From a virus: a DNA stretch of 64,000 nt. The stretch spans positions 32,001-96,000 of IMG/VR virus record IMGVR_UViG_3300045988_084534; one strand, given 5' to 3'. The notes under the pieces are model-generated. The model searched no databases and was not told the origin of the DNA. It worked only from the letters and a program-made list of their open reading frames with translations. A program made the position numbers and the translations under genes. Shown in pieces: positions 1 through 64,000 of this stretch (position 1 is the stretch's first letter; every line of letters starts with the position of its first letter).

Positions 1-2
1 AA

Positions 3-395
3 ATGAAGGAAATTAAGAAAGAAAACAAACTATATCTAAATGATTACGACATCAATGTTAGCCCATATTTGACATATGCTGAGATTCAGACGATTGCCAA
101 CAAGGTCAAGGCGCTGGATTCTTGGGCAGAGCGTGAAGAAACGATTGATATGTATGTGCTATATTTTGCCACTGATATTGGCAAGGCAAATATTGATAAT
201 TACAATCACGATACATGGCTAAAATCTGGTATCATTGATGCCGTCAAGAGTTGTATTAAGAATCTTGAGCAAATTACAGAAGCAATCAAATATGAGGAAA
301 GCCCGATGCGCATTCTAATGCAGATTTCTAAGGAAATGCCGGAATTTAGCAAGAAGCTGGATGAGGTGCTTAAAGATGCCCCAAGCAAAAAATGA
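3..395 (+). CDS. hypothetical phage protein
   Basis: 130-aa ORF (ATG at 3), co-oriented and tightly packed with the tail genes. No diagnostic motif recognised. Its position upstream of the tape measure gene is where tail chaperones usually sit, but that argument is positional only. Confidence 0.5.
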   Translation: MKEIKKENKLYLNDYDINVSPYLTYAEIQTIANKVKALDSWAEREETIDMYVLYFATDIGKANIDNYNHDTWLKSGIIDAVKSCIKNLEQITEAIKYEESPMRILMQISKEMPEFSKKLDEVLKDAPSKK

Positions 396-930
396 GGAAG
401 AGCTAAGAAAGGCGCTAAGGCCAGCCATTCAAAAGGCGTGTAATTATGTCATCCAAAAGATATGGAATGAAAACAGGGAAATTGTGCGTGTTGTAGTATA
501 TGAAGCTGGTATACCAGAAGAATATAATAGAACTATGGGATTTTTGAATGCGTGGGAATATACCCAAGAATCACATAATCCGACAAACAAAGATGGCTAT
601 GCTAAATTTTATTACAAGCCAAACGAAATGAATGTTGGTAGTACGAATTATGGCGCTTCTGACTATGCTCAACATATTGGCGTATCTGGTGAATATCAAG
701 GTAAGGATGCAAGATATTATCTAGCTGACATTATATATCATATGAACGGATGCAAAGGCGCGGGTGATGCGTTTGGCGATGGATATTGGCGCAAAGCTAG
801 AAACGCATGGATTGAACTCAACAAGCGCATAGGTAGGCGCAAAATAAAGCAATGGTTCAAAGAGGGCTTTGAGAAAGCTGGTCTTACTGTAAAAATGCAC
901 AATGAGCCTATTAAAGTGACGGAGAGTTAG
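361..930 (+). CDS. hypothetical phage protein
   Basis: 189-aa ORF overlapping the previous ORF by 35 nt in another frame (second ATG at 376). The next gene starts 1 nt after its TAG stop. Confidence 0.5.
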   Translation: MRCLKMPQAKNEEELRKALRPAIQKACNYVIQKIWNENREIVRVVVYEAGIPEEYNRTMGFLNAWEYTQESHNPTNKDGYAKFYYKPNEMNVGSTNYGASDYAQHIGVSGEYQGKDARYYLADIIYHMNGCKGAGDAFGDGYWRKARNAWIELNKRIGRRKIKQWFKEGFEKAGLTVKMHNEPIKVTES

Positions 931-931
931 T

Positions 932-1435
932 ATGATTATATGTGGTATTGATGCAAGCACCTCTTGCACTGGATGGAGCATTTTCAAAGATGACAAATTG
1001 ATTACATATGGTGCGATTAAGCCGCATGGTGAAGATTGGCGCGGCAGAGTTATGGATTTAACTATGGCGCTTTCAGAGATATTCAAAATCCATAGACCAA
1101 ATATTATATATATGGAAGATGTGCCAATGAAAAAAGGCTCTTTGACCATTGAAAAGCTAGGAGCGGTTCAAGGTGTTGTATTGGCATTATGTGCGGCATG
1201 TAAAATCAAGCCATGCTTCTTGTTGCCAAGTAAATGGCGTAGCGACCTTAATCTTTTTGATGGAACTAGAGCTGGTCTACAAAGAGATGTTCTGAAGAAA
1301 AAAGCCATAGAGATGGTGAATGAGGAATTTGGATTAAATTTAACATGGGTTGCTCCAAGTAGCAAAAAAAACGACGATGATATAGCAGAGTCCATTTTGA
1401 TTGCTTACTCACAGATAAAACAAAGGGGAGTGTGA
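932..1435 (+). CDS. RuvC-like Holliday junction resolvase
   Basis: 167 aa. N-terminal 'ICGIDASTSCTGWSIF' is a RuvC-type first catalytic Asp motif. Also 'IIYMEDV' and the C-terminal acidic 'NDDDIAESILIAY'. Confidence 0.7.
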   Translation: MIICGIDASTSCTGWSIFKDDKLITYGAIKPHGEDWRGRVMDLTMALSEIFKIHRPNIIYMEDVPMKKGSLTIEKLGAVQGVVLALCAACKIKPCFLLPSKWRSDLNLFDGTRAGLQRDVLKKKAIEMVNEEFGLNLTWVAPSSKKNDDDIAESILIAYSQIKQRGV

Positions 1436-1438
1436 TGA

Positions 1439-1730
1439 ATGGCAAAAACAAACAGTAATTACTCCATCATTGCTGATGTTGAGCTTGAGCTAAAAAATGC
1501 GCAAAAACAATTAAACGAGTTTAGGAAAGATAATAAATTAAATCTTGACTTAAATGTTAAAGGTTCTAAAAGTTTATCTGACGCAGATGGTAAAGTAAAA
1601 AAATTAGATGATTCTACCAGAGACCTAGTTTTTACATATCAGCAATTTAGACAGGTGCTAGATTCTGTTGTTGATGTTACTGGCAAAATGGTGGAACAAG
1701 TCAAGACGCTGGATGCGGCACAGACAGAGT
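1439..1730 (+). CDS. tail tape measure protein, exon 1 of 5
   Basis: ATG at 1439 right after the resolvase gene. Translation '...VKTLDAAQTE' continues in exon 2. The exon ends after U of GAGU, which can pair with GCUC (1740-1743) as a G.U-closed P1. Confidence 0.7.
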
Positions 1731-2997
1731 TAATCTTTAGCTCGCTTTCGTTGTAAAACGATTGAAAAATAACCCATTGAATTGCTGGAAACCCCTTAGA
1801 GCTGTCATGCTAAAGCGGAGAGATGAAATACGCTCAAACGTAAATGCTTGAAAAGTTGATAGATTGGGCAATCAGCAGCTAAGACCCGAATAGGGTAAAG
1901 TTCAACGACTATCCCGTAAGGGAGTACACTACAAGCGATTGGTAGTGGAAGTGGTGGGTATCCTAATAGGATAAAGATATAGTCTGGTCTTATAAGAAAT
2001 TATAAGCGCGTAAGCGAATGTAGGAGTAGCGTCCTTTTAATGTAATGATAAGACAAATATTCATAAGGAGGTGAATATGTGTATAGAAGAAAAATAGATT
2101 ATAATTTAGTAAAATCTGAGTTTGATGAGCGTGGATACGAATTATTATCTACAGAATATGTGAATAATGTTACGAAATTGCAATATGTTTGCCCAAAACA
2201 CAGAAACAAAGGTATTTTAGAAACTACATTTGCTAATTTTACAAAGGGAAAAGGATGCCCATATTGTGCAAATAGAGTAAAAAAGACACAAGAAGAATAT
2301 GAGGCAGAGTTAGCAATAAAAAAGCCAACAATTAAAGTAATTGGGAAATATATAAATCTTAAAACAAAGATAGAACATGAATGTGTTGTCTGTGGCTATC
2401 GTTGGGATGTATTGCCAGATAATATGCTACATATGTCAAACGGTTGTCCTAAATGCGGGAAAAGAGCACCATTGAATCAAAATGAGTTAATAAATAGGAT
2501 TGCTAAAATAGATGATTCTATTGAGGTTGTTGGAGAATATTATAATACTGCAACGAAAATGTCTTTTAGGTGTAAGAAATGTGGAAATGTTTGGGAGGCT
2601 AAACCAAATAATATATTGAATGGCAAAGGATGTCCAAATTGCAAATCGTCTAAAGGAGAAAAAGAGGTTGCACGCATTCTTGATGAACTCGATGTATTGT
2701 ATAAACCACAATTTAAGTTTCAGGATTGTAAAGATGAATTGCCACTTCCATTTGACTTTTATCTTCCAGATTATAATATTTGCATAGAATATGATGGTGG
2801 ACAACATTATAAGCCATGCACATTCGGTGGTATTTCTAAAGAGCAAGCAAGAGTGAATTTTGAGCTTGCTAAGAAACATGATAGAATCAAAGATGCGTAT
2901 TGCAAACAACACAACATAAAATTAGTAAGAATCCCGTATTGGGAATATAAAAATATAAGAAATATATTATCATTACATTTACATTAAACACAAAACG
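1731..2997 (+). mobile_element. group I intron (TMP intron 1) carrying a Vsr-like/zinc-ribbon endonuclease ORF
   Basis: Starts UAAUC after the exon U and ends in G (..AAAACG). GNRA hairpin cgtt-gtaa-aacg follows the guide sequence. Core 'gaattgctggaaacccc' (1779-), 'gattgggcaatcagcagc' (1862-), P7 strands 'gttcaacgactatcc' (1900-) and 'agatatagtc' (~1976-). A 9-bp stem (2039-2047 with 2971-2979) closes the ORF loop. Removal restores the TMP frame. Confidence 0.75.
2079..2987 (+). CDS. intron-encoded homing endonuclease, PD-(D/E)XK Vsr-like (EDxHD-type) with three Cys4 zinc-ribbon modules
   Basis: GTG start 6 nt after AAGGAGGTG. Three repeats of 'C..C/H...(W)...GCP.C'. The C-terminal 'PFDFYLPDYNICIEYDGGQHY...IKLVRIPY' resembles Vsr/EDxHD-type nucleases. 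Confidence 0.65.
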   Translation: MYRRKIDYNLVKSEFDERGYELLSTEYVNNVTKLQYVCPKHRNKGILETTFANFTKGKGCPYCANRVKKTQEEYEAELAIKKPTIKVIGKYINLKTKIEHECVVCGYRWDVLPDNMLHMSNGCPKCGKRAPLNQNELINRIAKIDDSIEVVGEYYNTATKMSFRCKKCGNVWEAKPNNILNGKGCPNCKSSKGEKEVARILDELDVLYKPQFKFQDCKDELPLPFDFYLPDYNICIEYDGGQHYKPCTFGGISKEQARVNFELAKKHDRIKDAYCKQHNIKLVRIPYWEYKNIRNILSLHLH

Positions 2998-3086
2998 TTA
3001 AGAAGGTCTCTGACCTGTCTGGTAAAGCATTAGACGCTTATCAAGACAAATTATCAAAAGCCGGTAAGACGGTAGGACGAACTGGT
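2998..3086 (+). CDS. tail tape measure protein, exon 2 of 5
   Basis: Reads (F)KKVSDLSGKALDAYQDKLSKAGKTVGRTG in the frame set by exon 1 (1 nt + 2 nt codon). Ends after ACUGGU, which pairs perfectly with GCCAGU (3104-3109). Confidence 0.7.
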
Positions 3087-3423
3087 AAACCAAATCGGTC
3101 TGAGCCAGTATGTACAGATGGTAAATGTGCATAAGGAACAGCCCCTAAACCCTTGAAAGCCTCAAGAGCCTTATCACTACAACATGAGGATGAGATATGC
3201 CTGAGTGTGAATGATTCATTAGTAATGAACAATTAGTGCGAAAGCAGAAAGACGATAAGGATGATTCCATGGGCGAAAGACCTAAAGAATCTGTCATAAA
3301 TAATGTATGATAAAAGGGCAGATTGGGCGCGAAGCCGTGATGAGCGGTGTGTCAACAGAATATACAGGGCGGCCCTCCAAATATATAGGGTGAAGAATTA
3401 TTCGGGAAGGGATTGAAAACCTC

Positions 3424-3452
3424 TTGACAAATTATCTAAGATGTGCTATTGT
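3424..3452 (+). promoter_or_regulatory. sigma70/sigmaA-type promoter inside TMP intron 2
   Basis: TTGACA (3424-3429), 17-nt spacer, TGc-TATTGT extended -10 (3444-3452). Followed by GAGG (3476-3479) 8 nt before the ATG at 3488. Confidence 0.55.
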
Positions 3453-3487
3453 ATAGATACAATAAATAAAGAAACGAGGTATCTATT

Positions 3488-3703
3488 ATGTTCTTGTCTG
3501 TTATGACCTTTATTATCATTGGCCCGATGCTTGTTATCTCTGGGATTGTCGCGCTGATTAAGGAGCTTTCAAACAGCGGGAAAGGCGATAATCAGAGTCA
3601 GTCGAATCAGAATAAATATAACATTCGCTATGAAACGCCGGAAGAAGAAGAGCGGCGAATCAATGAATGGGGTTATGATGATGAAAGGTGGGGCAGATTG
3701 TGA
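3488..3703 (+). CDS. intron-borne small membrane protein (one N-terminal TM helix, acidic/basic tail)
   Basis: 71 aa: 'MFLSVMTFIIIGPMLVISGIVALI' followed by a hydrophilic tail. It has its own promoter and RBS. No nuclease motif. Confidence 0.55.
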   Translation: MFLSVMTFIIIGPMLVISGIVALIKELSNSGKGDNQSQSNQNKYNIRYETPEEEERRINEWGYDDERWGRL

Positions 3704-3784
3704 TTTTTGTATATATCTGGTTTGCTATTATGATTGTATTTACCATTCTTTGTGTATTTGATTTTAGATAATTTGTAATCACTG

Positions 3785-3997
3785 TCAGAAATGATTTCTG
3801 CTGCATCGCAGTTCAGAAAATCAGGTTTCAATGATGAAGATGCGGCGACATTAGCCAAGGTTGCGGCGCAGTATCAGAACGTAGCCGACACAGCGGTATC
3901 AGCAGAAGATGCAGCAGCTTCTATTACTTCTCAGATTCGTGCATTTGGTGAAGATGCGGCATTTGCTACTACTGTAATTGATGCTTACAACGAGGTT
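3785..3997 (+). CDS. tail tape measure protein, exon 3 of 5
   Basis: SEMISAASQFRKSGFNDEDAATLAKVAAQYQNVAD...VIDAYNEV is typical of the TMP conserved core. Ends after GAGGUU, which pairs with GACCUC (4008-4013). Confidence 0.75.
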
Positions 3998-5245
3998 TAA
4001 TTTTGTAGACCTCTATAAACAGGGTGAATTGCTGGAAACCTAAACTCATATAGAGCATGGTAATCAGCAGCCAAGATTGAGATGAAATGCTCAATAAGGT
4101 TCAGAGACTATCGAAAGCATAATAAATAAAAGTGGGAATATACCACTTGAAGTGAGTAGAGTACACAGTAGTGCTAACTGTGGAAGTGCCCTGCCCTCAT
4201 ATTATATGAGGTGATGATATAGTCCATTCCTATGAGAAATCATAGGCGAGAACTCTATAATAGGTATAATATTTGAAAGAAAAGAAGTTTTGTGTATATG
4301 TGCATATGTTTCCAAATGGGAAAAGATACATTGGTATAACCAGCAAGCGCCCAAATGACAGATGGGAGAGAGGTAGTGGGTATCGTGATAGCTTACCAAT
4401 GCGTAATGCAATAAATAAATATGGATGGGATAATATAGAGCACATAATACTATTTGATGGATTGACACAAGAAGAGGCTTGCAAAAAGGAAGTTGAACTT
4501 ATAGAGAAATATAAAACAAACATTCATAAATACGGCAATCAATATGGATACAACTTAACTGATGGAGGCGAAGGCACTACTGGGCATAAGGTGTCAGAAG
4601 AAAGAAAAGAAATTATGCGCCAACTAAAATTGGGTAAAGTTGGAAAGGATTGTCCAAATTCTCGCCCGATTGTTTGTGATGGGGTTGAGTATGAGAGTTT
4701 AACTGACTTTAAGAATAAGAATAATCATCCAAAAGGCAATATCGCAGCTTGGTTAAATGGTACAGTAGGAATGCCAGAATATTGGTATAATAAACGACTA
4801 CATTATAAAGATTTGGGATTCGATGTTGTTAAATTAGCAGACAATAAAAACCGTGCTAAAAAAGTTGTTGCAGATGGAATTATGTTTGATACGTTAGAAG
4901 ATTGTGCTAATTATTTTGGAGTAGATGCACCAAGGATATGTAATTATCTAAATGGTAAAAATGCTACACCAGACAGAATCATAAATGCAGGACTTAGATA
5001 TGAAGATGAAGATGTGCATGAATTTAAAAGGCAAACTAAAAGAAGTAAGAATAAAATAAAATGTGAAATAGATGGCATTCAATTTAATACACAAGCAGAC
5101 TTAGCGAAATATATAAAAGAAAATAAGGCGACTTTATGGGCTTGGTTTGCTGGGAAAAATCCAATGCCAGAGAAATATGTAAAGAGAGGAATAAAAATTA
5201 TAGAGTAATCTCGGCTCAACTTAGCAAATTGAGTCAAATATCAAG
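3998..5245 (+). mobile_element. group I intron (TMP intron 3) carrying a GIY-YIG endonuclease ORF
   Basis: Starts UAAUU and ends in G (..AUCAAG). P10 is UUUGU/GCAAA. Core 'gaattgctggaaacc' (4026-), P7 strands 'ggttcagagactatcg' and 'gatgatatagtcc', and P9-like hairpin cctatga-gaaa-tcatagg. Confidence 0.75.
4273..5208 (+). CDS. intron-encoded GIY-YIG homing endonuclease
   Basis: 311 aa. N-terminal 'FCVYVHMFPNGKRYIGITSKRPNDRWERGSGY...NAINKYGWDNIEH' is a GIY-(10)-YIG module with the conserved R and N. Long basic C-terminal DNA-binding region. The TTG start is uncertain. Confidence 0.7.
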   Translation: MKEKKFCVYVHMFPNGKRYIGITSKRPNDRWERGSGYRDSLPMRNAINKYGWDNIEHIILFDGLTQEEACKKEVELIEKYKTNIHKYGNQYGYNLTDGGEGTTGHKVSEERKEIMRQLKLGKVGKDCPNSRPIVCDGVEYESLTDFKNKNNHPKGNIAAWLNGTVGMPEYWYNKRLHYKDLGFDVVKLADNKNRAKKVVADGIMFDTLEDCANYFGVDAPRICNYLNGKNATPDRIINAGLRYEDEDVHEFKRQTKRSKNKIKCEIDGIQFNTQADLAKYIKENKATLWAWFAGKNPMPEKYVKRGIKIIE

Positions 5246-5709
5246 GCAAACAATTTTAGTGTAGGCACTAATGATTTAGCAAGTGCCATGGAAGTTGCGT
5301 CTAGTGGGCTTGCAACATATGGGAATGAATTTTCTGAGGTACTAGGATTAGTAACAGCAGGCACAGAAATTATGCAAGGGAGATCATTGCAGGTTGCACG
5401 CGGGTTATCAACGATTGCCTCCCGCATTGCAAAAAATCAAGATGCCCTTGCAGAATATGGAATAGCAGTTCAAGATGCCAATGGCAATCTAAAGAGCACA
5501 TATGATGTTCTTGCAGAATTAAAGCCAAAATGGGATCAAATGACCGATGCTCAAAGAGTAGCATTGGGTGACACTCTTGCTGGAACCAATCAATACAAAG
5601 TCCTTGCCGCCGTACTCCAGAATTTTGAGCACGCAACAGCGGCGACTGAAACAGCCCTTAATTCCGCTGGCTCTGCGGCACAGGAAAACGCGAAGTACCT
5701 AGAGAGCCT
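5246..5709 (+). CDS. tail tape measure protein, exon 4 of 5
   Basis: ANNFSVGTNDLASAMEVASSGL...GRSLQVARGLSTIASRI...AKYLES(L) continues the TMP core. Ends after GAGCCU, which pairs with GGGUUC (5720-5725). Confidence 0.75.
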
Positions 5710-6033
5710 TAACAAAATGGGGTTCTATAAACAAGTCTAATTGCGGGAACACCCTTAGAGCCTTATCAACCAAGTTTTAATAGGAATATTAAGATGGCGA
5801 GGTTAGTGACCGAGGTATGGTAAAATTGATAAGGATTGGGCAACCAGACGCAACCAAGCGTCCAGAACGGACGAAGGCTCATCGACCATCCCTTAATATG
5901 GGAGTAGGAGAAAGTGCTAGTCTCCGAAATGGCTTGACTTGCATAAGCAAGTATGATATGGTCAGTTCTCATATGAAAATATGAGCGGTAGATGTCTACG
6001 ACTAAGATTTAGCACATCTTAGTGAACATAAAG
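5710..6033 (+). mobile_element. group I intron (TMP intron 4), ORF-less
   Basis: 324 nt. Starts UAACA and ends in G (..CAUAAAG). Core 'taattgcgggaacacccttagagccttatcaacc' (5738-), 'gattgggcaaccagacgc', and P7-like 'catcgaccatccc' / 'gtgctagtctcc'. Removal joins CU+C (Leu) and restores the frame. Confidence 0.7.
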
Positions 6034-9000
6034 CGAAGCCCGCGAACAATCCATCAAAGCAGAATTTGAGGATTTTGCAAATCGCGTATTATCCAAAGAA
6101 GTAGTAGCAGGATTTTATGATGCTACTGAAGCGGCATTACAATTTATTAACACAGATTTTGGTGCAGCCACCACGAGAATCATAGGCACAACAACGGCTA
6201 TTACAAGTCTGGTTGGTATTCTTGGCACAATGGGCGCAAAATTGGTGCTTGTTGGTAAACAGCTACAGGCGGCTGGTGCGGCTAATGGCGTTCTTGGATT
6301 CCTTACTACGCCTAAGACACTGCTTATTATAGCTGGCGTGGTAGCCGCTATTGCTGGCTTAGTTGAGGTTATTAAGTCGGTTGAAAAAGCTCAATATGAG
6401 GCAAATCATGCTTTTGAGATAGCAAATCAAAAATTATCTGAGACACAAAACGAAATTAAGTCTACTGAGGAAAATTTACAAAGTTATAAAAATTCTCTTA
6501 AAGAACTTAATGATGTGGCTGAAAAAGATAGAGGTCTTGCTTGGCAACAAGAACGTGCTGAAATTGAATTAAATATTCAAAGTACAGAGACATACTTAAA
6601 GCTGTTAGAGCAAAAAGCCAAGTTAGAAGCGCAAACGGCGTATGAATCTAAGTTGCCAACTGGTTATACACTTGCAGGCAACCTAAACGAAAATAAATAT
6701 AAGACCGAAGATTATTTTGGCGACTATTTTGCACCTGGCAATTCCCAAGTACAGTTGTCTATGGAGCAAGCTGGTGTTATAACGGCTGTGTATGACAGCG
6801 AATACGAGGCATTATCTAACATCGTTTTAGCACTTGCAAATGCTACAGATGAGCGCTATAGATACATCGAGGCAGAAGATTTAGCTCAACTTGAAGGCAA
6901 ATCAACTGAAGAACAAATTCAGATTATGACTGATTTGTTAGGTAATTTGGGAATCAAGTTGTCCGCTACCACTGAAACGGCTACGCAATCTTTTGCCGCA
7001 ATGGATAATCTTGCCAATAAATCTGGAGAACTTTCAACTAAAGAGAAAGATTTGGCGCAACGATACTTAGACCTGTATCGAAATATTGTTATCCTTGGTG
7101 TGGCAACCGATGAACAAACAAACAGCTATATTCAACTATTGGCTAGAATGTCTGCATTTGACTTGGAGACGGCTAGCACAACAGAAAAGATTAGTTGGTT
7201 AGCAAATGCTTTTGGTATAACAGCTAGTGAATCTGCAAATCTATTATATGCAACTGGTCAATTATCTCTGATTCAGGCTCAAGCTGCACGCGACATGGTA
7301 CAACTTTCTAACGGTATGTGGGCTGCTAAATCTGCGTGTAAACAACTTGACGATGGGACATGGGAATTAAAAGAAAATTTAGACGAAACCGACGATTCAG
7401 CAGAAGACTTGTCCGATTCTCTCAATGCCTATCAAAAATCCATCAAGCAAGTAACCGATGATGAAAAAGCATTTGTCAATTCGCTATTTGATATGAATGG
7501 CAATTTGACCAAAGCGGCTCAACAAGCTCTTACCGCTGATAGTGCTATGGCGAGTTATGCACAGAAAATCCTAGAGGCTCAACAAGCACAAACGCAGTCT
7601 GATTATTCTAATTTAATACTTCAAATTGGTAAGGTTGGAGAAGCAGCTTACGTTAGTAGTAATAGATTACAGTCTTTGATTGCTAGCATTCCGGGCGTTA
7701 CTTCTAGTACATGGTCTGCTGAAAATCAGGAATCTGTGATGCGCCGATTGTTTAACAAGCAAACGGGCAAGAACTGGAAACAAGACGCGGCAGCATATAG
7801 TGAATGGTCATCGAATTATTTGTTAAATTTGAGCCAAAAAAAATATGAAGAACGCTTAAAAGAGCTACAAAATCAAGCAAATGCTATATCTTCATTTGTT
7901 CCATCTACAGGTGGCGGAGGTGGCTCATCTTCTACAACATCTCAAAAATCCCCGGCTCAAATTGCGGCAGAAGCGGCAACGAAAGCGGCTAAGTATAGAC
8001 TAGATGCCTTACAAGATGAGCTTGATGCGCTCAACGATGAAAAATCGGCACTAGAAGATGAAATTCAGCGAATCCAAGATGAGGTCAAGGCTGAATATCA
8101 GGCTGAGATTGATATTCTCAACGATAAGAAAGAGGCTATCCAAGAGGCATATGAGGCATGGGAAGAAGATGCTGATGCTGTACTTGATAGACTCAAAGCA
8201 GAAAAGGACGCTATTCAAGCAGTCATTGACGCTATTGACAAAGAGAAAGAACAACTTGAAGCGGCGACCGCCTATGCTACTGAATATGCCTCTAGGCAGA
8301 TTGATGAAATTGACGCGCGGCTAGATGAGCTAGATGCCCGTGAAGCCGAAATCAATAAAAAATATGATGACGAGCTAGACAAGCTAAAAGCGACCAATAA
8401 AGAGCTGGACAAGCAAATTGAGCGCGAGAAGCTGCTACAAAATCTAGCATCTGCTAAAAATAAGAAAAAGCGGGTATATTCGGCGCAACAGGGTTATATC
8501 CTAGTTGATGATATTGCCGCAATTTCTAAAGCACAGGCAGAGCTTGATAAATTTGACCGTCAGCAAAAACAATCTCTTGAGAAACAGGAGATTGAAAATA
8601 AACGCAAACAAGAGCTGTTAGCATCTGGTGTCGAGGCTGAACGCGCGGCATTAGAAGAGCAGAAAAAGCTCTGGGAAGAATATAGTAAAAAATGGTCTAG
8701 TATTGTTTCTGACTATGAGTTCAAGCAAAATAGACTAGCTTATATTCAGCGATATGGTAAGGCTATTGAGCAACAGAACTGGCAACAGCGCAATAGAACG
8801 GTTGACCAAGCTACCAAAGAATACGCTGATATTATGGCGCGGCTATTGGCTGAACAAGAGCGGATGGCGGCTAAAGAGGCTGAAATTGCGGCTCAAGAGG
8901 CGGCAATGGACGAAGCCAGAATTGCCAATCAGAAAGCAACTGCCGCTATTGAAAAGCAAATCAGCGACCTACAAGATGAAATGGTGGCGGCTCAAGAAGC

Positions 9001-9652
9001 CAGAACTCGCAAGCAAGTAGAATCTCTAAATGCACTGGCTGATGCTATCGAGGACGCTCAAAGGCGTGTTAATCAAGCGCAGAAAGATTATGACTCCGCA
9101 CAAGAAGATGAGGGCGCATATGATGTAGATAAGCCGCGTGTTCTAAAGCAAGTGGGCGGCAAAGCTCCCGATGATGCCAAGGTAGGCGATTATATTGCTA
9201 CGGCAGATGGCATTTATCATATTACTGGCGGATACGCTGGACATTGGAAGAGTAGACGAGTGAGCGGTACTGAGGGGCGTTCCGACTTAAATAATGCGAG
9301 AGCAGCGGCTAATTGGCTAGTTAAAAATGGCTATTTGACCGCTGGCGAATTTGGCTATAGGAGCGGAACAACATCTGCCACACCGGGCTTACATATGCTC
9401 GGTGAAAATGGCCCAGAGCTAGGCGTGTTAAGTCGCGGCGATGGGGTCATCCCAGCCGATATAACCAGAAACCTGATGAACATAGGCAAGAATCCAGAGA
9501 AATTTGCAAATGCCGCTGTTGCCAGAAATGGCGGCGATATTATCATGCAAGGCGTTACTTTGGCATTCCCCAATGTGCGTGATGGCAGTGATGCCGCAAC
9601 ATTCACTAAGAATTTTGTCAACTTGGCGCATCAATATGCCTATAAGCGATAA
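6034..9652 (+). CDS. tail tape measure protein, exon 5 of 5
   Basis: Reads (L)EAREQSIKAEFEDFANRVL..., then TM segments (GAKLVLVGKQ...IIAGVVAAIAGL), long coiled-coil E/K/A/Q-rich regions, a GGGGGSSS linker and the C-terminal 'GLHMLGENGPELGVL'. The five exons total 4,677 nt, i.e. 1,558 aa plus stop. Confidence 0.8.
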
Positions 9653-9658
9653 ATTGAA

Positions 9659-9689
9659 TAAGAGGGGTTGGGCATCCCGCCCCTCTTAT
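9659..9689 (+). terminator. hairpin after the tape measure gene (weak rho-independent terminator)
   Basis: taagagggg-(12 nt)-cccctctta, a 9-bp GC-rich stem, followed by an A/T-rich tract without a clean U-run. Confidence 0.4.
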
Positions 9690-9715
9690 ATATTAAAACA
9701 AGGAGGCAATGATAT

Positions 9716-9958
9716 ATGACATCTGCAAAAGATTTACTAGATGCTATAAATTTGCTGATAGATAAAAAGCTAGAAAAAACGGCGCAAATATATACCTGTA
9801 TCGTTACCTCTGTGAACACGACCACAAAAAAATGTACAGTTACAATGGGCGGTGTTAGCATCAATGTGCAATATTACGGGAATGCGCCGACACCGGGAAA
9901 AGCATATCGTGTATTTGTACCACAGGGCAATACCAGTGATGCTTTTATTATCAATTAA
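9716..9958 (+). CDS. hypothetical small tail-module protein
   Basis: 80-aa ORF. AAGGAGG lies 7 nt upstream of the ATG. Confidence 0.55.
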   Translation: MTSAKDLLDAINLLIDKKLEKTAQIYTCIVTSVNTTTKKCTVTMGGVSINVQYYGNAPTPGKAYRVFVPQGNTSDAFIIN

Positions 9959-9972
9959 GGAGGCGCAATATA

Positions 9973-11079
9973 TTGGCATTAACTATACCAACATTAAATC
10001 AGGTTGCCGCATTTGATGCGGGGTATCCGCAGACATTTACATTCAATGTTATTGGCGGCGACCAAGTAACGGGCAGTATATTGACCATTAAAACAAATGA
10101 TGCGGCGGCAACCACAGTTTCTACGATTGAAACCACGTCATTTGATTATATAGTAACATTGCCAGCGGGTAGATTGACCAATGGCACATATTATCAGGCA
10201 TATATTCAGACTAAGAACGCGGCGGGTGATACATCCGACCCGTCCAACATCATCCAGTTCTATTGCTATACAACGCCTGTCTTTGAGTTCGACCCAGCCG
10301 TTGTTACAGTAGGCAATTCTAGCGCGTCATTTAATGTGACATATGATCAGCTTCAGAAAGAGCCGCTTGTTCAATATAGATTCTATCTATATAATCAGGC
10401 TGGTATTAGAATTTCAGACAGTGGCGTGATTTACACAAATAGTACAGATGTGCCGTTTAGCGGCTCATATCTATTCACAGGATTTTCTAATAATACAACA
10501 TATCAGATTGAATGTGTGGGCGTTACATCTGGTAATACATCTATCACTACGGGGCGTTCTACATTTACTGTATCATATGAATCGCCATCTGTCTACTCAG
10601 ATTTTATAGTCACTAATAACTGCGAAGGCGGCTATATGACCATAACATCTAATGTTGTCGGCATTGATGGTACAGTATTCCCAGAGCCGCCAAAATATGT
10701 AGATGACCCATATTCAACACAGGTAGTTCCAAAGAAAGAGTTGGATGTTACAGATAGTGACTCATATGTCGTATGGGATACTGGATATATCGTTACGGAC
10801 AATTATGCTCTTGGTGCGTGGATTAGAAACCCCAATCCAAACAGTATGCTAATAGAGCTAAAGAATAATGACGGCGATATGGTGCAATTATGGTATATGA
10901 CTAATGATGAAAAATCATGGATGGAACTATATGTAACACCAAGCGGCGATTTATGGAAATATGAAATTAAGAGCGCAGAAATCGCCGCACCGTCACATGA
11001 TGAACAGCTATTTATCAAGCTGATATGTGAGAACAACCTATACGATATTAGTATAACTAATAGGGGGGCAGTGGTATGA
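9973..11079 (+). CDS. tail/baseplate structural protein (beta-rich, FN3/Ig-like repeats suspected)
   Basis: 368 aa. TTG start 8 nt after AAGGAGG. T/S/N/Y-rich beta-type composition. Located downstream of the TMP. Confidence 0.5.
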   Translation: MALTIPTLNQVAAFDAGYPQTFTFNVIGGDQVTGSILTIKTNDAAATTVSTIETTSFDYIVTLPAGRLTNGTYYQAYIQTKNAAGDTSDPSNIIQFYCYTTPVFEFDPAVVTVGNSSASFNVTYDQLQKEPLVQYRFYLYNQAGIRISDSGVIYTNSTDVPFSGSYLFTGFSNNTTYQIECVGVTSGNTSITTGRSTFTVSYESPSVYSDFIVTNNCEGGYMTITSNVVGIDGTVFPEPPKYVDDPYSTQVVPKKELDVTDSDSYVVWDTGYIVTDNYALGAWIRNPNPNSMLIELKNNDGDMVQLWYMTNDEKSWMELYVTPSGDLWKYEIKSAEIAAPSHDEQLFIKLICENNLYDISITNRGAVV

Positions 11080-11987
11080 TTGGTATTCTAGGATATAATT
11101 TTTGTCGTGATGAAGATTGCCTAAATCCATATCCTACTCATGCTAATACGGTGCAATTTACTAGAGCGAGCAATGCTGTTTATGGGCATCTTAATATCAC
11201 ATCGAATATAGCCAATCCATATCCTGACGAAAATCCACCAACAGCATGGGATTTTAATACCATCATCAATATTGATTTTGATGGGGATGTATCTGGCGGC
11301 TCGTCTGAAGGCGTAGAGGATATTATTGCTGTAAGAATCAAGCGGCGCATTCATGGTGAATTTGATTGGATGACAATTAAGGAATTTACAATCACCAGTT
11401 CAGACCAGCTCAAATTTACCACTACAGATAATCTTGGGCTGAATTTCACCACATATGATTATGCTTTTGTTCCCGTTACGAATCAGGGTGAGGGCAATTA
11501 TATTATTGCTGAAAGCAAGCTGTCAGAATTTGATGGTGTATTCATTTGTGACCAAGAGACCATCCATAAATTTGAGGCGGGTGTTGAATATGGCACTAAT
11601 GATTATGTCCAGAAAATCGGCACGTTTGAGCCATATGGCAGGCAATATCCAGTTGTTATTAGTAATGGTCTAATCAATTATCAGACTGGTTCATTGACTG
11701 GCACAATTCTACCAGTTGATTATACATCCAATGGTAGGCTCAATCGCCAAGAAATGGTTGAAATTAAAAAGACGCTGGCGGCATTCATGACCAATAAGAA
11801 GCCAAAAATCATCAAGGATTTTAATGGCAACGCATGGCTCATTTATATTATTGATAATGTGTCTATTGATTACAAGAACAATTGGGGAATGGGCATTGCC
11901 GACATTACAGCCACATGGATTGAAACGGGTGATGTAAATAACAAGAGCGACCTGTATAAAAACGGATTAATTCCAACGGAGGTATAA
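11076..11987 (+). CDS. tail/baseplate structural protein
   Basis: 303 aa. Start overlaps the previous stop (ATGA). Called by position in the tail module only. Confidence 0.5.
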   Translation: MIGILGYNFCRDEDCLNPYPTHANTVQFTRASNAVYGHLNITSNIANPYPDENPPTAWDFNTIINIDFDGDVSGGSSEGVEDIIAVRIKRRIHGEFDWMTIKEFTITSSDQLKFTTTDNLGLNFTTYDYAFVPVTNQGEGNYIIAESKLSEFDGVFICDQETIHKFEAGVEYGTNDYVQKIGTFEPYGRQYPVVISNGLINYQTGSLTGTILPVDYTSNGRLNRQEMVEIKKTLAAFMTNKKPKIIKDFNGNAWLIYIIDNVSIDYKNNWGMGIADITATWIETGDVNNKSDLYKNGLIPTEV

Positions 11988-11988
11988 T

Positions 11989-13443
11989 ATGGCATATAAT
12001 GTTGTAACCTCTGATTTAGATATTATCCGGCAACAGAGCATCAAGAAAATAATTCGGCTATATATACTAGATTTTAACTATGCTCGTGTTGCTGAAATCA
12101 GCGGTAATATGTTGGCTATGAATGTATCTATTGATTCAGAGTCAGATTTGCGCCGTAGCTGTAGCATTGAGCTTGTAGTAGTAGATGATTCATATAATGT
12201 AGCCGCTGGTGGACGTATATGGTTAGACAAATATATCCAACCATATATTGGCTATGAGAACATTCATACTGGTGAAGTACAGTGGTATAATCAGGGCATA
12301 TATTTAATCAATGCTCCAAGCTGGCAATATGACGCTGAAACAAAGGTGCTCTCTTTTGCTGGGCTTGATTTGATGAGCAAATTGACGGGTTTGCGCAATG
12401 GGCAGCTAGAGGGCTTGACATATAGTATCCCAGCAGGACAAAATGTGCGCAATGTTATCATTGACACGATTAAATTGGCTGGATTCAATAATTATATTGT
12501 ATCAGAATGTAGAAGCAAGAACGGCGCAATCGTGCTTACTCCATATAATATAGAAATATCGGCAGGCGGCACAGTATATGATATTTTGAGCGAATTGCGC
12601 GACATTATGCCCAATTATGAGATATTCTTTGATGTTGACGGCGTGTTTATTTATCAACCAATTCCAACTGGACAGAATGTTCCTGTTAAAATTGATGACA
12701 CAATGTTAAAAAATGTGCTGCTCAATGAAGCCGTAGATACAGATTTTGAGACAGTTAAGAACTATATTGAGGTATATGGGCAAACATATGACCCCGATTA
12801 TTATTCGGCTACGACCACATATTCAGGCGGCGTATTGAATCTAACCGTGTCCAGCTTGTCTACAGCAGCGGCTAGTGTTCCAAATGGTATATTGATTGGA
12901 TTTACAGCGCCACAAGATATTAACGGCGCAATCAATGTTAAATTAAACAATCTGACATCTGCAATGCCGCTAATTGACCAATATGGTGAATCGACATATA
13001 GTCTTGTATCAGGTGGCTATTACATTATCCAATGGAATTATACAGATGCGTCAACATCGCCATACTATTATATTGGCAAGCAACAAATCAGCGCCATAGC
13101 AAAAGACGATAATCCAGATAGCCCATTTTATATTAGTGGTTCAGTCGGCATGATTAGAGAGGTACTGTCTGGAGGCGAATATGATAATATTATCACAGAT
13201 TCATTAGCCCAGCAACAGGCAGATTATTCTTTGTGGCAAAAGACCCGATTACAGGATTCTATTGCATTAAGCATTACGCCTGTACCATGGCTTGATGTCA
13301 ATGATATTATCGGGCATAAGGCTGTTGGCGCATCAGAAGCAAAAAAATATATAGTGAAAAACATATCAACGGATTATGGGCAGGTCGATGGTATGCAGAC
13401 AATCACGGCTATTACCTATTATCCGTTATATCCAGATATTTAA
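11989..13443 (+). CDS. tail-tip/baseplate protein (prophage-tail/Tal-like N-terminal region suspected)
   Basis: 484 aa. The N-terminal pattern 'RSCSIELVVVDD...IQPYIGY...QGIYLINAPSWQYDAETKVLSFAGLDLMSKL' resembles tail-associated (Tal/prophage-tail) proteins. This rests on recollection, not on a search. Confidence 0.45.
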   Translation: MAYNVVTSDLDIIRQQSIKKIIRLYILDFNYARVAEISGNMLAMNVSIDSESDLRRSCSIELVVVDDSYNVAAGGRIWLDKYIQPYIGYENIHTGEVQWYNQGIYLINAPSWQYDAETKVLSFAGLDLMSKLTGLRNGQLEGLTYSIPAGQNVRNVIIDTIKLAGFNNYIVSECRSKNGAIVLTPYNIEISAGGTVYDILSELRDIMPNYEIFFDVDGVFIYQPIPTGQNVPVKIDDTMLKNVLLNEAVDTDFETVKNYIEVYGQTYDPDYYSATTTYSGGVLNLTVSSLSTAAASVPNGILIGFTAPQDINGAINVKLNNLTSAMPLIDQYGESTYSLVSGGYYIIQWNYTDASTSPYYYIGKQQISAIAKDDNPDSPFYISGSVGMIREVLSGGEYDNIITDSLAQQQADYSLWQKTRLQDSIALSITPVPWLDVNDIIGHKAVGASEAKKYIVKNISTDYGQVDGMQTITAITYYPLYPDI

Positions 13444-13459
13444 TAAGGAGGGAATATAA

Positions 13460-13786
13460 GTGAGTACGGTTTTCCCCTCGGAAATTCAAACTTTTCCAAC
13501 AATGCAAGATATGAGCGCCAGTGATGCCGCGCTGGTTAAGCAATATCAAGAGTTAATGAAGCAAGGCAGAATCAATTCTGCTAGAGATGTATTGGCGCAA
13601 ATCAGCAATTATCAGAATAAGCTAGTGACCGCAGAATTACTCAATACAATGAACGATACCATTGTGGCGCTAGAAGGATATTATACAACGAGATTTAGCC
13701 CAGCATATGTTGTATCTGCCACACAGCCAGCTAAACAGGATGTCGGTGATTTCTGGTTTAAGGTCAATAAGGAGACAAGTGTCTGA
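13460..13786 (+). CDS. hypothetical tail-module protein
   Basis: 108 aa. GTG start after AAGGAGGG. Confidence 0.5.
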   Translation: MSTVFPSEIQTFPTMQDMSASDAALVKQYQELMKQGRINSARDVLAQISNYQNKLVTAELLNTMNDTIVALEGYYTTRFSPAYVVSATQPAKQDVGDFWFKVNKETSV

Positions 13787-14094
13787 TGAAATATCAAGAT
13801 ATACATAGAAGTGATGCGGCAATTTGGGCACAATATAAACAATATATTGACGAAGGAAAATATACTGAGGCTGCTAGTTTGATTGATGGGCTTGATGATA
13901 AGGCGCTCATTGCTAATGTATTTAATTACATGACAGGGCAAGATGGCGATTATAGTAAACCCAATCTCAAGACGCTACAAGAGCACCAAAGTAGCACATT
14001 CAAGCAAGACAGGATTCAAGTTGCTACTGAGCCGCCAGCCAATATGAAAGCAGGGGATGTATATTTTCATTTCGACAGAGAAATAAGAGGGTGA
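13786..14094 (+). CDS. hypothetical tail-module protein
   Basis: 102 aa. ATGA start/stop overlap with the previous gene. Its C-terminus ('AGDVYFHF') resembles the previous protein's ('VGDFWFKV'). Confidence 0.5.
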   Translation: MKYQDIHRSDAAIWAQYKQYIDEGKYTEAASLIDGLDDKALIANVFNYMTGQDGDYSKPNLKTLQEHQSSTFKQDRIQVATEPPANMKAGDVYFHFDREIRG

Positions 14095-14098
14095 ATAT

Positions 14099-14407
14099 AT
14101 GGCGACAACAAAACAAATTACAATGACAGAATATAATGGCACGGATTATGACGTGATATTGCCAAAATCTGTATATACAGTGACTGGCACGTTATTAGGT
14201 ACGGGATGGTCGAACAATCAGCAAACAATCAATATCCCGCAGGTTATGGCTGATAGTGCAGTTATCGTATCCTCTACACCTGCTGATGCTGACAAGTATA
14301 CCAATTCTGGCATTCTATGCACGGCTCAGGGTGATGGTACATTGACATTTACAAGAAAGAGGGCGGCAACATCCGCCAATATTGGAGTTAATATTTTCAT
14401 TCTTTAA
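14099..14407 (+). CDS. hypothetical tail-module protein
   Basis: 102-aa ORF, tightly packed. Confidence 0.5.
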   Translation: MATTKQITMTEYNGTDYDVILPKSVYTVTGTLLGTGWSNNQQTINIPQVMADSAVIVSSTPADADKYTNSGILCTAQGDGTLTFTRKRAATSANIGVNIFIL

Positions 14408-14422
14408 TAAGGAGGCGATGTC

Positions 14423-15298
14423 ATGTTAATGAATGTTCGCCCATCTTATCCAGAATTAGAGTATATCAATATTATTGACATCACGCCAGAAGATAGAACA
14501 TTTACAAGTGATATAGGTATAAGAAGCGTAAGTACATGGGGGCCTCTATATTATGAGGGTGAAGCATATCCACAAAAAGATACAGCGACATATTATCCGA
14601 GCGGACACACACCTCCGGGATATATAAGGTATGGTTTCAGAAATTTTACTGTTCATCCAATATCACAAGCCGAATTAACTGTTGCTGGCACTGAATCAGA
14701 GCAGACATTTCAGCCAAGCAACAATGATGCTTTCTTATATAACAAAGTGACCGTTACTCCAAATCTATTACAGTCAAAACCACCAGTTACGCCATCTGCG
14801 ACATCTCAACCTGTTACACCAGATAGTGGATATTATGCGTTGAATAGTGTTACCGTTAAGGGCTTGCCACTTGAAACAAAGAATGTTCCAAGCATTACGC
14901 AAAACGACCAAGTTTTTACGCCATCTAGCGGATATTATGGCTTTAAGCAAATCAATGTTCCAGCTAGTACCACATTGAAGATGTTGACCGTTACGCGCAA
15001 TAGACCAGATAATATTCCAAATACTGTGGGATTTTCAACGATATATACAATATCTATTTTGACCACTAATAGCATGGGATATACAGAGTATCAGAACGGA
15101 GTAAATATGATAACGGGCAGTTCTAGTCTAGGTGGTGTGGCAACAATTATTTGGGGTTATGGTGGAGATAGTATGCTTCAACAAGTGGTCAATTTCAATG
15201 AATTGGTAACTGTGACTAGTTCAACTATCAACATAAATATAAGTCAATTTGATCTTCGGTTCTCTGGCGAATATCAAGTGTTTATAACGGGGGCGTAA
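14423..15298 (+). CDS. fibre/receptor-binding-module protein with 'TP-SGYYG-x-VTV' repeats
   Basis: 291 aa. Repeats include 'VTPDSGYYALNSVTVKG' and 'FTPSSGYYGFKQINVPA'. Paralogous to 15301-16182 and 18577-19335. Confidence 0.55.
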   Translation: MLMNVRPSYPELEYINIIDITPEDRTFTSDIGIRSVSTWGPLYYEGEAYPQKDTATYYPSGHTPPGYIRYGFRNFTVHPISQAELTVAGTESEQTFQPSNNDAFLYNKVTVTPNLLQSKPPVTPSATSQPVTPDSGYYALNSVTVKGLPLETKNVPSITQNDQVFTPSSGYYGFKQINVPASTTLKMLTVTRNRPDNIPNTVGFSTIYTISILTTNSMGYTEYQNGVNMITGSSSLGGVATIIWGYGGDSMLQQVVNFNELVTVTSSTININISQFDLRFSGEYQVFITGA

Positions 15299-15300
15299 AT

Positions 15301-16182
15301 ATGATTATTAACAAAAGCCCCAAGGAACTGCTTGGGTTACAAGAGAAAACAATGGAATATGGTGAACATATAACCCCAGATGCAGGTTATATGGGTTTTA
15401 GCAAGGTCACTATCAAAGGAATAACAAAGAGCGACGAATATGTTACGCCGGGAACGACTGAAATCGTGCTAACTACGCCAAGTGGCGGCGCAGATACGAT
15501 TGGCAGTGTGACAGTAAATGGAGTAAAGACGGATACGCTTACTGTATCCCCTAGTCAACAGACACAGGAATTTACGCCAACAGCGCCGTCATCAGGATAT
15601 GATAAGGTGGTTGTTAAAGCTGCTCCAAAATCTATTCTATTTGCCAATCCACAAGAATCCGATGTAACATACACAAAGAATGTCGGCGATTATGGTATTG
15701 GCAGCTTGCTTGTAAAATCTGCGGCGCTACAAGAGAGGACGATATATCCTTCAACATCACCGCAGACCATTAAGCCGGAATCTGGATATTATGGTATTAG
15801 CAAAGTGACTATCAAAGGCGGCACGACCTTAAAAAGCTATGAAAGGATATATCGTGGAGCTGGCGATTATTCTTATTGGGATGCTAATGTACCAATAAAT
15901 GAATTTATAGCAAATCCTACTTGTATTATAGTGTATGCTATCAACGATATGGACGCAGAGGGTGATGTCTATAATCTATTTTCATTAACGGCATATCAAT
16001 CCAATGGACGAATGTATGTAGATGATGGATATATGAGAACAAGGACTGCAAGCATTGCTGATATGTCATATACAACGATTGGCAATAATAGGATGGGCTT
16101 TAATCTGCCTATATATAATAGTAATGATAGAGCGCTATATAAATCTGGGATGTTTTATTTCATTGGTATTTATGGTACATAA
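15301..16182 (+). CDS. fibre/receptor-binding-module protein with 'TP-SGYYG-x-VTV' repeats
   Basis: 293 aa. Repeats include 'ITPDAGYMGFSKVTIKG', 'PSSGYDKVVVKA' and 'IKPESGYYGISKVTIKG'. Confidence 0.55.
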   Translation: MIINKSPKELLGLQEKTMEYGEHITPDAGYMGFSKVTIKGITKSDEYVTPGTTEIVLTTPSGGADTIGSVTVNGVKTDTLTVSPSQQTQEFTPTAPSSGYDKVVVKAAPKSILFANPQESDVTYTKNVGDYGIGSLLVKSAALQERTIYPSTSPQTIKPESGYYGISKVTIKGGTTLKSYERIYRGAGDYSYWDANVPINEFIANPTCIIVYAINDMDAEGDVYNLFSLTAYQSNGRMYVDDGYMRTRTASIADMSYTTIGNNRMGFNLPIYNSNDRALYKSGMFYFIGIYGT

Positions 16183-16203
16183 AAGGATAAGGAGGGAAAA
16201 TAC

Positions 16204-16406
16204 ATGACAAATATTGAATTGGCAAAAAAGCACGAAGATGTAGCTAAGAAATATAAGACAGTATATATGTGGGGCTGTTTTGGTCATCCAGTGACCGAGG
16301 CGATTATCAGAGAAAAGGCGGCGCAATATCCTAGTTGGTATACAGCGGCAAAGCAGAGAGAACTAAGAAAGCTGGTCGGCAAGGGATATTTTGCATTTGA
16401 CTGTGT
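16204..16406 (+). CDS. NlpC/P60-like cysteine-peptidase lysin, exon 1 (3' boundary provisional)
   Basis: '...VYMWGCFGHPVT...GKGYFAFDCV' contains the candidate catalytic Cys. The frame stops 28 nt later, while the rest of the domain lies at 18.06-18.56 kb. The best P1 is UGUGU/GCGCA. Confidence 0.5.
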
Positions 16407-18084
16407 AAATCTCACTGACTTTAGTGCGCAATAATAGTAATGTTATTGTGTGTTTATTTGAATTGCTGGAAACCCCTTAGAGACATATCAACCACAACGT
16501 AGCTATGAAATATGGGCAAGCGTGATGGTTTGAAAATGATATAGATTGGGCAATCAGCAGCGAAGCTCCGAATAGGAGAACGTTCAACGACTATCCTGTT
16601 AGAGGGAGTACAACGCAAACGATTGGCGTTGGAAGCGGATAAGACCCTATTATATAGGGTGATGATATAGTCTCATCTCATATGAAAGTATGAGGAAAAT
16701 TGTTTGAGTTCACTTATAATACTATAAAAGCAAGGAGGTGGGTATGTGGACAAAAACAGACAACATTACAAGATGTCATTGCTTAAATGGTGTGAATCGA
16801 ATAATAGTAATTTGGTTTACGAATGGGATGAAGCAAATGAAATGGCTATGAACGAGATTGGGTCAAGTAGTGGAATAAAAGTGAAATGGATATGCTCTAG
16901 GTGTGGTTTTCATTTTGAGCAAAGACCTTCAGATAGGGTGAGGGGGCATGGTTGTCCAAAGTGTGCTAGAAAATCTCATTCAAGCGTCCCCGAAACGATA
17001 TGTTATTTGGCTATCAAGCAGTATTTTTCAGATGCGATACATGGATATAAAACCGATTGGCTTGGACGTAAAGAATTGGACATCTTTATCCCATCTATTA
17101 GTGTTGGCATTGAATATGATGGAAATTCTTGGCATAATAAATCCAGAAAACGAACAGATAATGACAAGACGTGGCTATGCGCCCAGCATAATATCTTGAT
17201 CTATCGTATAAGAGAAAACGGATGCGAACCAATGGACGACGAGTCAAATAATATTTATTACAAGCCAAGCAAACAATACAATGCTCTTAAGTATTCTATT
17301 ATAGATGTACTAATGAGGCTTGGACATAATAATGTTGCTTTTGATGACTGGGAGTCGCTTATTAATAAGTCTAAATGTGAATTTTCCAGTATTGAAAGAA
17401 GTAAATCTATTGGTGTAATAAATCCAGAATTTAGTGCAAAATGGGATTACGACAAAAATTATCCTTTAACGCCATATGATATATTGGCTCATTCCAATCA
17501 TAAAGTATGGTTAAGATGTGATAAAGGACATTTGTATAAAAGAGCGCCAAACTATTCAAATCAAAAAGAATGCCCCATATGTATAAATAAAATTGTGCTT
17601 GAGGGCTATAATGATTTGGCAACAATAAGACCAGATTTGGCGTTGGATTGGAATTATGATAGAAATGGCGAATTAAAGCCAACGGAAATAACGTTCGGTT
17701 CTAATCGACGTATTTGGTGGAAATGCCATGCTTGCGGAAACGAATTTCAATCATCTCCAAATGCTAGAAAAGATAATATGGGACATTGTTCAAAATGTGT
17801 GTTCACCAATGGCAATGAAACATTATCAAAAAACAAAGCGGTTAATAATAGTCTTGCTGAGTTTTATCCAGAAATCGCAAAAGAATGGGATTATAACAAT
17901 AATGAAAGAACGCCAGACAATGTTGCAAGGATGTCTGGATTGGAAGCGTGGTGGATTTGTTCAAACGGTCATTCTTGGAAGGCTAGTGTTCATAGTCGAA
18001 CGCATGATGGGAAAAAGTGTCCATATTGTAAACAAACTCAAACAATAAACTGCTAGGCGTAGTGAACCTAGTTGAAAGAAAATG
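16407..18084 (+). mobile_element. group I intron in the lysin gene carrying a Vsr-like/DUF4379-type endonuclease ORF (ends +/- ~20 nt)
   Basis: The core is near-identical to TMP intron 1: 'gaattgctggaaaccccttagag' (16460-), 'gattgggcaatcagcagc' (16544-), 'gttcaacgactatcc' (16582-), 'gatgatatagtct' (~16663). A 12-bp stem (16699-16710 with 18035-18046) closes the ORF loop. Ends in G (..GAAAAUG). P10 is CUUUA/UAAAG. Confidence 0.65.
16746..18056 (+). CDS. intron-encoded homing endonuclease, PD-(D/E)XK Vsr-like domain plus four zinc-ribbon (DUF4379-like) modules
   Basis: 436 aa. GTG start after AAGGAGGTGGG. Nuclease motif 'ELDIFIPSISVGIEYDGNSWHN'. Repeats 'W(D/N)Y..N....P..I...S...(V/I)WW.C..GH.(W/F)......R.....CP.C'. 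Confidence 0.65.
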   Translation: MDKNRQHYKMSLLKWCESNNSNLVYEWDEANEMAMNEIGSSSGIKVKWICSRCGFHFEQRPSDRVRGHGCPKCARKSHSSVPETICYLAIKQYFSDAIHGYKTDWLGRKELDIFIPSISVGIEYDGNSWHNKSRKRTDNDKTWLCAQHNILIYRIRENGCEPMDDESNNIYYKPSKQYNALKYSIIDVLMRLGHNNVAFDDWESLINKSKCEFSSIERSKSIGVINPEFSAKWDYDKNYPLTPYDILAHSNHKVWLRCDKGHLYKRAPNYSNQKECPICINKIVLEGYNDLATIRPDLALDWNYDRNGELKPTEITFGSNRRIWWKCHACGNEFQSSPNARKDNMGHCSKCVFTNGNETLSKNKAVNNSLAEFYPEIAKEWDYNNNERTPDNVARMSGLEAWWICSNGHSWKASVHSRTHDGKKCPYCKQTQTINC

Positions 18085-18565
18085 TAAAGGAATTTTATGG
18101 GGCTGGAATGGTAATGCTAGGTCATATACAGGCGGCGCAAGATATGCTAGTAATGGCGTACCAGATGTTAGCGCAGATGGCATGATTGGCAAATGTAAGA
18201 ATGTATCAACCACTGGCTGGGATAAGCTGGAAATTGGCGAAGGGCTATGGATGCCCGGACACTGGGGTCTATATATTGGCAATGGTCTAGCAGTAGAATG
18301 CACGCCTATTTGGAAGAATGGTGTGCAAATCACGGCTGTTGGCAACATTGGTAATAAAGCAGGATATAATAGCCGCAAATGGACTAAACATGGAAAATTA
18401 CCATATATTACCTATGTTCAGCCAGAGCCAGATACAGATGATAAGCATGAGGCGAATAAAGCCAAAGTAAAGGCGCGATTCGGCTTTACAGACAGCACTA
18501 TTAAATGGCTTGATTCTTATAAATATAATAAAGACATCATGGACAAGCTGGCTAATAAAGGCTAA
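18085..18565 (+). CDS. NlpC/P60-like cysteine-peptidase lysin, exon 2 (5' boundary provisional)
   Basis: 'KGILWGWNGNARSYTGGARYASNGVPDVSADGMI...GLWMPGHWGLYIGNGLAVECTP' contains the His-containing half of an NlpC/P60-type fold. The frame is compatible with exon 1 (GU+U gives Val). Confidence 0.5.
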
Positions 18566-18576
18566 GAGGTGAATCT

Positions 18577-19335
18577 ATGATTATCAATGCAAATCAAGGT
18601 GGTGGCGGTAATCTACAAGAAAAGACCGCCACCCCATCTACTGCACAACAGATTATTACCCCAGATAGTCAATATGATGGCTTGAGCAAGGTGACTATTG
18701 CGCCTACGCCGCTAGAGGAAAAAACCGTAAAATCATCAACAGCGCAACAGACAATCACACCAACATCGCCTAATATCGGATTTAGTAGTATTACTGTCGA
18801 GCCTAATCTATTACAAACAAAATCTGTGACATTGCCTACTAGCCAGCCGATTCAACCAGATACTGGATATTATGGATTATCGGGAGTCAATGTATTAGCG
18901 CCACTATATCCATTAAACGTAACACCCACATCAACACAGCAAACATTTAATGTTCCTAGTGGATATTATGGGCATGGTACTGTTACTGTTGGAGCAGCAC
19001 CGCAGAATACGGGTTGGTATAAATATTTAACTCTGACAAACACAACCTCTTTATCTATATCGAATCCGGGAATTGATGAAATTCTTATCTGTATGATAAT
19101 GTCACAAGGAACAAATTTACAATATAACTATATTAAAAGTCTACAAATTGTCGGAGACCAATTCTGGAAGGGAGTTTCTGGCAGTGGAGAATTTATTAAC
19201 AGTTCGGATTTTTCTGGTGGTAGTATTTCTATCAATAGTTCAACAATTTCTATTATATTACCACAATATAACGGCACACAATTATATTTTAATGACTCAT
19301 ATTGTATAACATTTAGCGGAACTAAGATACCATAA
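18577..19335 (+). CDS. fibre/receptor-binding-module protein with 'TP-SGYYG-x-VTV' repeats
   Basis: 252 aa. Repeats include 'ITPDSQYDGLSKVTIAP', 'ITPTSPNIGFSSITVEP', 'IQPDTGYYGLSGVNV' and 'NVPSGYYGHGTVTV'. Confidence 0.55.
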   Translation: MIINANQGGGGNLQEKTATPSTAQQIITPDSQYDGLSKVTIAPTPLEEKTVKSSTAQQTITPTSPNIGFSSITVEPNLLQTKSVTLPTSQPIQPDTGYYGLSGVNVLAPLYPLNVTPTSTQQTFNVPSGYYGHGTVTVGAAPQNTGWYKYLTLTNTTSLSISNPGIDEILICMIMSQGTNLQYNYIKSLQIVGDQFWKGVSGSGEFINSSDFSGGSISINSSTISIILPQYNGTQLYFNDSYCITFSGTKIP

Positions 19336-19357
19336 TTGATAAAGGAGGTCGGTAGAG

Positions 19358-20068
19358 GTGAATATAACATTAACGGGCACAAAAGTCAAGCTCGATAATC
19401 GCACATTAGCATTTGAGGGCAATAATGGCGTTGATGATATTATTGTCACTGTGGACACTGACCCGTCATGGACATATAAACTAGACATTGATTACGCAAA
19501 TGAGAATTGTTGTTGCGGCGACGAGCATTATAATATCATTCAGCTAAATAGAGAGGGTGATGTGTGCTCGGTTACGCTAACAATGGGTATGTTGCCGCAT
19601 AATGGCAGATATATCATGCAGTTGCGCGGAATCAATGAGGACGGACGGGTGTATCACAGTGATTTATTTGAAGTATGGGTAAAGAAATCAATCAACCCGT
19701 GGAAAATATATACGCCTGTTCCAAGCGAATTTTTACAAATTGAACAAAATATTACAGAGGCGAATCAGCATCCTCCTTATCCAGACCCCAATGGTTCAGG
19801 CTACTGGATGATATGGAATACTGAGAAGCGGCAATACGAGCTTAGTGATATTCCTATAACAGGTGGGAGTGGCGATAAAACTTTTACGTTCGCCCAAGTA
19901 ACAGCATCGGATACATGGGTTATTCATCACGGATTAAATAAGCATCCGTCTGTAACCGTGGTAGATTCAGGGAACAATGTTGTCTTGGGCGCAGTGGAAT
20001 ATGTTGATTTGAATAATTGTATATGTAAATTCAACGCGCCTTTTTCTGGTAAGGCGTATTTGAATTAA
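19358..20068 (+). CDS. hypothetical fibre-module protein
   Basis: 236 aa. GTG start after AAGGAGG. Confidence 0.5.
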   Translation: MNITLTGTKVKLDNRTLAFEGNNGVDDIIVTVDTDPSWTYKLDIDYANENCCCGDEHYNIIQLNREGDVCSVTLTMGMLPHNGRYIMQLRGINEDGRVYHSDLFEVWVKKSINPWKIYTPVPSEFLQIEQNITEANQHPPYPDPNGSGYWMIWNTEKRQYELSDIPITGGSGDKTFTFAQVTASDTWVIHHGLNKHPSVTVVDSGNNVVLGAVEYVDLNNCICKFNAPFSGKAYLN

Positions 20069-20088
20069 ATAAGGAGGAAGTATAAATT

Positions 20089-21837
20089 ATGGCTACAAAG
20101 AAAATTCTAGCAAATTTAGACCTTGTGCAAAATGAGTTACAAAATGCCGTGATTCAGGTGTTAGCTAGTGACCCTGCTACTGGCAAATTAGGGCAAATTT
20201 ATTACAATAGCGCAAGTAAGGCGCTCATGCAATATGATGGTGCAAAGTGGAATAGGGTTGGTGTTGTATATCAGCAAGAATCAACCACTGGCGCTGTTAT
20301 TACAGGACTTGATGATGCTGGCAATGTTACCACTACTAATGTAACCGGCTTAACTCTTGCTGATTATACACCTGTTGAGGGTGGCTATGTCAGCACAAAT
20401 ATGAGTCTAGAGGACGCGCTTAACGCTCTTGATACAGCCGTTAAGAATGCCGTAGCTGGTGGTGGTGAAGAGAACCAGAACGCATGGTCTAAAATTTCTA
20501 TTCCGGCTCAGAGTAAGGCTGATACGGCAGTTGCTGGTCAGCTTGAGGATACAACGCTAAGCTCTGATGCTAAAGTTGATACGTTCACAATCAAGACTGG
20601 GAATAAGTGGATTGATGTCAATGGCTCTGGCAAAACGGTTAATATTGGGCATAGCCTATCTGGCGCAACGGCTGGTGTATATGGCGCATCAAATACTGTT
20701 GCCAAAATTACGGTTGATAAAGCTGGTCATGTGACCGAAGTAAATAACGTAGAAATCACCCCAGAGGCTATTGGAGCGGCTACTACAGCAGAGGTAGAGG
20801 CAGCACAGAATGCGGCTACTGCGGCACAAGCAAGCGCAGATGCAAAGGTGGCTTCTGTCACTGCTACTGAAAATGGCGGCATTGATATTGGCGGCACTAA
20901 GACAGCTCCTACTGTTGGTATCAAGCTAGACCCAACACAGGGAAATGCGGCTACTCTAGGAGCGGCTGGTTTAATGGTCACGATCCCAGAAGTAAATATT
21001 CCTGATTATACCATTGTCAAGCTAGGCACAGCAACAGAGGGCTATATTGCCACATACCAGCTTCAGAAAGATGGCGTTCAGGCTGGTGTAAATATTGATA
21101 TTCCAAAGGATTATCTAGTCAAATCGGCTGAAATCAAAACATCTACAGGTGAGGGCGACCCATCTGGTCTACCTGAAGGCTCTAAATATATTGATTTTGT
21201 CATCAATACTAAGGTCGGCACAGGTGAAGAAAGCCATATTTACCTAGACGTTCAGAGCCTAGTTGACGCTTATACAGCTGGCAATGGCATCGAGATTAGT
21301 GAAGCTAATGTTGTCTCAGCAAAGGTCGTTGCGGCTAATGGTCTGTCTGTTGATACAGATGGCATTAAGATGGGTGTGGCTTCTACTACTGAGGCAGGTG
21401 CAATGAGCGCGACTGACAAGACCAAGCTAGATGGTATTGATACTGGCGCTACTGCCAACACCATCACCCTGAATGGCACAGCGACTAAAACTCCTAGCTT
21501 CTATGCACCTACTACGGCTGGTACTAAGGGGCAACAGCTAGTATCTAATGGCACAGACGCACCTGTATGGCAGGATATGCCAACCAACCTCAAGAAATAT
21601 ACGGCAACTAATGGTGCTATTACGGCGGCTGGTGGTGCATTCTCTTGGACTATTGCTGCCGCTACTCATGGCGTTTCTAGCCCTATCACAGTACAGGTAT
21701 ATGAGGTGGCAACTGGCGGCATGGTGCTAACAGATGTTGGCGTTGCCGCAAATGGCGATGTGACTATTGGTATTAACGACACTGCGTCTGTTGGCACATT
21801 GACTGCTGGTACATATCGCGTAGTTATTATCGGATAA
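20089..21837 (+). CDS. tail fibre protein
   Basis: 582 aa. A/G/T/V-rich with low-complexity fibre-like repeats ('AGAMSATDKTKLDGIDTGA' is a typical fibre motif). AAGGAGG RBS. Confidence 0.6.
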   Translation: MATKKILANLDLVQNELQNAVIQVLASDPATGKLGQIYYNSASKALMQYDGAKWNRVGVVYQQESTTGAVITGLDDAGNVTTTNVTGLTLADYTPVEGGYVSTNMSLEDALNALDTAVKNAVAGGGEENQNAWSKISIPAQSKADTAVAGQLEDTTLSSDAKVDTFTIKTGNKWIDVNGSGKTVNIGHSLSGATAGVYGASNTVAKITVDKAGHVTEVNNVEITPEAIGAATTAEVEAAQNAATAAQASADAKVASVTATENGGIDIGGTKTAPTVGIKLDPTQGNAATLGAAGLMVTIPEVNIPDYTIVKLGTATEGYIATYQLQKDGVQAGVNIDIPKDYLVKSAEIKTSTGEGDPSGLPEGSKYIDFVINTKVGTGEESHIYLDVQSLVDAYTAGNGIEISEANVVSAKVVAANGLSVDTDGIKMGVASTTEAGAMSATDKTKLDGIDTGATANTITLNGTATKTPSFYAPTTAGTKGQQLVSNGTDAPVWQDMPTNLKKYTATNGAITAAGGAFSWTIAAATHGVSSPITVQVYEVATGGMVLTDVGVAANGDVTIGINDTASVGTLTAGTYRVVIIG

Positions 21838-21855
21838 TATAAGGAATCTAATTAA

Positions 21856-21893
21856 ATATCCCCATGATTGGGATATTGTGGGGATATATTTTT
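21856..21893 (+). terminator. rho-independent terminator after the fibre gene
   Basis: atatcccca-(14 nt)-tggggatat followed by ATTTTT. An alternative upstream pairing (aatatccc/gggatatt) is possible. Confidence 0.55.
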
Positions 21894-21909
21894 AGAAAGG
21901 AGGAATTTT

Positions 21910-22197
21910 ATGAAGGAGACATGGGTATGGAATAAAGCTATCCCGCAACGAGATACAAACTATAGTATTGGTTTTATTTCAAATGGTAAAAATTTTAACA
22001 CGATATATTTTTATGCTGATATAACAAGCAGTATGTCATATGATAGTGTAACGGTTGTAACTGGTACAGAAAATATGAGTCATTGGACGAATGAAGCATA
22101 TCGAACCGTTACATTTTCAACCTCGCCAACAGGCGACCTATTAACATACCTACAAGCTAATGCCACAAAACAATCTGCGGGGGGGGTATTGGCTTGA
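21910..22197 (+). CDS. hypothetical protein
   Basis: The ATG at 21910 is preceded by AAGGAGGAA. The ORF-track start at 21868 lies inside the terminator and is unlikely. Confidence 0.5.
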   Translation: MKETWVWNKAIPQRDTNYSIGFISNGKNFNTIYFYADITSSMSYDSVTVVTGTENMSHWTNEAYRTVTFSTSPTGDLLTYLQANATKQSAGGVLA

Positions 22198-23252
22198 AGA
22201 ATCTATCATCGTATAATCAAGATGTATCTGTACCTCGTAAAAAAGATGTTGATGCAAAACAAGATAAAATAACTGTCAACGGAATCGTCCAAGGAGATGG
22301 CAACGGCAATTTTTCTGCGGCGCAAACGGTCAATGGCGAGACCATCGAATTAAACGCCACCGCTGTTGGGCTTGGAAATGTTGATAACACGAGCGATGCC
22401 AATAAGCCGATCAGCACAGCGACACAAGAGGCATTGGACGGCAAACAGGACAAAATCACCGCCTCCGGCATTCTCAAGGGCGATGGTGCTGGTGGTGTAT
22501 CAGCGGCTGTTGCCAATACGGATTATGCTACTTGCACGAATTTGAGGAATGGTAGTGCTGAAGGTAGCATAAGAACTATAAGTGCAACAGAGGAAAGCTC
22601 GACATATACTATAGGAGGATATGCATTAGCGGAAGGATATGATACACGTTCGTCTGGAAACTATAGTCATGCTGAAGGATTTAAAACAAATGCTTCTGGA
22701 GAATATAGTCATGCCGAAGCATATAGAACAAAGGCTTCTGGTGCACAGAGTCACGCAGAAGGATCTTGGACACAAGCCTTGGATAGCAGCAGCCACTCAG
22801 AAGGGAATCGCACAATAGCTTCCGCTGAATTTAGCCATGCAGAAGGAGATAGTACAAAAGCTCAAGGTAAAACTTCTCATTCCGAAGGAACAGGAACAAT
22901 AGCTAATCATCTCTCTCAACATGTTCAAGGTGAATACAATATTCCTGACGCTTCTACTACTGTTGCTACAGAGCGTGGTAATTACGCCCATATTGTGGGT
23001 AACGGCACATCTTCTGCAAGTTCCAACGCCCACACTCTTGATTGGTCAGGTAATGCTTGGTTTGCTGGTGATGTATATGTGGGCAGCACAAGCGGCACGA
23101 ATAAAGATGATGGAAGCAAAAAGCTGATAAAAGAGGGCGATGCTGGATTATTGCCTACCGTTACGACCGCTGACAACGGGAAATTCCTGCGAGTAGTCAA
23201 TGGCGCGTGGGCGGCGGCTACGGTCGATAATGCGAATGGAGGTGCATTCTGA
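22194..23252 (+). CDS. tail fibre protein with 'GLGNVDNTSD..KPIS' motif and YadA-head-like 'SHAEG' repeats
   Basis: 352 aa. 'VGLGNVDNTSDANKPISTATQEALDGKQDKI' is a widespread phage fibre motif. It also has 7 tandem ~14-aa repeats (YSHAEGFKTNASGE / YSHAEAYRTKASGA / ...). Confidence 0.6.
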   Translation: MKNLSSYNQDVSVPRKKDVDAKQDKITVNGIVQGDGNGNFSAAQTVNGETIELNATAVGLGNVDNTSDANKPISTATQEALDGKQDKITASGILKGDGAGGVSAAVANTDYATCTNLRNGSAEGSIRTISATEESSTYTIGGYALAEGYDTRSSGNYSHAEGFKTNASGEYSHAEAYRTKASGAQSHAEGSWTQALDSSSHSEGNRTIASAEFSHAEGDSTKAQGKTSHSEGTGTIANHLSQHVQGEYNIPDASTTVATERGNYAHIVGNGTSSASSNAHTLDWSGNAWFAGDVYVGSTSGTNKDDGSKKLIKEGDAGLLPTVTTADNGKFLRVVNGAWAAATVDNANGGAF

Positions 23253-24661
23253 TGGCAGCACCTGAACCTTCCTCCATCATTGAATATCTGACAAACAGCA
23301 CTGACCTGACAAAGGTCGCAGATGCAATCCGCGCGAAGGGCGGTACAACCGAACAGCTTATCTACCCGGACGGCTTTGTAACGGCGATTGAGGATATTCC
23401 GACTGGCGGCACGCCATCTGAACCGCCTGCGGAGGCGGACATCAACTTTTACGATTACGACGGCACATTACTCTACGCGTGGACGCTCGCCGAGCTGGCG
23501 GGCAAGACGGCGCTGCCAGACCTGCCGACACGCACGGGGCTGATTTGTCAGGGCTGGAACTGGACGCTGGAAAACATTAAGGCGCAGGGGACACCGATCA
23601 ATGTCGGCGCGAATTACATCACGGACGACGGCGCGACGCGATTTTATCTGGACATCCCGGAGGGCGGCGTGCTGACGATGCCGCTGATGATCGCACAATC
23701 GGTATCAGGAGGCGTGACGATCTCATGGGGCGATGGACAGACGGAAACCATCTCCGGCACGGGAAATGTACAGACCTCGCACACCTATGCAACGCCCGGC
23801 AAGTACACACTCAGTCTCCTGCCAGCAGAGGGCTGTGAAATCAATTTTGGGCATTCTGTTGCCGAGCAGAACGTATTCGGAAGCATCAGCAACAATAATC
23901 TTGCACTGCAAGCAAATGTGAAAAAAGTGGAGCTAGGGCGTGGATTTTCAGGACTTCGCGCATTCTCGCTCCAGAATATGCGGGCGGTAACGTGCATCTC
24001 AATGCCTGCCGGAATTACATCCATGAATAGCGCCTGTGTTGCACAGTGTGAAGCGCTGAAAGCGATCGCGCTGCCAAAAAACCTTACTACACTGGGCGGA
24101 TCGGTGCTTACTTCGTGCACAAGCCTTGCCGTCGTTGCGGCATCGGACAGCACATATCCAGCGAATAACTTTTTGAGAGGTGCTTACGCCGCTCATAAGC
24201 TCATATTCCGCAAAGCGCTGAAAAGTATCGGAAACCTTGCGTTCCAGAACTGCTATGCTTTGTCTGCGGTGTATGGGATCGGCAACGTCACAAGCATGGG
24301 GAACAATGCTTTCCAAAACTGCCGGAACTTGTGCAATGATCTGCCTGCTCTAAAAATCACAAGCGTTCCGGCGAGTTGCTTCAGTGGATGCTATTCCCTC
24401 AGCAGACTGAGATTCACAGGGGCAATTACCAACATTGCGGCAGGTGCATTCACGAACTGTTATGGCATTATGCTCTACGACTTTACGGGATGTACCGCCG
24501 TGCCGACATTGGCGAACACCAACGCGTTCACGGGTATCAATGCAAATTGTAAAATCCAAGTTCCGGCGTCGTTGGTGGACGAATGGAAAGCCGCCACGAA
24601 CTGGGCGACGTATGCAGACTACATCGTGGGTATCGCGCAAGGTGGAGGGAGTGCAAATTAA
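23252..24661 (+). CDS. BspA-type leucine-rich-repeat (LRR_5-like) protein, probable receptor-binding/adhesin cargo
   Basis: 469 aa. Repeats of '...I..I(G/A)..AF..C..L..(I/V)..P..(V/I)T.I...' (for example 'SIGNLAFQNCYALSAV', 'SMGNNAFQNCRNL', 'NIAAGAFTNCYGI'). The GC content is markedly higher than in the flanks. Confidence 0.6.
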   Translation: MAAPEPSSIIEYLTNSTDLTKVADAIRAKGGTTEQLIYPDGFVTAIEDIPTGGTPSEPPAEADINFYDYDGTLLYAWTLAELAGKTALPDLPTRTGLICQGWNWTLENIKAQGTPINVGANYITDDGATRFYLDIPEGGVLTMPLMIAQSVSGGVTISWGDGQTETISGTGNVQTSHTYATPGKYTLSLLPAEGCEINFGHSVAEQNVFGSISNNNLALQANVKKVELGRGFSGLRAFSLQNMRAVTCISMPAGITSMNSACVAQCEALKAIALPKNLTTLGGSVLTSCTSLAVVAASDSTYPANNFLRGAYAAHKLIFRKALKSIGNLAFQNCYALSAVYGIGNVTSMGNNAFQNCRNLCNDLPALKITSVPASCFSGCYSLSRLRFTGAITNIAAGAFTNCYGIMLYDFTGCTAVPTLANTNAFTGINANCKIQVPASLVDEWKAATNWATYADYIVGIAQGGGSAN

Positions 24662-25018
24662 ATGATAATCAGAGAACACTACAAAACGCGCAGTGACGGC
24701 GTGGAGCTGTATAGGACGTATTCGGACGCAGGTTATCTCATCCGGCAGGTGGAAACCGGCGCGGAATACTCCGAGGCGATTGATATTGCGGACGCGCCAT
24801 ATACCTACACGGAAACGGACAAGCCGGATGTGAGCGGCATTGAGCCGATCCCCGCAGAGCGCGGCATGGAGTACACCTATGGGCAGTATTACGCCGACCC
24901 GGAGGACGGCGCGCTGTACCTCTGCGGAGTGCCCGGACAGGAGAGCACAGGGACGGTCGTGCTGGACTATCTGCCGCATGAGCTAGTTGGACAATATTTC
25001 GAGGCGGTGAAGCAATGA
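24662..25018 (+). CDS. hypothetical protein (high-GC cassette)
   Basis: 118 aa. Its start abuts the previous stop. It shares the GC-rich composition of 23252-24661. Confidence 0.5.
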   Translation: MIIREHYKTRSDGVELYRTYSDAGYLIRQVETGAEYSEAIDIADAPYTYTETDKPDVSGIEPIPAERGMEYTYGQYYADPEDGALYLCGVPGQESTGTVVLDYLPHELVGQYFEAVKQ

Positions 25019-25488
25019 ATATACTTGGAGTAAACGGAAAGCCTGTTGTGGTGGGCGGTAAGGTCATTTTGCCGCCGAGTGGCGTGGACGTGAGATTGAA
25101 TGCTATTACACCTGAAAGATACCAGTATGTTGAAGATGAGAATAAAGCCACTTTAGATTTGAGTGGATTGATTACGGGCAACTATTTTATATGCTTTTTT
25201 AGTTTTGAAGGAATACAAAGAATCAATGGGAAATCCGTGGAAATCACTATTTCATTTCAATCTATGGGTTCTAATTTTATGGGTGGCGCTATTCGTGGAA
25301 CAGGTGTGTTTTTCTATCGTGATGGTTCTAATGGAGCTGCATCGATAAACGCTTACTTGGAAAGCGGCAGCGATCATGTTTATGATATTTCTAACGACTT
25401 TACAACGTTGTTAGATTCTGAAGGTTATATCATGGCAAATTGTAGGATAGATCAAGTGAATGCTTCTTATGTAGTCAGTTGGAACTAA
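25015..25488 (+). CDS. hypothetical protein
   Basis: 157 aa. ATGA overlap with the previous gene. Confidence 0.5.
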   Translation: MNILGVNGKPVVVGGKVILPPSGVDVRLNAITPERYQYVEDENKATLDLSGLITGNYFICFFSFEGIQRINGKSVEITISFQSMGSNFMGGAIRGTGVFFYRDGSNGAASINAYLESGSDHVYDISNDFTTLLDSEGYIMANCRIDQVNASYVVSWN

Positions 25489-25512
25489 TAGTGGAGAGGA
25501 AGGTAATATAAT

Positions 25513-25836
25513 ATGTCTACAACACAAATTATTAACATTATTGTAGCAGTTCTTAGTGGACTAGCGGCTTGTATTCCACTAGTAGTTAAGCTAGTAGAAT
25601 ATGTAAAGAAAGCCACCCAAGAAAAGAATTGGGCTGGGCTACTTGGACTAGTTATGAAGTTAATTGCTCAAGCAGAGCAGAAATTTACTGATGGCGCGAC
25701 CCGTAAAGAATGGGTTATGGCTATGGTTCAGACAAGCGCAGAATATGTAAATTATCCATTAGATACTCAAGCTCTAAGCAATATGATTGATGAGCTAGTC
25801 AAGTTGACCAACAAAGTTAATGTTGACAAGAAATGA
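25513..25836 (+). CDS. holin-like protein (LL-H-family-like architecture)
   Basis: 107 aa. One N-terminal TM helix ('IINIIVAVLSGLAACIPLVV') is followed by an amphipathic soluble tail, as in LL-H-type holins. Confidence 0.5.
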   Translation: MSTTQIINIIVAVLSGLAACIPLVVKLVEYVKKATQEKNWAGLLGLVMKLIAQAEQKFTDGATRKEWVMAMVQTSAEYVNYPLDTQALSNMIDELVKLTNKVNVDKK

Positions 25837-26087
25837 GTAAATTAAATTATAAGCGAAAATGGCAAAAAGGGCAGATGGCTCGGACGTTAGTAATATACTG
25901 CGTCCGAGCTATTACCTTAGTGGCAGTATGGGCAGTAGCCGTCAAAACATATGCCGTCATTAGATATGGCGCAACGGATATTAGCGACGTGCTGATTTAT
26001 GTTGCATCGGCATTTGGCGGAGAATTGCTCTTACTAGCTTTTAAGCGCGTATTTGCCAAAAAGAATGAAAATACAGATATAGAATAG
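25833..26087 (+). CDS. two-TM membrane protein (holin/antiholin candidate)
   Basis: 84 aa. Two hydrophobic helices ('LVIYCVRAITLVAVWAVAV', 'VLIYVASAFGGELLLLAF') and a charged C-terminus. Confidence 0.5.
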   Translation: MSKLNYKRKWQKGQMARTLVIYCVRAITLVAVWAVAVKTYAVIRYGATDISDVLIYVASAFGGELLLLAFKRVFAKKNENTDIE

Positions 26088-26099
26088 AAAGGATAATGT

Positions 26100-26288
26100 A
26101 TGATAACCCTATATCGCCCAGCAGGATATGATAATCCAAGAGCGCCAGAATTTATAGGACGCTCTATTGATACTAAACCAACTGATGTAGAAAACGGCGC
26201 AAGCTACATTGAACTAGATACTGGACGCGTATACCGTTATGACAAGGAAAACAACTTATGGATTGAGGGAAAGGAACAGCGCCAATGA
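26100..26288 (+). CDS. small protein paralogous to the N-terminus of the following fibre protein
   Basis: 62 aa. 'MITLYRPAGYD...NGASYIELDTGRVYRYDKENNLWIE' parallels 'MITLTRPAYYD...NGDEYYEIDTAKFFRYNETSHEWIE' at 26285-. Confidence 0.5.
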   Translation: MITLYRPAGYDNPRAPEFIGRSIDTKPTDVENGASYIELDTGRVYRYDKENNLWIEGKEQRQ

Positions 26289-28177
26289 TTACATTAACCA
26301 GACCGGCTTATTACGACAAGTATAGATATGCCCAATATTGTGGATTAGAGAAAGATGACAAATCAACAATATCAGCAAACAATGGCGACGAATATTATGA
26401 AATAGATACGGCTAAATTTTTTAGATATAATGAAACAAGCCATGAATGGATAGAGCAACCAAGTGATGCCGCACCTATTGATACTGGTTTGCCGCCTATG
26501 ACCAGTGAGACAGTAGGGCATTTTCTTAGTAATGATGGTTCTGTGACAAAATGGCAACCAATAGCATCTAAGAATTTTGTGATTGGGCTTACTGAACACG
26601 TTGACAATGGTACATATACTGCGGATAAGACATGGGTCGAAATTAAGACGGCTTATGATGAATTACAGAATATAGTCATTAGGCATGATAGTGCAGAAAT
26701 GCCATTGATGAACGTGCAACTAGCAAATAATGGCGATGCGACATTCTTATTTGGTCATGTTGAGATACAAACTGGCGGTCAGCGCATTGTGACACGAGGC
26801 ATTCAATATAGTCATATAGGCGCAACAGATACATGGAGCGACTATGATATGGAGGCTGATTTATCTGAATATCTGCCATTAGCTGGCGGCAATATGCAAG
26901 GCGCATTGACTTTGGCTGGCGCTCCAACAGAAGATAATCATGCCGCAAATAAAGAATATGTGGATAAGCGCAATCTTGAAGTAAAGTTCACACAAGACGC
27001 CACTGCTGGTATTACTACACCTACTGAAATTCGTGAAATTACACAAGCGGTTATAAATAATCGTACTGTTACGGCTACTCTTGATGGTGATACATATATG
27101 CTCATGTCGGCATCTGCGGCTGATGCTTCATTTGTTAGAACTGAGGGCAATACAGTAAGCGTATTAAGATATAATATAGATGATGCTGGTTGGGCAAAAG
27201 AACAAACCACCCTGTTAGATACAAAGGGTGGCACAATGACTGGCAATATTGATATGGCGGCACATAGTATTATCAATGTGCAGAAAATTCATATTGACGG
27301 GCAAGCTAATTTGTATCTTGGCTCTGTTGCTGAAAAGGCTGGAACAACCGGCGCTCGTTTGACAGGAGCGATAAGTGGTGGTGCGGCATTCGTTAAGCCA
27401 GACAAGCAATCTGAGTATGTGCCTGTATCAGTTGGCGCACCAACTGCATCTGAGCACGCTGTCAACTTAGGGCATTTAACACAGCCACTATTAGCAGATG
27501 CGCCAGCTTCAGACGAATGTATATCCAACAAGAAATATGTTGATGACCAAGTGGCTACAAGAGTTCCATTAGTAACAGCCAATCAAGGTCAAATTAAGGC
27601 GTATGTGCAAAATGGCACTAAGCCTGATGTATGCCTAGTATCAGATGGTGGAACGGCTCTGTGTATTGCTCGATATACAGCCAAAGGACACCTGATTGAC
27701 CAGACTGCACCCACAGAGAACAATCACTTGACTAATAAGCAGTATGTAGACACAAAGGTGGCTCAGACAGGTGGTAACATATCTGGCGACTTAATGATTG
27801 GCGGTTCATTAACAATCAACGGAATTGGCTCAATGATGGGTACGCCCACACAGAATGTTGACATTGTGAATAAGGGCTACTTAGATTCATCTATAAGTGA
27901 TGTTATAAGAAAATCTAGCGTTACGGTAGGCGCAAATTCTAGTGTAAATGTTCCTTTGTCAAACGGCGCATATTTACTTACTGTATCAGATGATATGCAC
28001 GGTGGTCTAGTATTTGTATCTGTTTATCCTTCAGGCGAAACAATAAATGGTCTAGTTAATTTGAATAATTGGAAATGTGAAAGAATTAGTAGTGGTAGTG
28101 GCGTGACGTTGACAAATAGCGCCACATCCGATATGACGGTATATATTACCTCTATTGGAGAAGGAACATATAGATGA
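26285..28177 (+). CDS. tail fibre / receptor-binding protein
   Basis: 630 aa. Recurring 'A(P/T)TE(D/N)NH(A/L)(A/T)NK(E/Q)YVD' motifs (three copies) are typical of fibre shafts. ATGA overlap with the previous ORF. Confidence 0.6.
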   Translation: MITLTRPAYYDKYRYAQYCGLEKDDKSTISANNGDEYYEIDTAKFFRYNETSHEWIEQPSDAAPIDTGLPPMTSETVGHFLSNDGSVTKWQPIASKNFVIGLTEHVDNGTYTADKTWVEIKTAYDELQNIVIRHDSAEMPLMNVQLANNGDATFLFGHVEIQTGGQRIVTRGIQYSHIGATDTWSDYDMEADLSEYLPLAGGNMQGALTLAGAPTEDNHAANKEYVDKRNLEVKFTQDATAGITTPTEIREITQAVINNRTVTATLDGDTYMLMSASAADASFVRTEGNTVSVLRYNIDDAGWAKEQTTLLDTKGGTMTGNIDMAAHSIINVQKIHIDGQANLYLGSVAEKAGTTGARLTGAISGGAAFVKPDKQSEYVPVSVGAPTASEHAVNLGHLTQPLLADAPASDECISNKKYVDDQVATRVPLVTANQGQIKAYVQNGTKPDVCLVSDGGTALCIARYTAKGHLIDQTAPTENNHLTNKQYVDTKVAQTGGNISGDLMIGGSLTINGIGSMMGTPTQNVDIVNKGYLDSSISDVIRKSSVTVGANSSVNVPLSNGAYLLTVSDDMHGGLVFVSVYPSGETINGLVNLNNWKCERISSGSGVTLTNSATSDMTVYITSIGEGTYR

Positions 28178-28186
28178 AAGGAATGA

Positions 28187-28723
28187 TTGAATATGGCTAA
28201 TTTTTGTGGTGGCATTCGCTTAGGCGATGGACTCAAGATTATTAACGGGGTGATTTGTGATGCAAATGCAACAACTGTTGATAGAAGTAAAGCAGTATCT
28301 ACTTGCGGTCAACTCTGGGATGGCGCATTATTTACCGTGGTTAAAGTTGGCGGCGCTGGTTATATCACTCTACATGGTTCGGAAGGCGAAGAAATTGGTG
28401 CGCCTATTGTGGGTCGTGGGAATTGCGGCGTTGGTCTTGATGGACGTTTTTTCAAGGTAGTAAAGGGCGCTGTTACGCTACAAGAGGGCTTCCTACTTAC
28501 TGTTGATGTAACACCAAAGGATGCTATTATCACCGTGACTGATGTTGATGGTGAAGTGATTGACCCAGTTAGTGGCAATGCCAAGCAATTCTTACTAAAG
28601 GGCATTGGCGACACATATACTGTTACAGCTACTAGAGAAGGATATACTACTGAAGCCAAACAAGTCAAGAATACAGGCGACCAGACGTTTACTATTGTAA
28701 TGAAAGAAGCTACTGGCGACTAA
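28187..28723 (+). CDS. hypothetical protein with C-terminal beta-sandwich (PEGA/CarboxypepD_reg-like) region
   Basis: 178 aa. 'LTVDVTPKDAIITVTDVDGEVI...TYTVTATREGYTTEAKQV' has a PEGA-like pattern. Confidence 0.45.
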   Translation: MNMANFCGGIRLGDGLKIINGVICDANATTVDRSKAVSTCGQLWDGALFTVVKVGGAGYITLHGSEGEEIGAPIVGRGNCGVGLDGRFFKVVKGAVTLQEGFLLTVDVTPKDAIITVTDVDGEVIDPVSGNAKQFLLKGIGDTYTVTATREGYTTEAKQVKNTGDQTFTIVMKEATGD

Positions 28724-28733
28724 TATAAATTTA

Positions 28734-28783
28734 TAGGGAACATGAAATAGATAATTATATCTACCATGTTCCCTATTTTTTTT
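28734..28783. terminator. bidirectional hairpin terminator at the convergence of the + and - modules
   Basis: tagggaacatg-(20 nt, itself tagata-atta-tatcta)-catgttcccta, followed by T8 on the + strand. It sits between the last + gene (ends 28723) and the last - gene (ends 28783). Confidence 0.7.
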
Positions 28784-28974
28784 CACTGCCTATCTCTTAG
28801 CCCTTGCTCATATCCAGATTCATATGCGGCATCAGCATTCCTAGCATCCTTATTGTGTTTATTGGCAATAAGCTCCAATAGATTACCAGTCGTGCCATCT
28901 TGGGTCATATAGATAGTATCGCCCCATTCATCATCTAGCTCATACCAATCACCGATTCTTCTAAATTTCCACAT
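28783..28974 (-). CDS. hypothetical protein
   Basis: 63-aa ORF at the end of the minus-strand operon. Confidence 0.45.
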   Translation of the reverse strand: MWKFRRIGDWYELDDEWGDTIYMTQDGTTGNLLELIANKHNKDARNADAAYESGYEQGLRDRQ

Positions 28975-28976
28975 TA

Positions 28977-29207
28977 CTAATCATCCTCTTCATCCATTTC
29001 ATCATAGGCTGTCATATATCCTATGTCATATCCCATACCATAATTATCTACACAAATAGTCAATAAATCATACCACATAGCAACTGTATCTTCTGTTGTT
29101 GTCATAGACGTTTCGATAATAGGCTCATCATGTGGGTTGGTCAGGTCAATAAGTTCAATCCATGAGTCATTATCCGTGATATGTAGAGTAGGGATAATCA
29201 TAATCAA
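28977..29207 (-). CDS. hypothetical acidic protein
   Basis: 76 aa. The TTG start overlaps the dUTPase stop (TTGA). An alternative ATG lies at 29201. Confidence 0.45.
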   Translation of the reverse strand: MIMIIPTLHITDNDSWIELIDLTNPHDEPIIETSMTTTEDTVAMWYDLLTICVDNYGMGYDIGYMTAYDEMDEEDD

Positions 29208-29662
29208 GTACCAGTAGAGCCAAAGCCGTTTGAGCCGCGCTCAGTAGAATCTAGCTCATCTACTTCAATGATTTCTATATCATAATAATTTAGTAGAGTA
29301 AATTGGGCGATTCTATCACCTTGACGGACAATTCGTGGCGTATCGCTATCATTATATAGAGGCACTAGCCATTCGCCTGTATACTGCTCATCAATCACGG
29401 CTACACAGTTAGCTGGTCTTAGCCCCTGTTTAGTAGCAAGCCCAGAGCGGGCAAATACAGCCGCCCAATAGCCATGAGGGATATTAGTGGCAAATCCGGC
29501 TGGGATTTTTACTGTACTATGAGGCTCAATGACCACTGTATCAAAATACATAGATTGAACATCGGCATAAATATCGAAGCAAGCATCTGTGGGATGACTT
29601 TTTTGTGGTAGTTTGGCGGTATTTGATAGTCGCTTAATTTTTAATTCAAGCATTGGCATCAT
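29204..29662 (-). CDS. dut: dUTP diphosphatase (trimeric dUTPase)
   Basis: All five dUTPase motifs are present: 'ACFDIYA', 'ARSGLA', 'AVIDEQYTGEW', 'GDRIAQ' and 'RGSNGFGSTG'. Confidence 0.9.
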   Translation of the reverse strand: MMPMLELKIKRLSNTAKLPQKSHPTDACFDIYADVQSMYFDTVVIEPHSTVKIPAGFATNIPHGYWAAVFARSGLATKQGLRPANCVAVIDEQYTGEWLVPLYNDSDTPRIVRQGDRIAQFTLLNYYDIEIIEVDELDSTERGSNGFGSTGT

Positions 29663-30263
29663 ATCCTCTCTGTGTCAATTCCATGAACATTGGTAATTTT
29701 TCAATTGCATCACATAGACAAGCCCAGTCAGGTAGGGCATGATTGCGGCGCTGTTGATAAATTGTCTTGAGTTGTCTATAATTAGTGGTCATTGCAGCTG
29801 TAAGCTCAAAACCGCTGGGAATATTATATAGCATTTCAAGCCGCGCCTCTTTAATCATATCATCAAAGACAGAAATGCCCATTTTCTTTAGTTTAACAAG
29901 TCGATTATATTCAGCAATCTTTTCATTTAGAATATCAATAGCTCTAGGGTCTACATAGCGATTACACTGCATTCTTGGGTTCATATTTTGAAGTTTGTGC
30001 ATTGTAGAGCATGAAGATACAAAATCTAACCAGTGGTAGCGCTCAAATTCGACCCATGCTTTCTCGCTAATTGTTAGGTCAAACTGGACAATAATACCAG
30101 TCAAGAATTGGTCATGTCCAGTACCAGTAGGGCAAGTAGAGCAAGCCTTAATGCCATCTGTGAGGTCGGCGGTCAAGCCGTCAAGCTCAACCGCCTTTGG
30201 ATACTTAGCCGCCCTAATCGCCTCATCTAGTCCATATACACGAACATTAGATACATTAGGCAA
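29646..30263 (-). CDS. ThyX-like (flavin-dependent thymidylate synthase fold) protein with degenerate RHR motif
   Basis: 205 aa. 'GHDQFLTGIIVQFDLTISEKAWVEFERYHWLDFVSSCSTMH' aligns by eye to the ThyX 'GH.S.lEH..ftF.i.giSR....qlvRHR..S...qSqRY' block, but RHR becomes RYH and the Ser/Arg are not conserved. 'NYRQLKTIYQQRRNHALPDW' resembles the 'N.R.l.hf...R' block. Confidence 0.4.
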   Translation of the reverse strand: MPNVSNVRVYGLDEAIRAAKYPKAVELDGLTADLTDGIKACSTCPTGTGHDQFLTGIIVQFDLTISEKAWVEFERYHWLDFVSSCSTMHKLQNMNPRMQCNRYVDPRAIDILNEKIAEYNRLVKLKKMGISVFDDMIKEARLEMLYNIPSGFELTAAMTTNYRQLKTIYQQRRNHALPDWACLCDAIEKLPMFMELTQRGYDANA

Positions 30264-30539
30264 TTAGTAGTCCTCCTCCTCCATGATTTCATCGGTCACA
30301 TCCACTACTTCAACATCGACAAGTGTCAGATTTGACCCATCTTCAATCATATCGTATGTAACACGCACTACCTCACAGCACATCTCTGGCATATCAGTGT
30401 CGTCATGTTCATTGGTCGGTAGCCACACATATTCGCCAACACGCGGAATAATCATACGGGCGGCATGGGTGTATTCAAATGTATGCTCAGGACGGCACTC
30501 CACTGAGCCGTCAACAAAATATCTTAGCTTAAATGTCAT
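30264..30539 (-). CDS. hypothetical protein ('VWLP' paralogue 1)
   Basis: The ATG at 30539 is 8 nt after GGGAGGA. The ORF-track start at 30590 would overlap the upstream gene. Contains 'GEYVWLPTNEHDD'. Confidence 0.5.
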   Translation of the reverse strand: MTFKLRYFVDGSVECRPEHTFEYTHAARMIIPRVGEYVWLPTNEHDDTDMPEMCCEVVRVTYDMIEDGSNLTLVDVEVVDVTDEIMEEEDY

Positions 30540-30543
30540 ATTT

Positions 30544-30768
30544 TTAATCCTCCCAATTATATGGCTTGCAGAAATAGCTAATCTCATCACCTGAGATATA
30601 TTTCTGCATAATCACATACATCTCTCTATCTTCATCTTTGCCATCTAGTGGTAGCCACACTAGGTCGCCTTTGCACGGTTCTGACATAAAGTCAAATTCA
30701 TCACATGAGCAAATCCAGTCCTCATTGCCTGGCTTACCTAGATAAAAATTGATACGATTTTCTGTCAT
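30544..30768 (-). CDS. hypothetical protein ('VWLP' paralogue 2)
   Basis: 74 aa. Contains 'GDLVWLPLDGKDED'. Confidence 0.5.
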   Translation of the reverse strand: MTENRINFYLGKPGNEDWICSCDEFDFMSEPCKGDLVWLPLDGKDEDREMYVIMQKYISGDEISYFCKPYNWED

Positions 30769-30784
30769 TTTAGTTTACCTTCCC

Positions 30785-33309
30785 TTATTCACATTTTGTC
30801 CAGCCACATGACTTACAAATTTTGCAACCGCCCTCAAACATAACGGGTTCACCGCATTCAGGGCATACCTCTGTTGAAATTGTGGCTAGTGCATTGCTCA
30901 ACTTTTTAATGCTGTCTGTTGCTTTATTAGTAGCCTCTCTTAGATTCTTAGTCACATTAACCACATCATCCTCTTTATCATCTAGTTCACTCTGCATCTC
31001 ATTATACATATCTACTAGAGCATTACCAATAGCCATAGGACAACAAGACCCCTTACTGGTATCATGGTGAGTTGCCTTGCGAGTAGCATAAGATGGGCAT
31101 ACACCAGTTGAATCAAGCTGGTCTTTGATGGTCATAATATCCACACCAGCGCGGCATAGTAGACTGACCATGCGGCTTAGACCTGTCATGAAATTTGCAC
31201 AATTTCCAGTAATAAAGATTTTACCATTACGACGCAACACAAGCAAACCGCTTGGAACTGTAAAACAATAAGATTTGCCGTCGATTGGTTTATAATCTTC
31301 AATAGTTGCAGTTGATAAGCCATGTACGTTTTGGGTTGTCCAACGCACTCTATAACTATCTTGAATATTTTGTGTTCCGTTGTTCAATGAAATTGTAGCT
31401 CTAAAACCAAGCCTTGTCAATGCAAACTGGATAAAATCAGCTTCGTGCTTTTTTGACGTATAATAAGAACCAAGTCGGTTTCCTTCGCCAACAGAGCCAT
31501 CCCAATATACACACTCATCCACAATACATTTTAATTGCTCATCATTACAAGCATACCATTTTGGTGTAAATTGCTTGTCAATAAACCATTGTTTAACACT
31601 TGGAATTGGATGAATATAAAACACGGTATATTCGGTATTGTTGATGTTTTTTTCAGTCCATCCAATATCACAATTTGTTAGTAGTTGACGAATACGAATT
31701 TTCTTTCTATCTTTTTTTACGTTAATAACAATTTTATTTCCATCAAATGTACCATCCGCATAAATTGCAACAAGTAGTCTAATTATCTCATTACTAAGCG
31801 GAATACCATTTGTATTCATAGAGAAGGTGGTTGGAATATGACGATTTTTAGAACCAGCCATGAAATCTTTTACAGTAATAATTTCATGGGTTAATTTGCT
31901 TCTAATTCCAGACATATATTTTGCATAATTTTTATACAAATACATTCTATGATCTTCTGAAAGAACCATATCCAATCCAGTTGTATTGTGGAAATATTTC
32001 ATATTCTCAACATTGTCATTAACAACGTAAGAAATTGGATAGGTTAAAGAAGCCGTTCCATCTTCATTGTACTGCAACACTTGTTCATACTCATCCATAT
32101 TATATTCGCTAATTTTTTTCCACTCGATACCATTAAAATATTCAGTATCTTTGTCTACGCATCCACCAGTCGAGCCTTTATTGAAATATACCTCTTGTAG
32201 ATTGCCGTCAATGGGGTCAAAGAATGCTAGAACATGAAGTGAGCCGCATCCTGTCTGGATTTTGCGCTTTTTGCCAATCAGGTCATTGCTTGGTTCAATG
32301 ATTGAGCCGCGAGGTAGAATGGGGGATGTGGATTCAGGCTTGGTTTCATTATCTTTCTTATTGTCAGTAAGCAAGATTCCCTGACGGATTGCATTAGGTC
32401 TAAAGATTGTACATCCCTTAATGCCTAGCTTCCAGCACTGCATATAGATGTCCTTGACTTCATCAAACGATGCTTCAGTAGGCACATTGATTGTCTTGCT
32501 AACGCTCATGTCGGTATATTTGCTGATAATAGCAAGCATAGCTACATGGTCATCGACAGACATATTAAGCGCAGTTGGGAAAATATCATGCTCGTCAAAA
32601 TCAAGTTGCTCACCCTTATCCTTTAGCTTATGATAGAGATAATAAGCATAATCCATCATCTTGACGATTTTTACGTCCTTATCGTCCTGACCCCCAATTT
32701 TTACCTTGCGGTCATAGCTAAGAGAGAAGATTGGCTCAATGCCACTAGAGCAGTTGTTACCAAATACCATAGAGATCGTGCCGCACGGTGCAACCGCTTG
32801 AATCTTGGCGTTACGAATACCATATTCAGCCATCTCGGCAATGACATCATGTTCTAGCACAGATTTGACATATGTGTTATCTGCGTGTTTATCTGGCTCA
32901 CATAGAGGGAAACAGCCCTTTTCTTTAGCAAGCTGAACTGACGCATAATATTCTGCATTAGTAATCATCTGCATTAGAGATTCAACATAATCTCTTGCTT
33001 CCTGACTATCATACTTCATGCCAAGCATAGCCAGCATATCTGCTAAACCAGTAATGCCAATACCAATGGTGCGCATACTCTTCTGATAATTTTCGTAAAT
33101 CTTGTCAGGGAATTTATTTACATCAATAATATCATCAAGCATACGGACTGCAATAGAGATTGTATTTCTTAGAGCATCAGTATCAAGATGTGCTTGCTTG
33201 GTAAATGGATTCTTTACAAAATTGTGTAGGAACAATGAGCCAAGATTACAAGCACCGCCATATTGCGATGGGTCTGTTGCATTGATTGTTCCTGCTAGAT
33301 ATTCAGCGC
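30785..33309 (-). CDS. nrdJ: class II (B12-dependent) ribonucleotide reductase, exon 2 (contains an intein)
   Basis: Begins (C)AEYLAGTINATDPSQYGGACNLGSLFLHNF. Contains 'MRTIGIGITGLADML' and 'GCTIFR'. C-terminal zinc ribbon 'CPECGEPVMFEGGCKICKSCGW'. An upstream in-frame TGA at 33310-33312 shows the ORF cannot simply continue. Confidence 0.8.
31202..32161 (-). mobile_element. LAGLIDADG intein (320 aa) within nrdJ
   Basis: The extein context 'FNKGSTGG|C...ITGN|CANFMTGLSRMVSLL' restores the conserved RNR 'GGCANF' block. The intein has an N-terminal Cys, block B 'LSEDHR', two LAGLIDADG motifs ('LLVAIYADGTF', 'VYWDGSVGEG') and a C-terminal 'GN' followed by +1 Cys. Confidence 0.8.
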
Positions 33310-33479
33310 CTCACACAATGCGTATCAAATACAGTTCGCATCGTGCGCTAGACTATCGCATCCCCTTGGGGTCTCCTCGCTTAGTCGTTCAGGCTGGCAT
33401 TACCCTTGCCCCCTGTAGCTGTGTATTCAGCGTCCAAGTCAATCAGAGGAGATTTTACATCCGCACGTTTATATGGCTA
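33310..33479 (-). mobile_element. compact ORF-less group I intron in nrdJ
   Basis: 170 nt. 5' exon ..CCGU, intron UAGCC...GUGUGAG, 3' exon GCGCUG. P1 is CCGU/GCGG. P3 is UCUCCUC/GAGGAGA. P7 is GACUA/UAGUC, flanking the P8 hairpin CCCC-AA-GGGG. P9 is AUGCG/CGCAU. Splicing recreates 'CSNP-C-AEY'. Confidence 0.75.
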
Positions 33480-34302
33480 ACGGATTACTACAAACAATTC
33501 TTTCTACATACCATGCAGGATTGCGATTATTGGCATTATCCTCATAGAATACGCCCGGTTCACCATTATCATATGCCATCTGCATGATTTCGTTCCAAAT
33601 ATCACGAGCTGGCACTAGCTTGGTAAATTGCTTATCCCACTTATCTGGCGGCAGTTTATTGCCCTTCTCGTCATAGATAGGCCAATGTAGTTTAACTTGA
33701 CCATTCTCAATGACAAGATTCATAAAAGCATCATCTACAACAACAGATAGGTTGAAATGATTTAGCCGTCCTTCTGTAGCTGATTTAGCATGAATAAATT
33801 CAAGAATGTCAGGATGATATACACTGAGCATACCCATGTTTGCACCGCGCCTTGAACCTTGCTGCACAGTAGCCGTCTGAGCATTAAATACATCCATGAA
33901 ACTAACTGGACCAGATGCAATAGCATCATTACGGGTTCTATAACCATTAGGCGCTAGATTGCTAAAAGCATAACCAATTCCGCCACCAGCTTTATGTGTC
34001 ATAGCGCCTAGCTTAACCGCATTAAAAATCTGCTCCATGCTATTACCAATAATAGGTGCTACAAAGCAGTTATTGAGAGTTAGCTTTTCGCCAATACCGG
34101 CATTGCTCATGGTGCGTCCAGCAGGGAAGAAATAGCCTTCTTTCATAATACTGAAGAATCTATCTGCCCATTTAGGCGCGTTCCAATTTCCTTCGGCGGA
34201 TGCTACAAAATCAGCTACACGCCATAGCTGGTTATCATATGACTCACCGTCCTTTTGGTATCTATCTTTCCAGATAGATTCATATACCTCATTTACAAAC
34301 AA
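33480..34302 (-). CDS. nrdJ: class II ribonucleotide reductase, exon 1
   Basis: TTG start 8 nt after GGAGG. Contains 'NNCFVAPI', 'GGGIGYAFSNL' and 'SRRGANMGML', and ends '...ERIVCSNP' plus the first base of the Cys codon. Read-through gives a stop after 3 codons. Confidence 0.8.
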
Positions 34303-34317
34303 TAAATCATCCTCCTT

Positions 34318-34500
34318 TTAATTCTCCTTAACATGAATAACAATATTTGACTTATTGGTATCCATATCAATTACTGTATTAATATGGTCAATATCATATA
34401 GCTGATTTCCAATGTGGATGCGAACTCGACTATCCATATCACATCCATCTAGCATAGCGGCATACTCCATTATATATCTAATAATATCCGTTGCCAGCAT
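34318..34500 (-). CDS. hypothetical protein
   Basis: 60 aa. AAGGAGG RBS, with the promoter at 34524-34552 upstream. Confidence 0.5.
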   Translation of the reverse strand: MLATDIIRYIMEYAAMLDGCDMDSRVRIHIGNQLYDIDHINTVIDMDTNKSNIVIHVKEN

Positions 34501-34523
34501 ATATAATTACCTCCTTGTCATAT

Positions 34524-34552
34524 ATATTATCACGATTCAGTTGATTTGTCAA
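34524..34552 (-). promoter_or_regulatory. sigmaA-type promoter
   Basis: Minus strand: TTGACA-17 nt-(TGa)TAATAT. Confidence 0.55.
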
Positions 34553-34727
34553 GAGGCTTTTTTAAGCCTTCGACATAGTGATAAATAGAATTGGCACAAT
34601 CTGAGCATACGTCCTCAACAACTTTAAAATATTCAGCTTTTACGCAATCATTGTCAATGCTAACAGAATATCTGTCTTTAATGCTTATAATCTCTTTACC
34701 ACATAAATCACATAGCCATTTGGTCAT
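34530..34727 (-). CDS. zinc-ribbon protein
   Basis: 65 aa, with 'CDLCGKE...CSDCAN'. Confidence 0.5.
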   Translation of the reverse strand: MTKWLCDLCGKEIISIKDRYSVSIDNDCVKAEYFKVVEDVCSDCANSIYHYVEGLKKPLDKSTES

Positions 34728-34921
34728 TCTTCATTCTCCTTGTCAAGCAATTTCTTTAATTTCTTTAGACATTCTGGACAGAGCCAAAATTCAGCTTTAC
34801 TATAATATGAACCAGTATATCCAAGCTCATTTGTGCCGCATACTGAGCATATTCTGGTTGGCTTCTTAATTGTAGCTCTTGACTCATAGTCTTTTTCAAT
34901 AAAGCCCCAAGCGGTATTCAT
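34724..34921 (-). CDS. zinc-ribbon protein
   Basis: 65 aa, with 'CSVCGTN...CPECLKK'. Confidence 0.5.
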   Translation of the reverse strand: MNTAWGFIEKDYESRATIKKPTRICSVCGTNELGYTGSYYSKAEFWLCPECLKKLKKLLDKENEE

Positions 34922-34933
34922 CTCACATTCTCC

Positions 34934-35323
34934 TTATCTATCAGTTTGTCTATGAGCTTCAATGTGCTCATCATAATCACTCCTAAATTTATTTACAGTA
35001 TCAACAAGCTCATTGATTTTACTAATTAAGTCCTCAACCTGAACACCCCATTGCGGCTTAGTCAATTTTTCAATCTTCTTCTTTTCTTGCTTAGTGAAAT
35101 ACCCGAATGTATATTTACCAATTCTGCTAAAATGGCGAGGAATGTTAGAACACACAAAATCGAAAGTCATTGTTACTTCTTTCCCGTCTTTCTTGACAAT
35201 CCCTTTCAAAATCAAAGCGTGTTCGTGACAAACCTCTCTCCAATAGATTTTCCAGTAGTCTACATATCCAATCCATCCATCCAACGTTTCAACATAATCC
35301 CCTACATGAAATTCATAGTTCAT
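34934..35323 (-). CDS. hypothetical protein
   Basis: 129-aa ORF in operon context. Confidence 0.5.
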   Translation of the reverse strand: MNYEFHVGDYVETLDGWIGYVDYWKIYWREVCHEHALILKGIVKKDGKEVTMTFDFVCSNIPRHFSRIGKYTFGYFTKQEKKKIEKLTKPQWGVQVEDLISKINELVDTVNKFRSDYDEHIEAHRQTDR

Positions 35324-35644
35324 TTAATCAACATCCTCATCTTCACATCTTTCACCAAGACCACCTAAAATCATAGCATAAATTTCTAAGAATTTATTGG
35401 TAATACCAGTAGTAATCTTAGCCATATTAGCCATTGTTCCATCATCCTTTGACCAATCCCAGCCATGCCATGCACATTCACTCTGCCAATAGTCAAGATA
35501 GAAAATCCTGTCATCATAGAGCTTTTCGATAATTGGCTTTAGATCAAGTAGATTATCGTGCACACCTGTCATAGTAACAGGCTTGTAACCATTATCGTTA
35601 ATCATCTTGTTAATTTTATCAGCAGAATAAGTAAACGGGTTCAT
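35324..35644 (-). CDS. hypothetical protein
   Basis: 106-aa ORF abutting its neighbours. Confidence 0.5.
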   Translation of the reverse strand: MNPFTYSADKINKMINDNGYKPVTMTGVHDNLLDLKPIIEKLYDDRIFYLDYWQSECAWHGWDWSKDDGTMANMAKITTGITNKFLEIYAMILGGLGERCEDEDVD

Positions 35645-36457
35645 TTAATCATCATCTCCTTTAGACCATCTGTTGTTATATTTAGTAATTTGATAATTTA
35701 CTTGATTTTCAATATTTTTATTTTCGCAATCAATATCTTCTGGATAATTTAAGTAGGCAAATTCCCCATGCTCGTGATATGCAGCAATATCGTAGGCGTG
35801 TGCAGCTTCCTCTGGCGTTTCCCATCTACCAAGATAAACATTTTTCCCTTTTATCCTACAAAATGCAGAATACTTTTCGTCTGTTTTAGATACTCCCTTT
35901 AAGCCGATTTTATTTCTTTTATTTGGAGCAATATTTATATTGTTTTGTCGCGGAGTGCATTTCCTCATATTTTCTCTGCGATTATCGCCTTTATTTAGAT
36001 TTCTATGATCGTAATACGCCCCAAATAAAAACCTATGTAATCGCATACGCATTCGTTTGCCATCCGACAAATACCAATATCCAGAATCTTTTTCTTTTCC
36101 AATATGTGCAAATTTTAATCTATCAAGATTATCCGCATCAACAATAGTGTAATCGGACATATCATCGAGATAAATTTTTACATAATCTCCTTCTATTTCA
36201 TAATGATTAAAAGGTTTCTTTCTTGCTTTAGAAATATATTCGCTTCTGGCGCATCCGCATGATTTGCAACTTCCACTTCTTAATAATGCAAGCGTAAGAG
36301 TCCTAATTGTTTTATTTTCGCAATCGCATTGACAAATAACTCTGCGTTGGTAGCATTTCTTATTCCTTGTTTTAGAAAAATATTCTTTTGGCTCTGTTTC
36401 GTCTATGACTGTCCAGTGTGAATATTTATTGCCTATGACATCAAGTTTTTCAGCCAA
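35645..36457 (-). CDS. free-standing HNH homing endonuclease with AP2-type DNA-binding domain
   Basis: 270 aa. TTG start after AAGGAGA. 'MRLHRFLFGAYYDHRNLNKGDNRRENMRKCTPRQNN' is HNH-like. 'GLKGVSKTDEKYSAFCRIKGKNVYLGRWETPEEAAHAYDIAAYHEHGEFAYLNYP' is a typical AP2 domain. It overlaps the helicase 3' end by 25 nt. Confidence 0.7.
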   Translation of the reverse strand: MAEKLDVIGNKYSHWTVIDETEPKEYFSKTRNKKCYQRRVICQCDCENKTIRTLTLALLRSGSCKSCGCARSEYISKARKKPFNHYEIEGDYVKIYLDDMSDYTIVDADNLDRLKFAHIGKEKDSGYWYLSDGKRMRMRLHRFLFGAYYDHRNLNKGDNRRENMRKCTPRQNNINIAPNKRNKIGLKGVSKTDEKYSAFCRIKGKNVYLGRWETPEEAAHAYDIAAYHEHGEFAYLNYPEDIDCENKNIENQVNYQITKYNNRWSKGDDD

Positions 36458-38580
36458 GTATTTCTCTCCTTTTCTTCTTGTATTTTTATGCCATCTTTAA
36501 CACAATCAATATCTGCGATTAAAACAAGGTTTTTTTGCGCTCTTGAAACTGCCGTATATAATAAGTTTCGTGTTAATAATCTTGCATGGGATTTATCTGC
36601 AACTACAATTACGGCTTTAGCTTGACAACCCTGTGATGAATGCGTAGAAATTGCATATGCTAATAGCATATTCTTGATATGCGCTTTATCCACTATGCAA
36701 TCGCCGCAATCATACCGCACAATCATATATGGCTCTTTTTCATCAGGCACAATTTCCATTACTGTACCAATATCGCCATTAGCTACAAAAGCCGTATCAT
36801 CATCAACAAGCGGCATAGCATATTCATTCTTTTTATTGATTACCTTATCACCCACTTTGAAATAGATAGGCGTATCATTGACTGTATGCCCAACCTTGCT
36901 TAATTCATTTGGATTGAATTTGGCTTGAATCGCCGCATTGATAGCCAATGAGCCAACATCGCCCTTATTGAATGGAGATAGAATCAGTACATCATCCTTA
37001 CTATATCCATCCGCTAAGAGCCGCGCATATTCTTGCTCAATTTGATTGATTACTAATGTATCAGTTTTAATGAACTTATAATCTGTGAAAGTATCTGTCA
37101 GATGGTCATTTACTCCATTTCGTACATCAGTAGCTATGGTAATAATGCCAGATGTGTTATATCTGAACACCTTAGTTAAGTTGCATACAGGCACGATGCC
37201 GCTATCAAGCATATCCTCAACAATATTGCCGCAAGCAATAGATGCAAGCTGAGATGGGTCAGCTATGAAGATTATCTTGGTACGGTCTGTTACCTTATCA
37301 AATAGCATTGATAGCAAATGGACGCTAACCATACCCATCTCGTCAATTAACACATAATCGCCCAGATTGCCATCACAAGTTAAGAACATATGAATTGTAC
37401 TTGCTTCACGTCCTGTTGCTTCTCTTAGCCTCTTTGCCGCGATTCCAGTTGGGGATAATAGGGTATAAGTATAATTATTGGCTTCTAGCATCTCAATGAT
37501 TGCCTTGGTTGTTTGGCTCTTGCCCGTTCCGGCGCTTCCCGTCAGCATCATCACATCCTGCTTACAAGCCATCTCAAGAATCTGTGCCTGTTCATCTGTC
37601 AGCTCTAAGCCGTCTACGTTTGTAAACTTCTGCCAATCCATAGGATAATAATGTGGATTGGCTATTTTTTTCTTGATAACATCAGCGATATGCTGTTCAG
37701 CATTATATGTGGTTTGTAGAGCTGTATTTTGGCTAGGAGCGTCATAATGTACTTGCGCTGATTTAGTCACAACATCGAGGAGGCTACGAATACACTGAGG
37801 CGCGCGGCGTTTGACTATATCGAATAATGCCTTAGCTTGCATCCTTGTATTGCCGTTCAGCTCATTATGCTTTAAGGCATAAATAGTAGCCGCCTCGCAT
37901 CGTTCATAGCTATCAAGCCATTTTCTTGTTTTCTTAATTATCGCCTTATCAGCTCTATCAAATGACCACTCAAGCAAGTTAATCATAACAGAATATGGAT
38001 TGGTATTTATATCCTTGCTAAATCCATATACATTTTTATATGTTGCGGCGATTTTGTTTATATCCTCATCATGCTCAATACCCCAAGCATATGTTTCGCC
38101 CATAAATTCAACGCGCTTATTGATTGTCTTGATTTTATCAATATATCTTGGTAATAGCACCTTACCTACACCACGAATTTTTTTATAGTCCAGCTTGTCG
38201 GCTTCACCATTTAGTACCATACTGACAAAATGAGGATATGCGGCATGACATGATTCAGCTTGCCCATTGGTCATTAAGCTGCGTAGCGTCTGCAATTCGG
38301 CTTTTTCGGTCAAGTTGAATTTGCCATCTTTAGCCACAAATCCAGCAAAGCCAATGAATTTATAGCTGTATTTGTATTTATCGTCCACACATGGCTCTAT
38401 GATACAATCAATGGATTGCCCCATCTTTAGGTCTGCTATACCAGTTCCTTTTAGGCTGATTGTGCCATATTTAGGATGGGTTTCTATTGTTTCATCCTTA
38501 GTGCTGCATGATATAATTGAGAAATTGGATTCAGGGTTGTTGAATATCATGCGCATGGGAGTTAATTTTACTGTTTGCAT
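36433..38580 (-). CDS. RecD-like SF1 DNA helicase
   Basis: 715 aa. Walker A 'LTGSAGTGKSQT', Walker B 'YVLIDEMGMV', and C-terminal 'AYAISTHSSQGCQAKAVIVV...LLYTAVSRAQKNLVLI' (motifs V/VI). Confidence 0.8.
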   Translation of the reverse strand: MQTVKLTPMRMIFNNPESNFSIISCSTKDETIETHPKYGTISLKGTGIADLKMGQSIDCIIEPCVDDKYKYSYKFIGFAGFVAKDGKFNLTEKAELQTLRSLMTNGQAESCHAAYPHFVSMVLNGEADKLDYKKIRGVGKVLLPRYIDKIKTINKRVEFMGETYAWGIEHDEDINKIAATYKNVYGFSKDINTNPYSVMINLLEWSFDRADKAIIKKTRKWLDSYERCEAATIYALKHNELNGNTRMQAKALFDIVKRRAPQCIRSLLDVVTKSAQVHYDAPSQNTALQTTYNAEQHIADVIKKKIANPHYYPMDWQKFTNVDGLELTDEQAQILEMACKQDVMMLTGSAGTGKSQTTKAIIEMLEANNYTYTLLSPTGIAAKRLREATGREASTIHMFLTCDGNLGDYVLIDEMGMVSVHLLSMLFDKVTDRTKIIFIADPSQLASIACGNIVEDMLDSGIVPVCNLTKVFRYNTSGIITIATDVRNGVNDHLTDTFTDYKFIKTDTLVINQIEQEYARLLADGYSKDDVLILSPFNKGDVGSLAINAAIQAKFNPNELSKVGHTVNDTPIYFKVGDKVINKKNEYAMPLVDDDTAFVANGDIGTVMEIVPDEKEPYMIVRYDCGDCIVDKAHIKNMLLAYAISTHSSQGCQAKAVIVVADKSHARLLTRNLLYTAVSRAQKNLVLIADIDCVKDGIKIQEEKERNTWLKNLMS

Positions 38581-38581
38581 A

Positions 38582-39277
38582 TTATCCCTTATATTTGAAC
38601 AATTTTTCTACTTTCTTTGGTTGATTGGATTTATTGTAGTCAAGTGTTCTCGTTAATTCTTGCGACCAAATACATTCAAAATCATCTGGCGAAGATTCCT
38701 CGCTGATATATACATTACATCTCTTAGATAGCTGACACATATAATCCCAAAATTCATTCGTGTCAAATTGCCCAACTGTATATCCTGTCGTATTAGCATA
38801 AGGCGGATCACAATATACAACTGCGCCATCTGGAATTTCTACGTCATGGTAGTCAAGGCAAGTAAATGTAGCAGATTGTACTCCGGGTAAATCTTTAAGC
38901 AAACTGCGTTCTGCTCTTGCACAATAATTATCACCTCTCTTATTGCTTGCCAGACCGCCCCACCATTTGCCGCCAAATGAGCAACCAAAGCCAACAAATC
39001 CAGTCAATGCAGGATTTTCGTCCATATTAGCTTTAACACGATAATCTTCTTCTTTAGTTACAACATCAGGCGGCATCCAACCATTTTGTAATGCTTGCCA
39101 CATAGCAATAAGATATGGATGTTTGTCATTGAGAATTTTAACATCTGCTTGCACTTTTGATTCAATAGCGCATGAACCACAGAACAGACTTACAAACGAT
39201 GTGTTTTTACCGATAGCTGAATTTAATACCTCTGCAATTTGTTTAGAAATGCGGCTTTTGCCACCCATATATCGCAT
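38582..39277 (-). CDS. dam: DNA adenine methyltransferase (Dam family)
   Basis: 231 aa. 'MRYMGGKSR', SAM-binding motif 'FCGSCAIE' and catalytic 'YCDPPYANTTGY'. Confidence 0.8.
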   Translation of the reverse strand: MRYMGGKSRISKQIAEVLNSAIGKNTSFVSLFCGSCAIESKVQADVKILNDKHPYLIAMWQALQNGWMPPDVVTKEEDYRVKANMDENPALTGFVGFGCSFGGKWWGGLASNKRGDNYCARAERSLLKDLPGVQSATFTCLDYHDVEIPDGAVVYCDPPYANTTGYTVGQFDTNEFWDYMCQLSKRCNVYISEESSPDDFECIWSQELTRTLDYNKSNQPKKVEKLFKYKG

Positions 39278-39537
39278 TATTTATCCTCCTCAATTAGTAA
39301 CATATCCCACTCATCAATAATCATCTTCATCAATGCAGTTGCACCCCAAGCTGGTTCAAATCCGTGGTTATATGCGTAATAGATGTGTGCCACATTGATA
39401 AATGTAATCCAACGATACTTGCTTGCTGCCACCTTAAATTCGTTATTACCTGTTATGCTTACATTTGCTTTTAATAAGCTATTGCAGATATGACATACAG
39501 CATCAAGCCATGCTTCATAGGTCAATACGTCTTGCAT
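39277..39537 (-). CDS. hypothetical protein
   Basis: 86-aa ORF abutting its neighbours. Confidence 0.5.
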   Translation of the reverse strand: MQDVLTYEAWLDAVCHICNSLLKANVSITGNNEFKVAASKYRWITFINVAHIYYAYNHGFEPAWGATALMKMIIDEWDMLLIEEDK

Positions 39538-39786
39538 TTATGATTCCCTCCAAGCGTCATAGATTTCAATGGCTGGTTCATAGCCTTCAGTGCTGATAAT
39601 AAGCTCCCGATGAAGGTCGAGACTCAAATTGACAAGTTGCTTCAAAGAATTGATATGAATATACGTTCTGATATTTTTGCACTTATCCTGCTTTTCATCC
39701 AATTCATATTCATTGAGCACGGGATAATTCTTTCTAAGGTCATTAAGCGTGGGGTAATAGTCAGTTTGATGAATCCAGATTTTCAT
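39538..39786 (-). CDS. hypothetical protein
   Basis: 82 aa. CAGGAGG RBS, downstream of the promoter at 39820-39848. Confidence 0.5.
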   Translation of the reverse strand: MKIWIHQTDYYPTLNDLRKNYPVLNEYELDEKQDKCKNIRTYIHINSLKQLVNLSLDLHRELIISTEGYEPAIEIYDAWRES

Positions 39787-39819
39787 AATTAAAACAACCT
39801 CCTGTTCTTTGATAAATCA

Positions 39820-39848
39820 AGTATATCATAGAATCAGGAGGTTGTCAA
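39820..39848 (-). promoter_or_regulatory. sigmaA-type promoter
   Basis: Minus strand: TTGACA-17 nt-(TGa)TATACT. Confidence 0.6.
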
Positions 39849-39861
39849 TACCCTATTTTAA

Positions 39862-40116
39862 TTATTTTTCAATCATTTTCTTTAATTCTGCAAATAGCTC
39901 TCTACCGCAAATAGGGCAAGTAGAATCAATGTCAACTACATATTTTTCATCTACCATTAAGCCGCAATTTGGGCATTTAATAGGCGCATATTTTAGTGGA
40001 TGTTCAGTCCGTTTGCGGCGATTTCTTTCTGCTCTGCTCAATTTCTTCCTTCTCCTTATATTTTGCTCTGTATTCATTTCGCTTGGTTTCATCACCATCA
40101 TTCCACCATTTGACAT
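39862..40116 (-). CDS. basic zinc-ribbon protein overlapping the 3' end of the PP-loop gene
   Basis: 84 aa (start uncertain, internal Met candidates exist). 'RRRKKLSRAERNRRKR' plus 'CPNCG...CPICG'. It overlaps 40004-40116 in another frame. Confidence 0.4.
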   Translation of the reverse strand: MSNGGMMVMKPSEMNTEQNIRRRKKLSRAERNRRKRTEHPLKYAPIKCPNCGLMVDEKYVVDIDSTCPICGRELFAELKKMIEK

Positions 40117-41101
40117 TGATATAATCTAATACCTTAGCCATACCAAGTCCCTTATCAGGAATCCACATGCCAGTTTGTTCATCATATTTGCCACCGCGCA
40201 TACAATAATCATAAAGTTGTGGGTGGGTTTGAGCAAGAATTTGAAATTTATTAGGATGCTCAAGATGACAGCCATAACCGCAGAACACGCACCCAGTTCG
40301 CTTCTGTTTGGTTGTTGTATACACGCCACCCTCACATACAATATCCCCGTACACGGCGGAACAATATGGCACATTGAACTTTAGCAAATATTTAAGTACG
40401 TCGGATTTAGACCAAAAGGAGAGTGGCTTTGAAGAAGGTCTATCACCATCAAAAGCATTACATCCTGTCCGCAACCAAGCAGTCTTTCTTGTGGTTGACT
40501 CTTGAGCCATCGTTCCAATAAAAGGATGGTAGTTAGTCTGTTTCTCATAAATTTTTGCCGGGTGCTTTTTCATAATGTAACAACACTGGTTTGCTAATGG
40601 TATGTCACCATTTGTTAGATATTTCCATTTAATATTTCCCTGTCGAAAAGGATTTATCGTTCCGTCTGGATTAACGCCGTTCATTTTGTCGATACCGTAT
40701 TGACTGCCGTTTTTTGCTGAATATACAGCATAAGACAACTCCTTACTAATCAATGGGTATCCATACCGTGTGATAACTTCGGGAAATGTAATATGCTCAT
40801 ACTGCCGAGATTTACGGTTATATACAGACGGCTTGAGGACGATAACATTTGACTTACTCATAATGAACTCACGCAGTTCAGGATATTCCAAACCAGTATC
40901 GCAATATACGTCCACCACATCAGGATATATGCGATGCACAAGATGGCTCAGTACGGTGCTATCTACACCACCACTATTACTGATATACACCTTCCCATCC
41001 CAATGTTCATACCATTCAATAATTCTAGCCGTACTAATTTGGATTTTTTCTTCAAGAGATTTAGATTGCAGCTCTTTCAAATCTTCCTTTGTATGGTTCA
41101 T
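40004..41101 (-). CDS. PAPS-reductase-family PP-loop ATP pyrophosphatase (DndC-like)
   Basis: 365 aa. PP-loop 'ISNSGGVDSTVLSHL' and a Cys cluster 'TGCVFCGYGCHLE'. The start overlaps the stop of the upstream desulfurase gene by 4 nt. Confidence 0.7.
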   Translation of the reverse strand: MNHTKEDLKELQSKSLEEKIQISTARIIEWYEHWDGKVYISNSGGVDSTVLSHLVHRIYPDVVDVYCDTGLEYPELREFIMSKSNVIVLKPSVYNRKSRQYEHITFPEVITRYGYPLISKELSYAVYSAKNGSQYGIDKMNGVNPDGTINPFRQGNIKWKYLTNGDIPLANQCCYIMKKHPAKIYEKQTNYHPFIGTMAQESTTRKTAWLRTGCNAFDGDRPSSKPLSFWSKSDVLKYLLKFNVPYCSAVYGDIVCEGGVYTTTKQKRTGCVFCGYGCHLEHPNKFQILAQTHPQLYDYCMRGGKYDEQTGMWIPDKGLGMAKVLDYINVKWWNDGDETKRNEYRAKYKEKEEIEQSRKKSPQTD

Positions 41102-42195
41102 CTTACGAATTTCTCCTTATACTCAACCACAGCATTTATAAATGCATCAATATCACGTTCTGTTGTTTCATCACCAAATGACACTCTAACAACACGGCTT
41201 GCCTCATCATTGGTTAAGCCGCAAGCATTGAGCACTCTAAAATCATGTAGACTAGAACAAGCAGAGCCGCCAATTCCAATATATATCTGCTTAGATGCTA
41301 GATACTGTTGCAAGCTATCAGCGTTAATATCATCAAATATAATGGCATTGATAGCAAATACGCTATGTGCTGGTTCATTTGCATCTGACTTATCTGGTTT
41401 TAACACATTATTGATAACAGCTCCATGAATATCATTATCAGTGAATTTATCAAGCATATATCGGTATAGCTCATATGCTCTTGCCTCATGTTTCTCTGCG
41501 TTCTTACAAGTATCCTCAGTAGCATCAGCCATAGCCATAGCACCAGCTAGATTAGGTGTGCCATGCAGTTTGAAATCGCCTAGCCATTTGTCTAGTCTAT
41601 CTGAAATCCAAGCACATCCAATACCAAGCTCCGTTGCAATCTTATGCCCAGAAAAACAATAAAAATCGCACCAATCATCAATGTTTGGTTCAATGGGTGT
41701 GTGTCCAACTTGAGCCGTTCCATCACAGATATAAAACCCATTATGCTTATGAACAAGCTCTCCAATCTGCTTAGTTGGAAAAATTTCACCTGTGATATTT
41801 TGAACGGCTTGCCATAATACAAATAGCGTATCAAATCTGCTTGAAAATTCATCATGAATAGACAACGACTTGTCCAATAAGCCTACATTATTAACCACGC
41901 CTGTTTCATATTTAAAGAAGCTATCATGTTCATAAGCAGAGCAAATGACACTATAAAAAGAAGCAGTCTGGCTTCTAATAGCATTCATCAAATTCTCAAT
42001 CAACTGGCTACTTGTGCCGCCAAATACAACCTTACCACTCTTTGCGCCAATAGCTGCCTTTACTCTATTTGCACAATCATCAAGCAATTTCTGTTCCTTA
42101 TAGGCATAGTTGGCATTAGGATTAAGAAATTGACCATATTTACTACATGGATATTTGATGAATGGATTAGTTGCGGCGTAATCAAGATAAATCAA
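41098..42195 (-). CDS. cysteine desulfurase (NifS/IscS/DndA-type class V aminotransferase)
   Basis: 365 aa. PLP-lysine motif 'FSGHKI' and active-site Cys loop 'GIGGSACSS'. Confidence 0.75.
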   Translation of the reverse strand: MIYLDYAATNPFIKYPCSKYGQFLNPNANYAYKEQKLLDDCANRVKAAIGAKSGKVVFGGTSSQLIENLMNAIRSQTASFYSVICSAYEHDSFFKYETGVVNNVGLLDKSLSIHDEFSSRFDTLFVLWQAVQNITGEIFPTKQIGELVHKHNGFYICDGTAQVGHTPIEPNIDDWCDFYCFSGHKIATELGIGCAWISDRLDKWLGDFKLHGTPNLAGAMAMADATEDTCKNAEKHEARAYELYRYMLDKFTDNDIHGAVINNVLKPDKSDANEPAHSVFAINAIIFDDINADSLQQYLASKQIYIGIGGSACSSLHDFRVLNACGLTNDEASRVVRVSFGDETTERDIDAFINAVVEYKEKFVR

Positions 42196-43820
42196 TTAAA
42201 ATATTCACTCCAATCATATTCATTTTCTTTTGGTTTATCAATAATTTCATATCTCTCAATAATGGCTTGAGGCTTAATCTGTCCATTATATTCATTCAAT
42301 CCAAGCGATACTACTACTTCTATGGATTTGCCTTGAGCAGATTCAAATTGACTTGCTTCTTCATTACTAACAAAGAATTTGATGAACTCAATGTCGTCCT
42401 GAACTAGCTTAACGGTAGTTGAACGATTACGATATACATAAATCTGCGGAGATGTTAAAGTACAATGGAATAACGGCTTGCTTACATCTTTAGCCCATAG
42501 GATATTATTTTCTACACACACATTTGCAAGATTGCGTGTGATATTATTAGGCTCGATTTGAGTCGCTACTTCAATATCTGGCTCTACGTCCAAATCAAGT
42601 CCATCTAAGAATCGCGCAAATCGCTTGAGGTTTGATTTCTTGACGGTGATACCAGCTGCGGCATCATGCCCTTGACATTTAGCTAATCCTGATTCATTGA
42701 TAATCTCAAGTAAATCAATGGGGCTACGCATCGAGCCAGACCATGTTGTGCTATTTAGCTCTCTCAGCAGGAATGTAGGCTTATTATATTTACCACAGAA
42801 TTTATTGGCTACAAGCCCTAAATAGGATTTATTCTCAGGTTCGCCAAAGCCTATAATAACCTTATGAGATGTGTCAAGCCCATCTGACAGCTTATCTACG
42901 ACCTTCTTGACTTGATAATCCTGCTTGGACTTGACGGCTTTCATAGCCTTTATAGCGGCTTCTGGCTCAATTTTGCCAATCAGCGTATCAAAGAATAACC
43001 GCTTAGTAGACTGGTCATCGCTACGAGCCAGCGCATTAGCAAGAGGCGCAATGCCAAATGCCACACCCTCTGGATTAACGCCACGATTGCAACAATGCTC
43101 TAAGCAGTATTTAATAAATGGATTGGTTGGATTCGTCAAGCCGTCATATACATATTTGCGGTTCTCAAGTGAACGTAAGCTGCAAATATCAGATATTAGA
43201 CTAACTGCCACTAGGTCTTTGAAAGATTGATTTGAGCCAAGCGCACAAGCAAATTTTTCTACAACGCCTGTACCACTAATATCTATATTACAAGTATATG
43301 TGACCTTAACACCATTATAGATGCGTTCAACTAGCTCAAGTTGGTCATCTGGCATTGGTGGAATAATAACACTATTATATGGATTGACTACAACGGCGTA
43401 TTTATTTTCCCTTTTTGCAACAAATTCAATGATATGGTGGTCTAAGATAATAACCTTGATACCATGTTCATATAGTTCTCTACAAGCATCAACCTCATTC
43501 GACCCAGCATCAGGGATAATAAGCGTCTTTACATTTGCGGCAATAATATCAGATAATAGGTCACTACAACCATGCTGTTTGCCGGTGTGAAAAAACATAA
43601 TCGGCTCGATGCTTGGATGATATTCTTTACATAGCATGTAGGCAATAGCAGCCGAACAAGCCCCATCGAGGTCGGAATCAACAACAATGCCAATATTACC
43701 AGTAATATGATTAAACATATCAACAGCTACATCCATATTCTTATACATATCAGGCGATTGATATTCAATACTATCTGGATTTAGATATGCGTCAACATCA
43801 GTTAATTGGCAAGCGGCCAA
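42192..43820 (-). CDS. DHH-family phosphoesterase, RecJ-like exonuclease
   Basis: 542 aa. 'VVDSDLDGACSAA' (DHH motif I/II region), 'PDAGSN' and 'ILDHHI'. TTG start 5 nt after AAGGGA. Confidence 0.65.
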   Translation of the reverse strand: MAACQLTDVDAYLNPDSIEYQSPDMYKNMDVAVDMFNHITGNIGIVVDSDLDGACSAAIAYMLCKEYHPSIEPIMFFHTGKQHGCSDLLSDIIAANVKTLIIPDAGSNEVDACRELYEHGIKVIILDHHIIEFVAKRENKYAVVVNPYNSVIIPPMPDDQLELVERIYNGVKVTYTCNIDISGTGVVEKFACALGSNQSFKDLVAVSLISDICSLRSLENRKYVYDGLTNPTNPFIKYCLEHCCNRGVNPEGVAFGIAPLANALARSDDQSTKRLFFDTLIGKIEPEAAIKAMKAVKSKQDYQVKKVVDKLSDGLDTSHKVIIGFGEPENKSYLGLVANKFCGKYNKPTFLLRELNSTTWSGSMRSPIDLLEIINESGLAKCQGHDAAAGITVKKSNLKRFARFLDGLDLDVEPDIEVATQIEPNNITRNLANVCVENNILWAKDVSKPLFHCTLTSPQIYVYRNRSTTVKLVQDDIEFIKFFVSNEEASQFESAQGKSIEVVVSLGLNEYNGQIKPQAIIERYEIIDKPKENEYDWSEYFN

Positions 43821-43822
43821 AT

Positions 43823-43855
43823 ATTCCCTTAAAAATGTGGCTTCATTAAGGGAAT
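43823..43855 (-). promoter_or_regulatory. intergenic hairpin whose 3' arm contains the RBS of the RecJ-like gene
   Basis: Minus strand: attccctta-(loop)-taagggaat immediately before the TTG start. Confidence 0.3.
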
Positions 43856-43872
43856 CTAGTAGTGGATGAATC

Positions 43873-44109
43873 TTAATCTAAATCACCATCCTTTTTTGGC
43901 AAGTTGATGTATGCCCACTGGTCATCATCATATATTGTAGATTGATCGTAATCATATAAGCATTCCCATACATCACAATTATATTCATCTACAACCCTTT
44001 TCATAATAAACATGACTTCTTCTGGATATGTTTCTCCGCATTTACACGCTACCAAAACAGGAATATTATATGGTGGCAATCCCTCACTTGTCCTATTCCA
44101 TTCAATCAT
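43873..44109 (-). CDS. DUF551-like protein
   Basis: 78 aa: 'MIEWNRTSEGLPP...WAYINLPKKD'. Confidence 0.55.
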   Translation of the reverse strand: MIEWNRTSEGLPPYNIPVLVACKCGETYPEEVMFIMKRVVDEYNCDVWECLYDYDQSTIYDDDQWAYINLPKKDGDLD

Positions 44110-44111
44110 AT

Positions 44112-44378
44112 TTATTCACCATCCTTTTCTGGCAGATTGAAATAAGCCCACCAATCATTAGAAAAATATATTGTCCCAATGCTGCCATTTTTGTCTTGCC
44201 AATCCATCTTTTCTTCAATTTCATTCGTGCCTGTATATGGGTCATAAACCGTGACATCAACCTTTACATATCTGCTTTGCTTAATATAATGTTGCCCACT
44301 GCGCGGTCTATATGTAAGTACCCATTCATCTATTGGCGGTAAATCAGATACACCTATAACTCTATGCCATTCAATCAT
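44112..44378 (-). CDS. DUF551-like protein
   Basis: 88 aa: 'MIEWHRVIGVSDLPP...WWAYFNLPEKD'. Tandem paralogue of 43873-44109. Confidence 0.55.
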   Translation of the reverse strand: MIEWHRVIGVSDLPPIDEWVLTYRPRSGQHYIKQSRYVKVDVTVYDPYTGTNEIEEKMDWQDKNGSIGTIYFSNDWWAYFNLPEKDGE

Positions 44379-44740
44379 TCTTTTTCTCCTCCAATCTTAA
44401 ACGACCTACCTTTCTTAGCTCTAAGATAGCCAGAGCGATATGCCAAAGCAATAGCTTTAACTGTCTCATCTGCATTGAACATAGTATGGTCATGATAGTA
44501 ACATCCATACTTTAGAACATCTGCTTTGTACAATTTCGGCTCGAGCATCTTGTAGATTTCGTCATCGGTCATATCAGGGATTTCTTCATATGGCATAATA
44601 ACACTTTCCGGCATGATGATACGATAACCGTTGCCAATCTCAACATAATATCCACCAAATGCCTTGCCTCCAATACGGCCAAGCAGCAAATTTGGCGAAC
44701 TCTTAAGGACCACCATATCTCTTATTTTGAATTTACTCAT
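44375..44740 (-). CDS. hypothetical protein
   Basis: 121-aa ORF. Confidence 0.5.
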   Translation of the reverse strand: MSKFKIRDMVVLKSSPNLLLGRIGGKAFGGYYVEIGNGYRIIMPESVIMPYEEIPDMTDDEIYKMLEPKLYKADVLKYGCYYHDHTMFNADETVKAIALAYRSGYLRAKKGRSFKIGGEKE

Positions 44741-44747
44741 AATAAAA

Positions 44748-45362
44748 TCAACCTCCTCGATTTAACATTGCTTTTTCTTTTGCGCTCAATCGCCATGTTG
44801 GTGTATATTCAGTGCAAAGATGCGTTCCCTTGATTTTCTTAACGTATATTAACTTAATCTCTGTATCTAACCTCTTTGATTTATTTTGCATACCATTATG
44901 TGTCTTTGTACTACCCTTTGTTTGTCCTACATATTCCCAATTATCAGCTTTATACATACATCCTTTTCTTGTTTCGTTCTCAATGACAAATGTTTCAAAT
45001 CCATGAACACGCACATGATACTGCGCTTCCCAATCTGCGGCGATTTGTTTGCGCCACATAGCTAAAATTTGCGTACCAAGATTAGGCAAGTTCTTTTCCA
45101 ACCGAAATACAGTATTGTTAATAATTGAGTTAAGCGCGACCCTCTTATTTTCTTTTGTCAAGCCGAAATAATCATCTCTGGCTTTTACAGCATATACAGC
45201 AGATGCACCAGAAATAATCCCAACTGTCTCGCCATCCAATTTTATAAGATAATGAATTTGCTGACCAAATGTGCCATGATTCGGTATATAATGTCTATCT
45301 CTAATTTCTTGATATTCTGGATTACTACGTTTACATCTTATCAGCTCTACATTATATTTCAT
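44748..45362 (-). CDS. DUF4338 (Druantia DruA-like domain) protein
   Basis: 204 aa. 'RHYIP..G..GQQIHYLIKLDGETVGIIS....Y.VKARDDYFG', 'NNTVFRLEKNLPNLGTQIL', 'ETFV' and 'GCMYKADNWEYVGQTKG' match my recollection of the DUF4338 consensus (HYLG...RD..iGW...NsRFLi...NLaS..L...ETFVd...GtcYkAaNW..vG.T.G). Confidence 0.5.
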   Translation of the reverse strand: MKYNVELIRCKRSNPEYQEIRDRHYIPNHGTFGQQIHYLIKLDGETVGIISGASAVYAVKARDDYFGLTKENKRVALNSIINNTVFRLEKNLPNLGTQILAMWRKQIAADWEAQYHVRVHGFETFVIENETRKGCMYKADNWEYVGQTKGSTKTHNGMQNKSKRLDTEIKLIYVKKIKGTHLCTEYTPTWRLSAKEKAMLNRGG

Positions 45363-45400
45363 AAATAATAAAAATCAACCTCCTTATTATTGATATAGTG

Positions 45401-45429
45401 ATTATATCATAAAGGAGGCTGATTGTCAA
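45401..45429 (-). promoter_or_regulatory. consensus sigmaA-type promoter upstream of the DUF4338-like gene
   Basis: Minus strand: TTGACA-17 nt-(TGa)TATAAT. Confidence 0.65.
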
Positions 45430-45437
45430 GAACTATA

Positions 45438-46490
45438 TTAAATTTTTACCCTACTTTCCCATAATTTCATTGCTTGCTTATATGGTATATCCATCATATT
45501 GCATTTATACATATTATATCCTTGATTATTATATACTATGCCGACTGAAAAATATGGCTTTAGCTTAGCCGCCAATTTCTTCATCTTAACCACAAAGAAC
45601 TTAAATTCATCATCACCTACTTGCTTATAGTCGCTATCCAGACATAATACCACATCATTCACACCTAGCTCTAGCAATAGCTGTATATGTTGTTTGCTTA
45701 TATTAGAGCCAAAGACGGCTAGAGCATTATACAAATTGTAGCTTGGCGCTTTTAGCACTGACTTTTCACTCTCAAATAGCACTACTTGATGTGATTTTTC
45801 AATAGCATCTTTATTTTGGTCATATCCATACATGACTTGTGACGTTGCCAGCTTTAGCACCTGTCCATCCAGCGTACATATTGGTCTATATTTGCCCTTA
45901 GCTACATCTTGTTCTCTTGTATATCTCCCTCTTACGCCTACTAGCTGTCCATTAAATAGGACAGGTATGGATATACACGCCTGACGCGCATACCAGCCTA
46001 TACCAAATTTATCAAGTATATCCGCTGAAATTCCATAATCCAGCCATTCTTGCGGATATAAATGGTCAAACAGAGATAATATGGACTTGTCATATGTCAA
46101 GAGCTTATCTGGCTCTGGCTCGGCATTAGGTAAAAATTGGCGCAATTCAGCCCAATTATCAAGTTGTTCATTTTGCTCTATTTGCCCTACTTGTAGATGC
46201 AGGACTGAGCAGATATATGACACAGCTTGATTGAAGTCAAGATGCTTGACGTGCTGAACTAGAGATATGACATCACCTGAAAAGCCGCAGCTCCAACAGT
46301 GGAATGAGCCAGATTCCATATAATACCATAATTTGGGTTTATGCTTATCCCAATCAGAACCCCAATGACAAATTGAGCCGAATATCAGATTATTGCTATC
46401 AGCCTTCATCAATGGCGCACCCATAGCATCCATTAGCTCTATAATGCGGTCTTCAGTTAGTTGCGATTTGAGAGATGTGATGTCAATCAT
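45438..46490 (-). CDS. DnaG-like DNA primase (CHC2 zinc finger + TOPRIM)
   Basis: 350 aa. 'CHWGSDWDKHKPKLWYYMESGSFHCWSCGFSGDVISLV', and TOPRIM 'VVLFESEKSVL' / 'VVLCLDSDY'. Confidence 0.75.
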   Translation of the reverse strand: MIDITSLKSQLTEDRIIELMDAMGAPLMKADSNNLIFGSICHWGSDWDKHKPKLWYYMESGSFHCWSCGFSGDVISLVQHVKHLDFNQAVSYICSVLHLQVGQIEQNEQLDNWAELRQFLPNAEPEPDKLLTYDKSILSLFDHLYPQEWLDYGISADILDKFGIGWYARQACISIPVLFNGQLVGVRGRYTREQDVAKGKYRPICTLDGQVLKLATSQVMYGYDQNKDAIEKSHQVVLFESEKSVLKAPSYNLYNALAVFGSNISKQHIQLLLELGVNDVVLCLDSDYKQVGDDEFKFFVVKMKKLAAKLKPYFSVGIVYNNQGYNMYKCNMMDIPYKQAMKLWESRVKI

Positions 46491-46756
46491 ATTTCATAGG
46501 GTTCACTTTCCCATCTAGCACCACAGGTGTAGCAACTGTAACAATCCACTTGCATATAGCGAAATTTGAACGAACCCTCTGCATAATTCCTACAAGTCAA
46601 AGCCTCGGATAATCCTTTATTTAGAATTCCCTCTTTGAAATATTCAAGAAAGTTTTTTGTTTCCCCACAGCAGGGACAAACATCACAACCCACATTAGCT
46701 AATTTCTTTCTTTGAGCATCATTTAGAGCGTCGTAATTGCTTCTAGTAATTTTCAT
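46487..46756 (-). CDS. Cys-rich zinc-binding protein
   Basis: 89 aa, with 'CDVCPCCG' and 'CYSCYTCG'. Confidence 0.5.
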   Translation of the reverse strand: MKITRSNYDALNDAQRKKLANVGCDVCPCCGETKNFLEYFKEGILNKGLSEALTCRNYAEGSFKFRYMQVDCYSCYTCGARWESEPYEI

Positions 46757-46965
46757 TTATGTCTCCTTTTGACAATGATTGGAATTTCTCCTCGTCTATC
46801 TTTCCATTCCCAATAATAATCACTGTCATTTATAGTGGCGACAAGAAAATCCATAGCATCTGCAAGTTCACCGGCATAGCAATAGTATGCTCCACCATAA
46901 TCTCCTCCATGTTGAACGGCAGCTTCAATAACGTTGTTTAATGCTTTAAGTTGTTTATCGTTCAT
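46753..46965 (-). CDS. hypothetical protein
   Basis: 70-aa ORF with overlapping start and stop. Confidence 0.5.
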   Translation of the reverse strand: MNDKQLKALNNVIEAAVQHGGDYGGAYYCYAGELADAMDFLVATINDSDYYWEWKDRRGEIPIIVKRRHK

Positions 46966-47161
46966 TTATATTCTCCTTATACCACAATACAATTTCCTCT
47001 GGCACATATCTCTGTACCACTTTAACAAACGGCGCTTCATCATCGTGTAGTCCAATCACAATATCGTAGTCTTGATAATATGGCACATCAGCCAATAGTT
47101 TAGCTGCATTTACGGCAATATCCTGTGCACATAGTTGTAACTTTTTTACTCTATCAATCAT
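46955..47161 (-). CDS. hypothetical protein
   Basis: 68-aa ORF. Confidence 0.5.
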   Translation of the reverse strand: MIDRVKKLQLCAQDIAVNAAKLLADVPYYQDYDIVIGLHDDEAPFVKVVQRYVPEEIVLWYKENINER

Positions 47162-48630
47162 TTAGCATACACCAACCTTGTTCTTTGAAGATTATAGGGA
47201 TTATCAAATTTTGTGGTTACAAAACAATCCTTTGTTCGACCTGTATTCAAATCAAGATGAAAATATATCTTAATTCCTTGTTCAACTTGTGAAAAGCGCA
47301 TTTTATAGACGGATAAGCACCTGTTTGGCTTTACCTTATCAGGATATTTTTCCATCATCATATCAGCTATCTCTTGCTCTTTACGGCGCAATGGCATGAT
47401 TACGCCAGCCACATCAGCCTTGTTTTGAATGGCTCTTGAACCAGCCGCAACGCCACTATCCATAATCTCCTGCGTCATAGCATTAGCGTTTACCTGAGTA
47501 AATGTCAAGACGGCTATATTATATTCAACAGCTAAATCCTTGAGCTTGCTTGCTATACCAGATAGCACCTGATCTGAACGAGTAGATACACCATTCTTTT
47601 TAGCTAAGTCGCTTGATACAGATGAGGATTCAACGATATAATCATAACATAGAAAGCCTACTTGCTTATTGACTACATAATCCTTTACATAGGATTCAAT
47701 TAGGTCAACAGTATAATTAGGCATTGTAACAATATATAGCTTAGATTCATGCAGAATTTTAATAGCCTCATCTACACGTTCTTCTTCGCCTTCCTCGTAC
47801 CGCCCATTTAGGATGCTAAAGCATGGTACGCCGCTAATTGTAGCCACAATCTTAGGCGTAATTTCAGTATCACCAGCCATCTCAAATTGGAGATATAGAC
47901 CAGCCTTATGCTGATAGCATGGATTATCTACATATTGCTCCTTATCTATATCATAGATTCTAGGACAGCATACTTGCACAAGATTGGCTAAGCCAAGAGT
48001 TGACTTGCCTACGCCTGAGCCGACTGAATAAATAGATAGTTGCCCCGGAATCCAGCCTCTAGCCGCTGTGTTTAGATATTCACTAAAGGTTGTTGCGCCA
48101 AATAGCGGTTCTGCCTTGAAGCCCTCTTTAACTGCCTCAAATCCATCACCGGCTTTTAGTTCATCTATATCTTTGTCTTTATAGAATTGCTTCTTTATAG
48201 CTATCTGCTGTGCATCAAAATATTGTACTATATCTTCTATGTTTGCTTTATCATCTTGCTCAAATTTGTCTACGTTGTAGCCAGCCGTCTTATATGAACG
48301 GAGTAACGTTGCGCGGCGTACATTGTTGTAATAGACCTCAAAATTACCTACATTAGCAAGTTGCTTGACTGTATCAATGAAATCGTCTAGCTGATTTAGC
48401 TTGAATATATCCTCTACTTGCTTATTGTTCTTACATAGTATATAGAGGTCTAGTGCAGATATAGATTCAGCTCCACGTTTAGCTAAAGCAACACAACCCT
48501 GCCACAATCTGAGATGAAAATCGACCGTGAAATCATCTCTGCTTAGGGGGTACTTATCAGAAATAGCAAGAGAGGGCTTGATTAGCAAACAACCCAATAG
48601 CAACCTAACAGAATTTTGGTCATAGAGCAA
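47158..48630 (-). CDS. DnaB-like replicative helicase
   Basis: 490 aa. TTG start after GGAGGA. Walker A 'SVGSGVGKSTLGL' and the RecA-like C-terminal domain 'CYDYIVES...LTFTQVN'. Confidence 0.7.
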   Translation of the reverse strand: MLYDQNSVRLLLGCLLIKPSLAISDKYPLSRDDFTVDFHLRLWQGCVALAKRGAESISALDLYILCKNNKQVEDIFKLNQLDDFIDTVKQLANVGNFEVYYNNVRRATLLRSYKTAGYNVDKFEQDDKANIEDIVQYFDAQQIAIKKQFYKDKDIDELKAGDGFEAVKEGFKAEPLFGATTFSEYLNTAARGWIPGQLSIYSVGSGVGKSTLGLANLVQVCCPRIYDIDKEQYVDNPCYQHKAGLYLQFEMAGDTEITPKIVATISGVPCFSILNGRYEEGEEERVDEAIKILHESKLYIVTMPNYTVDLIESYVKDYVVNKQVGFLCYDYIVESSSVSSDLAKKNGVSTRSDQVLSGIASKLKDLAVEYNIAVLTFTQVNANAMTQEIMDSGVAAGSRAIQNKADVAGVIMPLRRKEQEIADMMMEKYPDKVKPNRCLSVYKMRFSQVEQGIKIYFHLDLNTGRTKDCFVTTKFDNPYNLQRTRLVYAK

Positions 48631-48693
48631 TGATTATTCCTCCACTATACCTTTGATTTCTTTTACCTTTTCAATATATTCTTTGAAGCTAAA

Positions 48694-48999
48694 TCATTTA
48701 TCTTTCATTAGATGTCCAACTTTATCAATCGTGTTGTGATCATCTATATGGACTCGCACATATTTACCCTTTAGGTCTTCCCATTTATCAACCTCAAGCG
48801 TTTTCATCAACTCAATAATAGCACCATATCCATCAGATGAACCGTAATGTCCAGCTTCATTACACCAATGGTCAAGGCAGTAACCACCCATACCACCACC
48901 CCAACCAGCACCTTCAACAAAAATATAGGCCGTTAGACAGCCATGATCTTCACCTAATTTAGTATCTGTAATTTTAGCATTTAGCGTTTCGTTTCTCAT
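48694..48999 (-). CDS. hypothetical protein
   Basis: 101 aa, with Gly/Trp-rich 'GAGWGGGMGGYCLDHW'. Confidence 0.5.
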   Translation of the reverse strand: MRNETLNAKITDTKLGEDHGCLTAYIFVEGAGWGGGMGGYCLDHWCNEAGHYGSSDGYGAIIELMKTLEVDKWEDLKGKYVRVHIDDHNTIDKVGHLMKDK

Positions 49000-49005
49000 A
49001 CTACC

Positions 49006-49110
49006 TTATTCCTCCTTGCTTAATACGTCTAATTCACAGAATGTGCCTTGCCAATGCGGGCAATCTGTATCAGGAGCGGTGCATTTAGCACCATCTTTAT
49101 ATGGACACAT
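49006..49110 (-). CDS. small Cys-rich protein
   Basis: The ATG at 49110 (TAATATG arrangement with the upstream stop) gives 'MCPYKDGAKCTAPDTDCPHWQGTFCELD...'. The longer ORF-track start would overlap the upstream gene. Confidence 0.35.
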   Translation of the reverse strand: MCPYKDGAKCTAPDTDCPHWQGTFCELDVLSKEE

Positions 49111-49111
49111 A

Positions 49112-49375
49112 TTAACTATACACCTCATCAAAATATATCCACTGCCCACATTCATGACAGTATCTAAAATCAGAGTTGATTGGCTCTCCACAAGCAGGAC
49201 AACGACCCTCCCAATTATGAAAATCAGCCCAATATGTTTTTTCTGCCTTTCGCGGTATCTGTTTCTTCAGCGCTTTAATAATGGTATCCATATACGGCTC
49301 AATATCGCCTGTATCAAGCATACCGCTTGTTAAAGCATCAAGAGCTTCATCGTATTCATTGACATATTGTTTCAT
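49112..49375 (-). CDS. zinc-ribbon protein
   Basis: 87 aa, with 'CPACGEP...CHECGQ'. Confidence 0.5.
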   Translation of the reverse strand: MKQYVNEYDEALDALTSGMLDTGDIEPYMDTIIKALKKQIPRKAEKTYWADFHNWEGRCPACGEPINSDFRYCHECGQWIYFDEVYS

Positions 49376-49869
49376 AATCTAGCATTCTCCGGCAGTTTAA
49401 TTCTAATCCAGCAATCAGAGCTATCTACAAGCCGCTCTTCACCCGTGTCACTATCTACCCATTCATGTTCATCACAACGATATTCGCACATATGGCATAG
49501 CGGATATAGATATTCTCCATCTTCTGTGCAATGTGCAACCAATACTTCTTCAAAATCATTTGGCAGTTCGTCGTTTAATACTTTATTCCATTTCATTATT
49601 TCTGGTTCCTCCTTATCAATATTATCCCAATCAATCATCTGTCCACAACTGTGGCAATATGTATCCTTAATCCTACCATAATCATGCTCTATGCCCATAT
49701 CGCAATTAGGACAGGCCCATCCCTCTGCATCTTCTTCTTTACGATAATAGGGTTTATCTGGTAACTGCTTATTAAGGGCATCTACGATAGCACAAAGCAC
49801 CTCTGGATCAGATTCATACATGATATTTGAGAACACCCATCTTAGTGCCTCATTATAATCATATTCCAT
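49372..49869 (-). CDS. zinc-ribbon + DUF551-like fusion protein
   Basis: 165 aa. 'CPNCDMG...CHSCGQ' followed by 'IMKWNKVLNDELP...WIRIKLPEN'. Confidence 0.5.
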   Translation of the reverse strand: MEYDYNEALRWVFSNIMYESDPEVLCAIVDALNKQLPDKPYYRKEEDAEGWACPNCDMGIEHDYGRIKDTYCHSCGQMIDWDNIDKEEPEIMKWNKVLNDELPNDFEEVLVAHCTEDGEYLYPLCHMCEYRCDEHEWVDSDTGEERLVDSSDCWIRIKLPENARL

Positions 49870-49872
49870 TTC

Positions 49873-50094
49873 TTATTCCTCCGGCAATTCAATATATGCC
49901 CAACGGTCAATATCTGATGCGCCAATATATTCTGTCCCGCCATCATAATATTCCCAGCATCCGTTTTCACTATATTTCATAACATAAACAAAATTTTCGT
50001 TGTATTGGTCATAATAATTTGGCATCGCAACAAACACAGGTTTTTTAATTGGAGGCAATTCGTCACTCACTTTATGCCATTTCATCATCATCAA
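49873..50094 (-). CDS. DUF551-like protein
   Basis: 73 aa: 'MKWHKVSDELPP...RWAYIELPEE'. Confidence 0.55.
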   Translation of the reverse strand: MMMMKWHKVSDELPPIKKPVFVAMPNYYDQYNENFVYVMKYSENGCWEYYDGGTEYIGASDIDRWAYIELPEE

Positions 50095-50347
50095 TCTCCT
50101 TCACAACCATATTATCTTTATCAACTCTAAAGTCAGCAACTCTAAAACAATGAAAATCAGAGCAACATCCACAGCCATCAGCTATTTTTTGATGCTCTTG
50201 GTCATCATGTAATCCACACCCAACTAGCCCACTACAAACAATATCTCCGTCTTTATTAAAGAAAAATTCATGATGGGCATACATACAGAAATCACAACAA
50301 GCAAATTTTAGACATTCTTCAGAGCATCCAATCATTTTATGCTTCAT
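50072..50347 (-). CDS. Cys/His-rich protein
   Basis: 91 aa with 13 Cys. Confidence 0.5.
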   Translation of the reverse strand: MKHKMIGCSEECLKFACCDFCMYAHHEFFFNKDGDIVCSGLVGCGLHDDQEHQKIADGCGCCSDFHCFRVADFRVDKDNMVVKEIDDDEMA

Positions 50348-50826
50348 CCAAATACATCCTCCTCATCATTTCTTTTCACAATCGTCTCAATCCCATCTTC
50401 AGCTTGCCATTGCTGTATATTTTGTCTTACCTGATTTAGCCAAGTATAATATTTTTTACATTCATCGTATTTATACTTGACTAGTCCGAGCGGCGATTTA
50501 GATATATCCAATCCTTGCTCTTTATTGATATATCTGATAGTATAAGCAATGCCTCCATATGTCATATCAGGGTTATCGCTCATTAGCTTCGCAAGTTGTA
50601 TGCCTACAAGTCGCATATTGGCATCAGGGGCGATTTGGTGTATATAATCCAGCAATTTGCGCCTATCATCTTTTGATTCTGTCTTTGGCTTGGCAGTATG
50701 AGCATTGATATAATCCTGCTTACATTGCTCACAGCAAAAATAGAATTTAGGCTTATATTCGATTGCATTTTGTTTTGGCGTTGATTTACCACATTGACGG
50801 CATTTAATTGTAGGTGGCTTTCTCAT
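50344..50826 (-). CDS. hypothetical protein with N-terminal zinc ribbon
   Basis: 160 aa, with 'CRQCGKS...CCEQC'. Confidence 0.5.
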   Translation of the reverse strand: MRKPPTIKCRQCGKSTPKQNAIEYKPKFYFCCEQCKQDYINAHTAKPKTESKDDRRKLLDYIHQIAPDANMRLVGIQLAKLMSDNPDMTYGGIAYTIRYINKEQGLDISKSPLGLVKYKYDECKKYYTWLNQVRQNIQQWQAEDGIETIVKRNDEEDVFG

Positions 50827-50975
50827 TCGCTCACCACTCTTGCCGCGTCTACTCTAAGGTCAATACGACGAGCTTTAGCAATCGCCTCATCAAAAGAATC
50901 GGCTTCAACGTAAATGTACGTTTTCTTATTGCCATTGATATAGTCATAATACCACGCTTCCCATTTCATCATCAT
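50823..50975 (-). CDS. small hypothetical protein (not in ORF track)
   Basis: Reads 'MMMKWEAWYYDYINGNKKTYIYVEADSFDEAIAKARRIDLRVDAARVVSE'. GGAGG lies upstream, the promoter is at 51000-51028, and the stop overlaps the next start (ATGA). Confidence 0.45.
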   Translation of the reverse strand: MMMKWEAWYYDYINGNKKTYIYVEADSFDEAIAKARRIDLRVDAARVVSE

Positions 50976-50999
50976 TACCTCCATCTCTTTGATAATCTA

Positions 51000-51028
51000 A
51001 GTATAGCATATATTGATTGATTTGTCAA
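51000..51028 (-). promoter_or_regulatory. sigmaA-type promoter
   Basis: Minus strand: TTGACA-17 nt-(TGc)TATACT. Confidence 0.6.
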
Positions 51029-51654
51029 GAGGAAATTATCTCATATTCTAACATCCACTTATCAATTTCTTCTTGACTCATAGCCGCATCTGTTCTCTTA
51101 CAATCAACCACGCTAAGACCGCTAGGATGCGTTATGACTCGATTTTGCTCTATGCTATATCCTACATCATATTCAAGCCGCAATCGGCATATACAGCCCT
51201 CACAGCCGTCAGGACGCTTGATATTGAATACCCTAGGCGAATCGCCGCATATATTTAAGAACCGGCTCGAATCAATCCATTGTCCATCCATTTCTATGTT
51301 CATGCTATCAGGCGCATTATCTTCAACGATACGGCAATATTGTACATTATAATACAATGATTTTTTCCATTCATTGATATTGCCTGATACCAATAGCCTA
51401 GTAGGCATATCAGATTTTTTCATTGTATAATAATGTTTGTTTTTGACATATATATAGCTGTCTATTCGTGGATGGATATATTGCACCATATTGAGTAATG
51501 ATTTGATTTGCGCCTCATTCCATTTGCGACTCAATGTTTGGCTCATGGTAAGGCATTGATTATTGGTGATGACGCTGAATCTGGTTTTCATATGGGTCTG
51601 ATATAGGTCAATTCGCAGCTCTTGCAGTTGAGCTACACATAGAAATCTATTCAA
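51025..51654 (-). CDS. hypothetical protein
   Basis: 209 aa. TTG start after GAGGTGA. Confidence 0.5.
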   Translation of the reverse strand: MNRFLCVAQLQELRIDLYQTHMKTRFSVITNNQCLTMSQTLSRKWNEAQIKSLLNMVQYIHPRIDSYIYVKNKHYYTMKKSDMPTRLLVSGNINEWKKSLYYNVQYCRIVEDNAPDSMNIEMDGQWIDSSRFLNICGDSPRVFNIKRPDGCEGCICRLRLEYDVGYSIEQNRVITHPSGLSVVDCKRTDAAMSQEEIDKWMLEYEIISS

Positions 51655-51673
51655 GCATCATCACCTCACAGAT

Positions 51674-51702
51674 ATTATATAATAAAAAGGCGGGATTGTC
51701 AA
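51674..51702 (-). promoter_or_regulatory. consensus sigmaA-type promoter
   Basis: Minus strand: TTGACA-17 nt-TATAAT. Confidence 0.6.
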
Positions 51703-51713
51703 GCCCCGCCTTT
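51684..51713 (-). terminator. rho-independent terminator after the SSB-like gene
   Basis: Minus strand: AAAGGCGGG-gcttgacaat-CCCGCCTTT followed by TT. The loop contains the -35 box of the next promoter. Confidence 0.6.
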
Positions 51714-51720
51714 AATATTT

Positions 51721-52353
51721 TTATAGATTGAATGGATTATCGTCAGAATCATCCCACGGATTTTCTGATTCAGCAGGAGTTGGCGTATCAGTAGGCGTTG
51801 TATTGAATACATCACCAAAATCAGGAATTGGGTCATTGGCAGGAGCGGTTGTTGTTTTGGTGGTGGTTAGTCTCTTAATCTCTCTGATTGTGAAATCACC
51901 ACTACGAATCTTGTCTGCACTGTGGAACATATCTGGCTTGCAACTAACGGCAACCTTACCATTCTGTCCTACAAATTCCTCCTCACGGAATGTTGCACCA
52001 ACCAGCTTCTTTACAAACTGCTGTTCATGCTCCTCATCCCAAACAAATCCCTTGTTACTATTCTGAACAGCGGTTACAAACTGCTTAAAGAATGGAAGGG
52101 CGCGTTCGTTATTTTCATCATAGGACTTAGAGAATCTGCCGCCCCACTTTTTATTCTCGTTTGTGTTTGACTTATACCGCTCATTATAATAATCCTTATA
52201 TTCGCCCTCTGCGATGTCATAGTAGAAATCTAGCCGGTTATACTCAGGCACATCGACAACCTCCAAGATGCGAAGGACGTAGCCTCCGACTGGCAGTCTC
52301 TTATAACTACCGCTTCCTGCTTCCTTAACCTTACTTAGATCAACTTTCTTCAT
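51721..52353 (-). CDS. SSB-like protein (DUF669-type) with acidic C-terminal tip
   Basis: 210 aa. The N-terminal pattern 'YKRLPVGGYVLRILEV' is DUF669-like. The C-terminal 'WDDSDDNPFNL' resembles the SSB protein-interaction tail. It lies next to the Sak4-like ATPase. Confidence 0.5.
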   Translation of the reverse strand: MKKVDLSKVKEAGSGSYKRLPVGGYVLRILEVVDVPEYNRLDFYYDIAEGEYKDYYNERYKSNTNENKKWGGRFSKSYDENNERALPFFKQFVTAVQNSNKGFVWDEEHEQQFVKKLVGATFREEEFVGQNGKVAVSCKPDMFHSADKIRSGDFTIREIKRLTTTKTTTAPANDPIPDFGDVFNTTPTDTPTPAESENPWDDSDDNPFNL

Positions 52354-52421
52354 AATTCTTTACCTTTCTGAAATTTAATGAATTTTATTTATATCTTACT
52401 CAGCTTTTTTAGCTGTAGTAA

Positions 52422-53054
52422 TTAGAAATCTTTCAGCGCATCAATGACCAGTATAATGTCATTAGGAATTTCATCCTTTTCAAACGCGCCTCTTGGTGTC
52501 TTAGCGGTGCTATTCTTGGCTCTTGTTTCAAACACATATTCGCCATTCTCATTGATTCGAGATAGTAGCACAGTGGTCATCTTGCTCTCAAGACAAATCT
52601 TGTTGAGCTTGCGCCCATTAGTAAGCATACAGGTAAATCCGTCATCACTGGTCTGAGTATGACCAATGAGAATCACAGTCAGATCGTCACGCATCTTATT
52701 AGAGAAATCAACAATGCTATATACGCTCTGTGCTAAGTCCATCCATTTGTCATATGCCTTTTCCTTGGCTCGGCGCATCTCATCTGCTACCATACATCCA
52801 TTTAATGTATCAATCACAAGATACTTAATCTGCTTCTGCTTATCATTGATTTGCTGCATCAGACTATAAATAGAATTGGGGTCATCACATACAAAATAGT
52901 TCTTATTTGCCTTATTGTACTGATTACGCCATCCTTTCCAACTTAGTCCCTTACCATCCGCATCAATATAGAATGTCAGCTTTGGGTCAAGATGTTCTAG
53001 GCTAGTTGTCTTACCAGAACCGCTTGCTCCAAGAATCATAATTGCCTTACTCAT
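52422..53054 (-). CDS. Sak4-like RecA-family ATPase (AAA_24-type)
   Basis: 210 aa. Walker A 'ILGASGSGKTTS' and Walker B 'LVIDTLN'. Confidence 0.55.
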   Translation of the reverse strand: MSKAIMILGASGSGKTTSLEHLDPKLTFYIDADGKGLSWKGWRNQYNKANKNYFVCDDPNSIYSLMQQINDKQKQIKYLVIDTLNGCMVADEMRRAKEKAYDKWMDLAQSVYSIVDFSNKMRDDLTVILIGHTQTSDDGFTCMLTNGRKLNKICLESKMTTVLLSRINENGEYVFETRAKNSTAKTPRGAFEKDEIPNDIILVIDALKDF

Positions 53055-53062
53055 TTACTTAC

Positions 53063-53263
53063 TTAATCCTCCTCTAATTTTACACAATATTCTGATTCAT
53101 AAAATATACAATCTTCACAATTAAATGTATTGTAGCAACACTCTTTGCAATTCTTTGGCACATCATATCCCATATCACTATACCAATCATATTGACTATC
53201 AAGCGCAATCGGGCAATGCCCGGTCACACATTCATTTGCACAGAATCCTTTACATTTCTTCAT
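53063..53263 (-). CDS. Cys-rich small protein
   Basis: 66 aa with 11 Cys. Confidence 0.45.
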   Translation of the reverse strand: MKKCKGFCANECVTGHCPIALDSQYDWYSDMGYDVPKNCKECCYNTFNCEDCIFYESEYCVKLEED

Positions 53264-54711
53264 GCTTCTTCCACACTTTCATCTCCTGATACGTTTCAGA
53301 TAATGTCACCCATTCGCCATTTTCGTCTTTTTTCATTTTGTTTTTCTCTTGCAATACTACCCTTGCTACATCACCCTTTTGTAATTGATGGTTCGTCCAG
53401 AATTTCTTACTAGCTCTATATGTGCGTTCTGCCCCATAACAAATATTGTATAGTGTGCAATAAACCGTACCGTATCCTGTTGTCTTGACATCTAGCACTA
53501 ACCAGTCATTAGAGTCTGAATTGGGGTCACTGCAATCTACATATCCTAATAGCTCAATCTGCCATTTCAGCTTATCAGCAATAGTTGTCTTAGGCATTTT
53601 CATTGAGCGCAGGATTGATAAGATGATGCCGCGATTATCAAGCTGACTAGCTGTTTTCTCTGTTAGCTTACCAGTATACGGCGTAAGCATATCTACATTA
53701 TAACCCATTTTAGCCCATTTGTCAAGTTTAATTGTCTTACATTTTGAAAAATTTTTATATATATCAATGCCAATTAGCAATGCTTTAGCAGAACCATAGC
53801 AATCAAGATAGCCCAACTTAATCAATTTATCAAGTTGCGAATAACCGCATTTTAGATTGGGCAAATCATCAAGTAAATCGAGGAATGATGGATATGGCTT
53901 TTCTTTACCAATCAATTCTATCTCATTCTTGATTTCGTTATCTACACCCTTGATTTCATTCTTAACCTTAGATTGACCTCTGCCTGTTAAGAAATCGTTA
54001 AGACGCTTATTGGCTTCATCAATATAATATTGCTTATCAAGATAATCTGGTACTTTTACGCCTATGACGTTCTCGTTATAGATAAAGCATCTATCAGCAG
54101 TTCCAGCCATCTTTTCAGGATTGCCACCATCTTTTACCTTGAATACACCAGCATCCGATTCTCTTGTAGATGCAAATACGCGTAATACGCGCTCTCTTAA
54201 AACCGTGTCGCCGTGCATAGAATGGACATATGAACCGCCTATTTTGACAATCTTCTGAAATTCAATCAGGTCATTACAGTTGTTGATTGTATCTTCAATG
54301 GGTGTACCTGAGATGAAATAAGAATTGAGGGCTTTGTTAAGAATAGGCAGGTCATAATCAACCTTGCTCAATTTCTTTACATACGCGCCTTTGCTTTTCG
54401 GACCATCCTCTTCAACTAAGATATAGTTATTTACATCCTTTTGCCAGATAGCTGAAGCATAATCAAATTCAAGAGATAGCCGCACCCTCTTTTCCCAATC
54501 GTGCATGATTTGCTCAACAATCGGTTCATTTGCTTCATCCTCAAAATAGACATATACACCATCTGTGTTAGACTGAATCAATTTACAGTATGGCTCAATT
54601 TTCTCAATCAAGTCAAGCAACAATAGCTGACCTGTTACACAGACACACCGGCACATTCTTGGATCGTATAGTGGATTGTGTTCATCACCAGATGCCCCGT
54701 AAGTCGAATTT
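53250..54711 (-). CDS. family B DNA polymerase, exon 2
   Basis: Begins (L)NSTYGASGDEHNPLYD, completing motif B 'K...NS.YG'. Contains 'IQSNTDGVYV' (motif C-like). An upstream in-frame TAA lies 2 codons before the junction. Confidence 0.8.
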
Positions 54712-54817
54712 CCTTAATACCCATGATTTACCATTTACATGAGAGTAGACTATATCATCAAGTTCACCGCTTCCATCGTCGTGCCAATAGACGATGTACT
54801 CCCGTAAGGGATAGTCG

Positions 54818-55321
54818 TTACACTTTATTCTTATAGTAATCGGCGCATTTTCTTTGGGTTTTATTTTTCTGTTGCTCTTGAATGGTTATCCACCTGCAAT
54901 TATCAGGTTCATAATTTCCATCATTGTTTATTCTATCTATGGTTAATCCTTCACGATAACCAGATATTCTTGACCACTCGTAGAAATTTTCAAATTTATA
55001 CCATTCTTTACAAATTGAAATTCCTCTACCGCCATATCTTTGATAATGTTTGTCATTTGGATTATTTACTCTATTTTTCATAGATGCCCAAACATGATAT
55101 AGCTTGGTTTTAGATTGATTATGAGTAATAATGGCGTGATCAAATTGCAAGCAACCGCAACTTTTAACAGTTCCATTTTTAAGACAATCTGATCTAACTT
55201 TACATTTATTACCACATTCGCATACACAGTTCCAGTAACTATGCTTTTTATCCATATGCGAAAAATCTTGTACTGTCAATCTTCCAAAAACCTGTCCAGA
55301 AATATCAATTCGTTTCCCCAA
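54818..55321 (-). CDS. intron-encoded HNH homing endonuclease
   Basis: 167 aa. 'YHVWASMKNRVNNPNDKHYQRYGGRGISICKEW' and 'GLTIDRINNDGNYEPDNCRWIT' are typical of phage HNH homing endonucleases. TTG start. Confidence 0.7.
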   Translation of the reverse strand: MGKRIDISGQVFGRLTVQDFSHMDKKHSYWNCVCECGNKCKVRSDCLKNGTVKSCGCLQFDHAIITHNQSKTKLYHVWASMKNRVNNPNDKHYQRYGGRGISICKEWYKFENFYEWSRISGYREGLTIDRINNDGNYEPDNCRWITIQEQQKNKTQRKCADYYKNKV

Positions 55322-55401
55322 AACATTTACACCGACTTTCCAAAAATCTTAGCACGGGATTGCCCTAAAATAGTGGAGGGTGTTCCCCGTTAGCACTTAT
55401 T

Positions 55402-55430
55402 ATTATATCACATTTTCAATAAAATGTCAA
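55402..55430 (-). promoter_or_regulatory. consensus sigmaA-type promoter inside the polB intron
   Basis: Minus strand: TTGACA-17 nt-(TGa)TATAAT, ~80 nt upstream of the HNH ORF. Confidence 0.6.
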
Positions 55431-55490
55431 TACTTTTAAGCACACCTTTGGCAAAGTTCAATGAATTTTTTAATTGACCCCAATTCGTTA

Positions 55491-56464
55491 AGGACAATTT
55501 TATACGGCTTCTGCATTGGATTCTTTTCTTTCTTTAGCTTTAGGCGCGTATCTCTAATCTGCCTATACAAATCAGGGTCTTTAACATTACGACTGAGCAA
55601 TCCATACTCAATCATAATGGATGGGTATAGAGATGCCACGTCAGCACATAGAATCTTGCCTTTGTATTGGAAATTATCGATGCACCCATGTATGCCGCCC
55701 CAACCAATGACATGTGGAATACCGGCTATTGTGGTATATAACGATTTATCTACTCTATGATTCTTTGGGTCTTGAAACCATTCTAGCACATATCTATATT
55801 TATCCAGAATCAATGTATCAGGATAAATAATGTCAAATTCATCATCGTGCTTTTGCTTGACTGCACCTAGAATTTTAGCGACAAGCTGCGCCTTTGTTCT
55901 ATTGAAATCCTCAAGCGGTAAATTGAACGCCTCAATCAATGATGCTTGGCTATCAAATTCCTCATGCTTTGCGTCGAACACCTCAATGGTCTGCTCAACA
56001 TCATGGGTACAGTAATATATTGTCTGCTCAAGTTCATCTCTAGTCAACGGATGGTCAATAGTAAAATCAATATCAGACTCTTTGATTTGCTGACCCATAA
56101 AACCCTCAAATTGCTTAAGGCTATGGAATTTATCACTAATGTCAAAATTAAGCAAAGGATATTGCTCTTTTTGTTCCTTGGTTAAAATTTGATGCTCTTT
56201 CAATCCTTTGTTAATTAGAGCATCGTTCACTTCATATGCGTTTTTGCCACACAATAGTGATTTAAGCAACGGCGCATCATAATTTCTTGAATTATAGCCA
56301 ACCCATATATAGCCTAGCTTATTACATTTTTCATATACTTGCCGCAATCGGTCTACATCATTATGTATGATACATTTACGCTTTGAGGTGTAGTCGATTA
56401 GCACAACTAACCAATCGTATCTAAACACCTCAAAGTCATAGAACATTAGTTTATAGTTCATCAC
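55491..56464 (-). CDS. family B DNA polymerase, exon 1
   Basis: Exo motifs 'FYDFEVF', 'GYNSRNYDAPLL' and 'YCTHDVEQT'. Pol motif A 'LCADVASLYPSIM'. Ends '...PYKIV(L)' within motif B. Confidence 0.8.
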
Positions 56465-56479
56465 TTCATCAACTCAAAT

Positions 56480-56832
56480 CTACTCTTTTTCAAATTCTGG
56501 ACAAATCTCTCGCAGATGTTTGGAGCAATAATAATAGTAATTGTATAATGAGCCACTAAATGGATACACTCCTACTTTTGCAAAATTCTTATGTTCTTCA
56601 TCGTTCGCTAATCGAGCCATTCTGCAATATTTGTAATCCTTGCACCATGCTCCAACCGTGCAATTTTCTACTTTTGCGTTGATTTCGTCGGTCAATTTTT
56701 TAATATCATCGTTGAGTTGATTGATTGTATCGTTATATGCGTCGGATAGCAACTTATATTCGTTTCTTTCTTCGTTGCTTTTTTAAGCGCCAACTCAAGC
56801 TCTGAGATTTTACGCTTACCAAAAATATCCAT
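56480..56832 (-). CDS. hypothetical protein, reading frame broken at an A6 run
   Basis: The ATG at 56832 has a strong AGGAGG RBS and reads 18 codons to CTT-AAA-AAA. The long ORF (56480-56752) is in the -1 frame and lacks its own RBS. One extra A, or a -1 slip, fuses them. Confidence 0.45.
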
Positions 56833-56836
56833 CTTT

Positions 56837-57386
56837 TTATTCCTCCTCATATTTCTTTTTTAATCTATCAAGTTCCGCTAATTCTTTCTGTTTTAACGCT
56901 TCTGCCTTCTTCGCGGCTTCTCTTTCTCTTTGTGGTGCAGCAAGCATCCAATTAAATTCTTTCTGTGCGTTTTTGGCTGTTTCGCGCATCTCAAGGTACT
57001 GATATAACAAATCTTGGGCAATTTTTTCTGCCTTCTTACGATCAAATCTGTCCTGATTTACCGTTACTTTAATCCAGTCCCACCAACCACCACAATCAAT
57101 GTAGTTTGACTGGACATCCCCAGAATATACAGAATATCTATCAGGCTCATTCAGCATGTTCCACGAGCCATTGTTATACCTGAATGTGACTTTATGGCTA
57201 TATGGAGGATGAACGTCCGATACGTCATCTTTTCCGTCAAGACAATTTACATACAAAACATATGGTGCATAGTATTTATCTTTTTTTTAAGATACACCAT
57301 TTTTCTGCCTCATCCTTATTCGTGAAATAACCTAAAATATCCCAATCACTATAATATCCTTGAACTACCAAATAAATTTTGGACAT
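56837..57386 (-). CDS. hypothetical protein, reading frame broken at an A8 run
   Basis: The ATG at 57386 (AAGGAGGAA RBS) reads 'MSKIYLVVQGYYSDWDILGYFTNKDEAEKWCILKK' into an A8 run (57281-57288). The long ORF (56837-57256) continues in the +1 frame. One fewer A fuses them. Confidence 0.45.
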
Positions 57387-57399
57387 ATTTTATTCCTCC

Positions 57400-58062
57400 T
57401 TATTCATGCTTCATCGGGCATACACACCCATCACCATTTTCAGCCGTTACATAAATCGGGCTGATACTATTTGTCGCATATGCCTTACAATCAGGCAGAC
57501 ATTCCATAGCATTAAGTAGATACTGAGGATTGACCCAAAGATTCAATTCCTCATTAAGTAGATAATCAGCTACCTTCTCAAGATTATTCTTTTCTTTGAT
57601 TTTATGCGTTTTGATGAACACTTTGAGTTCACCAATATCAGGCAGTTTGATTTCTTTAGAACCGTCCATAGGTTTAACAATCTGCTCAAATTGCATTTCC
57701 TGTCCATGATATTTTTCATCAATCTCAGGCAGGAGTGTCTTTTCATTGAATCTAACCGCTACAAAAGAATCACATACACAATACAACGTCGAGCCATCTA
57801 TTGTTTGATTGGTGAACATACCTTCAATAACAGGTATCTTGAGCGATTTAGCATTTTTAATGATACGATTAGCCGCAGTTATAATTGACTTAGTTCCAGA
57901 TTTCTTTGACTGTTCAATGAGCATATCCGCTTCAAGTTGTTTCAGTGTGATATTCATATCCTTGGCAATTAGATACAACCCGGCAGTATCGCAAGAAACG
58001 CACCATGATTTAATAGTATTGTATAGCTTTTTAGTGGTCATAATAACAACCGCCCCTTTCAT
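57400..58062 (-). CDS. hypothetical protein
   Basis: 220 aa, downstream of the promoter at 58074-58102. An alternative ATG lies at 58041. Confidence 0.5.
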   Translation of the reverse strand: MKGAVVIMTTKKLYNTIKSWCVSCDTAGLYLIAKDMNITLKQLEADMLIEQSKKSGTKSIITAANRIIKNAKSLKIPVIEGMFTNQTIDGSTLYCVCDSFVAVRFNEKTLLPEIDEKYHGQEMQFEQIVKPMDGSKEIKLPDIGELKVFIKTHKIKEKNNLEKVADYLLNEELNLWVNPQYLLNAMECLPDCKAYATNSISPIYVTAENGDGCVCPMKHE

Positions 58063-58073
58063 TTGATACTTGG

Positions 58074-58102
58074 ATTATATCATAGATTGGAGCGGTTGTC
58101 AA
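58074..58102 (-). promoter_or_regulatory. consensus sigmaA-type promoter
   Basis: Minus strand: TTGACA-17 nt-(TGa)TATAAT. Confidence 0.65.
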
Positions 58103-58112
58103 TAGGGTTTAT

Positions 58113-58316
58113 TTAATTTTTTTCTATTGATTCACCAACAATTTCAAATAAATGCGGGAACTCAGGAAGCAATATAATATTTCGTCCGAGTAGAGTAAGA
58201 CGCAAAACCTTCATCCACGCTTCGGCATCTTTACTCCTTATACCGTCTTTGAATCTAACAATATATGTGCCACCATCTTGTAGAGATTTAACGGTTCTAA
58301 TTTCTTCATTATTCAT
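58113..58316 (-). CDS. hypothetical protein
   Basis: The ATG at 58316 overlaps the upstream stop (ATGA). 67 aa. Confidence 0.5.
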   Translation of the reverse strand: MNNEEIRTVKSLQDGGTYIVRFKDGIRSKDAEAWMKVLRLTLLGRNIILLPEFPHLFEIVGESIEKN

Positions 58317-59713
58317 ATGAATACCTTCTGATTTTGCTGAGTACATATTACTCTACTTGATTTACCTTGTTTAATTAGCTCATCTTGTAGAGTATTGGCA
58401 AACTCTACTTTACTTGAAAATTCACTATGTACTAAGCATAGTTTATCATAATCTATATTCTGGTAATATTGCATTAGTTGGTTATAATTAGCATGAGATG
58501 AAAATGTATTTAAACAATATATCTGAGCATTGTTCTGAATCATCTCACCATCAAGCATGATTTCTTTTGCACCATGCTTAATTTCATATGCAAGCGTATT
58601 AGGACTAGCATATCCAGAGAATAGCACAGCATTGCGGCTATTAGGCAAGATATATTTGAGATGCGCCAAAGCCCGTCCAGCGTTCAGCATGCCGCTACTA
58701 GCCACTATAATGGCTCGTTCATTTGATTGCTGAATAGCTTGACTTTCTTCCCACGATTCAATTAGCCGTAGATTCAACTTATCTTCATAATCTAGTTGCT
58801 CTGACCATGCCCTATAGATACGACAAGCAAGCGGCGAATCAAGATAAACAGGAATCATCTGTCCATCAATCTTGTGCTCTGTAGATCGGGTGCGCCATAG
58901 AACATCAAGAATATCCTCTACACGTTGTAGACTAAAAGCTGGCATCAGTATACGATTATATTGGCATATAGCGGCATTGATAATCTGTTCATCATACCAT
59001 CGGTCTTTCTTCATGCTATAGCATCTAGTCTGGTCACTATATGTGCATTCTCCAACCACAACATTACATCTTGGCAATGACTCGATTGGTGGTACAGATA
59101 CGCTCTTGGCTTCTGTATTGAAATCACCAGTAAAACCAATTCGCTTGATGCTGTAGCCCTGTTTAATTTCCAACACAGCTTGAGCCGAATGGATGATATG
59201 TCCAGCATGATAATATGTCAGCTTTGCACCGCCTACAATGGTCGTAGGAACTCCAAACGGTACTTCAACAATCCATTGCATTACTTTATCAATATCAGTC
59301 TCAGTAGCCAATGACGGCGCTTTGATTCCATGCTTATTCTGCATCTTTAAGCTATCCTGCGCCATGATTTTAATGCAATCATCCATCATTATCTTGAGAA
59401 TAGGAATTGAGCCTTGAGGGATATAAATATATGCTTGCATACCCATAGCAACAGCGGCAAGCAACCCAAGACAATGGTCAGCGTGTAGATGGGATATGAT
59501 AACGCCATGCACCGTCTTTGGCTTGATTTTCTTCATTTGGTCACGATTGGCGCGATAATCAGCTACTAGATTATTGGTCTGGATTAGACCCATATCAACA
59601 GCTAATTTGATATTATCGAATCGAACAATCGTGCATGAGCCAGTTACAGATGCAGAATTACCGCCAATAAAATGCAGATATGGCTTGGATGTACCAGATG
59701 ATTTAGCTGACAT
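58313..59713 (-). CDS. metallo-beta-lactamase / beta-CASP family nuclease
   Basis: 'VIISHLHADHCLG' is the HxHxDH motif. 'GDFNT' and the C-terminal 'FSSHAN' are beta-CASP motifs. The ATG at 59713 lies 8 nt after GAGGAG. Confidence 0.7.
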   Translation of the reverse strand: MSAKSSGTSKPYLHFIGGNSASVTGSCTIVRFDNIKLAVDMGLIQTNNLVADYRANRDQMKKIKPKTVHGVIISHLHADHCLGLLAAVAMGMQAYIYIPQGSIPILKIMMDDCIKIMAQDSLKMQNKHGIKAPSLATETDIDKVMQWIVEVPFGVPTTIVGGAKLTYYHAGHIIHSAQAVLEIKQGYSIKRIGFTGDFNTEAKSVSVPPIESLPRCNVVVGECTYSDQTRCYSMKKDRWYDEQIINAAICQYNRILMPAFSLQRVEDILDVLWRTRSTEHKIDGQMIPVYLDSPLACRIYRAWSEQLDYEDKLNLRLIESWEESQAIQQSNERAIIVASSGMLNAGRALAHLKYILPNSRNAVLFSGYASPNTLAYEIKHGAKEIMLDGEMIQNNAQIYCLNTFSSHANYNQLMQYYQNIDYDKLCLVHSEFSSKVEFANTLQDELIKQGKSSRVICTQQNQKVFI

Positions 59714-60023
59714 TAGCCGACTCCTCATCCTTTTTACCAGTAGGCATATACGCCCATGCTACTACGTCATCCCAATCGCCGCGATTATCTAAGTATGTTC
59801 CACTATATTCAGTATGTCTATCTATCATACAAATATCTTGCCATACATCACCGCTTTTACCCAATACTAGAATCTTTCTATTGTTATCTGGCAATTCACA
59901 GTTAAACATATAAAGAGGATATTCATATTCGGCTAAACCCCATTCGGCAAATTCTTCAATTTCTTCCTCAGTAGGTGGTCTAGTCACAACCTCATGCCAT
60001 ACAATTTTTTCAATCCATTCCAT
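59703..60023 (-). CDS. DUF551-like protein
   Basis: The ATG at 60023 overlaps the upstream stop (TAATG). Reads 'MEWIEKIVWHEVVTRPP...VVAWAYMP'. Confidence 0.5.
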   Translation of the reverse strand: MEWIEKIVWHEVVTRPPTEEEIEEFAEWGLAEYEYPLYMFNCELPDNNRKILVLGKSGDVWQDICMIDRHTEYSGTYLDNRGDWDDVVAWAYMPTGKKDEESANVS

Positions 60024-60220
60024 TAAGCTGACTTGCCCTCCTTCCTCATCTTTAGTACATTTCTCAGTACACAATCCATACAATTCAAATCAGCATCATT
60101 CCACATCTTATCTCTCTGTGCTGTCATGCGCGGATCGATTTTTACATATTTATCACAATCAGATTGATAATCACAACGGTTACAAGGAATTTCATACAAT
60201 TTTTGAGGTCTACGGCTCAT
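60023..60220 (-). CDS. hypothetical Cys-containing protein
   Basis: 65-aa ORF. Confidence 0.45.
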   Translation of the reverse strand: MSRRPQKLYEIPCNRCDYQSDCDKYVKIDPRMTAQRDKMWNDADLNCMDCVLRNVLKMRKEGKSA

Positions 60221-60492
60221 TCATATTCCTCCTCATATTCAGGCTCAGAATCAACTTGGAATCCAATAGCTTGCGTCATTTGTGAACTGGGTTTAATTGT
60301 TTCAGCGGCAGCTTGTGCCTCTCTCTGGTCAAGCTCTAGGTCAATCTGCATACGACCAATCTTAGCATTGATGGCTGACTGCACCAAATCAATAATTGAG
60401 TTACACAGAGGCAACAGATAACTTACAAACAGCACTGCGCCTCCTGCAATCCATAGTGGCGTTAGGTCGTTCTTTTTATTTATATGAAACAA
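60217..60492 (-). CDS. small membrane protein
   Basis: 91 aa. TM helix 'LWIAGGAVLFVSYLLPL'. The start codon is uncertain. Confidence 0.45.
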   Translation of the reverse strand: MFHINKKNDLTPLWIAGGAVLFVSYLLPLCNSIIDLVQSAINAKIGRMQIDLELDQREAQAAAETIKPSSQMTQAIGFQVDSEPEYEEEYE

Positions 60493-60564
60493 CCTCCTCT
60501 ATCATTGTTGTCTAAAAATATAAGAATTAGGAATAACACAAGTGTGACAAAAAGTTTAATAGAA

Positions 60565-60780
60565 TCATTCATTTTCTCTCATTTTCACTCTGACATCTGC
60601 TTCAGCCACCTTTGCTTTAATTAGTTCTTTAATTGCTTTAGCAGATGTGATGTTGGCAATTTGCTTATCAATGGAATAAATACAGGCGTTCCATCCAGCC
60701 ATTAGCCCCTTATCAAACCATTCTTTGAATTTTGCATCAAGATTCTCTTTCAGAAAATCATGCAGTTCTTCATTAGACAT
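60565..60780 (-). CDS. hypothetical protein
   Basis: The ATG at 60780 overlaps the upstream stop (ATGTCTAA). 71 aa. Confidence 0.5.
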   Translation of the reverse strand: MSNEELHDFLKENLDAKFKEWFDKGLMAGWNACIYSIDKQIANITSAKAIKELIKAKVAEADVRVKMRENE

Positions 60781-61069
60781 AATAATCTCCTGTATAAATA
60801 TCGCAATTTGGACAGTATGTTTCTGTGACTGTTTCATAATATGGCGGCTCATCTACCTCGCCATGATATTCTTTATGAGTATATGTTTCCAGTTTACAAC
60901 CACAAGTTGTGCATCGCCCCATATCATCAAGAGCAATTTGAGAATGAACAGCAAGCGGCAGGCATTTTAGTGACGCTAAATATAACAGACAATCAGCCGC
61001 AATATCCTCATCAACGCCATTGTAATGCTCTACAACGGCCTCTACAACCTCATCGTGCATATCTGTCAT
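60773..61069 (-). CDS. zinc-ribbon protein
   Basis: 98 aa, with 'CTTCGC...CPNCD'. Confidence 0.5.
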   Translation of the reverse strand: MTDMHDEVVEAVVEHYNGVDEDIAADCLLYLASLKCLPLAVHSQIALDDMGRCTTCGCKLETYTHKEYHGEVDEPPYYETVTETYCPNCDIYTGDYYV

Positions 61070-61617
61070 TACGATACTAGCTCCAGCTTTTCAAGACGCA
61101 CAACGAATTCAATATCCGTTTTTTCATGTCTTACAAGAGCGACCCGTACATTCTTATTGATAGTTCTATCAAGGTGATCTCCTACATACAGTACCTCATA
61201 TCTCCACAATTTATCTGGAAGGACACCAGAAAAAGCAGTAGACATAGTTCTCATAATGTCATAAGTGGTAACCTCAGCAGTGTCAAAGAAATCACAGAGC
61301 TTATTTGGGTTATAAAAATCAGTAAATACGAATTTAACCTTATCTCCAACCTTAATTTCTCTTGGCTTCTTTGCTTCAGCCATTCTTTCCTTCAGCTCAT
61401 CAATGCCGACCTGTAGCCGCCAATCATCGTCAGGATGACAACGAGCCTCAACCTTTTTACCATCCTTACTCGTCATCGTCATGCGATTGCCCTCAATATG
61501 TAGATCATAATCGCCTTCTAGCCACTTAGGTGCTAGATTCTTTTCATAGAATTTATGTTCAAAATTCATCTTGTCTTTATTTTCCTTTATTGCTTTCTCA
61601 ATTTCTTCCTCAAACAT
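61069..61617 (-). CDS. hypothetical protein
   Basis: 182-aa ORF. Confidence 0.5.
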   Translation of the reverse strand: MFEEEIEKAIKENKDKMNFEHKFYEKNLAPKWLEGDYDLHIEGNRMTMTSKDGKKVEARCHPDDDWRLQVGIDELKERMAEAKKPREIKVGDKVKFVFTDFYNPNKLCDFFDTAEVTTYDIMRTMSTAFSGVLPDKLWRYEVLYVGDHLDRTINKNVRVALVRHEKTDIEFVVRLEKLELVS

Positions 61618-61751
61618 ATAAAATACGCTTGAGTTATCGTCCTACTTGCAAAGCCACAGATGGACATATGAGAAATATACCCATGTTTTTGCTGGCTTCC
61701 CATTATGAATAAATTGTGTACCCGTTTTAATCATTTTTGCATCCTCCTCAA

Positions 61752-62588
61752 TTAAAAATTAACAACGCTCATTGCATTTACTGCTCTCTGTTCAGTTCTC
61801 TTAACGTACCTAGATGTGATCTGGATTCCAGAATGTCCCATTGCCTTACTAATGACCTCAATAGGCACATCAGCTTCAGACATCATAGTAGCAAATGTAC
61901 GGCGCATCGTATGATTACTAACATGTAATTCCTCCCAATTCTCAATACCAGCTTTTCTAGCACATACCTTGAGCATTGCACTGGTATTCTTACCATCCAT
62001 TTTATTGCCACGATTACCAACGAACAAATATTCACAGCCATCCTTGCGCTCATTGGTAATATAGCTATCAATCAGCTTAATCGTTTCATCAGCCAGACCA
62101 ACTAGTCTATCTTTATCGCCCTTACCACGGATGACCAGTACATTATTACTACGGCTTTCATACTGTTCAAGCGTGATATTAGCAAGCTCATGGATACGCA
62201 AGCCGGTCTGAGCAAGCATCATGATAATCGCCTTATTGCGCTCATTGGTCGCAGCATATATCATCGACCTTACCTGTTCACCATTAAGAGCCGACTGTTC
62301 ACGATTCTTAATCTGCGGCGCTTCAAGCATCTCAGCCGGATTGCGACTAATGAACTCGTTCCTATAAAGGAATTTGAAATATTCACGAACCGCAGATGTT
62401 CTCTGAGCAACAGATGCAGAGCTAAGATTGCTCATGCTGGACTGCCACAATTCAAGGTCAATCGGCTTGATTTCGGCTTCAGGCTTATTGACATAATCCA
62501 AGCAATTCTCAATCGCCTTGGTGTATTCATGAATAGTACCTTCACTACGGTGCTTTGCTCTCAAACTCATAACAAACAGTTCATTCAT
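61752..62588 (-). CDS. tyrosine recombinase (XerC/D-phage integrase family)
   Basis: The ATG at 62588 lies 7 nt after GAAGGAG. The ORF-track start lies upstream of the predicted TSS. Catalytic residues are in 'TGLRIHELANI', 'HTMRRTFAT' and 'GHSGIQITSRYV'. Confidence 0.8.
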   Translation of the reverse strand: MNELFVMSLRAKHRSEGTIHEYTKAIENCLDYVNKPEAEIKPIDLELWQSSMSNLSSASVAQRTSAVREYFKFLYRNEFISRNPAEMLEAPQIKNREQSALNGEQVRSMIYAATNERNKAIIMMLAQTGLRIHELANITLEQYESRSNNVLVIRGKGDKDRLVGLADETIKLIDSYITNERKDGCEYLFVGNRGNKMDGKNTSAMLKVCARKAGIENWEELHVSNHTMRRTFATMMSEADVPIEVISKAMGHSGIQITSRYVKRTEQRAVNAMSVVNF

Positions 62589-62617
62589 ATCATTCAGCTC
62601 CTTCAGTTGATGGTTTA

Positions 62618-62646
62618 AGTATAACACCATAGTGAAGATTTGTCAA
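62618..62646 (-). promoter_or_regulatory. sigmaA-type promoter of the recombinase gene
   Basis: Minus strand: TTGACA-17 nt-(TGt)TATACT. Confidence 0.6.
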
Positions 62647-62658
62647 GAGTTATTTTTT

Positions 62659-62889
62659 TTATTTTGGGAATGCCTCACATACTCTTACGCCGTCAGCATA
62701 TAAATACCACTTGCCACTCTCCGCATCTTGCTTGAAATCGTAATGCGTAGTAATTTTCATTGCTATGTCAATGTCATGCTGTGTAATTGTAATTGGTTTA
62801 ATTTCATGACTAAAGCAATTATGTGATTCAGCAACTAACTTGTCGCCATTGTAAAATTTAACAATGCCTGTTTCTGCTACATATCGCAT
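62659..62889 (-). CDS. hypothetical protein
   Basis: 76-aa ORF. Confidence 0.5.
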   Translation of the reverse strand: MRYVAETGIVKFYNGDKLVAESHNCFSHEIKPITITQHDIDIAMKITTHYDFKQDAESGKWYLYADGVRVCEAFPK

Positions 62890-62960
62890 TTCACCACCTC
62901 ATTTCTTTTAGAAAAATCCCTACAATCTTTCGACCATAGGGATTTTAACAGGAGGATTAT

Positions 62961-63236
62961 TTACTCATTGATTTCTGCCTTTAGTGTGCTTGTCGGCTTA
63001 AATGTCAGAGCATACTTGGCAGGAACTTCAATGGTTTCACCAGTCTGTGGATTACGAGCCGTTCTTGCATCACGCAGCTTGGTTGTGAACTTGCCAAAGC
63101 CATGAATCACAACATCCTCATGCTGGACTAGGCTATGCTTGATATAGTCAATGAACGTGTCTACGATCTCAGTTGTGTCCTTAATCGTATTTTCTGTGCT
63201 ATCTGCCACAAACTTGACGATTTCTTTCTTGGTCAT
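62961..63236 (-). CDS. HU/IHF-family DNA-binding protein
   Basis: 91 aa, with 'HGFGKFTTKLRDARTARNPQTGETIEVPAKYALTFKP'. Confidence 0.9.
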   Translation of the reverse strand: MTKKEIVKFVADSTENTIKDTTEIVDTFIDYIKHSLVQHEDVVIHGFGKFTTKLRDARTARNPQTGETIEVPAKYALTFKPTSTLKAEINE

Positions 63237-63358
63237 AAATTCCTTTTAGTTTCCTTTCAGTTTCTAATAAAATTTTATTAAAACAAGTCGCAATGTTCAT
63301 GCGCATATTGACTTGATAATGGTACTGGTTATTATCTATGTACACTCAATTTCATATA

Positions 63359-63610
63359 TCACTTAATACGTTTAGGACGCTTCCTATTAAGAAACACTTT
63401 TCTTCGATTAGACAACCACTTAATCTGTTCTTTAGTCAGTTCCTCACTTAAATCTACAAAACAAACTTTAGGATAAACACTATTCATCCAATTAGAAAGT
63501 TCATAAAGGTCTTTGAATGTTCTAGCAAACTTACCTTTAAATTTCCTATTGAAATGGTCAACTGTACCAATTCTAACACAAGTTACTTTAATCATCTTAA
63601 TCTCCTCCAA
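63359..63610 (-). CDS. small basic protein
   Basis: 83 aa. GGAGGAG RBS and the C-terminal 'RRKVFLNRKRPKRIK'. Confidence 0.5.
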   Translation of the reverse strand: MEEIKMIKVTCVRIGTVDHFNRKFKGKFARTFKDLYELSNWMNSVYPKVCFVDLSEELTKEQIKWLSNRRKVFLNRKRPKRIK

Positions 63611-63855
63611 TAAGTCATTTCATCTACACAGTAAGCAGAGGTGTTTACTCTTACTCCTTCGCACATCCTAACAATTTGTGCCCCTCGTAATCTAATGATT
63701 ACACTTTCTCAACCCTCGATTACTCTGACTTACCCAACACCCTCTTATCATTAAGCAAGTTTACATCGTAGTTGTTGGGTGCCTGAATGACTAGGCATTA
63801 CATAAGACTCATATTGGGCGTGCTTACTACACTTGATATTGAAATCTAGCCCCTC

Positions 63856-63939
63856 TGGTGCGGGATAGGGAACTCGAATCCCTACGCCTTGCGGCAACAG
63901 ATTTTAAGTCTATCGTGGCTGCCATTACACCAATCCCGC
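63856..63939 (-). tRNA. tRNA-Leu (anticodon UAA), type II with long variable arm, CCA encoded
   Basis: Hand-folded. Acceptor GCGGGAT/ATCCCGC. Anticodon arm ATAGA-CTTAAAA-TCTGT (anticodon TAA). Variable arm GCCGCAAGGC. T arm AGGGA-TTCGAGT-TCCCT. Discriminator A plus CCA. Confidence 0.8.
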
Positions 63940-64000
63940 ATATTCAATCTCAAGCCGACTTCCTACCTCATAGCTATTTCTAGCATCGGCTCGTGAATGA

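Follow-up and report, generated by a model that had tools for sequence, protein, structure and literature searches.

A facultative cysteine desulfurase and PP-loop protein gene pair in the replication module of an uncultured phage: a putative sulfur relay

We found that an uncultured phage of roughly 100 kb carries in its replication module a cysteine desulfurase gene and, translationally coupled to it, a gene for a PP-loop protein of the PAPS-reductase superfamily. The pairing of these genes among related phages is more than chance, and it is facultative, as either gene occurs alone in related phages. We tentatively favor the reading that the two enzymes form a sulfur relay feeding an Fe-S PP-loop thiolase, whose substrate would most likely be a nucleic acid, preferably phage DNA or its precursors, with an anti-restriction mark as the outcome. 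The analyzed stretch of 64,000 nucleotides (IMG/VR record IMGVR_UViG_3300045988_084534, positions 32,001 to 96,000) is referred to as the window. All genes named in a first-pass annotation of this DNA were located at its positions on the minus strand, where genes for a RecJ-like protein, the desulfurase, the PP-loop protein and a basic zinc ribbon form a string of tightly overlapping genes. The features are listed below.

42192..43820, minus strand: RecJ-like ssDNA exonuclease, first gene of the string (DHH, DHHA1 and RecJ_OB; phrog_2484, 3.7e-95)
42192..42195, minus strand: TTGA stop/start overlap of the RecJ-like and desulfurase genes, read in the sequence
41098..42195, minus strand: cysteine desulfurase, group I (IscS/NifS-like), PLP, 365 aa, TTG start (Pfam Aminotran_5)
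41098..41101, minus strand: ATGA stop/start overlap of the desulfurase and PP-loop genes, read in the sequence
40004..41101, minus strand: PP-loop ATP pyrophosphatase, PAPS-reductase superfamily, 365 aa (PF01507, phrog_424)
39862..40041, minus strand: basic zinc-ribbon protein, likely 59 aa (RBS and TTG start; weak zinc-ribbon Pfam matches)
39820..39848, minus strand: best sigma-70-like promoter match of the region, TTGACA-17-TATACT with TG (consensus match only)

The 4-nt overlap that had been reported between the desulfurase and PP-loop genes is an ATGA common to the stop and start codons, and AAGGAGA is located 10 nt upstream. The gene context had also been read correctly: Pfam and PHROGs identified the RecJ domains upstream and, downstream, a Dam gene (MethyltransfD12), three genes away within the window, and a RecD2-like gene. 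The RecJ-like gene is probably context and not part of the sulfur chemistry. The position of the promoter match, just past the zinc-ribbon stop, points to a following transcription unit that includes Dam and RecD2; the total of sigma-70-like sites was not above the shuffled control.

The zinc-ribbon gene had been described as an ORF embedded in the 3' end of the PP-loop gene. Its product is indeed a basic zinc ribbon (two CxxC, pI 9.0) and the genes overlap, but the extent of the overlap was revised. The longest ORF runs from 40116. We most likely place the start at TTG 40041, behind AAGGAGAAGGAAG, because an RBS is visible there and the genes of relatives start with ATG and encode 59–60 aa; the overlap then measures 38 nt, not 113. 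The protein is 88–92% conserved in relatives, where its gene comes after either the PP-loop gene or the desulfurase gene, and it is a stand-alone gene of 59–60 aa in contigs L004, L183 and L185. A programmed frameshift joining the zinc ribbon to the PP-loop protein was rejected, given the separate RBS and TTG start and the stand-alone genes elsewhere. The zinc ribbon is unrelated to DndE and could be a nucleic-acid-binding partner.

The assignment of the first enzyme as a NifS/IscS/DndA-type desulfurase was confirmed. It matched PF00266 (Aminotran_5) over the full length (E 2e-27; residues 2–352 of 365, profile 1–371 of 371) and keeps every catalytic residue of IscS. The motifs EH, N, D..Q, SGHK, SAC and R.S aligned with H104, N155, D180/Q183, K206, C328 and R354 of E. 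coli IscS (1P3W). Thus, the PLP-stacking His, the Asp and Gln at the pyridine N and O3', the PLP-binding Lys and the substrate Arg were all found, and the catalytic Cys is located in a SxGSAC-type flexible loop. These equivalents were invariant in all 15 phage desulfurase homologues compared, and the enzyme looks catalytically intact. Its identity to PDB and GenBank desulfurases was approximately 24–27%, and NCBIfam models of NifS/IscS/DndA gave only 52–82 bits against cutoffs of 304–643, with no equivalog-level match to IscS, NifS, SufS, DndA or SspA. The protein belongs to a very divergent, separate, phage-only clade, for which we found no description in the literature searched. Desulfurases of this kind are a stable part of the replication module in an abundant group of phages of 70–100 kb.

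The PP-loop protein matched PAPS_reduct (PF01507) at E 2.6e-15 and phrog_424 at E 1.4e-42 over residues 8–313, and it was 35–45% identical to GenBank phage members across more than 90% of its length. These values agree with the PAPS-reductase family proposed by the first-pass annotation and place the protein, by sequence similarity, in phrog_424. Of the two motifs proposed earlier, SGGVDS is present (SGGxDS in 153 of 156 family members) and the CxxCxxxC cluster required revision. The cysteines conserved across 155 relatives are C173-C174 (99–100%), C214 (97%) and C271-x-x-C274 (98%), followed by C300 (82%), whereas C278, the third Cys of the proposed cluster, is kept in only 49%. DndC carries a 4Fe-4S cluster on three Cys and a distinct sulfur-accepting dyad (PMC10853773). 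The dyad and at least three other Cys of the phage protein match this description, and the combination of PP-loop motif, cluster cysteines and Cys dyad is present as a sequence pattern only. The protein looks catalytically intact and is a putative [4Fe-4S] sulfurtransferase.

Family-level searches separated this protein from the known enzymes. Its AF2 model (pLDDT 89) was most similar in Foldseek to CysH and APS reductases, 2GOY among them (E 3e-8, TM(target) approximately 0.6), and the TM normalised to the query was 0.39, as approximately 140 residues extend beyond CysH. TtuA/NcsA matches were well below (E 4e-4 to 1e-3, TM approximately 0.3). PDB searches gave only generic CysH/APS-reductase, FAD-synthase, CysD, TtuA and LarE matches, with no DndC, SspD or BrxP structure among the sequence and fold matches. 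The DndC models of PADLOC and NCBIfam did not match at E ≤ 0.01. The PADLOC models of BrxP (5.8e-8, the best match, over residues 25–77 only) and SspD (1.3e-7) matched over only 53–64 residues around the N-terminal PP-loop. NCBIfam yielded no TtcA, TtuA, ThiI or MnmA match, a plasmid search returned weak "PAPS reductase family" matches and reached no DndC sequence, and a BFVD search added nothing. The PP-loop protein is thus not an ortholog of CysH, DndC, SspD, BrxP or TtcA/TtuA.

We compared the distribution of the two genes among related phages. Of 34 related IMG/VR contigs, 11 held both genes, 6 the PP-loop gene only and 17 the desulfurase gene only. Because 17–18 relatives carry it alone, the desulfurase is a resident gene of the replication module, long established in this phage group and persisting in its own right. 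The genes were adjacent in all 15 related contigs that hold both, in three arrangements: desulfurase then PP-loop gene with an overlap or a gap of at most 14 nt, PP-loop gene then desulfurase, and one case with a gap of approximately 0.9 kb. Pairwise identities of the two proteins were uncorrelated (Spearman 0.09, p 0.39). Across 13 kb, contigs L005 and L018 were alike in the PP-loop ORF alone (88% DNA identity), and their desulfurases are 40% identical; L009 and L023 showed the same pattern, with 76% DNA identity over this ORF. Since the ORF is shared by dissimilar backbones, the adjacency was re-created on different backbones. The uncorrelated identities and the 76–88% identity confined to the ORF between otherwise dissimilar phages show that the PP-loop gene behaves as a mobile cassette, repeatedly placed beside a resident desulfurase gene. 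Its movement to unrelated desulfurase alleles, always in adjacency, argues for a functional link of sulfur donor and acceptor. The alternative that the PP-loop gene captured host desulfurases independently was rejected, as every desulfurase encoded next to a PP-loop gene has the motifs specific to the clade and falls far short of the cellular families in score.

A megablast search of the region against the phage collection gave no match, and no cultured phage is closely related to this one. The nearest cultured relative by RecJ was Enterocloster phage PMBT24 (30% identity), which has neither gene. A GTDB scan detected no prophage of the clade and gave no direct host assignment, only homologues of at most 48% identity, mostly in Clostridia.

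Outside the clade, the PP-loop family was found in another setting. None of 156 loci had an adjacent desulfurase gene. The PP-loop gene was located near ParB-methylase, other DNA methylase and packaging genes, with a methylase within 3 kb in 52 of the 156 loci; methylase density was 8–12 per 100 kb within 2 kb and 2–3 per 100 kb at 4–6 kb. ParB_N-methylase fusions directly adjoin the PP-loop gene in 15 loci, an arrangement that echoes the DndB(ParB)-DndC pairing. The phrog_424 genes annotated as "PAPS reductase" belong to the same family and share its conserved motifs, for example in the siphophages and prophages represented by Clostridium phages phiCP34O and Clo-PEP-1, Ruminococcus Heliusvirales phages and Enterobacter phage Tyrion. 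Unlike the pair described here, they lie between terminase, portal and ParB-methylase genes, without a desulfurase.

In the preferred reading, the IscS/NifS-type desulfurase would strip cysteine of its sulfur and carry it as a persulfide on the flexible SAC loop. The PP-loop protein would adenylate a substrate oxygen using ATP and exchange the AMP-activated oxygen for sulfur, delivered via the conserved Cys dyad and/or a [4Fe-4S] cluster on the C...CxxC cysteines. Besides donating sulfur, the desulfurase may assemble the cluster of its partner, as DndA does for DndC. The gene anatomy, the intact catalytic motifs, the recurrent and independently re-formed adjacency and the family placement are observed; the transfer between the proteins, the cluster, the substrate and the biological role are inferred. 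Where the phage desulfurase is missing, as in the 6 clade contigs with the PP-loop gene only, a host desulfurase presumably stands in. DndA is often missing with IscS in its place (PMC12914056, PMC10853773), which parallels these phages. The mobile cassette offers a natural experiment on function, in which the variants with both genes, the PP-loop gene only or the desulfurase gene only are ready-made controls.

A stronger form of this reading, which we regard as rather doubtful, is that the phages alone make a sulfur modification of DNA, either a phosphorothioate or a thio-base, with the desulfurase and the Fe-S PP-loop enzyme, perhaps guided by the zinc ribbon, and without partners of the DndD/E, SspB/C or BrxC type. 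If the pair thiolates DNA, sulfur joins the list of phage-made DNA modifications, and two proteins would constitute the first virus-encoded DNA thiolation pathway, by a minimal route. Chemistry of the phosphorothioation kind would then proceed in the absence of the ATPase and DNA-scanning partners regarded as essential. As dnd or ssp genes occur in 6.3% of gut microbiome genomes (PMC12914056), DNA thiolation would also bear on anti-restriction by gut phages.

It is possible, and we consider it doubtful to a similar extent, that the phage keeps its desulfurase as an independent gene, for instance for Fe-S or sulfur supply in replication, and that the enzyme only matures the cluster of a PP-loop protein whose reaction inserts no sulfur (amidation, another adenylation or redox chemistry). 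The desulfurase has some role without the PP-loop gene, because no PP-loop gene was present within 5 kb in 17 of 28 desulfurase-bearing IMG/VR contigs or in a 95.5 kb ENA contig (8 samples). The lone genes in relatives adjoin primase, DNA polymerase III alpha or PhoH-like genes, and no other obvious sulfur acceptor was located near them. In APS reductases, CC...CxxC holds a cluster that donates no sulfur, and 2GOY is among the best fold matches of the PP-loop protein. However, the PP-loop cassette repeatedly docks beside the desulfurase gene, and in PP-loop enzymes such as TtuA, TtcA, NcsA and DndC an Fe-S cluster usually goes together with thiolation; TtuA/NcsA were among the weaker fold matches. 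Assembly of the DndC cluster by DndA, as attributed to You et al. 2007 in PMC12914056, is consistent with a maturation role.

The more specific proposal that the pair makes a backbone phosphorothioate, as a minimal phage Dnd/Ssp-like system that mimics host self-marking and escapes DndFGH/SspE-type restriction, is unlikely. The combination of a desulfurase with a PAPS-reductase-family protein is found in DndA/DndC, SspA/SspD and BREX type 4 (PMC12914056, PMC12839542), and SspA (3e-30) and DndA (1e-29) were the best PADLOC defence-library matches of the desulfurase. Like DndA+DndC and SspA+SspD, the phage locus pairs a NifS/IscS-type enzyme with a PP-loop protein that has a canonical PP-loop, probable Fe-S cysteines and a Cys dyad resembling DndC (PMC10853773), and its desulfurase is dispensable where another can stand in. 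The DndA+DndC logic put forward by the first-pass annotation therefore holds as an analogy of logic and not as family membership, since the PP-loop protein matched no DndC model and its SspD and BrxP matches were marginal and N-terminal. BrxP resembles it in being a PAPS-reductase-domain protein that diverged from DndC and is combined with a desulfurase, but BrxP, approximately 780 aa long, contains DUF4007 and further domains and acts together with BrxC, BrxZ and BrxL (PMC12839542, PMC12914056), none of which is present here.

The absence of partners noted earlier was borne out by Pfam, PHROGs and PADLOC scans of the window ORFs, in which no DndB/D/E, DndFGH or similar partner was detected. 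The scans revealed no linked P-loop ATPase (DndD/SspC/BrxC) or DNA-recognition subunit (DndE/SspB); the only ATPases in the window were RecD2-like, DnaB and AAA_24. Among 40 further ORFs, Pfam and PHROG gave no ParB/DndB, DndD-like, DndE, rhodanese, TusA or radical-SAM match, and the window contains neither another desulfurase or PP-loop gene nor a small ORF with a terminal GG (ThiS/MoaD-like). Every phosphorothioation system characterised so far depends in addition on a P-loop ATPase and on a subunit that recognises DNA (PMC12914056, PMC12707154), and in Bacteroides dorei a PAPS-reductase gene on its own did not lead to phosphorothioate (PMC12914056). The phage pair further differs from Dnd and Ssp in lacking a restriction partner, in its location in a phage replication module and in the mobility of its PP-loop gene. 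As neither such an ATPase nor a DNA-recognition partner was detected here, phosphorothioation specifically over other thiolations is not supported.

An anti-Dnd precedent exists in Vibrio crassostreae podovirus p0018, where a PAPS-superfamily domain fused to a DNA adenine methylase counters Dnd, as shown genetically; this is the sole experimental phenotype for a phage PAPS-domain protein (bioRxiv 10.1101/2021.05.05.442762). In contrast to our pair, p0018 encodes a fusion protein without a desulfurase, and our searches of the phage collection, one of them with a Vibrio phage homologue as the query, did not retrieve it among the homologues. Stand-alone Vibrio phage PP-loop homologues (approximately 32% identity) were found, and no PP-loop-methylase fusion occurred among 190 family ORFs. 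The earlier statement that the two-gene form is undescribed needs qualification on account of this fusion and of the common phrog_424 genes; the pair itself is absent from the literature searched, which held nothing specific on phage desulfurase/PAPS-reductase pairs or on Flandersviridae.

Thiolation of tRNA or another RNA, tuning translation during infection in the manner of IscS with ThiI, TtcA or MnmA, is distinctly unlikely. The logic of a persulfide donor, PP-loop adenylation and Fe-S-assisted replacement of O by S is shared with IscS and TtcA/TtuA/NcsA and with the Bacillus pairs NifZ-ThiI and YrvO-MnmA. Firmicutes such as B. subtilis have dedicated desulfurase-thiolase gene pairs for tRNA, in which the two genes adjoin, and the nearest cultured relatives and the prophage-like homologues are in Clostridia. 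The window encodes a tRNA-Leu(TAA), which would fit a role in translation. However, the tRNA thiolases belong to another PP-loop subfamily, consistent with the absent NCBIfam matches and the weak TtuA/NcsA fold similarity, and the neighbors of the phage family (DNA methylases, ParB domains and packaging genes) are related to DNA and not to tRNA.

The adjacency might also be functionally meaningless, if the slot downstream of the desulfurase gene were a recombination or homing-endonuclease hot spot gathering unrelated accessory genes. In L004 and L006 the slot is occupied by HNH homing-endonuclease genes, the phage carries many homing endonucleases and split genes, and all four presence/absence combinations of the two genes were seen among close relatives. 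We regard this explanation as quite improbable, because the PP-loop gene occurs on either side of the desulfurase gene, the adjacency is kept on backbones with different downstream flanks (zinc ribbon, primase or DNA polymerase), the junctions usually overlap or span at most 14 nt, and the only cargo seen in the slot was the PP-loop gene or an HNH gene.

Finally, a CysH-type PAPS/APS reductase acting as an auxiliary metabolic gene in assimilatory sulfate reduction is suggested by the source annotation ("PAPS reductase/FAD synthetase"), the PHROG label of phrog_424, the fold core with its best structural matches and the CC...CxxC spacing typical of APS reductases, but it is very improbable, as NCBIfam cysH and APS-reductase models gave 22–41 bits against cutoffs of 154–254, the C-terminal catalytic ECG[LIV]H (the ECGLH tail) occurs in 0 of 156 family members, CysH has SSFG in place of the SGGxDS of this family in the alignment, and the approximately 140 extra residues lie outside CysH coverage. 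The widespread phage "PAPS reductase/cysH" genes of phrog_424 are thus not sulfate-assimilation genes, and virome surveys should not count them as such.

The desulfurase and PP-loop genes belong to a replication module on the minus strand; the public contig of this phage is ~101 kb long. They are the middle members of a string of four overlapping ORFs, listed below in order.

43820-42192 (-), RecJ-like exonuclease
42195-41098 (-), class-V PLP enzyme (the desulfurase)
41101-40004 (-), PAPS-reductase-family PP-loop protein
3' end at 39862 (-), small basic zinc ribbon

As read from the sequence, TTGA is common to the RecJ stop and the desulfurase start, and ATGA, preceded by an AAGGAGA ribosome-binding site, is common to the desulfurase stop and the PP-loop start. 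Both genes and their 4-nt overlap were thus as described in the first-pass annotation. That annotation also embedded the zinc ribbon in the 3' end of the PP-loop gene; the overlap is real but covers only 38 nt with the most likely start, TTG 40041, which is preceded by AAGGAGAAGGAAG. That start yields 59 aa, a size shared with the related locus L004, where the gene begins with ATG, and with the gene calls in L183 and L185. Directly after the zinc ribbon comes the region's best promoter-like site (39848-39820, -). Beyond it lie a pair of small ORFs and the genes for Dam and a RecD2-like helicase; these may form the next transcription unit, judging from this promoter consensus match only. The two small ORFs between the zinc ribbon and Dam (39277-39786, -; 82 and 86 aa) are 70-95% identical in relatives and gave no match in a Pfam scan.

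The desulfurase matched Pfam Aminotran_5 from end to end (2e-27). Alignment with E. coli IscS recovered the PLP-stacking His, the Asn, the Asp/Gln, the SGHK lysine, the SAC catalytic cysteine, and the substrate arginine, placing both the PLP site and the active-site loop noted earlier. Curated cellular desulfurase families scored 52-82 bits against cutoffs of 304-643, and sequences from GenBank phages or PDB were only ~24-27% identical to it. Related phage contigs supplied 15 homologues with identities of 31-84%, and every one of them keeps the catalytic residues and has clade-specific motifs in common with the others. Because it is distant from cellular families and its residues and motifs are kept, the protein represents an old, fast-evolving, and apparently functional phage lineage of group-I desulfurases. 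The gene is apparently split in two related loci (L200, 4091-4327 and 5001-5867; L206, 3868-4104 and 5001-5807), with an HNH-like ORF between the pieces in L206, and may contain an intron or homing element there.

The PP-loop protein belongs to the PAPS-reductase family, as annotated, matching PF01507 (2.6e-15) and phrog_424, a PHROG family of phage 'PAPS reductase' genes (1.4e-42). An AlphaFold model built with 27 homologues as input was confident (pLDDT 89). Its nearest PDB folds were CysH and APS reductases (E 3e-8), covering only ~220 of 365 residues; TtuA, NcsA, and LarE matched much more weakly. CysH itself was ruled out, since cysH models scored far below cutoff, the ECG[LIV]H catalytic tail was found in 0 of 156 family members, and 153 of these members carry the canonical SGGxDS for ATP binding, a motif absent from CysH. 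Family-model searches also ruled out DndC, SspD, and BrxP: DndC models gave no match, and those of BrxP and SspD matched over only ~60 N-terminal residues.

We examined cysteine conservation in 155 non-redundant PP-loop relatives (33-70% identity): 97-100% of them keep the CC dyad (C173, C174), C214, and C271xxC274, and 82% keep C300. Because this pattern recalls DndC and the cluster motif of APS reductases, which is likewise CC...CxxC, the protein likely holds an Fe-S cluster. The published description of DndC combines a PP-loop with cysteines of cluster type and a distinct Cys dyad (PMC10853773). In the related locus L017, the PP-loop gene (6001-6948) starts without the conserved N-terminal helices, a loss of ~36 residues; since the closest backbone relatives of L017 have lost the gene completely, this copy may be decaying.

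To determine how often the two genes occur together, IMG/VR was queried with the two proteins in turn, ENA and Logan contigs were added, and the related loci were scored by tblastn and HMMs. Among 34 unique IMG/VR contigs of the 70-100 kb phage group, 11 carried both genes, 6 the PP-loop gene only, and 17 the desulfurase only. The window and the ENA/Logan contigs comprised four with both (the window, L183, L184, and L187), none with the PP-loop gene only, and one with the desulfurase only (ENA ERZ19289580 NODE_211, 95,554 bp), which recurs in 8 samples. In the contigs scored as desulfurase-only, among them IMGVR_UViG_3300045988_070622, the 5 kb around the desulfurase held no PP-loop gene. Wherever both genes occurred in these contigs they adjoined, usually with the desulfurase first and the two ORFs overlapping by 4 nt or separated by at most 14 nt; the order was reversed in two contigs, and one contig had a 0.9 kb gap. 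RecJ runs directly into the PP-loop gene in the six PP-loop-only contigs, and in desulfurase-only contigs the next gene encodes a zinc ribbon, an HNH endonuclease, a primase, or DNA polymerase III alpha. That the desulfurase often stands alone on this measure means that it must also serve some function apart from the PP-loop partner. Outside the group (76 IMG/VR and 80 GTDB loci, PP-loop identity 30-56%), no desulfurase adjoined the PP-loop gene; only four loci had one within 6 kb, ordinary NifS-like and 4-5 kb away.

Pairwise identities of the desulfurases and PP-loop proteins were uncorrelated (Spearman 0.09, p 0.39). Between L005 and L018, identity is 90% for the PP-loop proteins and 40% for the desulfurases, and at the nucleotide level nothing but the PP-loop ORF is similar across the 13 kb of each locus (88% over 1026 nt). 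The pair L009 and L023 repeats this pattern (76%, confined to that ORF), and L016 and L020 show the converse, with similar backbones and a diverged PP-loop gene. Therefore, by sequence comparison, the PP-loop gene is a discrete, horizontally exchanged cassette, which came to adjoin the resident desulfurase on backbones with differing flanks. This docking is the strongest evidence in our analysis for a functional link over inherited synteny. A caveat is that the slot beside the desulfurase may be a recombination hot spot. In L004 and L006 this slot is filled by HNH homing-endonuclease genes, and such elements abound in the phage, including at least four free-standing HNH/GIY-YIG genes (2079-2987, 4273-5208, and 16746-18056, +; 35645-36457, -); the occupants of the slot in L004 and L006 are relatives of the last.

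Among 156 loci of wider-family PP-loop genes, 28 had a ParB_N-N6/N4-methylase fusion within 3 kb, directly adjoining in 15, mirroring the ParB-family and PAPS-reductase-family adjacency of DndB-DndC (PMC10853773). Any DNA methylase was found within this distance in 52 loci and small terminase or portal genes in 12, and methylase density at a distance of 4-6 kb is about a quarter of that within the first 2 kb. These genes thus keep company with DNA-modification and packaging genes. The sole experimental phenotype of a phage PAPS-domain protein is anti-Dnd, from a Vibrio podovirus PAPS-Dam fusion (bioRxiv 10.1101/2021.05.05.442762), which our homologue search did not retrieve for the PP-loop family.

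It is unlikely that the pair specifically makes DNA phosphorothioate: all characterised systems also need a P-loop ATPase and a DNA-recognition subunit, and a lone PAPS-reductase gene in Bacteroides dorei yielded no phosphorothioate (PMC12914056, PMC12707154). Scans of the window found neither of these partners, agreeing with the first-pass annotation, which saw none of DndD/DndE type; ParB, rhodanese, TusA, and ThiS-like genes were also looked for there and not found.

Of the mechanisms considered, a facultative sulfur relay from the desulfurase through the PP-loop enzyme to a nucleic acid is the most likely. The resident desulfurase would supply the mobile adenylating PP-loop enzyme with persulfide sulfur and perhaps also with an Fe-S cluster; the PP-loop enzyme would then swap an activated oxygen for sulfur on its substrate, with phage DNA favoured. 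In phages that lack this desulfurase, a host desulfurase would stand in. The pair is predicted to work like DndA/DndC, and the earlier DndA+DndC comparison survives as this likeness of working, but not as kinship: the system is a member of none of the Dnd, Ssp, BREX type 4, CysH, and TtcA families. The proposed sulfur-insertion module is partly supported: it is favoured by the recurrent adjacency and the mobile cassette, and weakened by the solitary desulfurases and absent phosphorothioation partners.

Several other elements were observed in this phage. A 204-aa protein (44748-45362, -) matches Pfam DruA, a Druantia defence protein (2.4e-21), an unusual domain within a lytic-type replication module; the gene also occurs in L014 (98% identity) and L187 and is missing from other relatives. 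The ribonucleotide reductase large subunit is split over two ORFs (30785-33235 and 33469-34302, -), and residues 357-682 of its 816-aa part form an inserted segment matching a PhoH-like PHROG, suggesting an intein, intron, or homing-element insertion. The DNA polymerase (phrog_1252) is also split (53250-54656 and 55436-56464, -), and the 167-aa ORF in between (54818-55321) is probably another intervening element. A tRNA-Leu(TAA) gene (63856-63939, -) lies near a tyrosine-recombinase/integrase-like gene (61752-62630, -; phrog_1, 3.9e-50), so the phage may be temperate, or the recombinase may serve another purpose.
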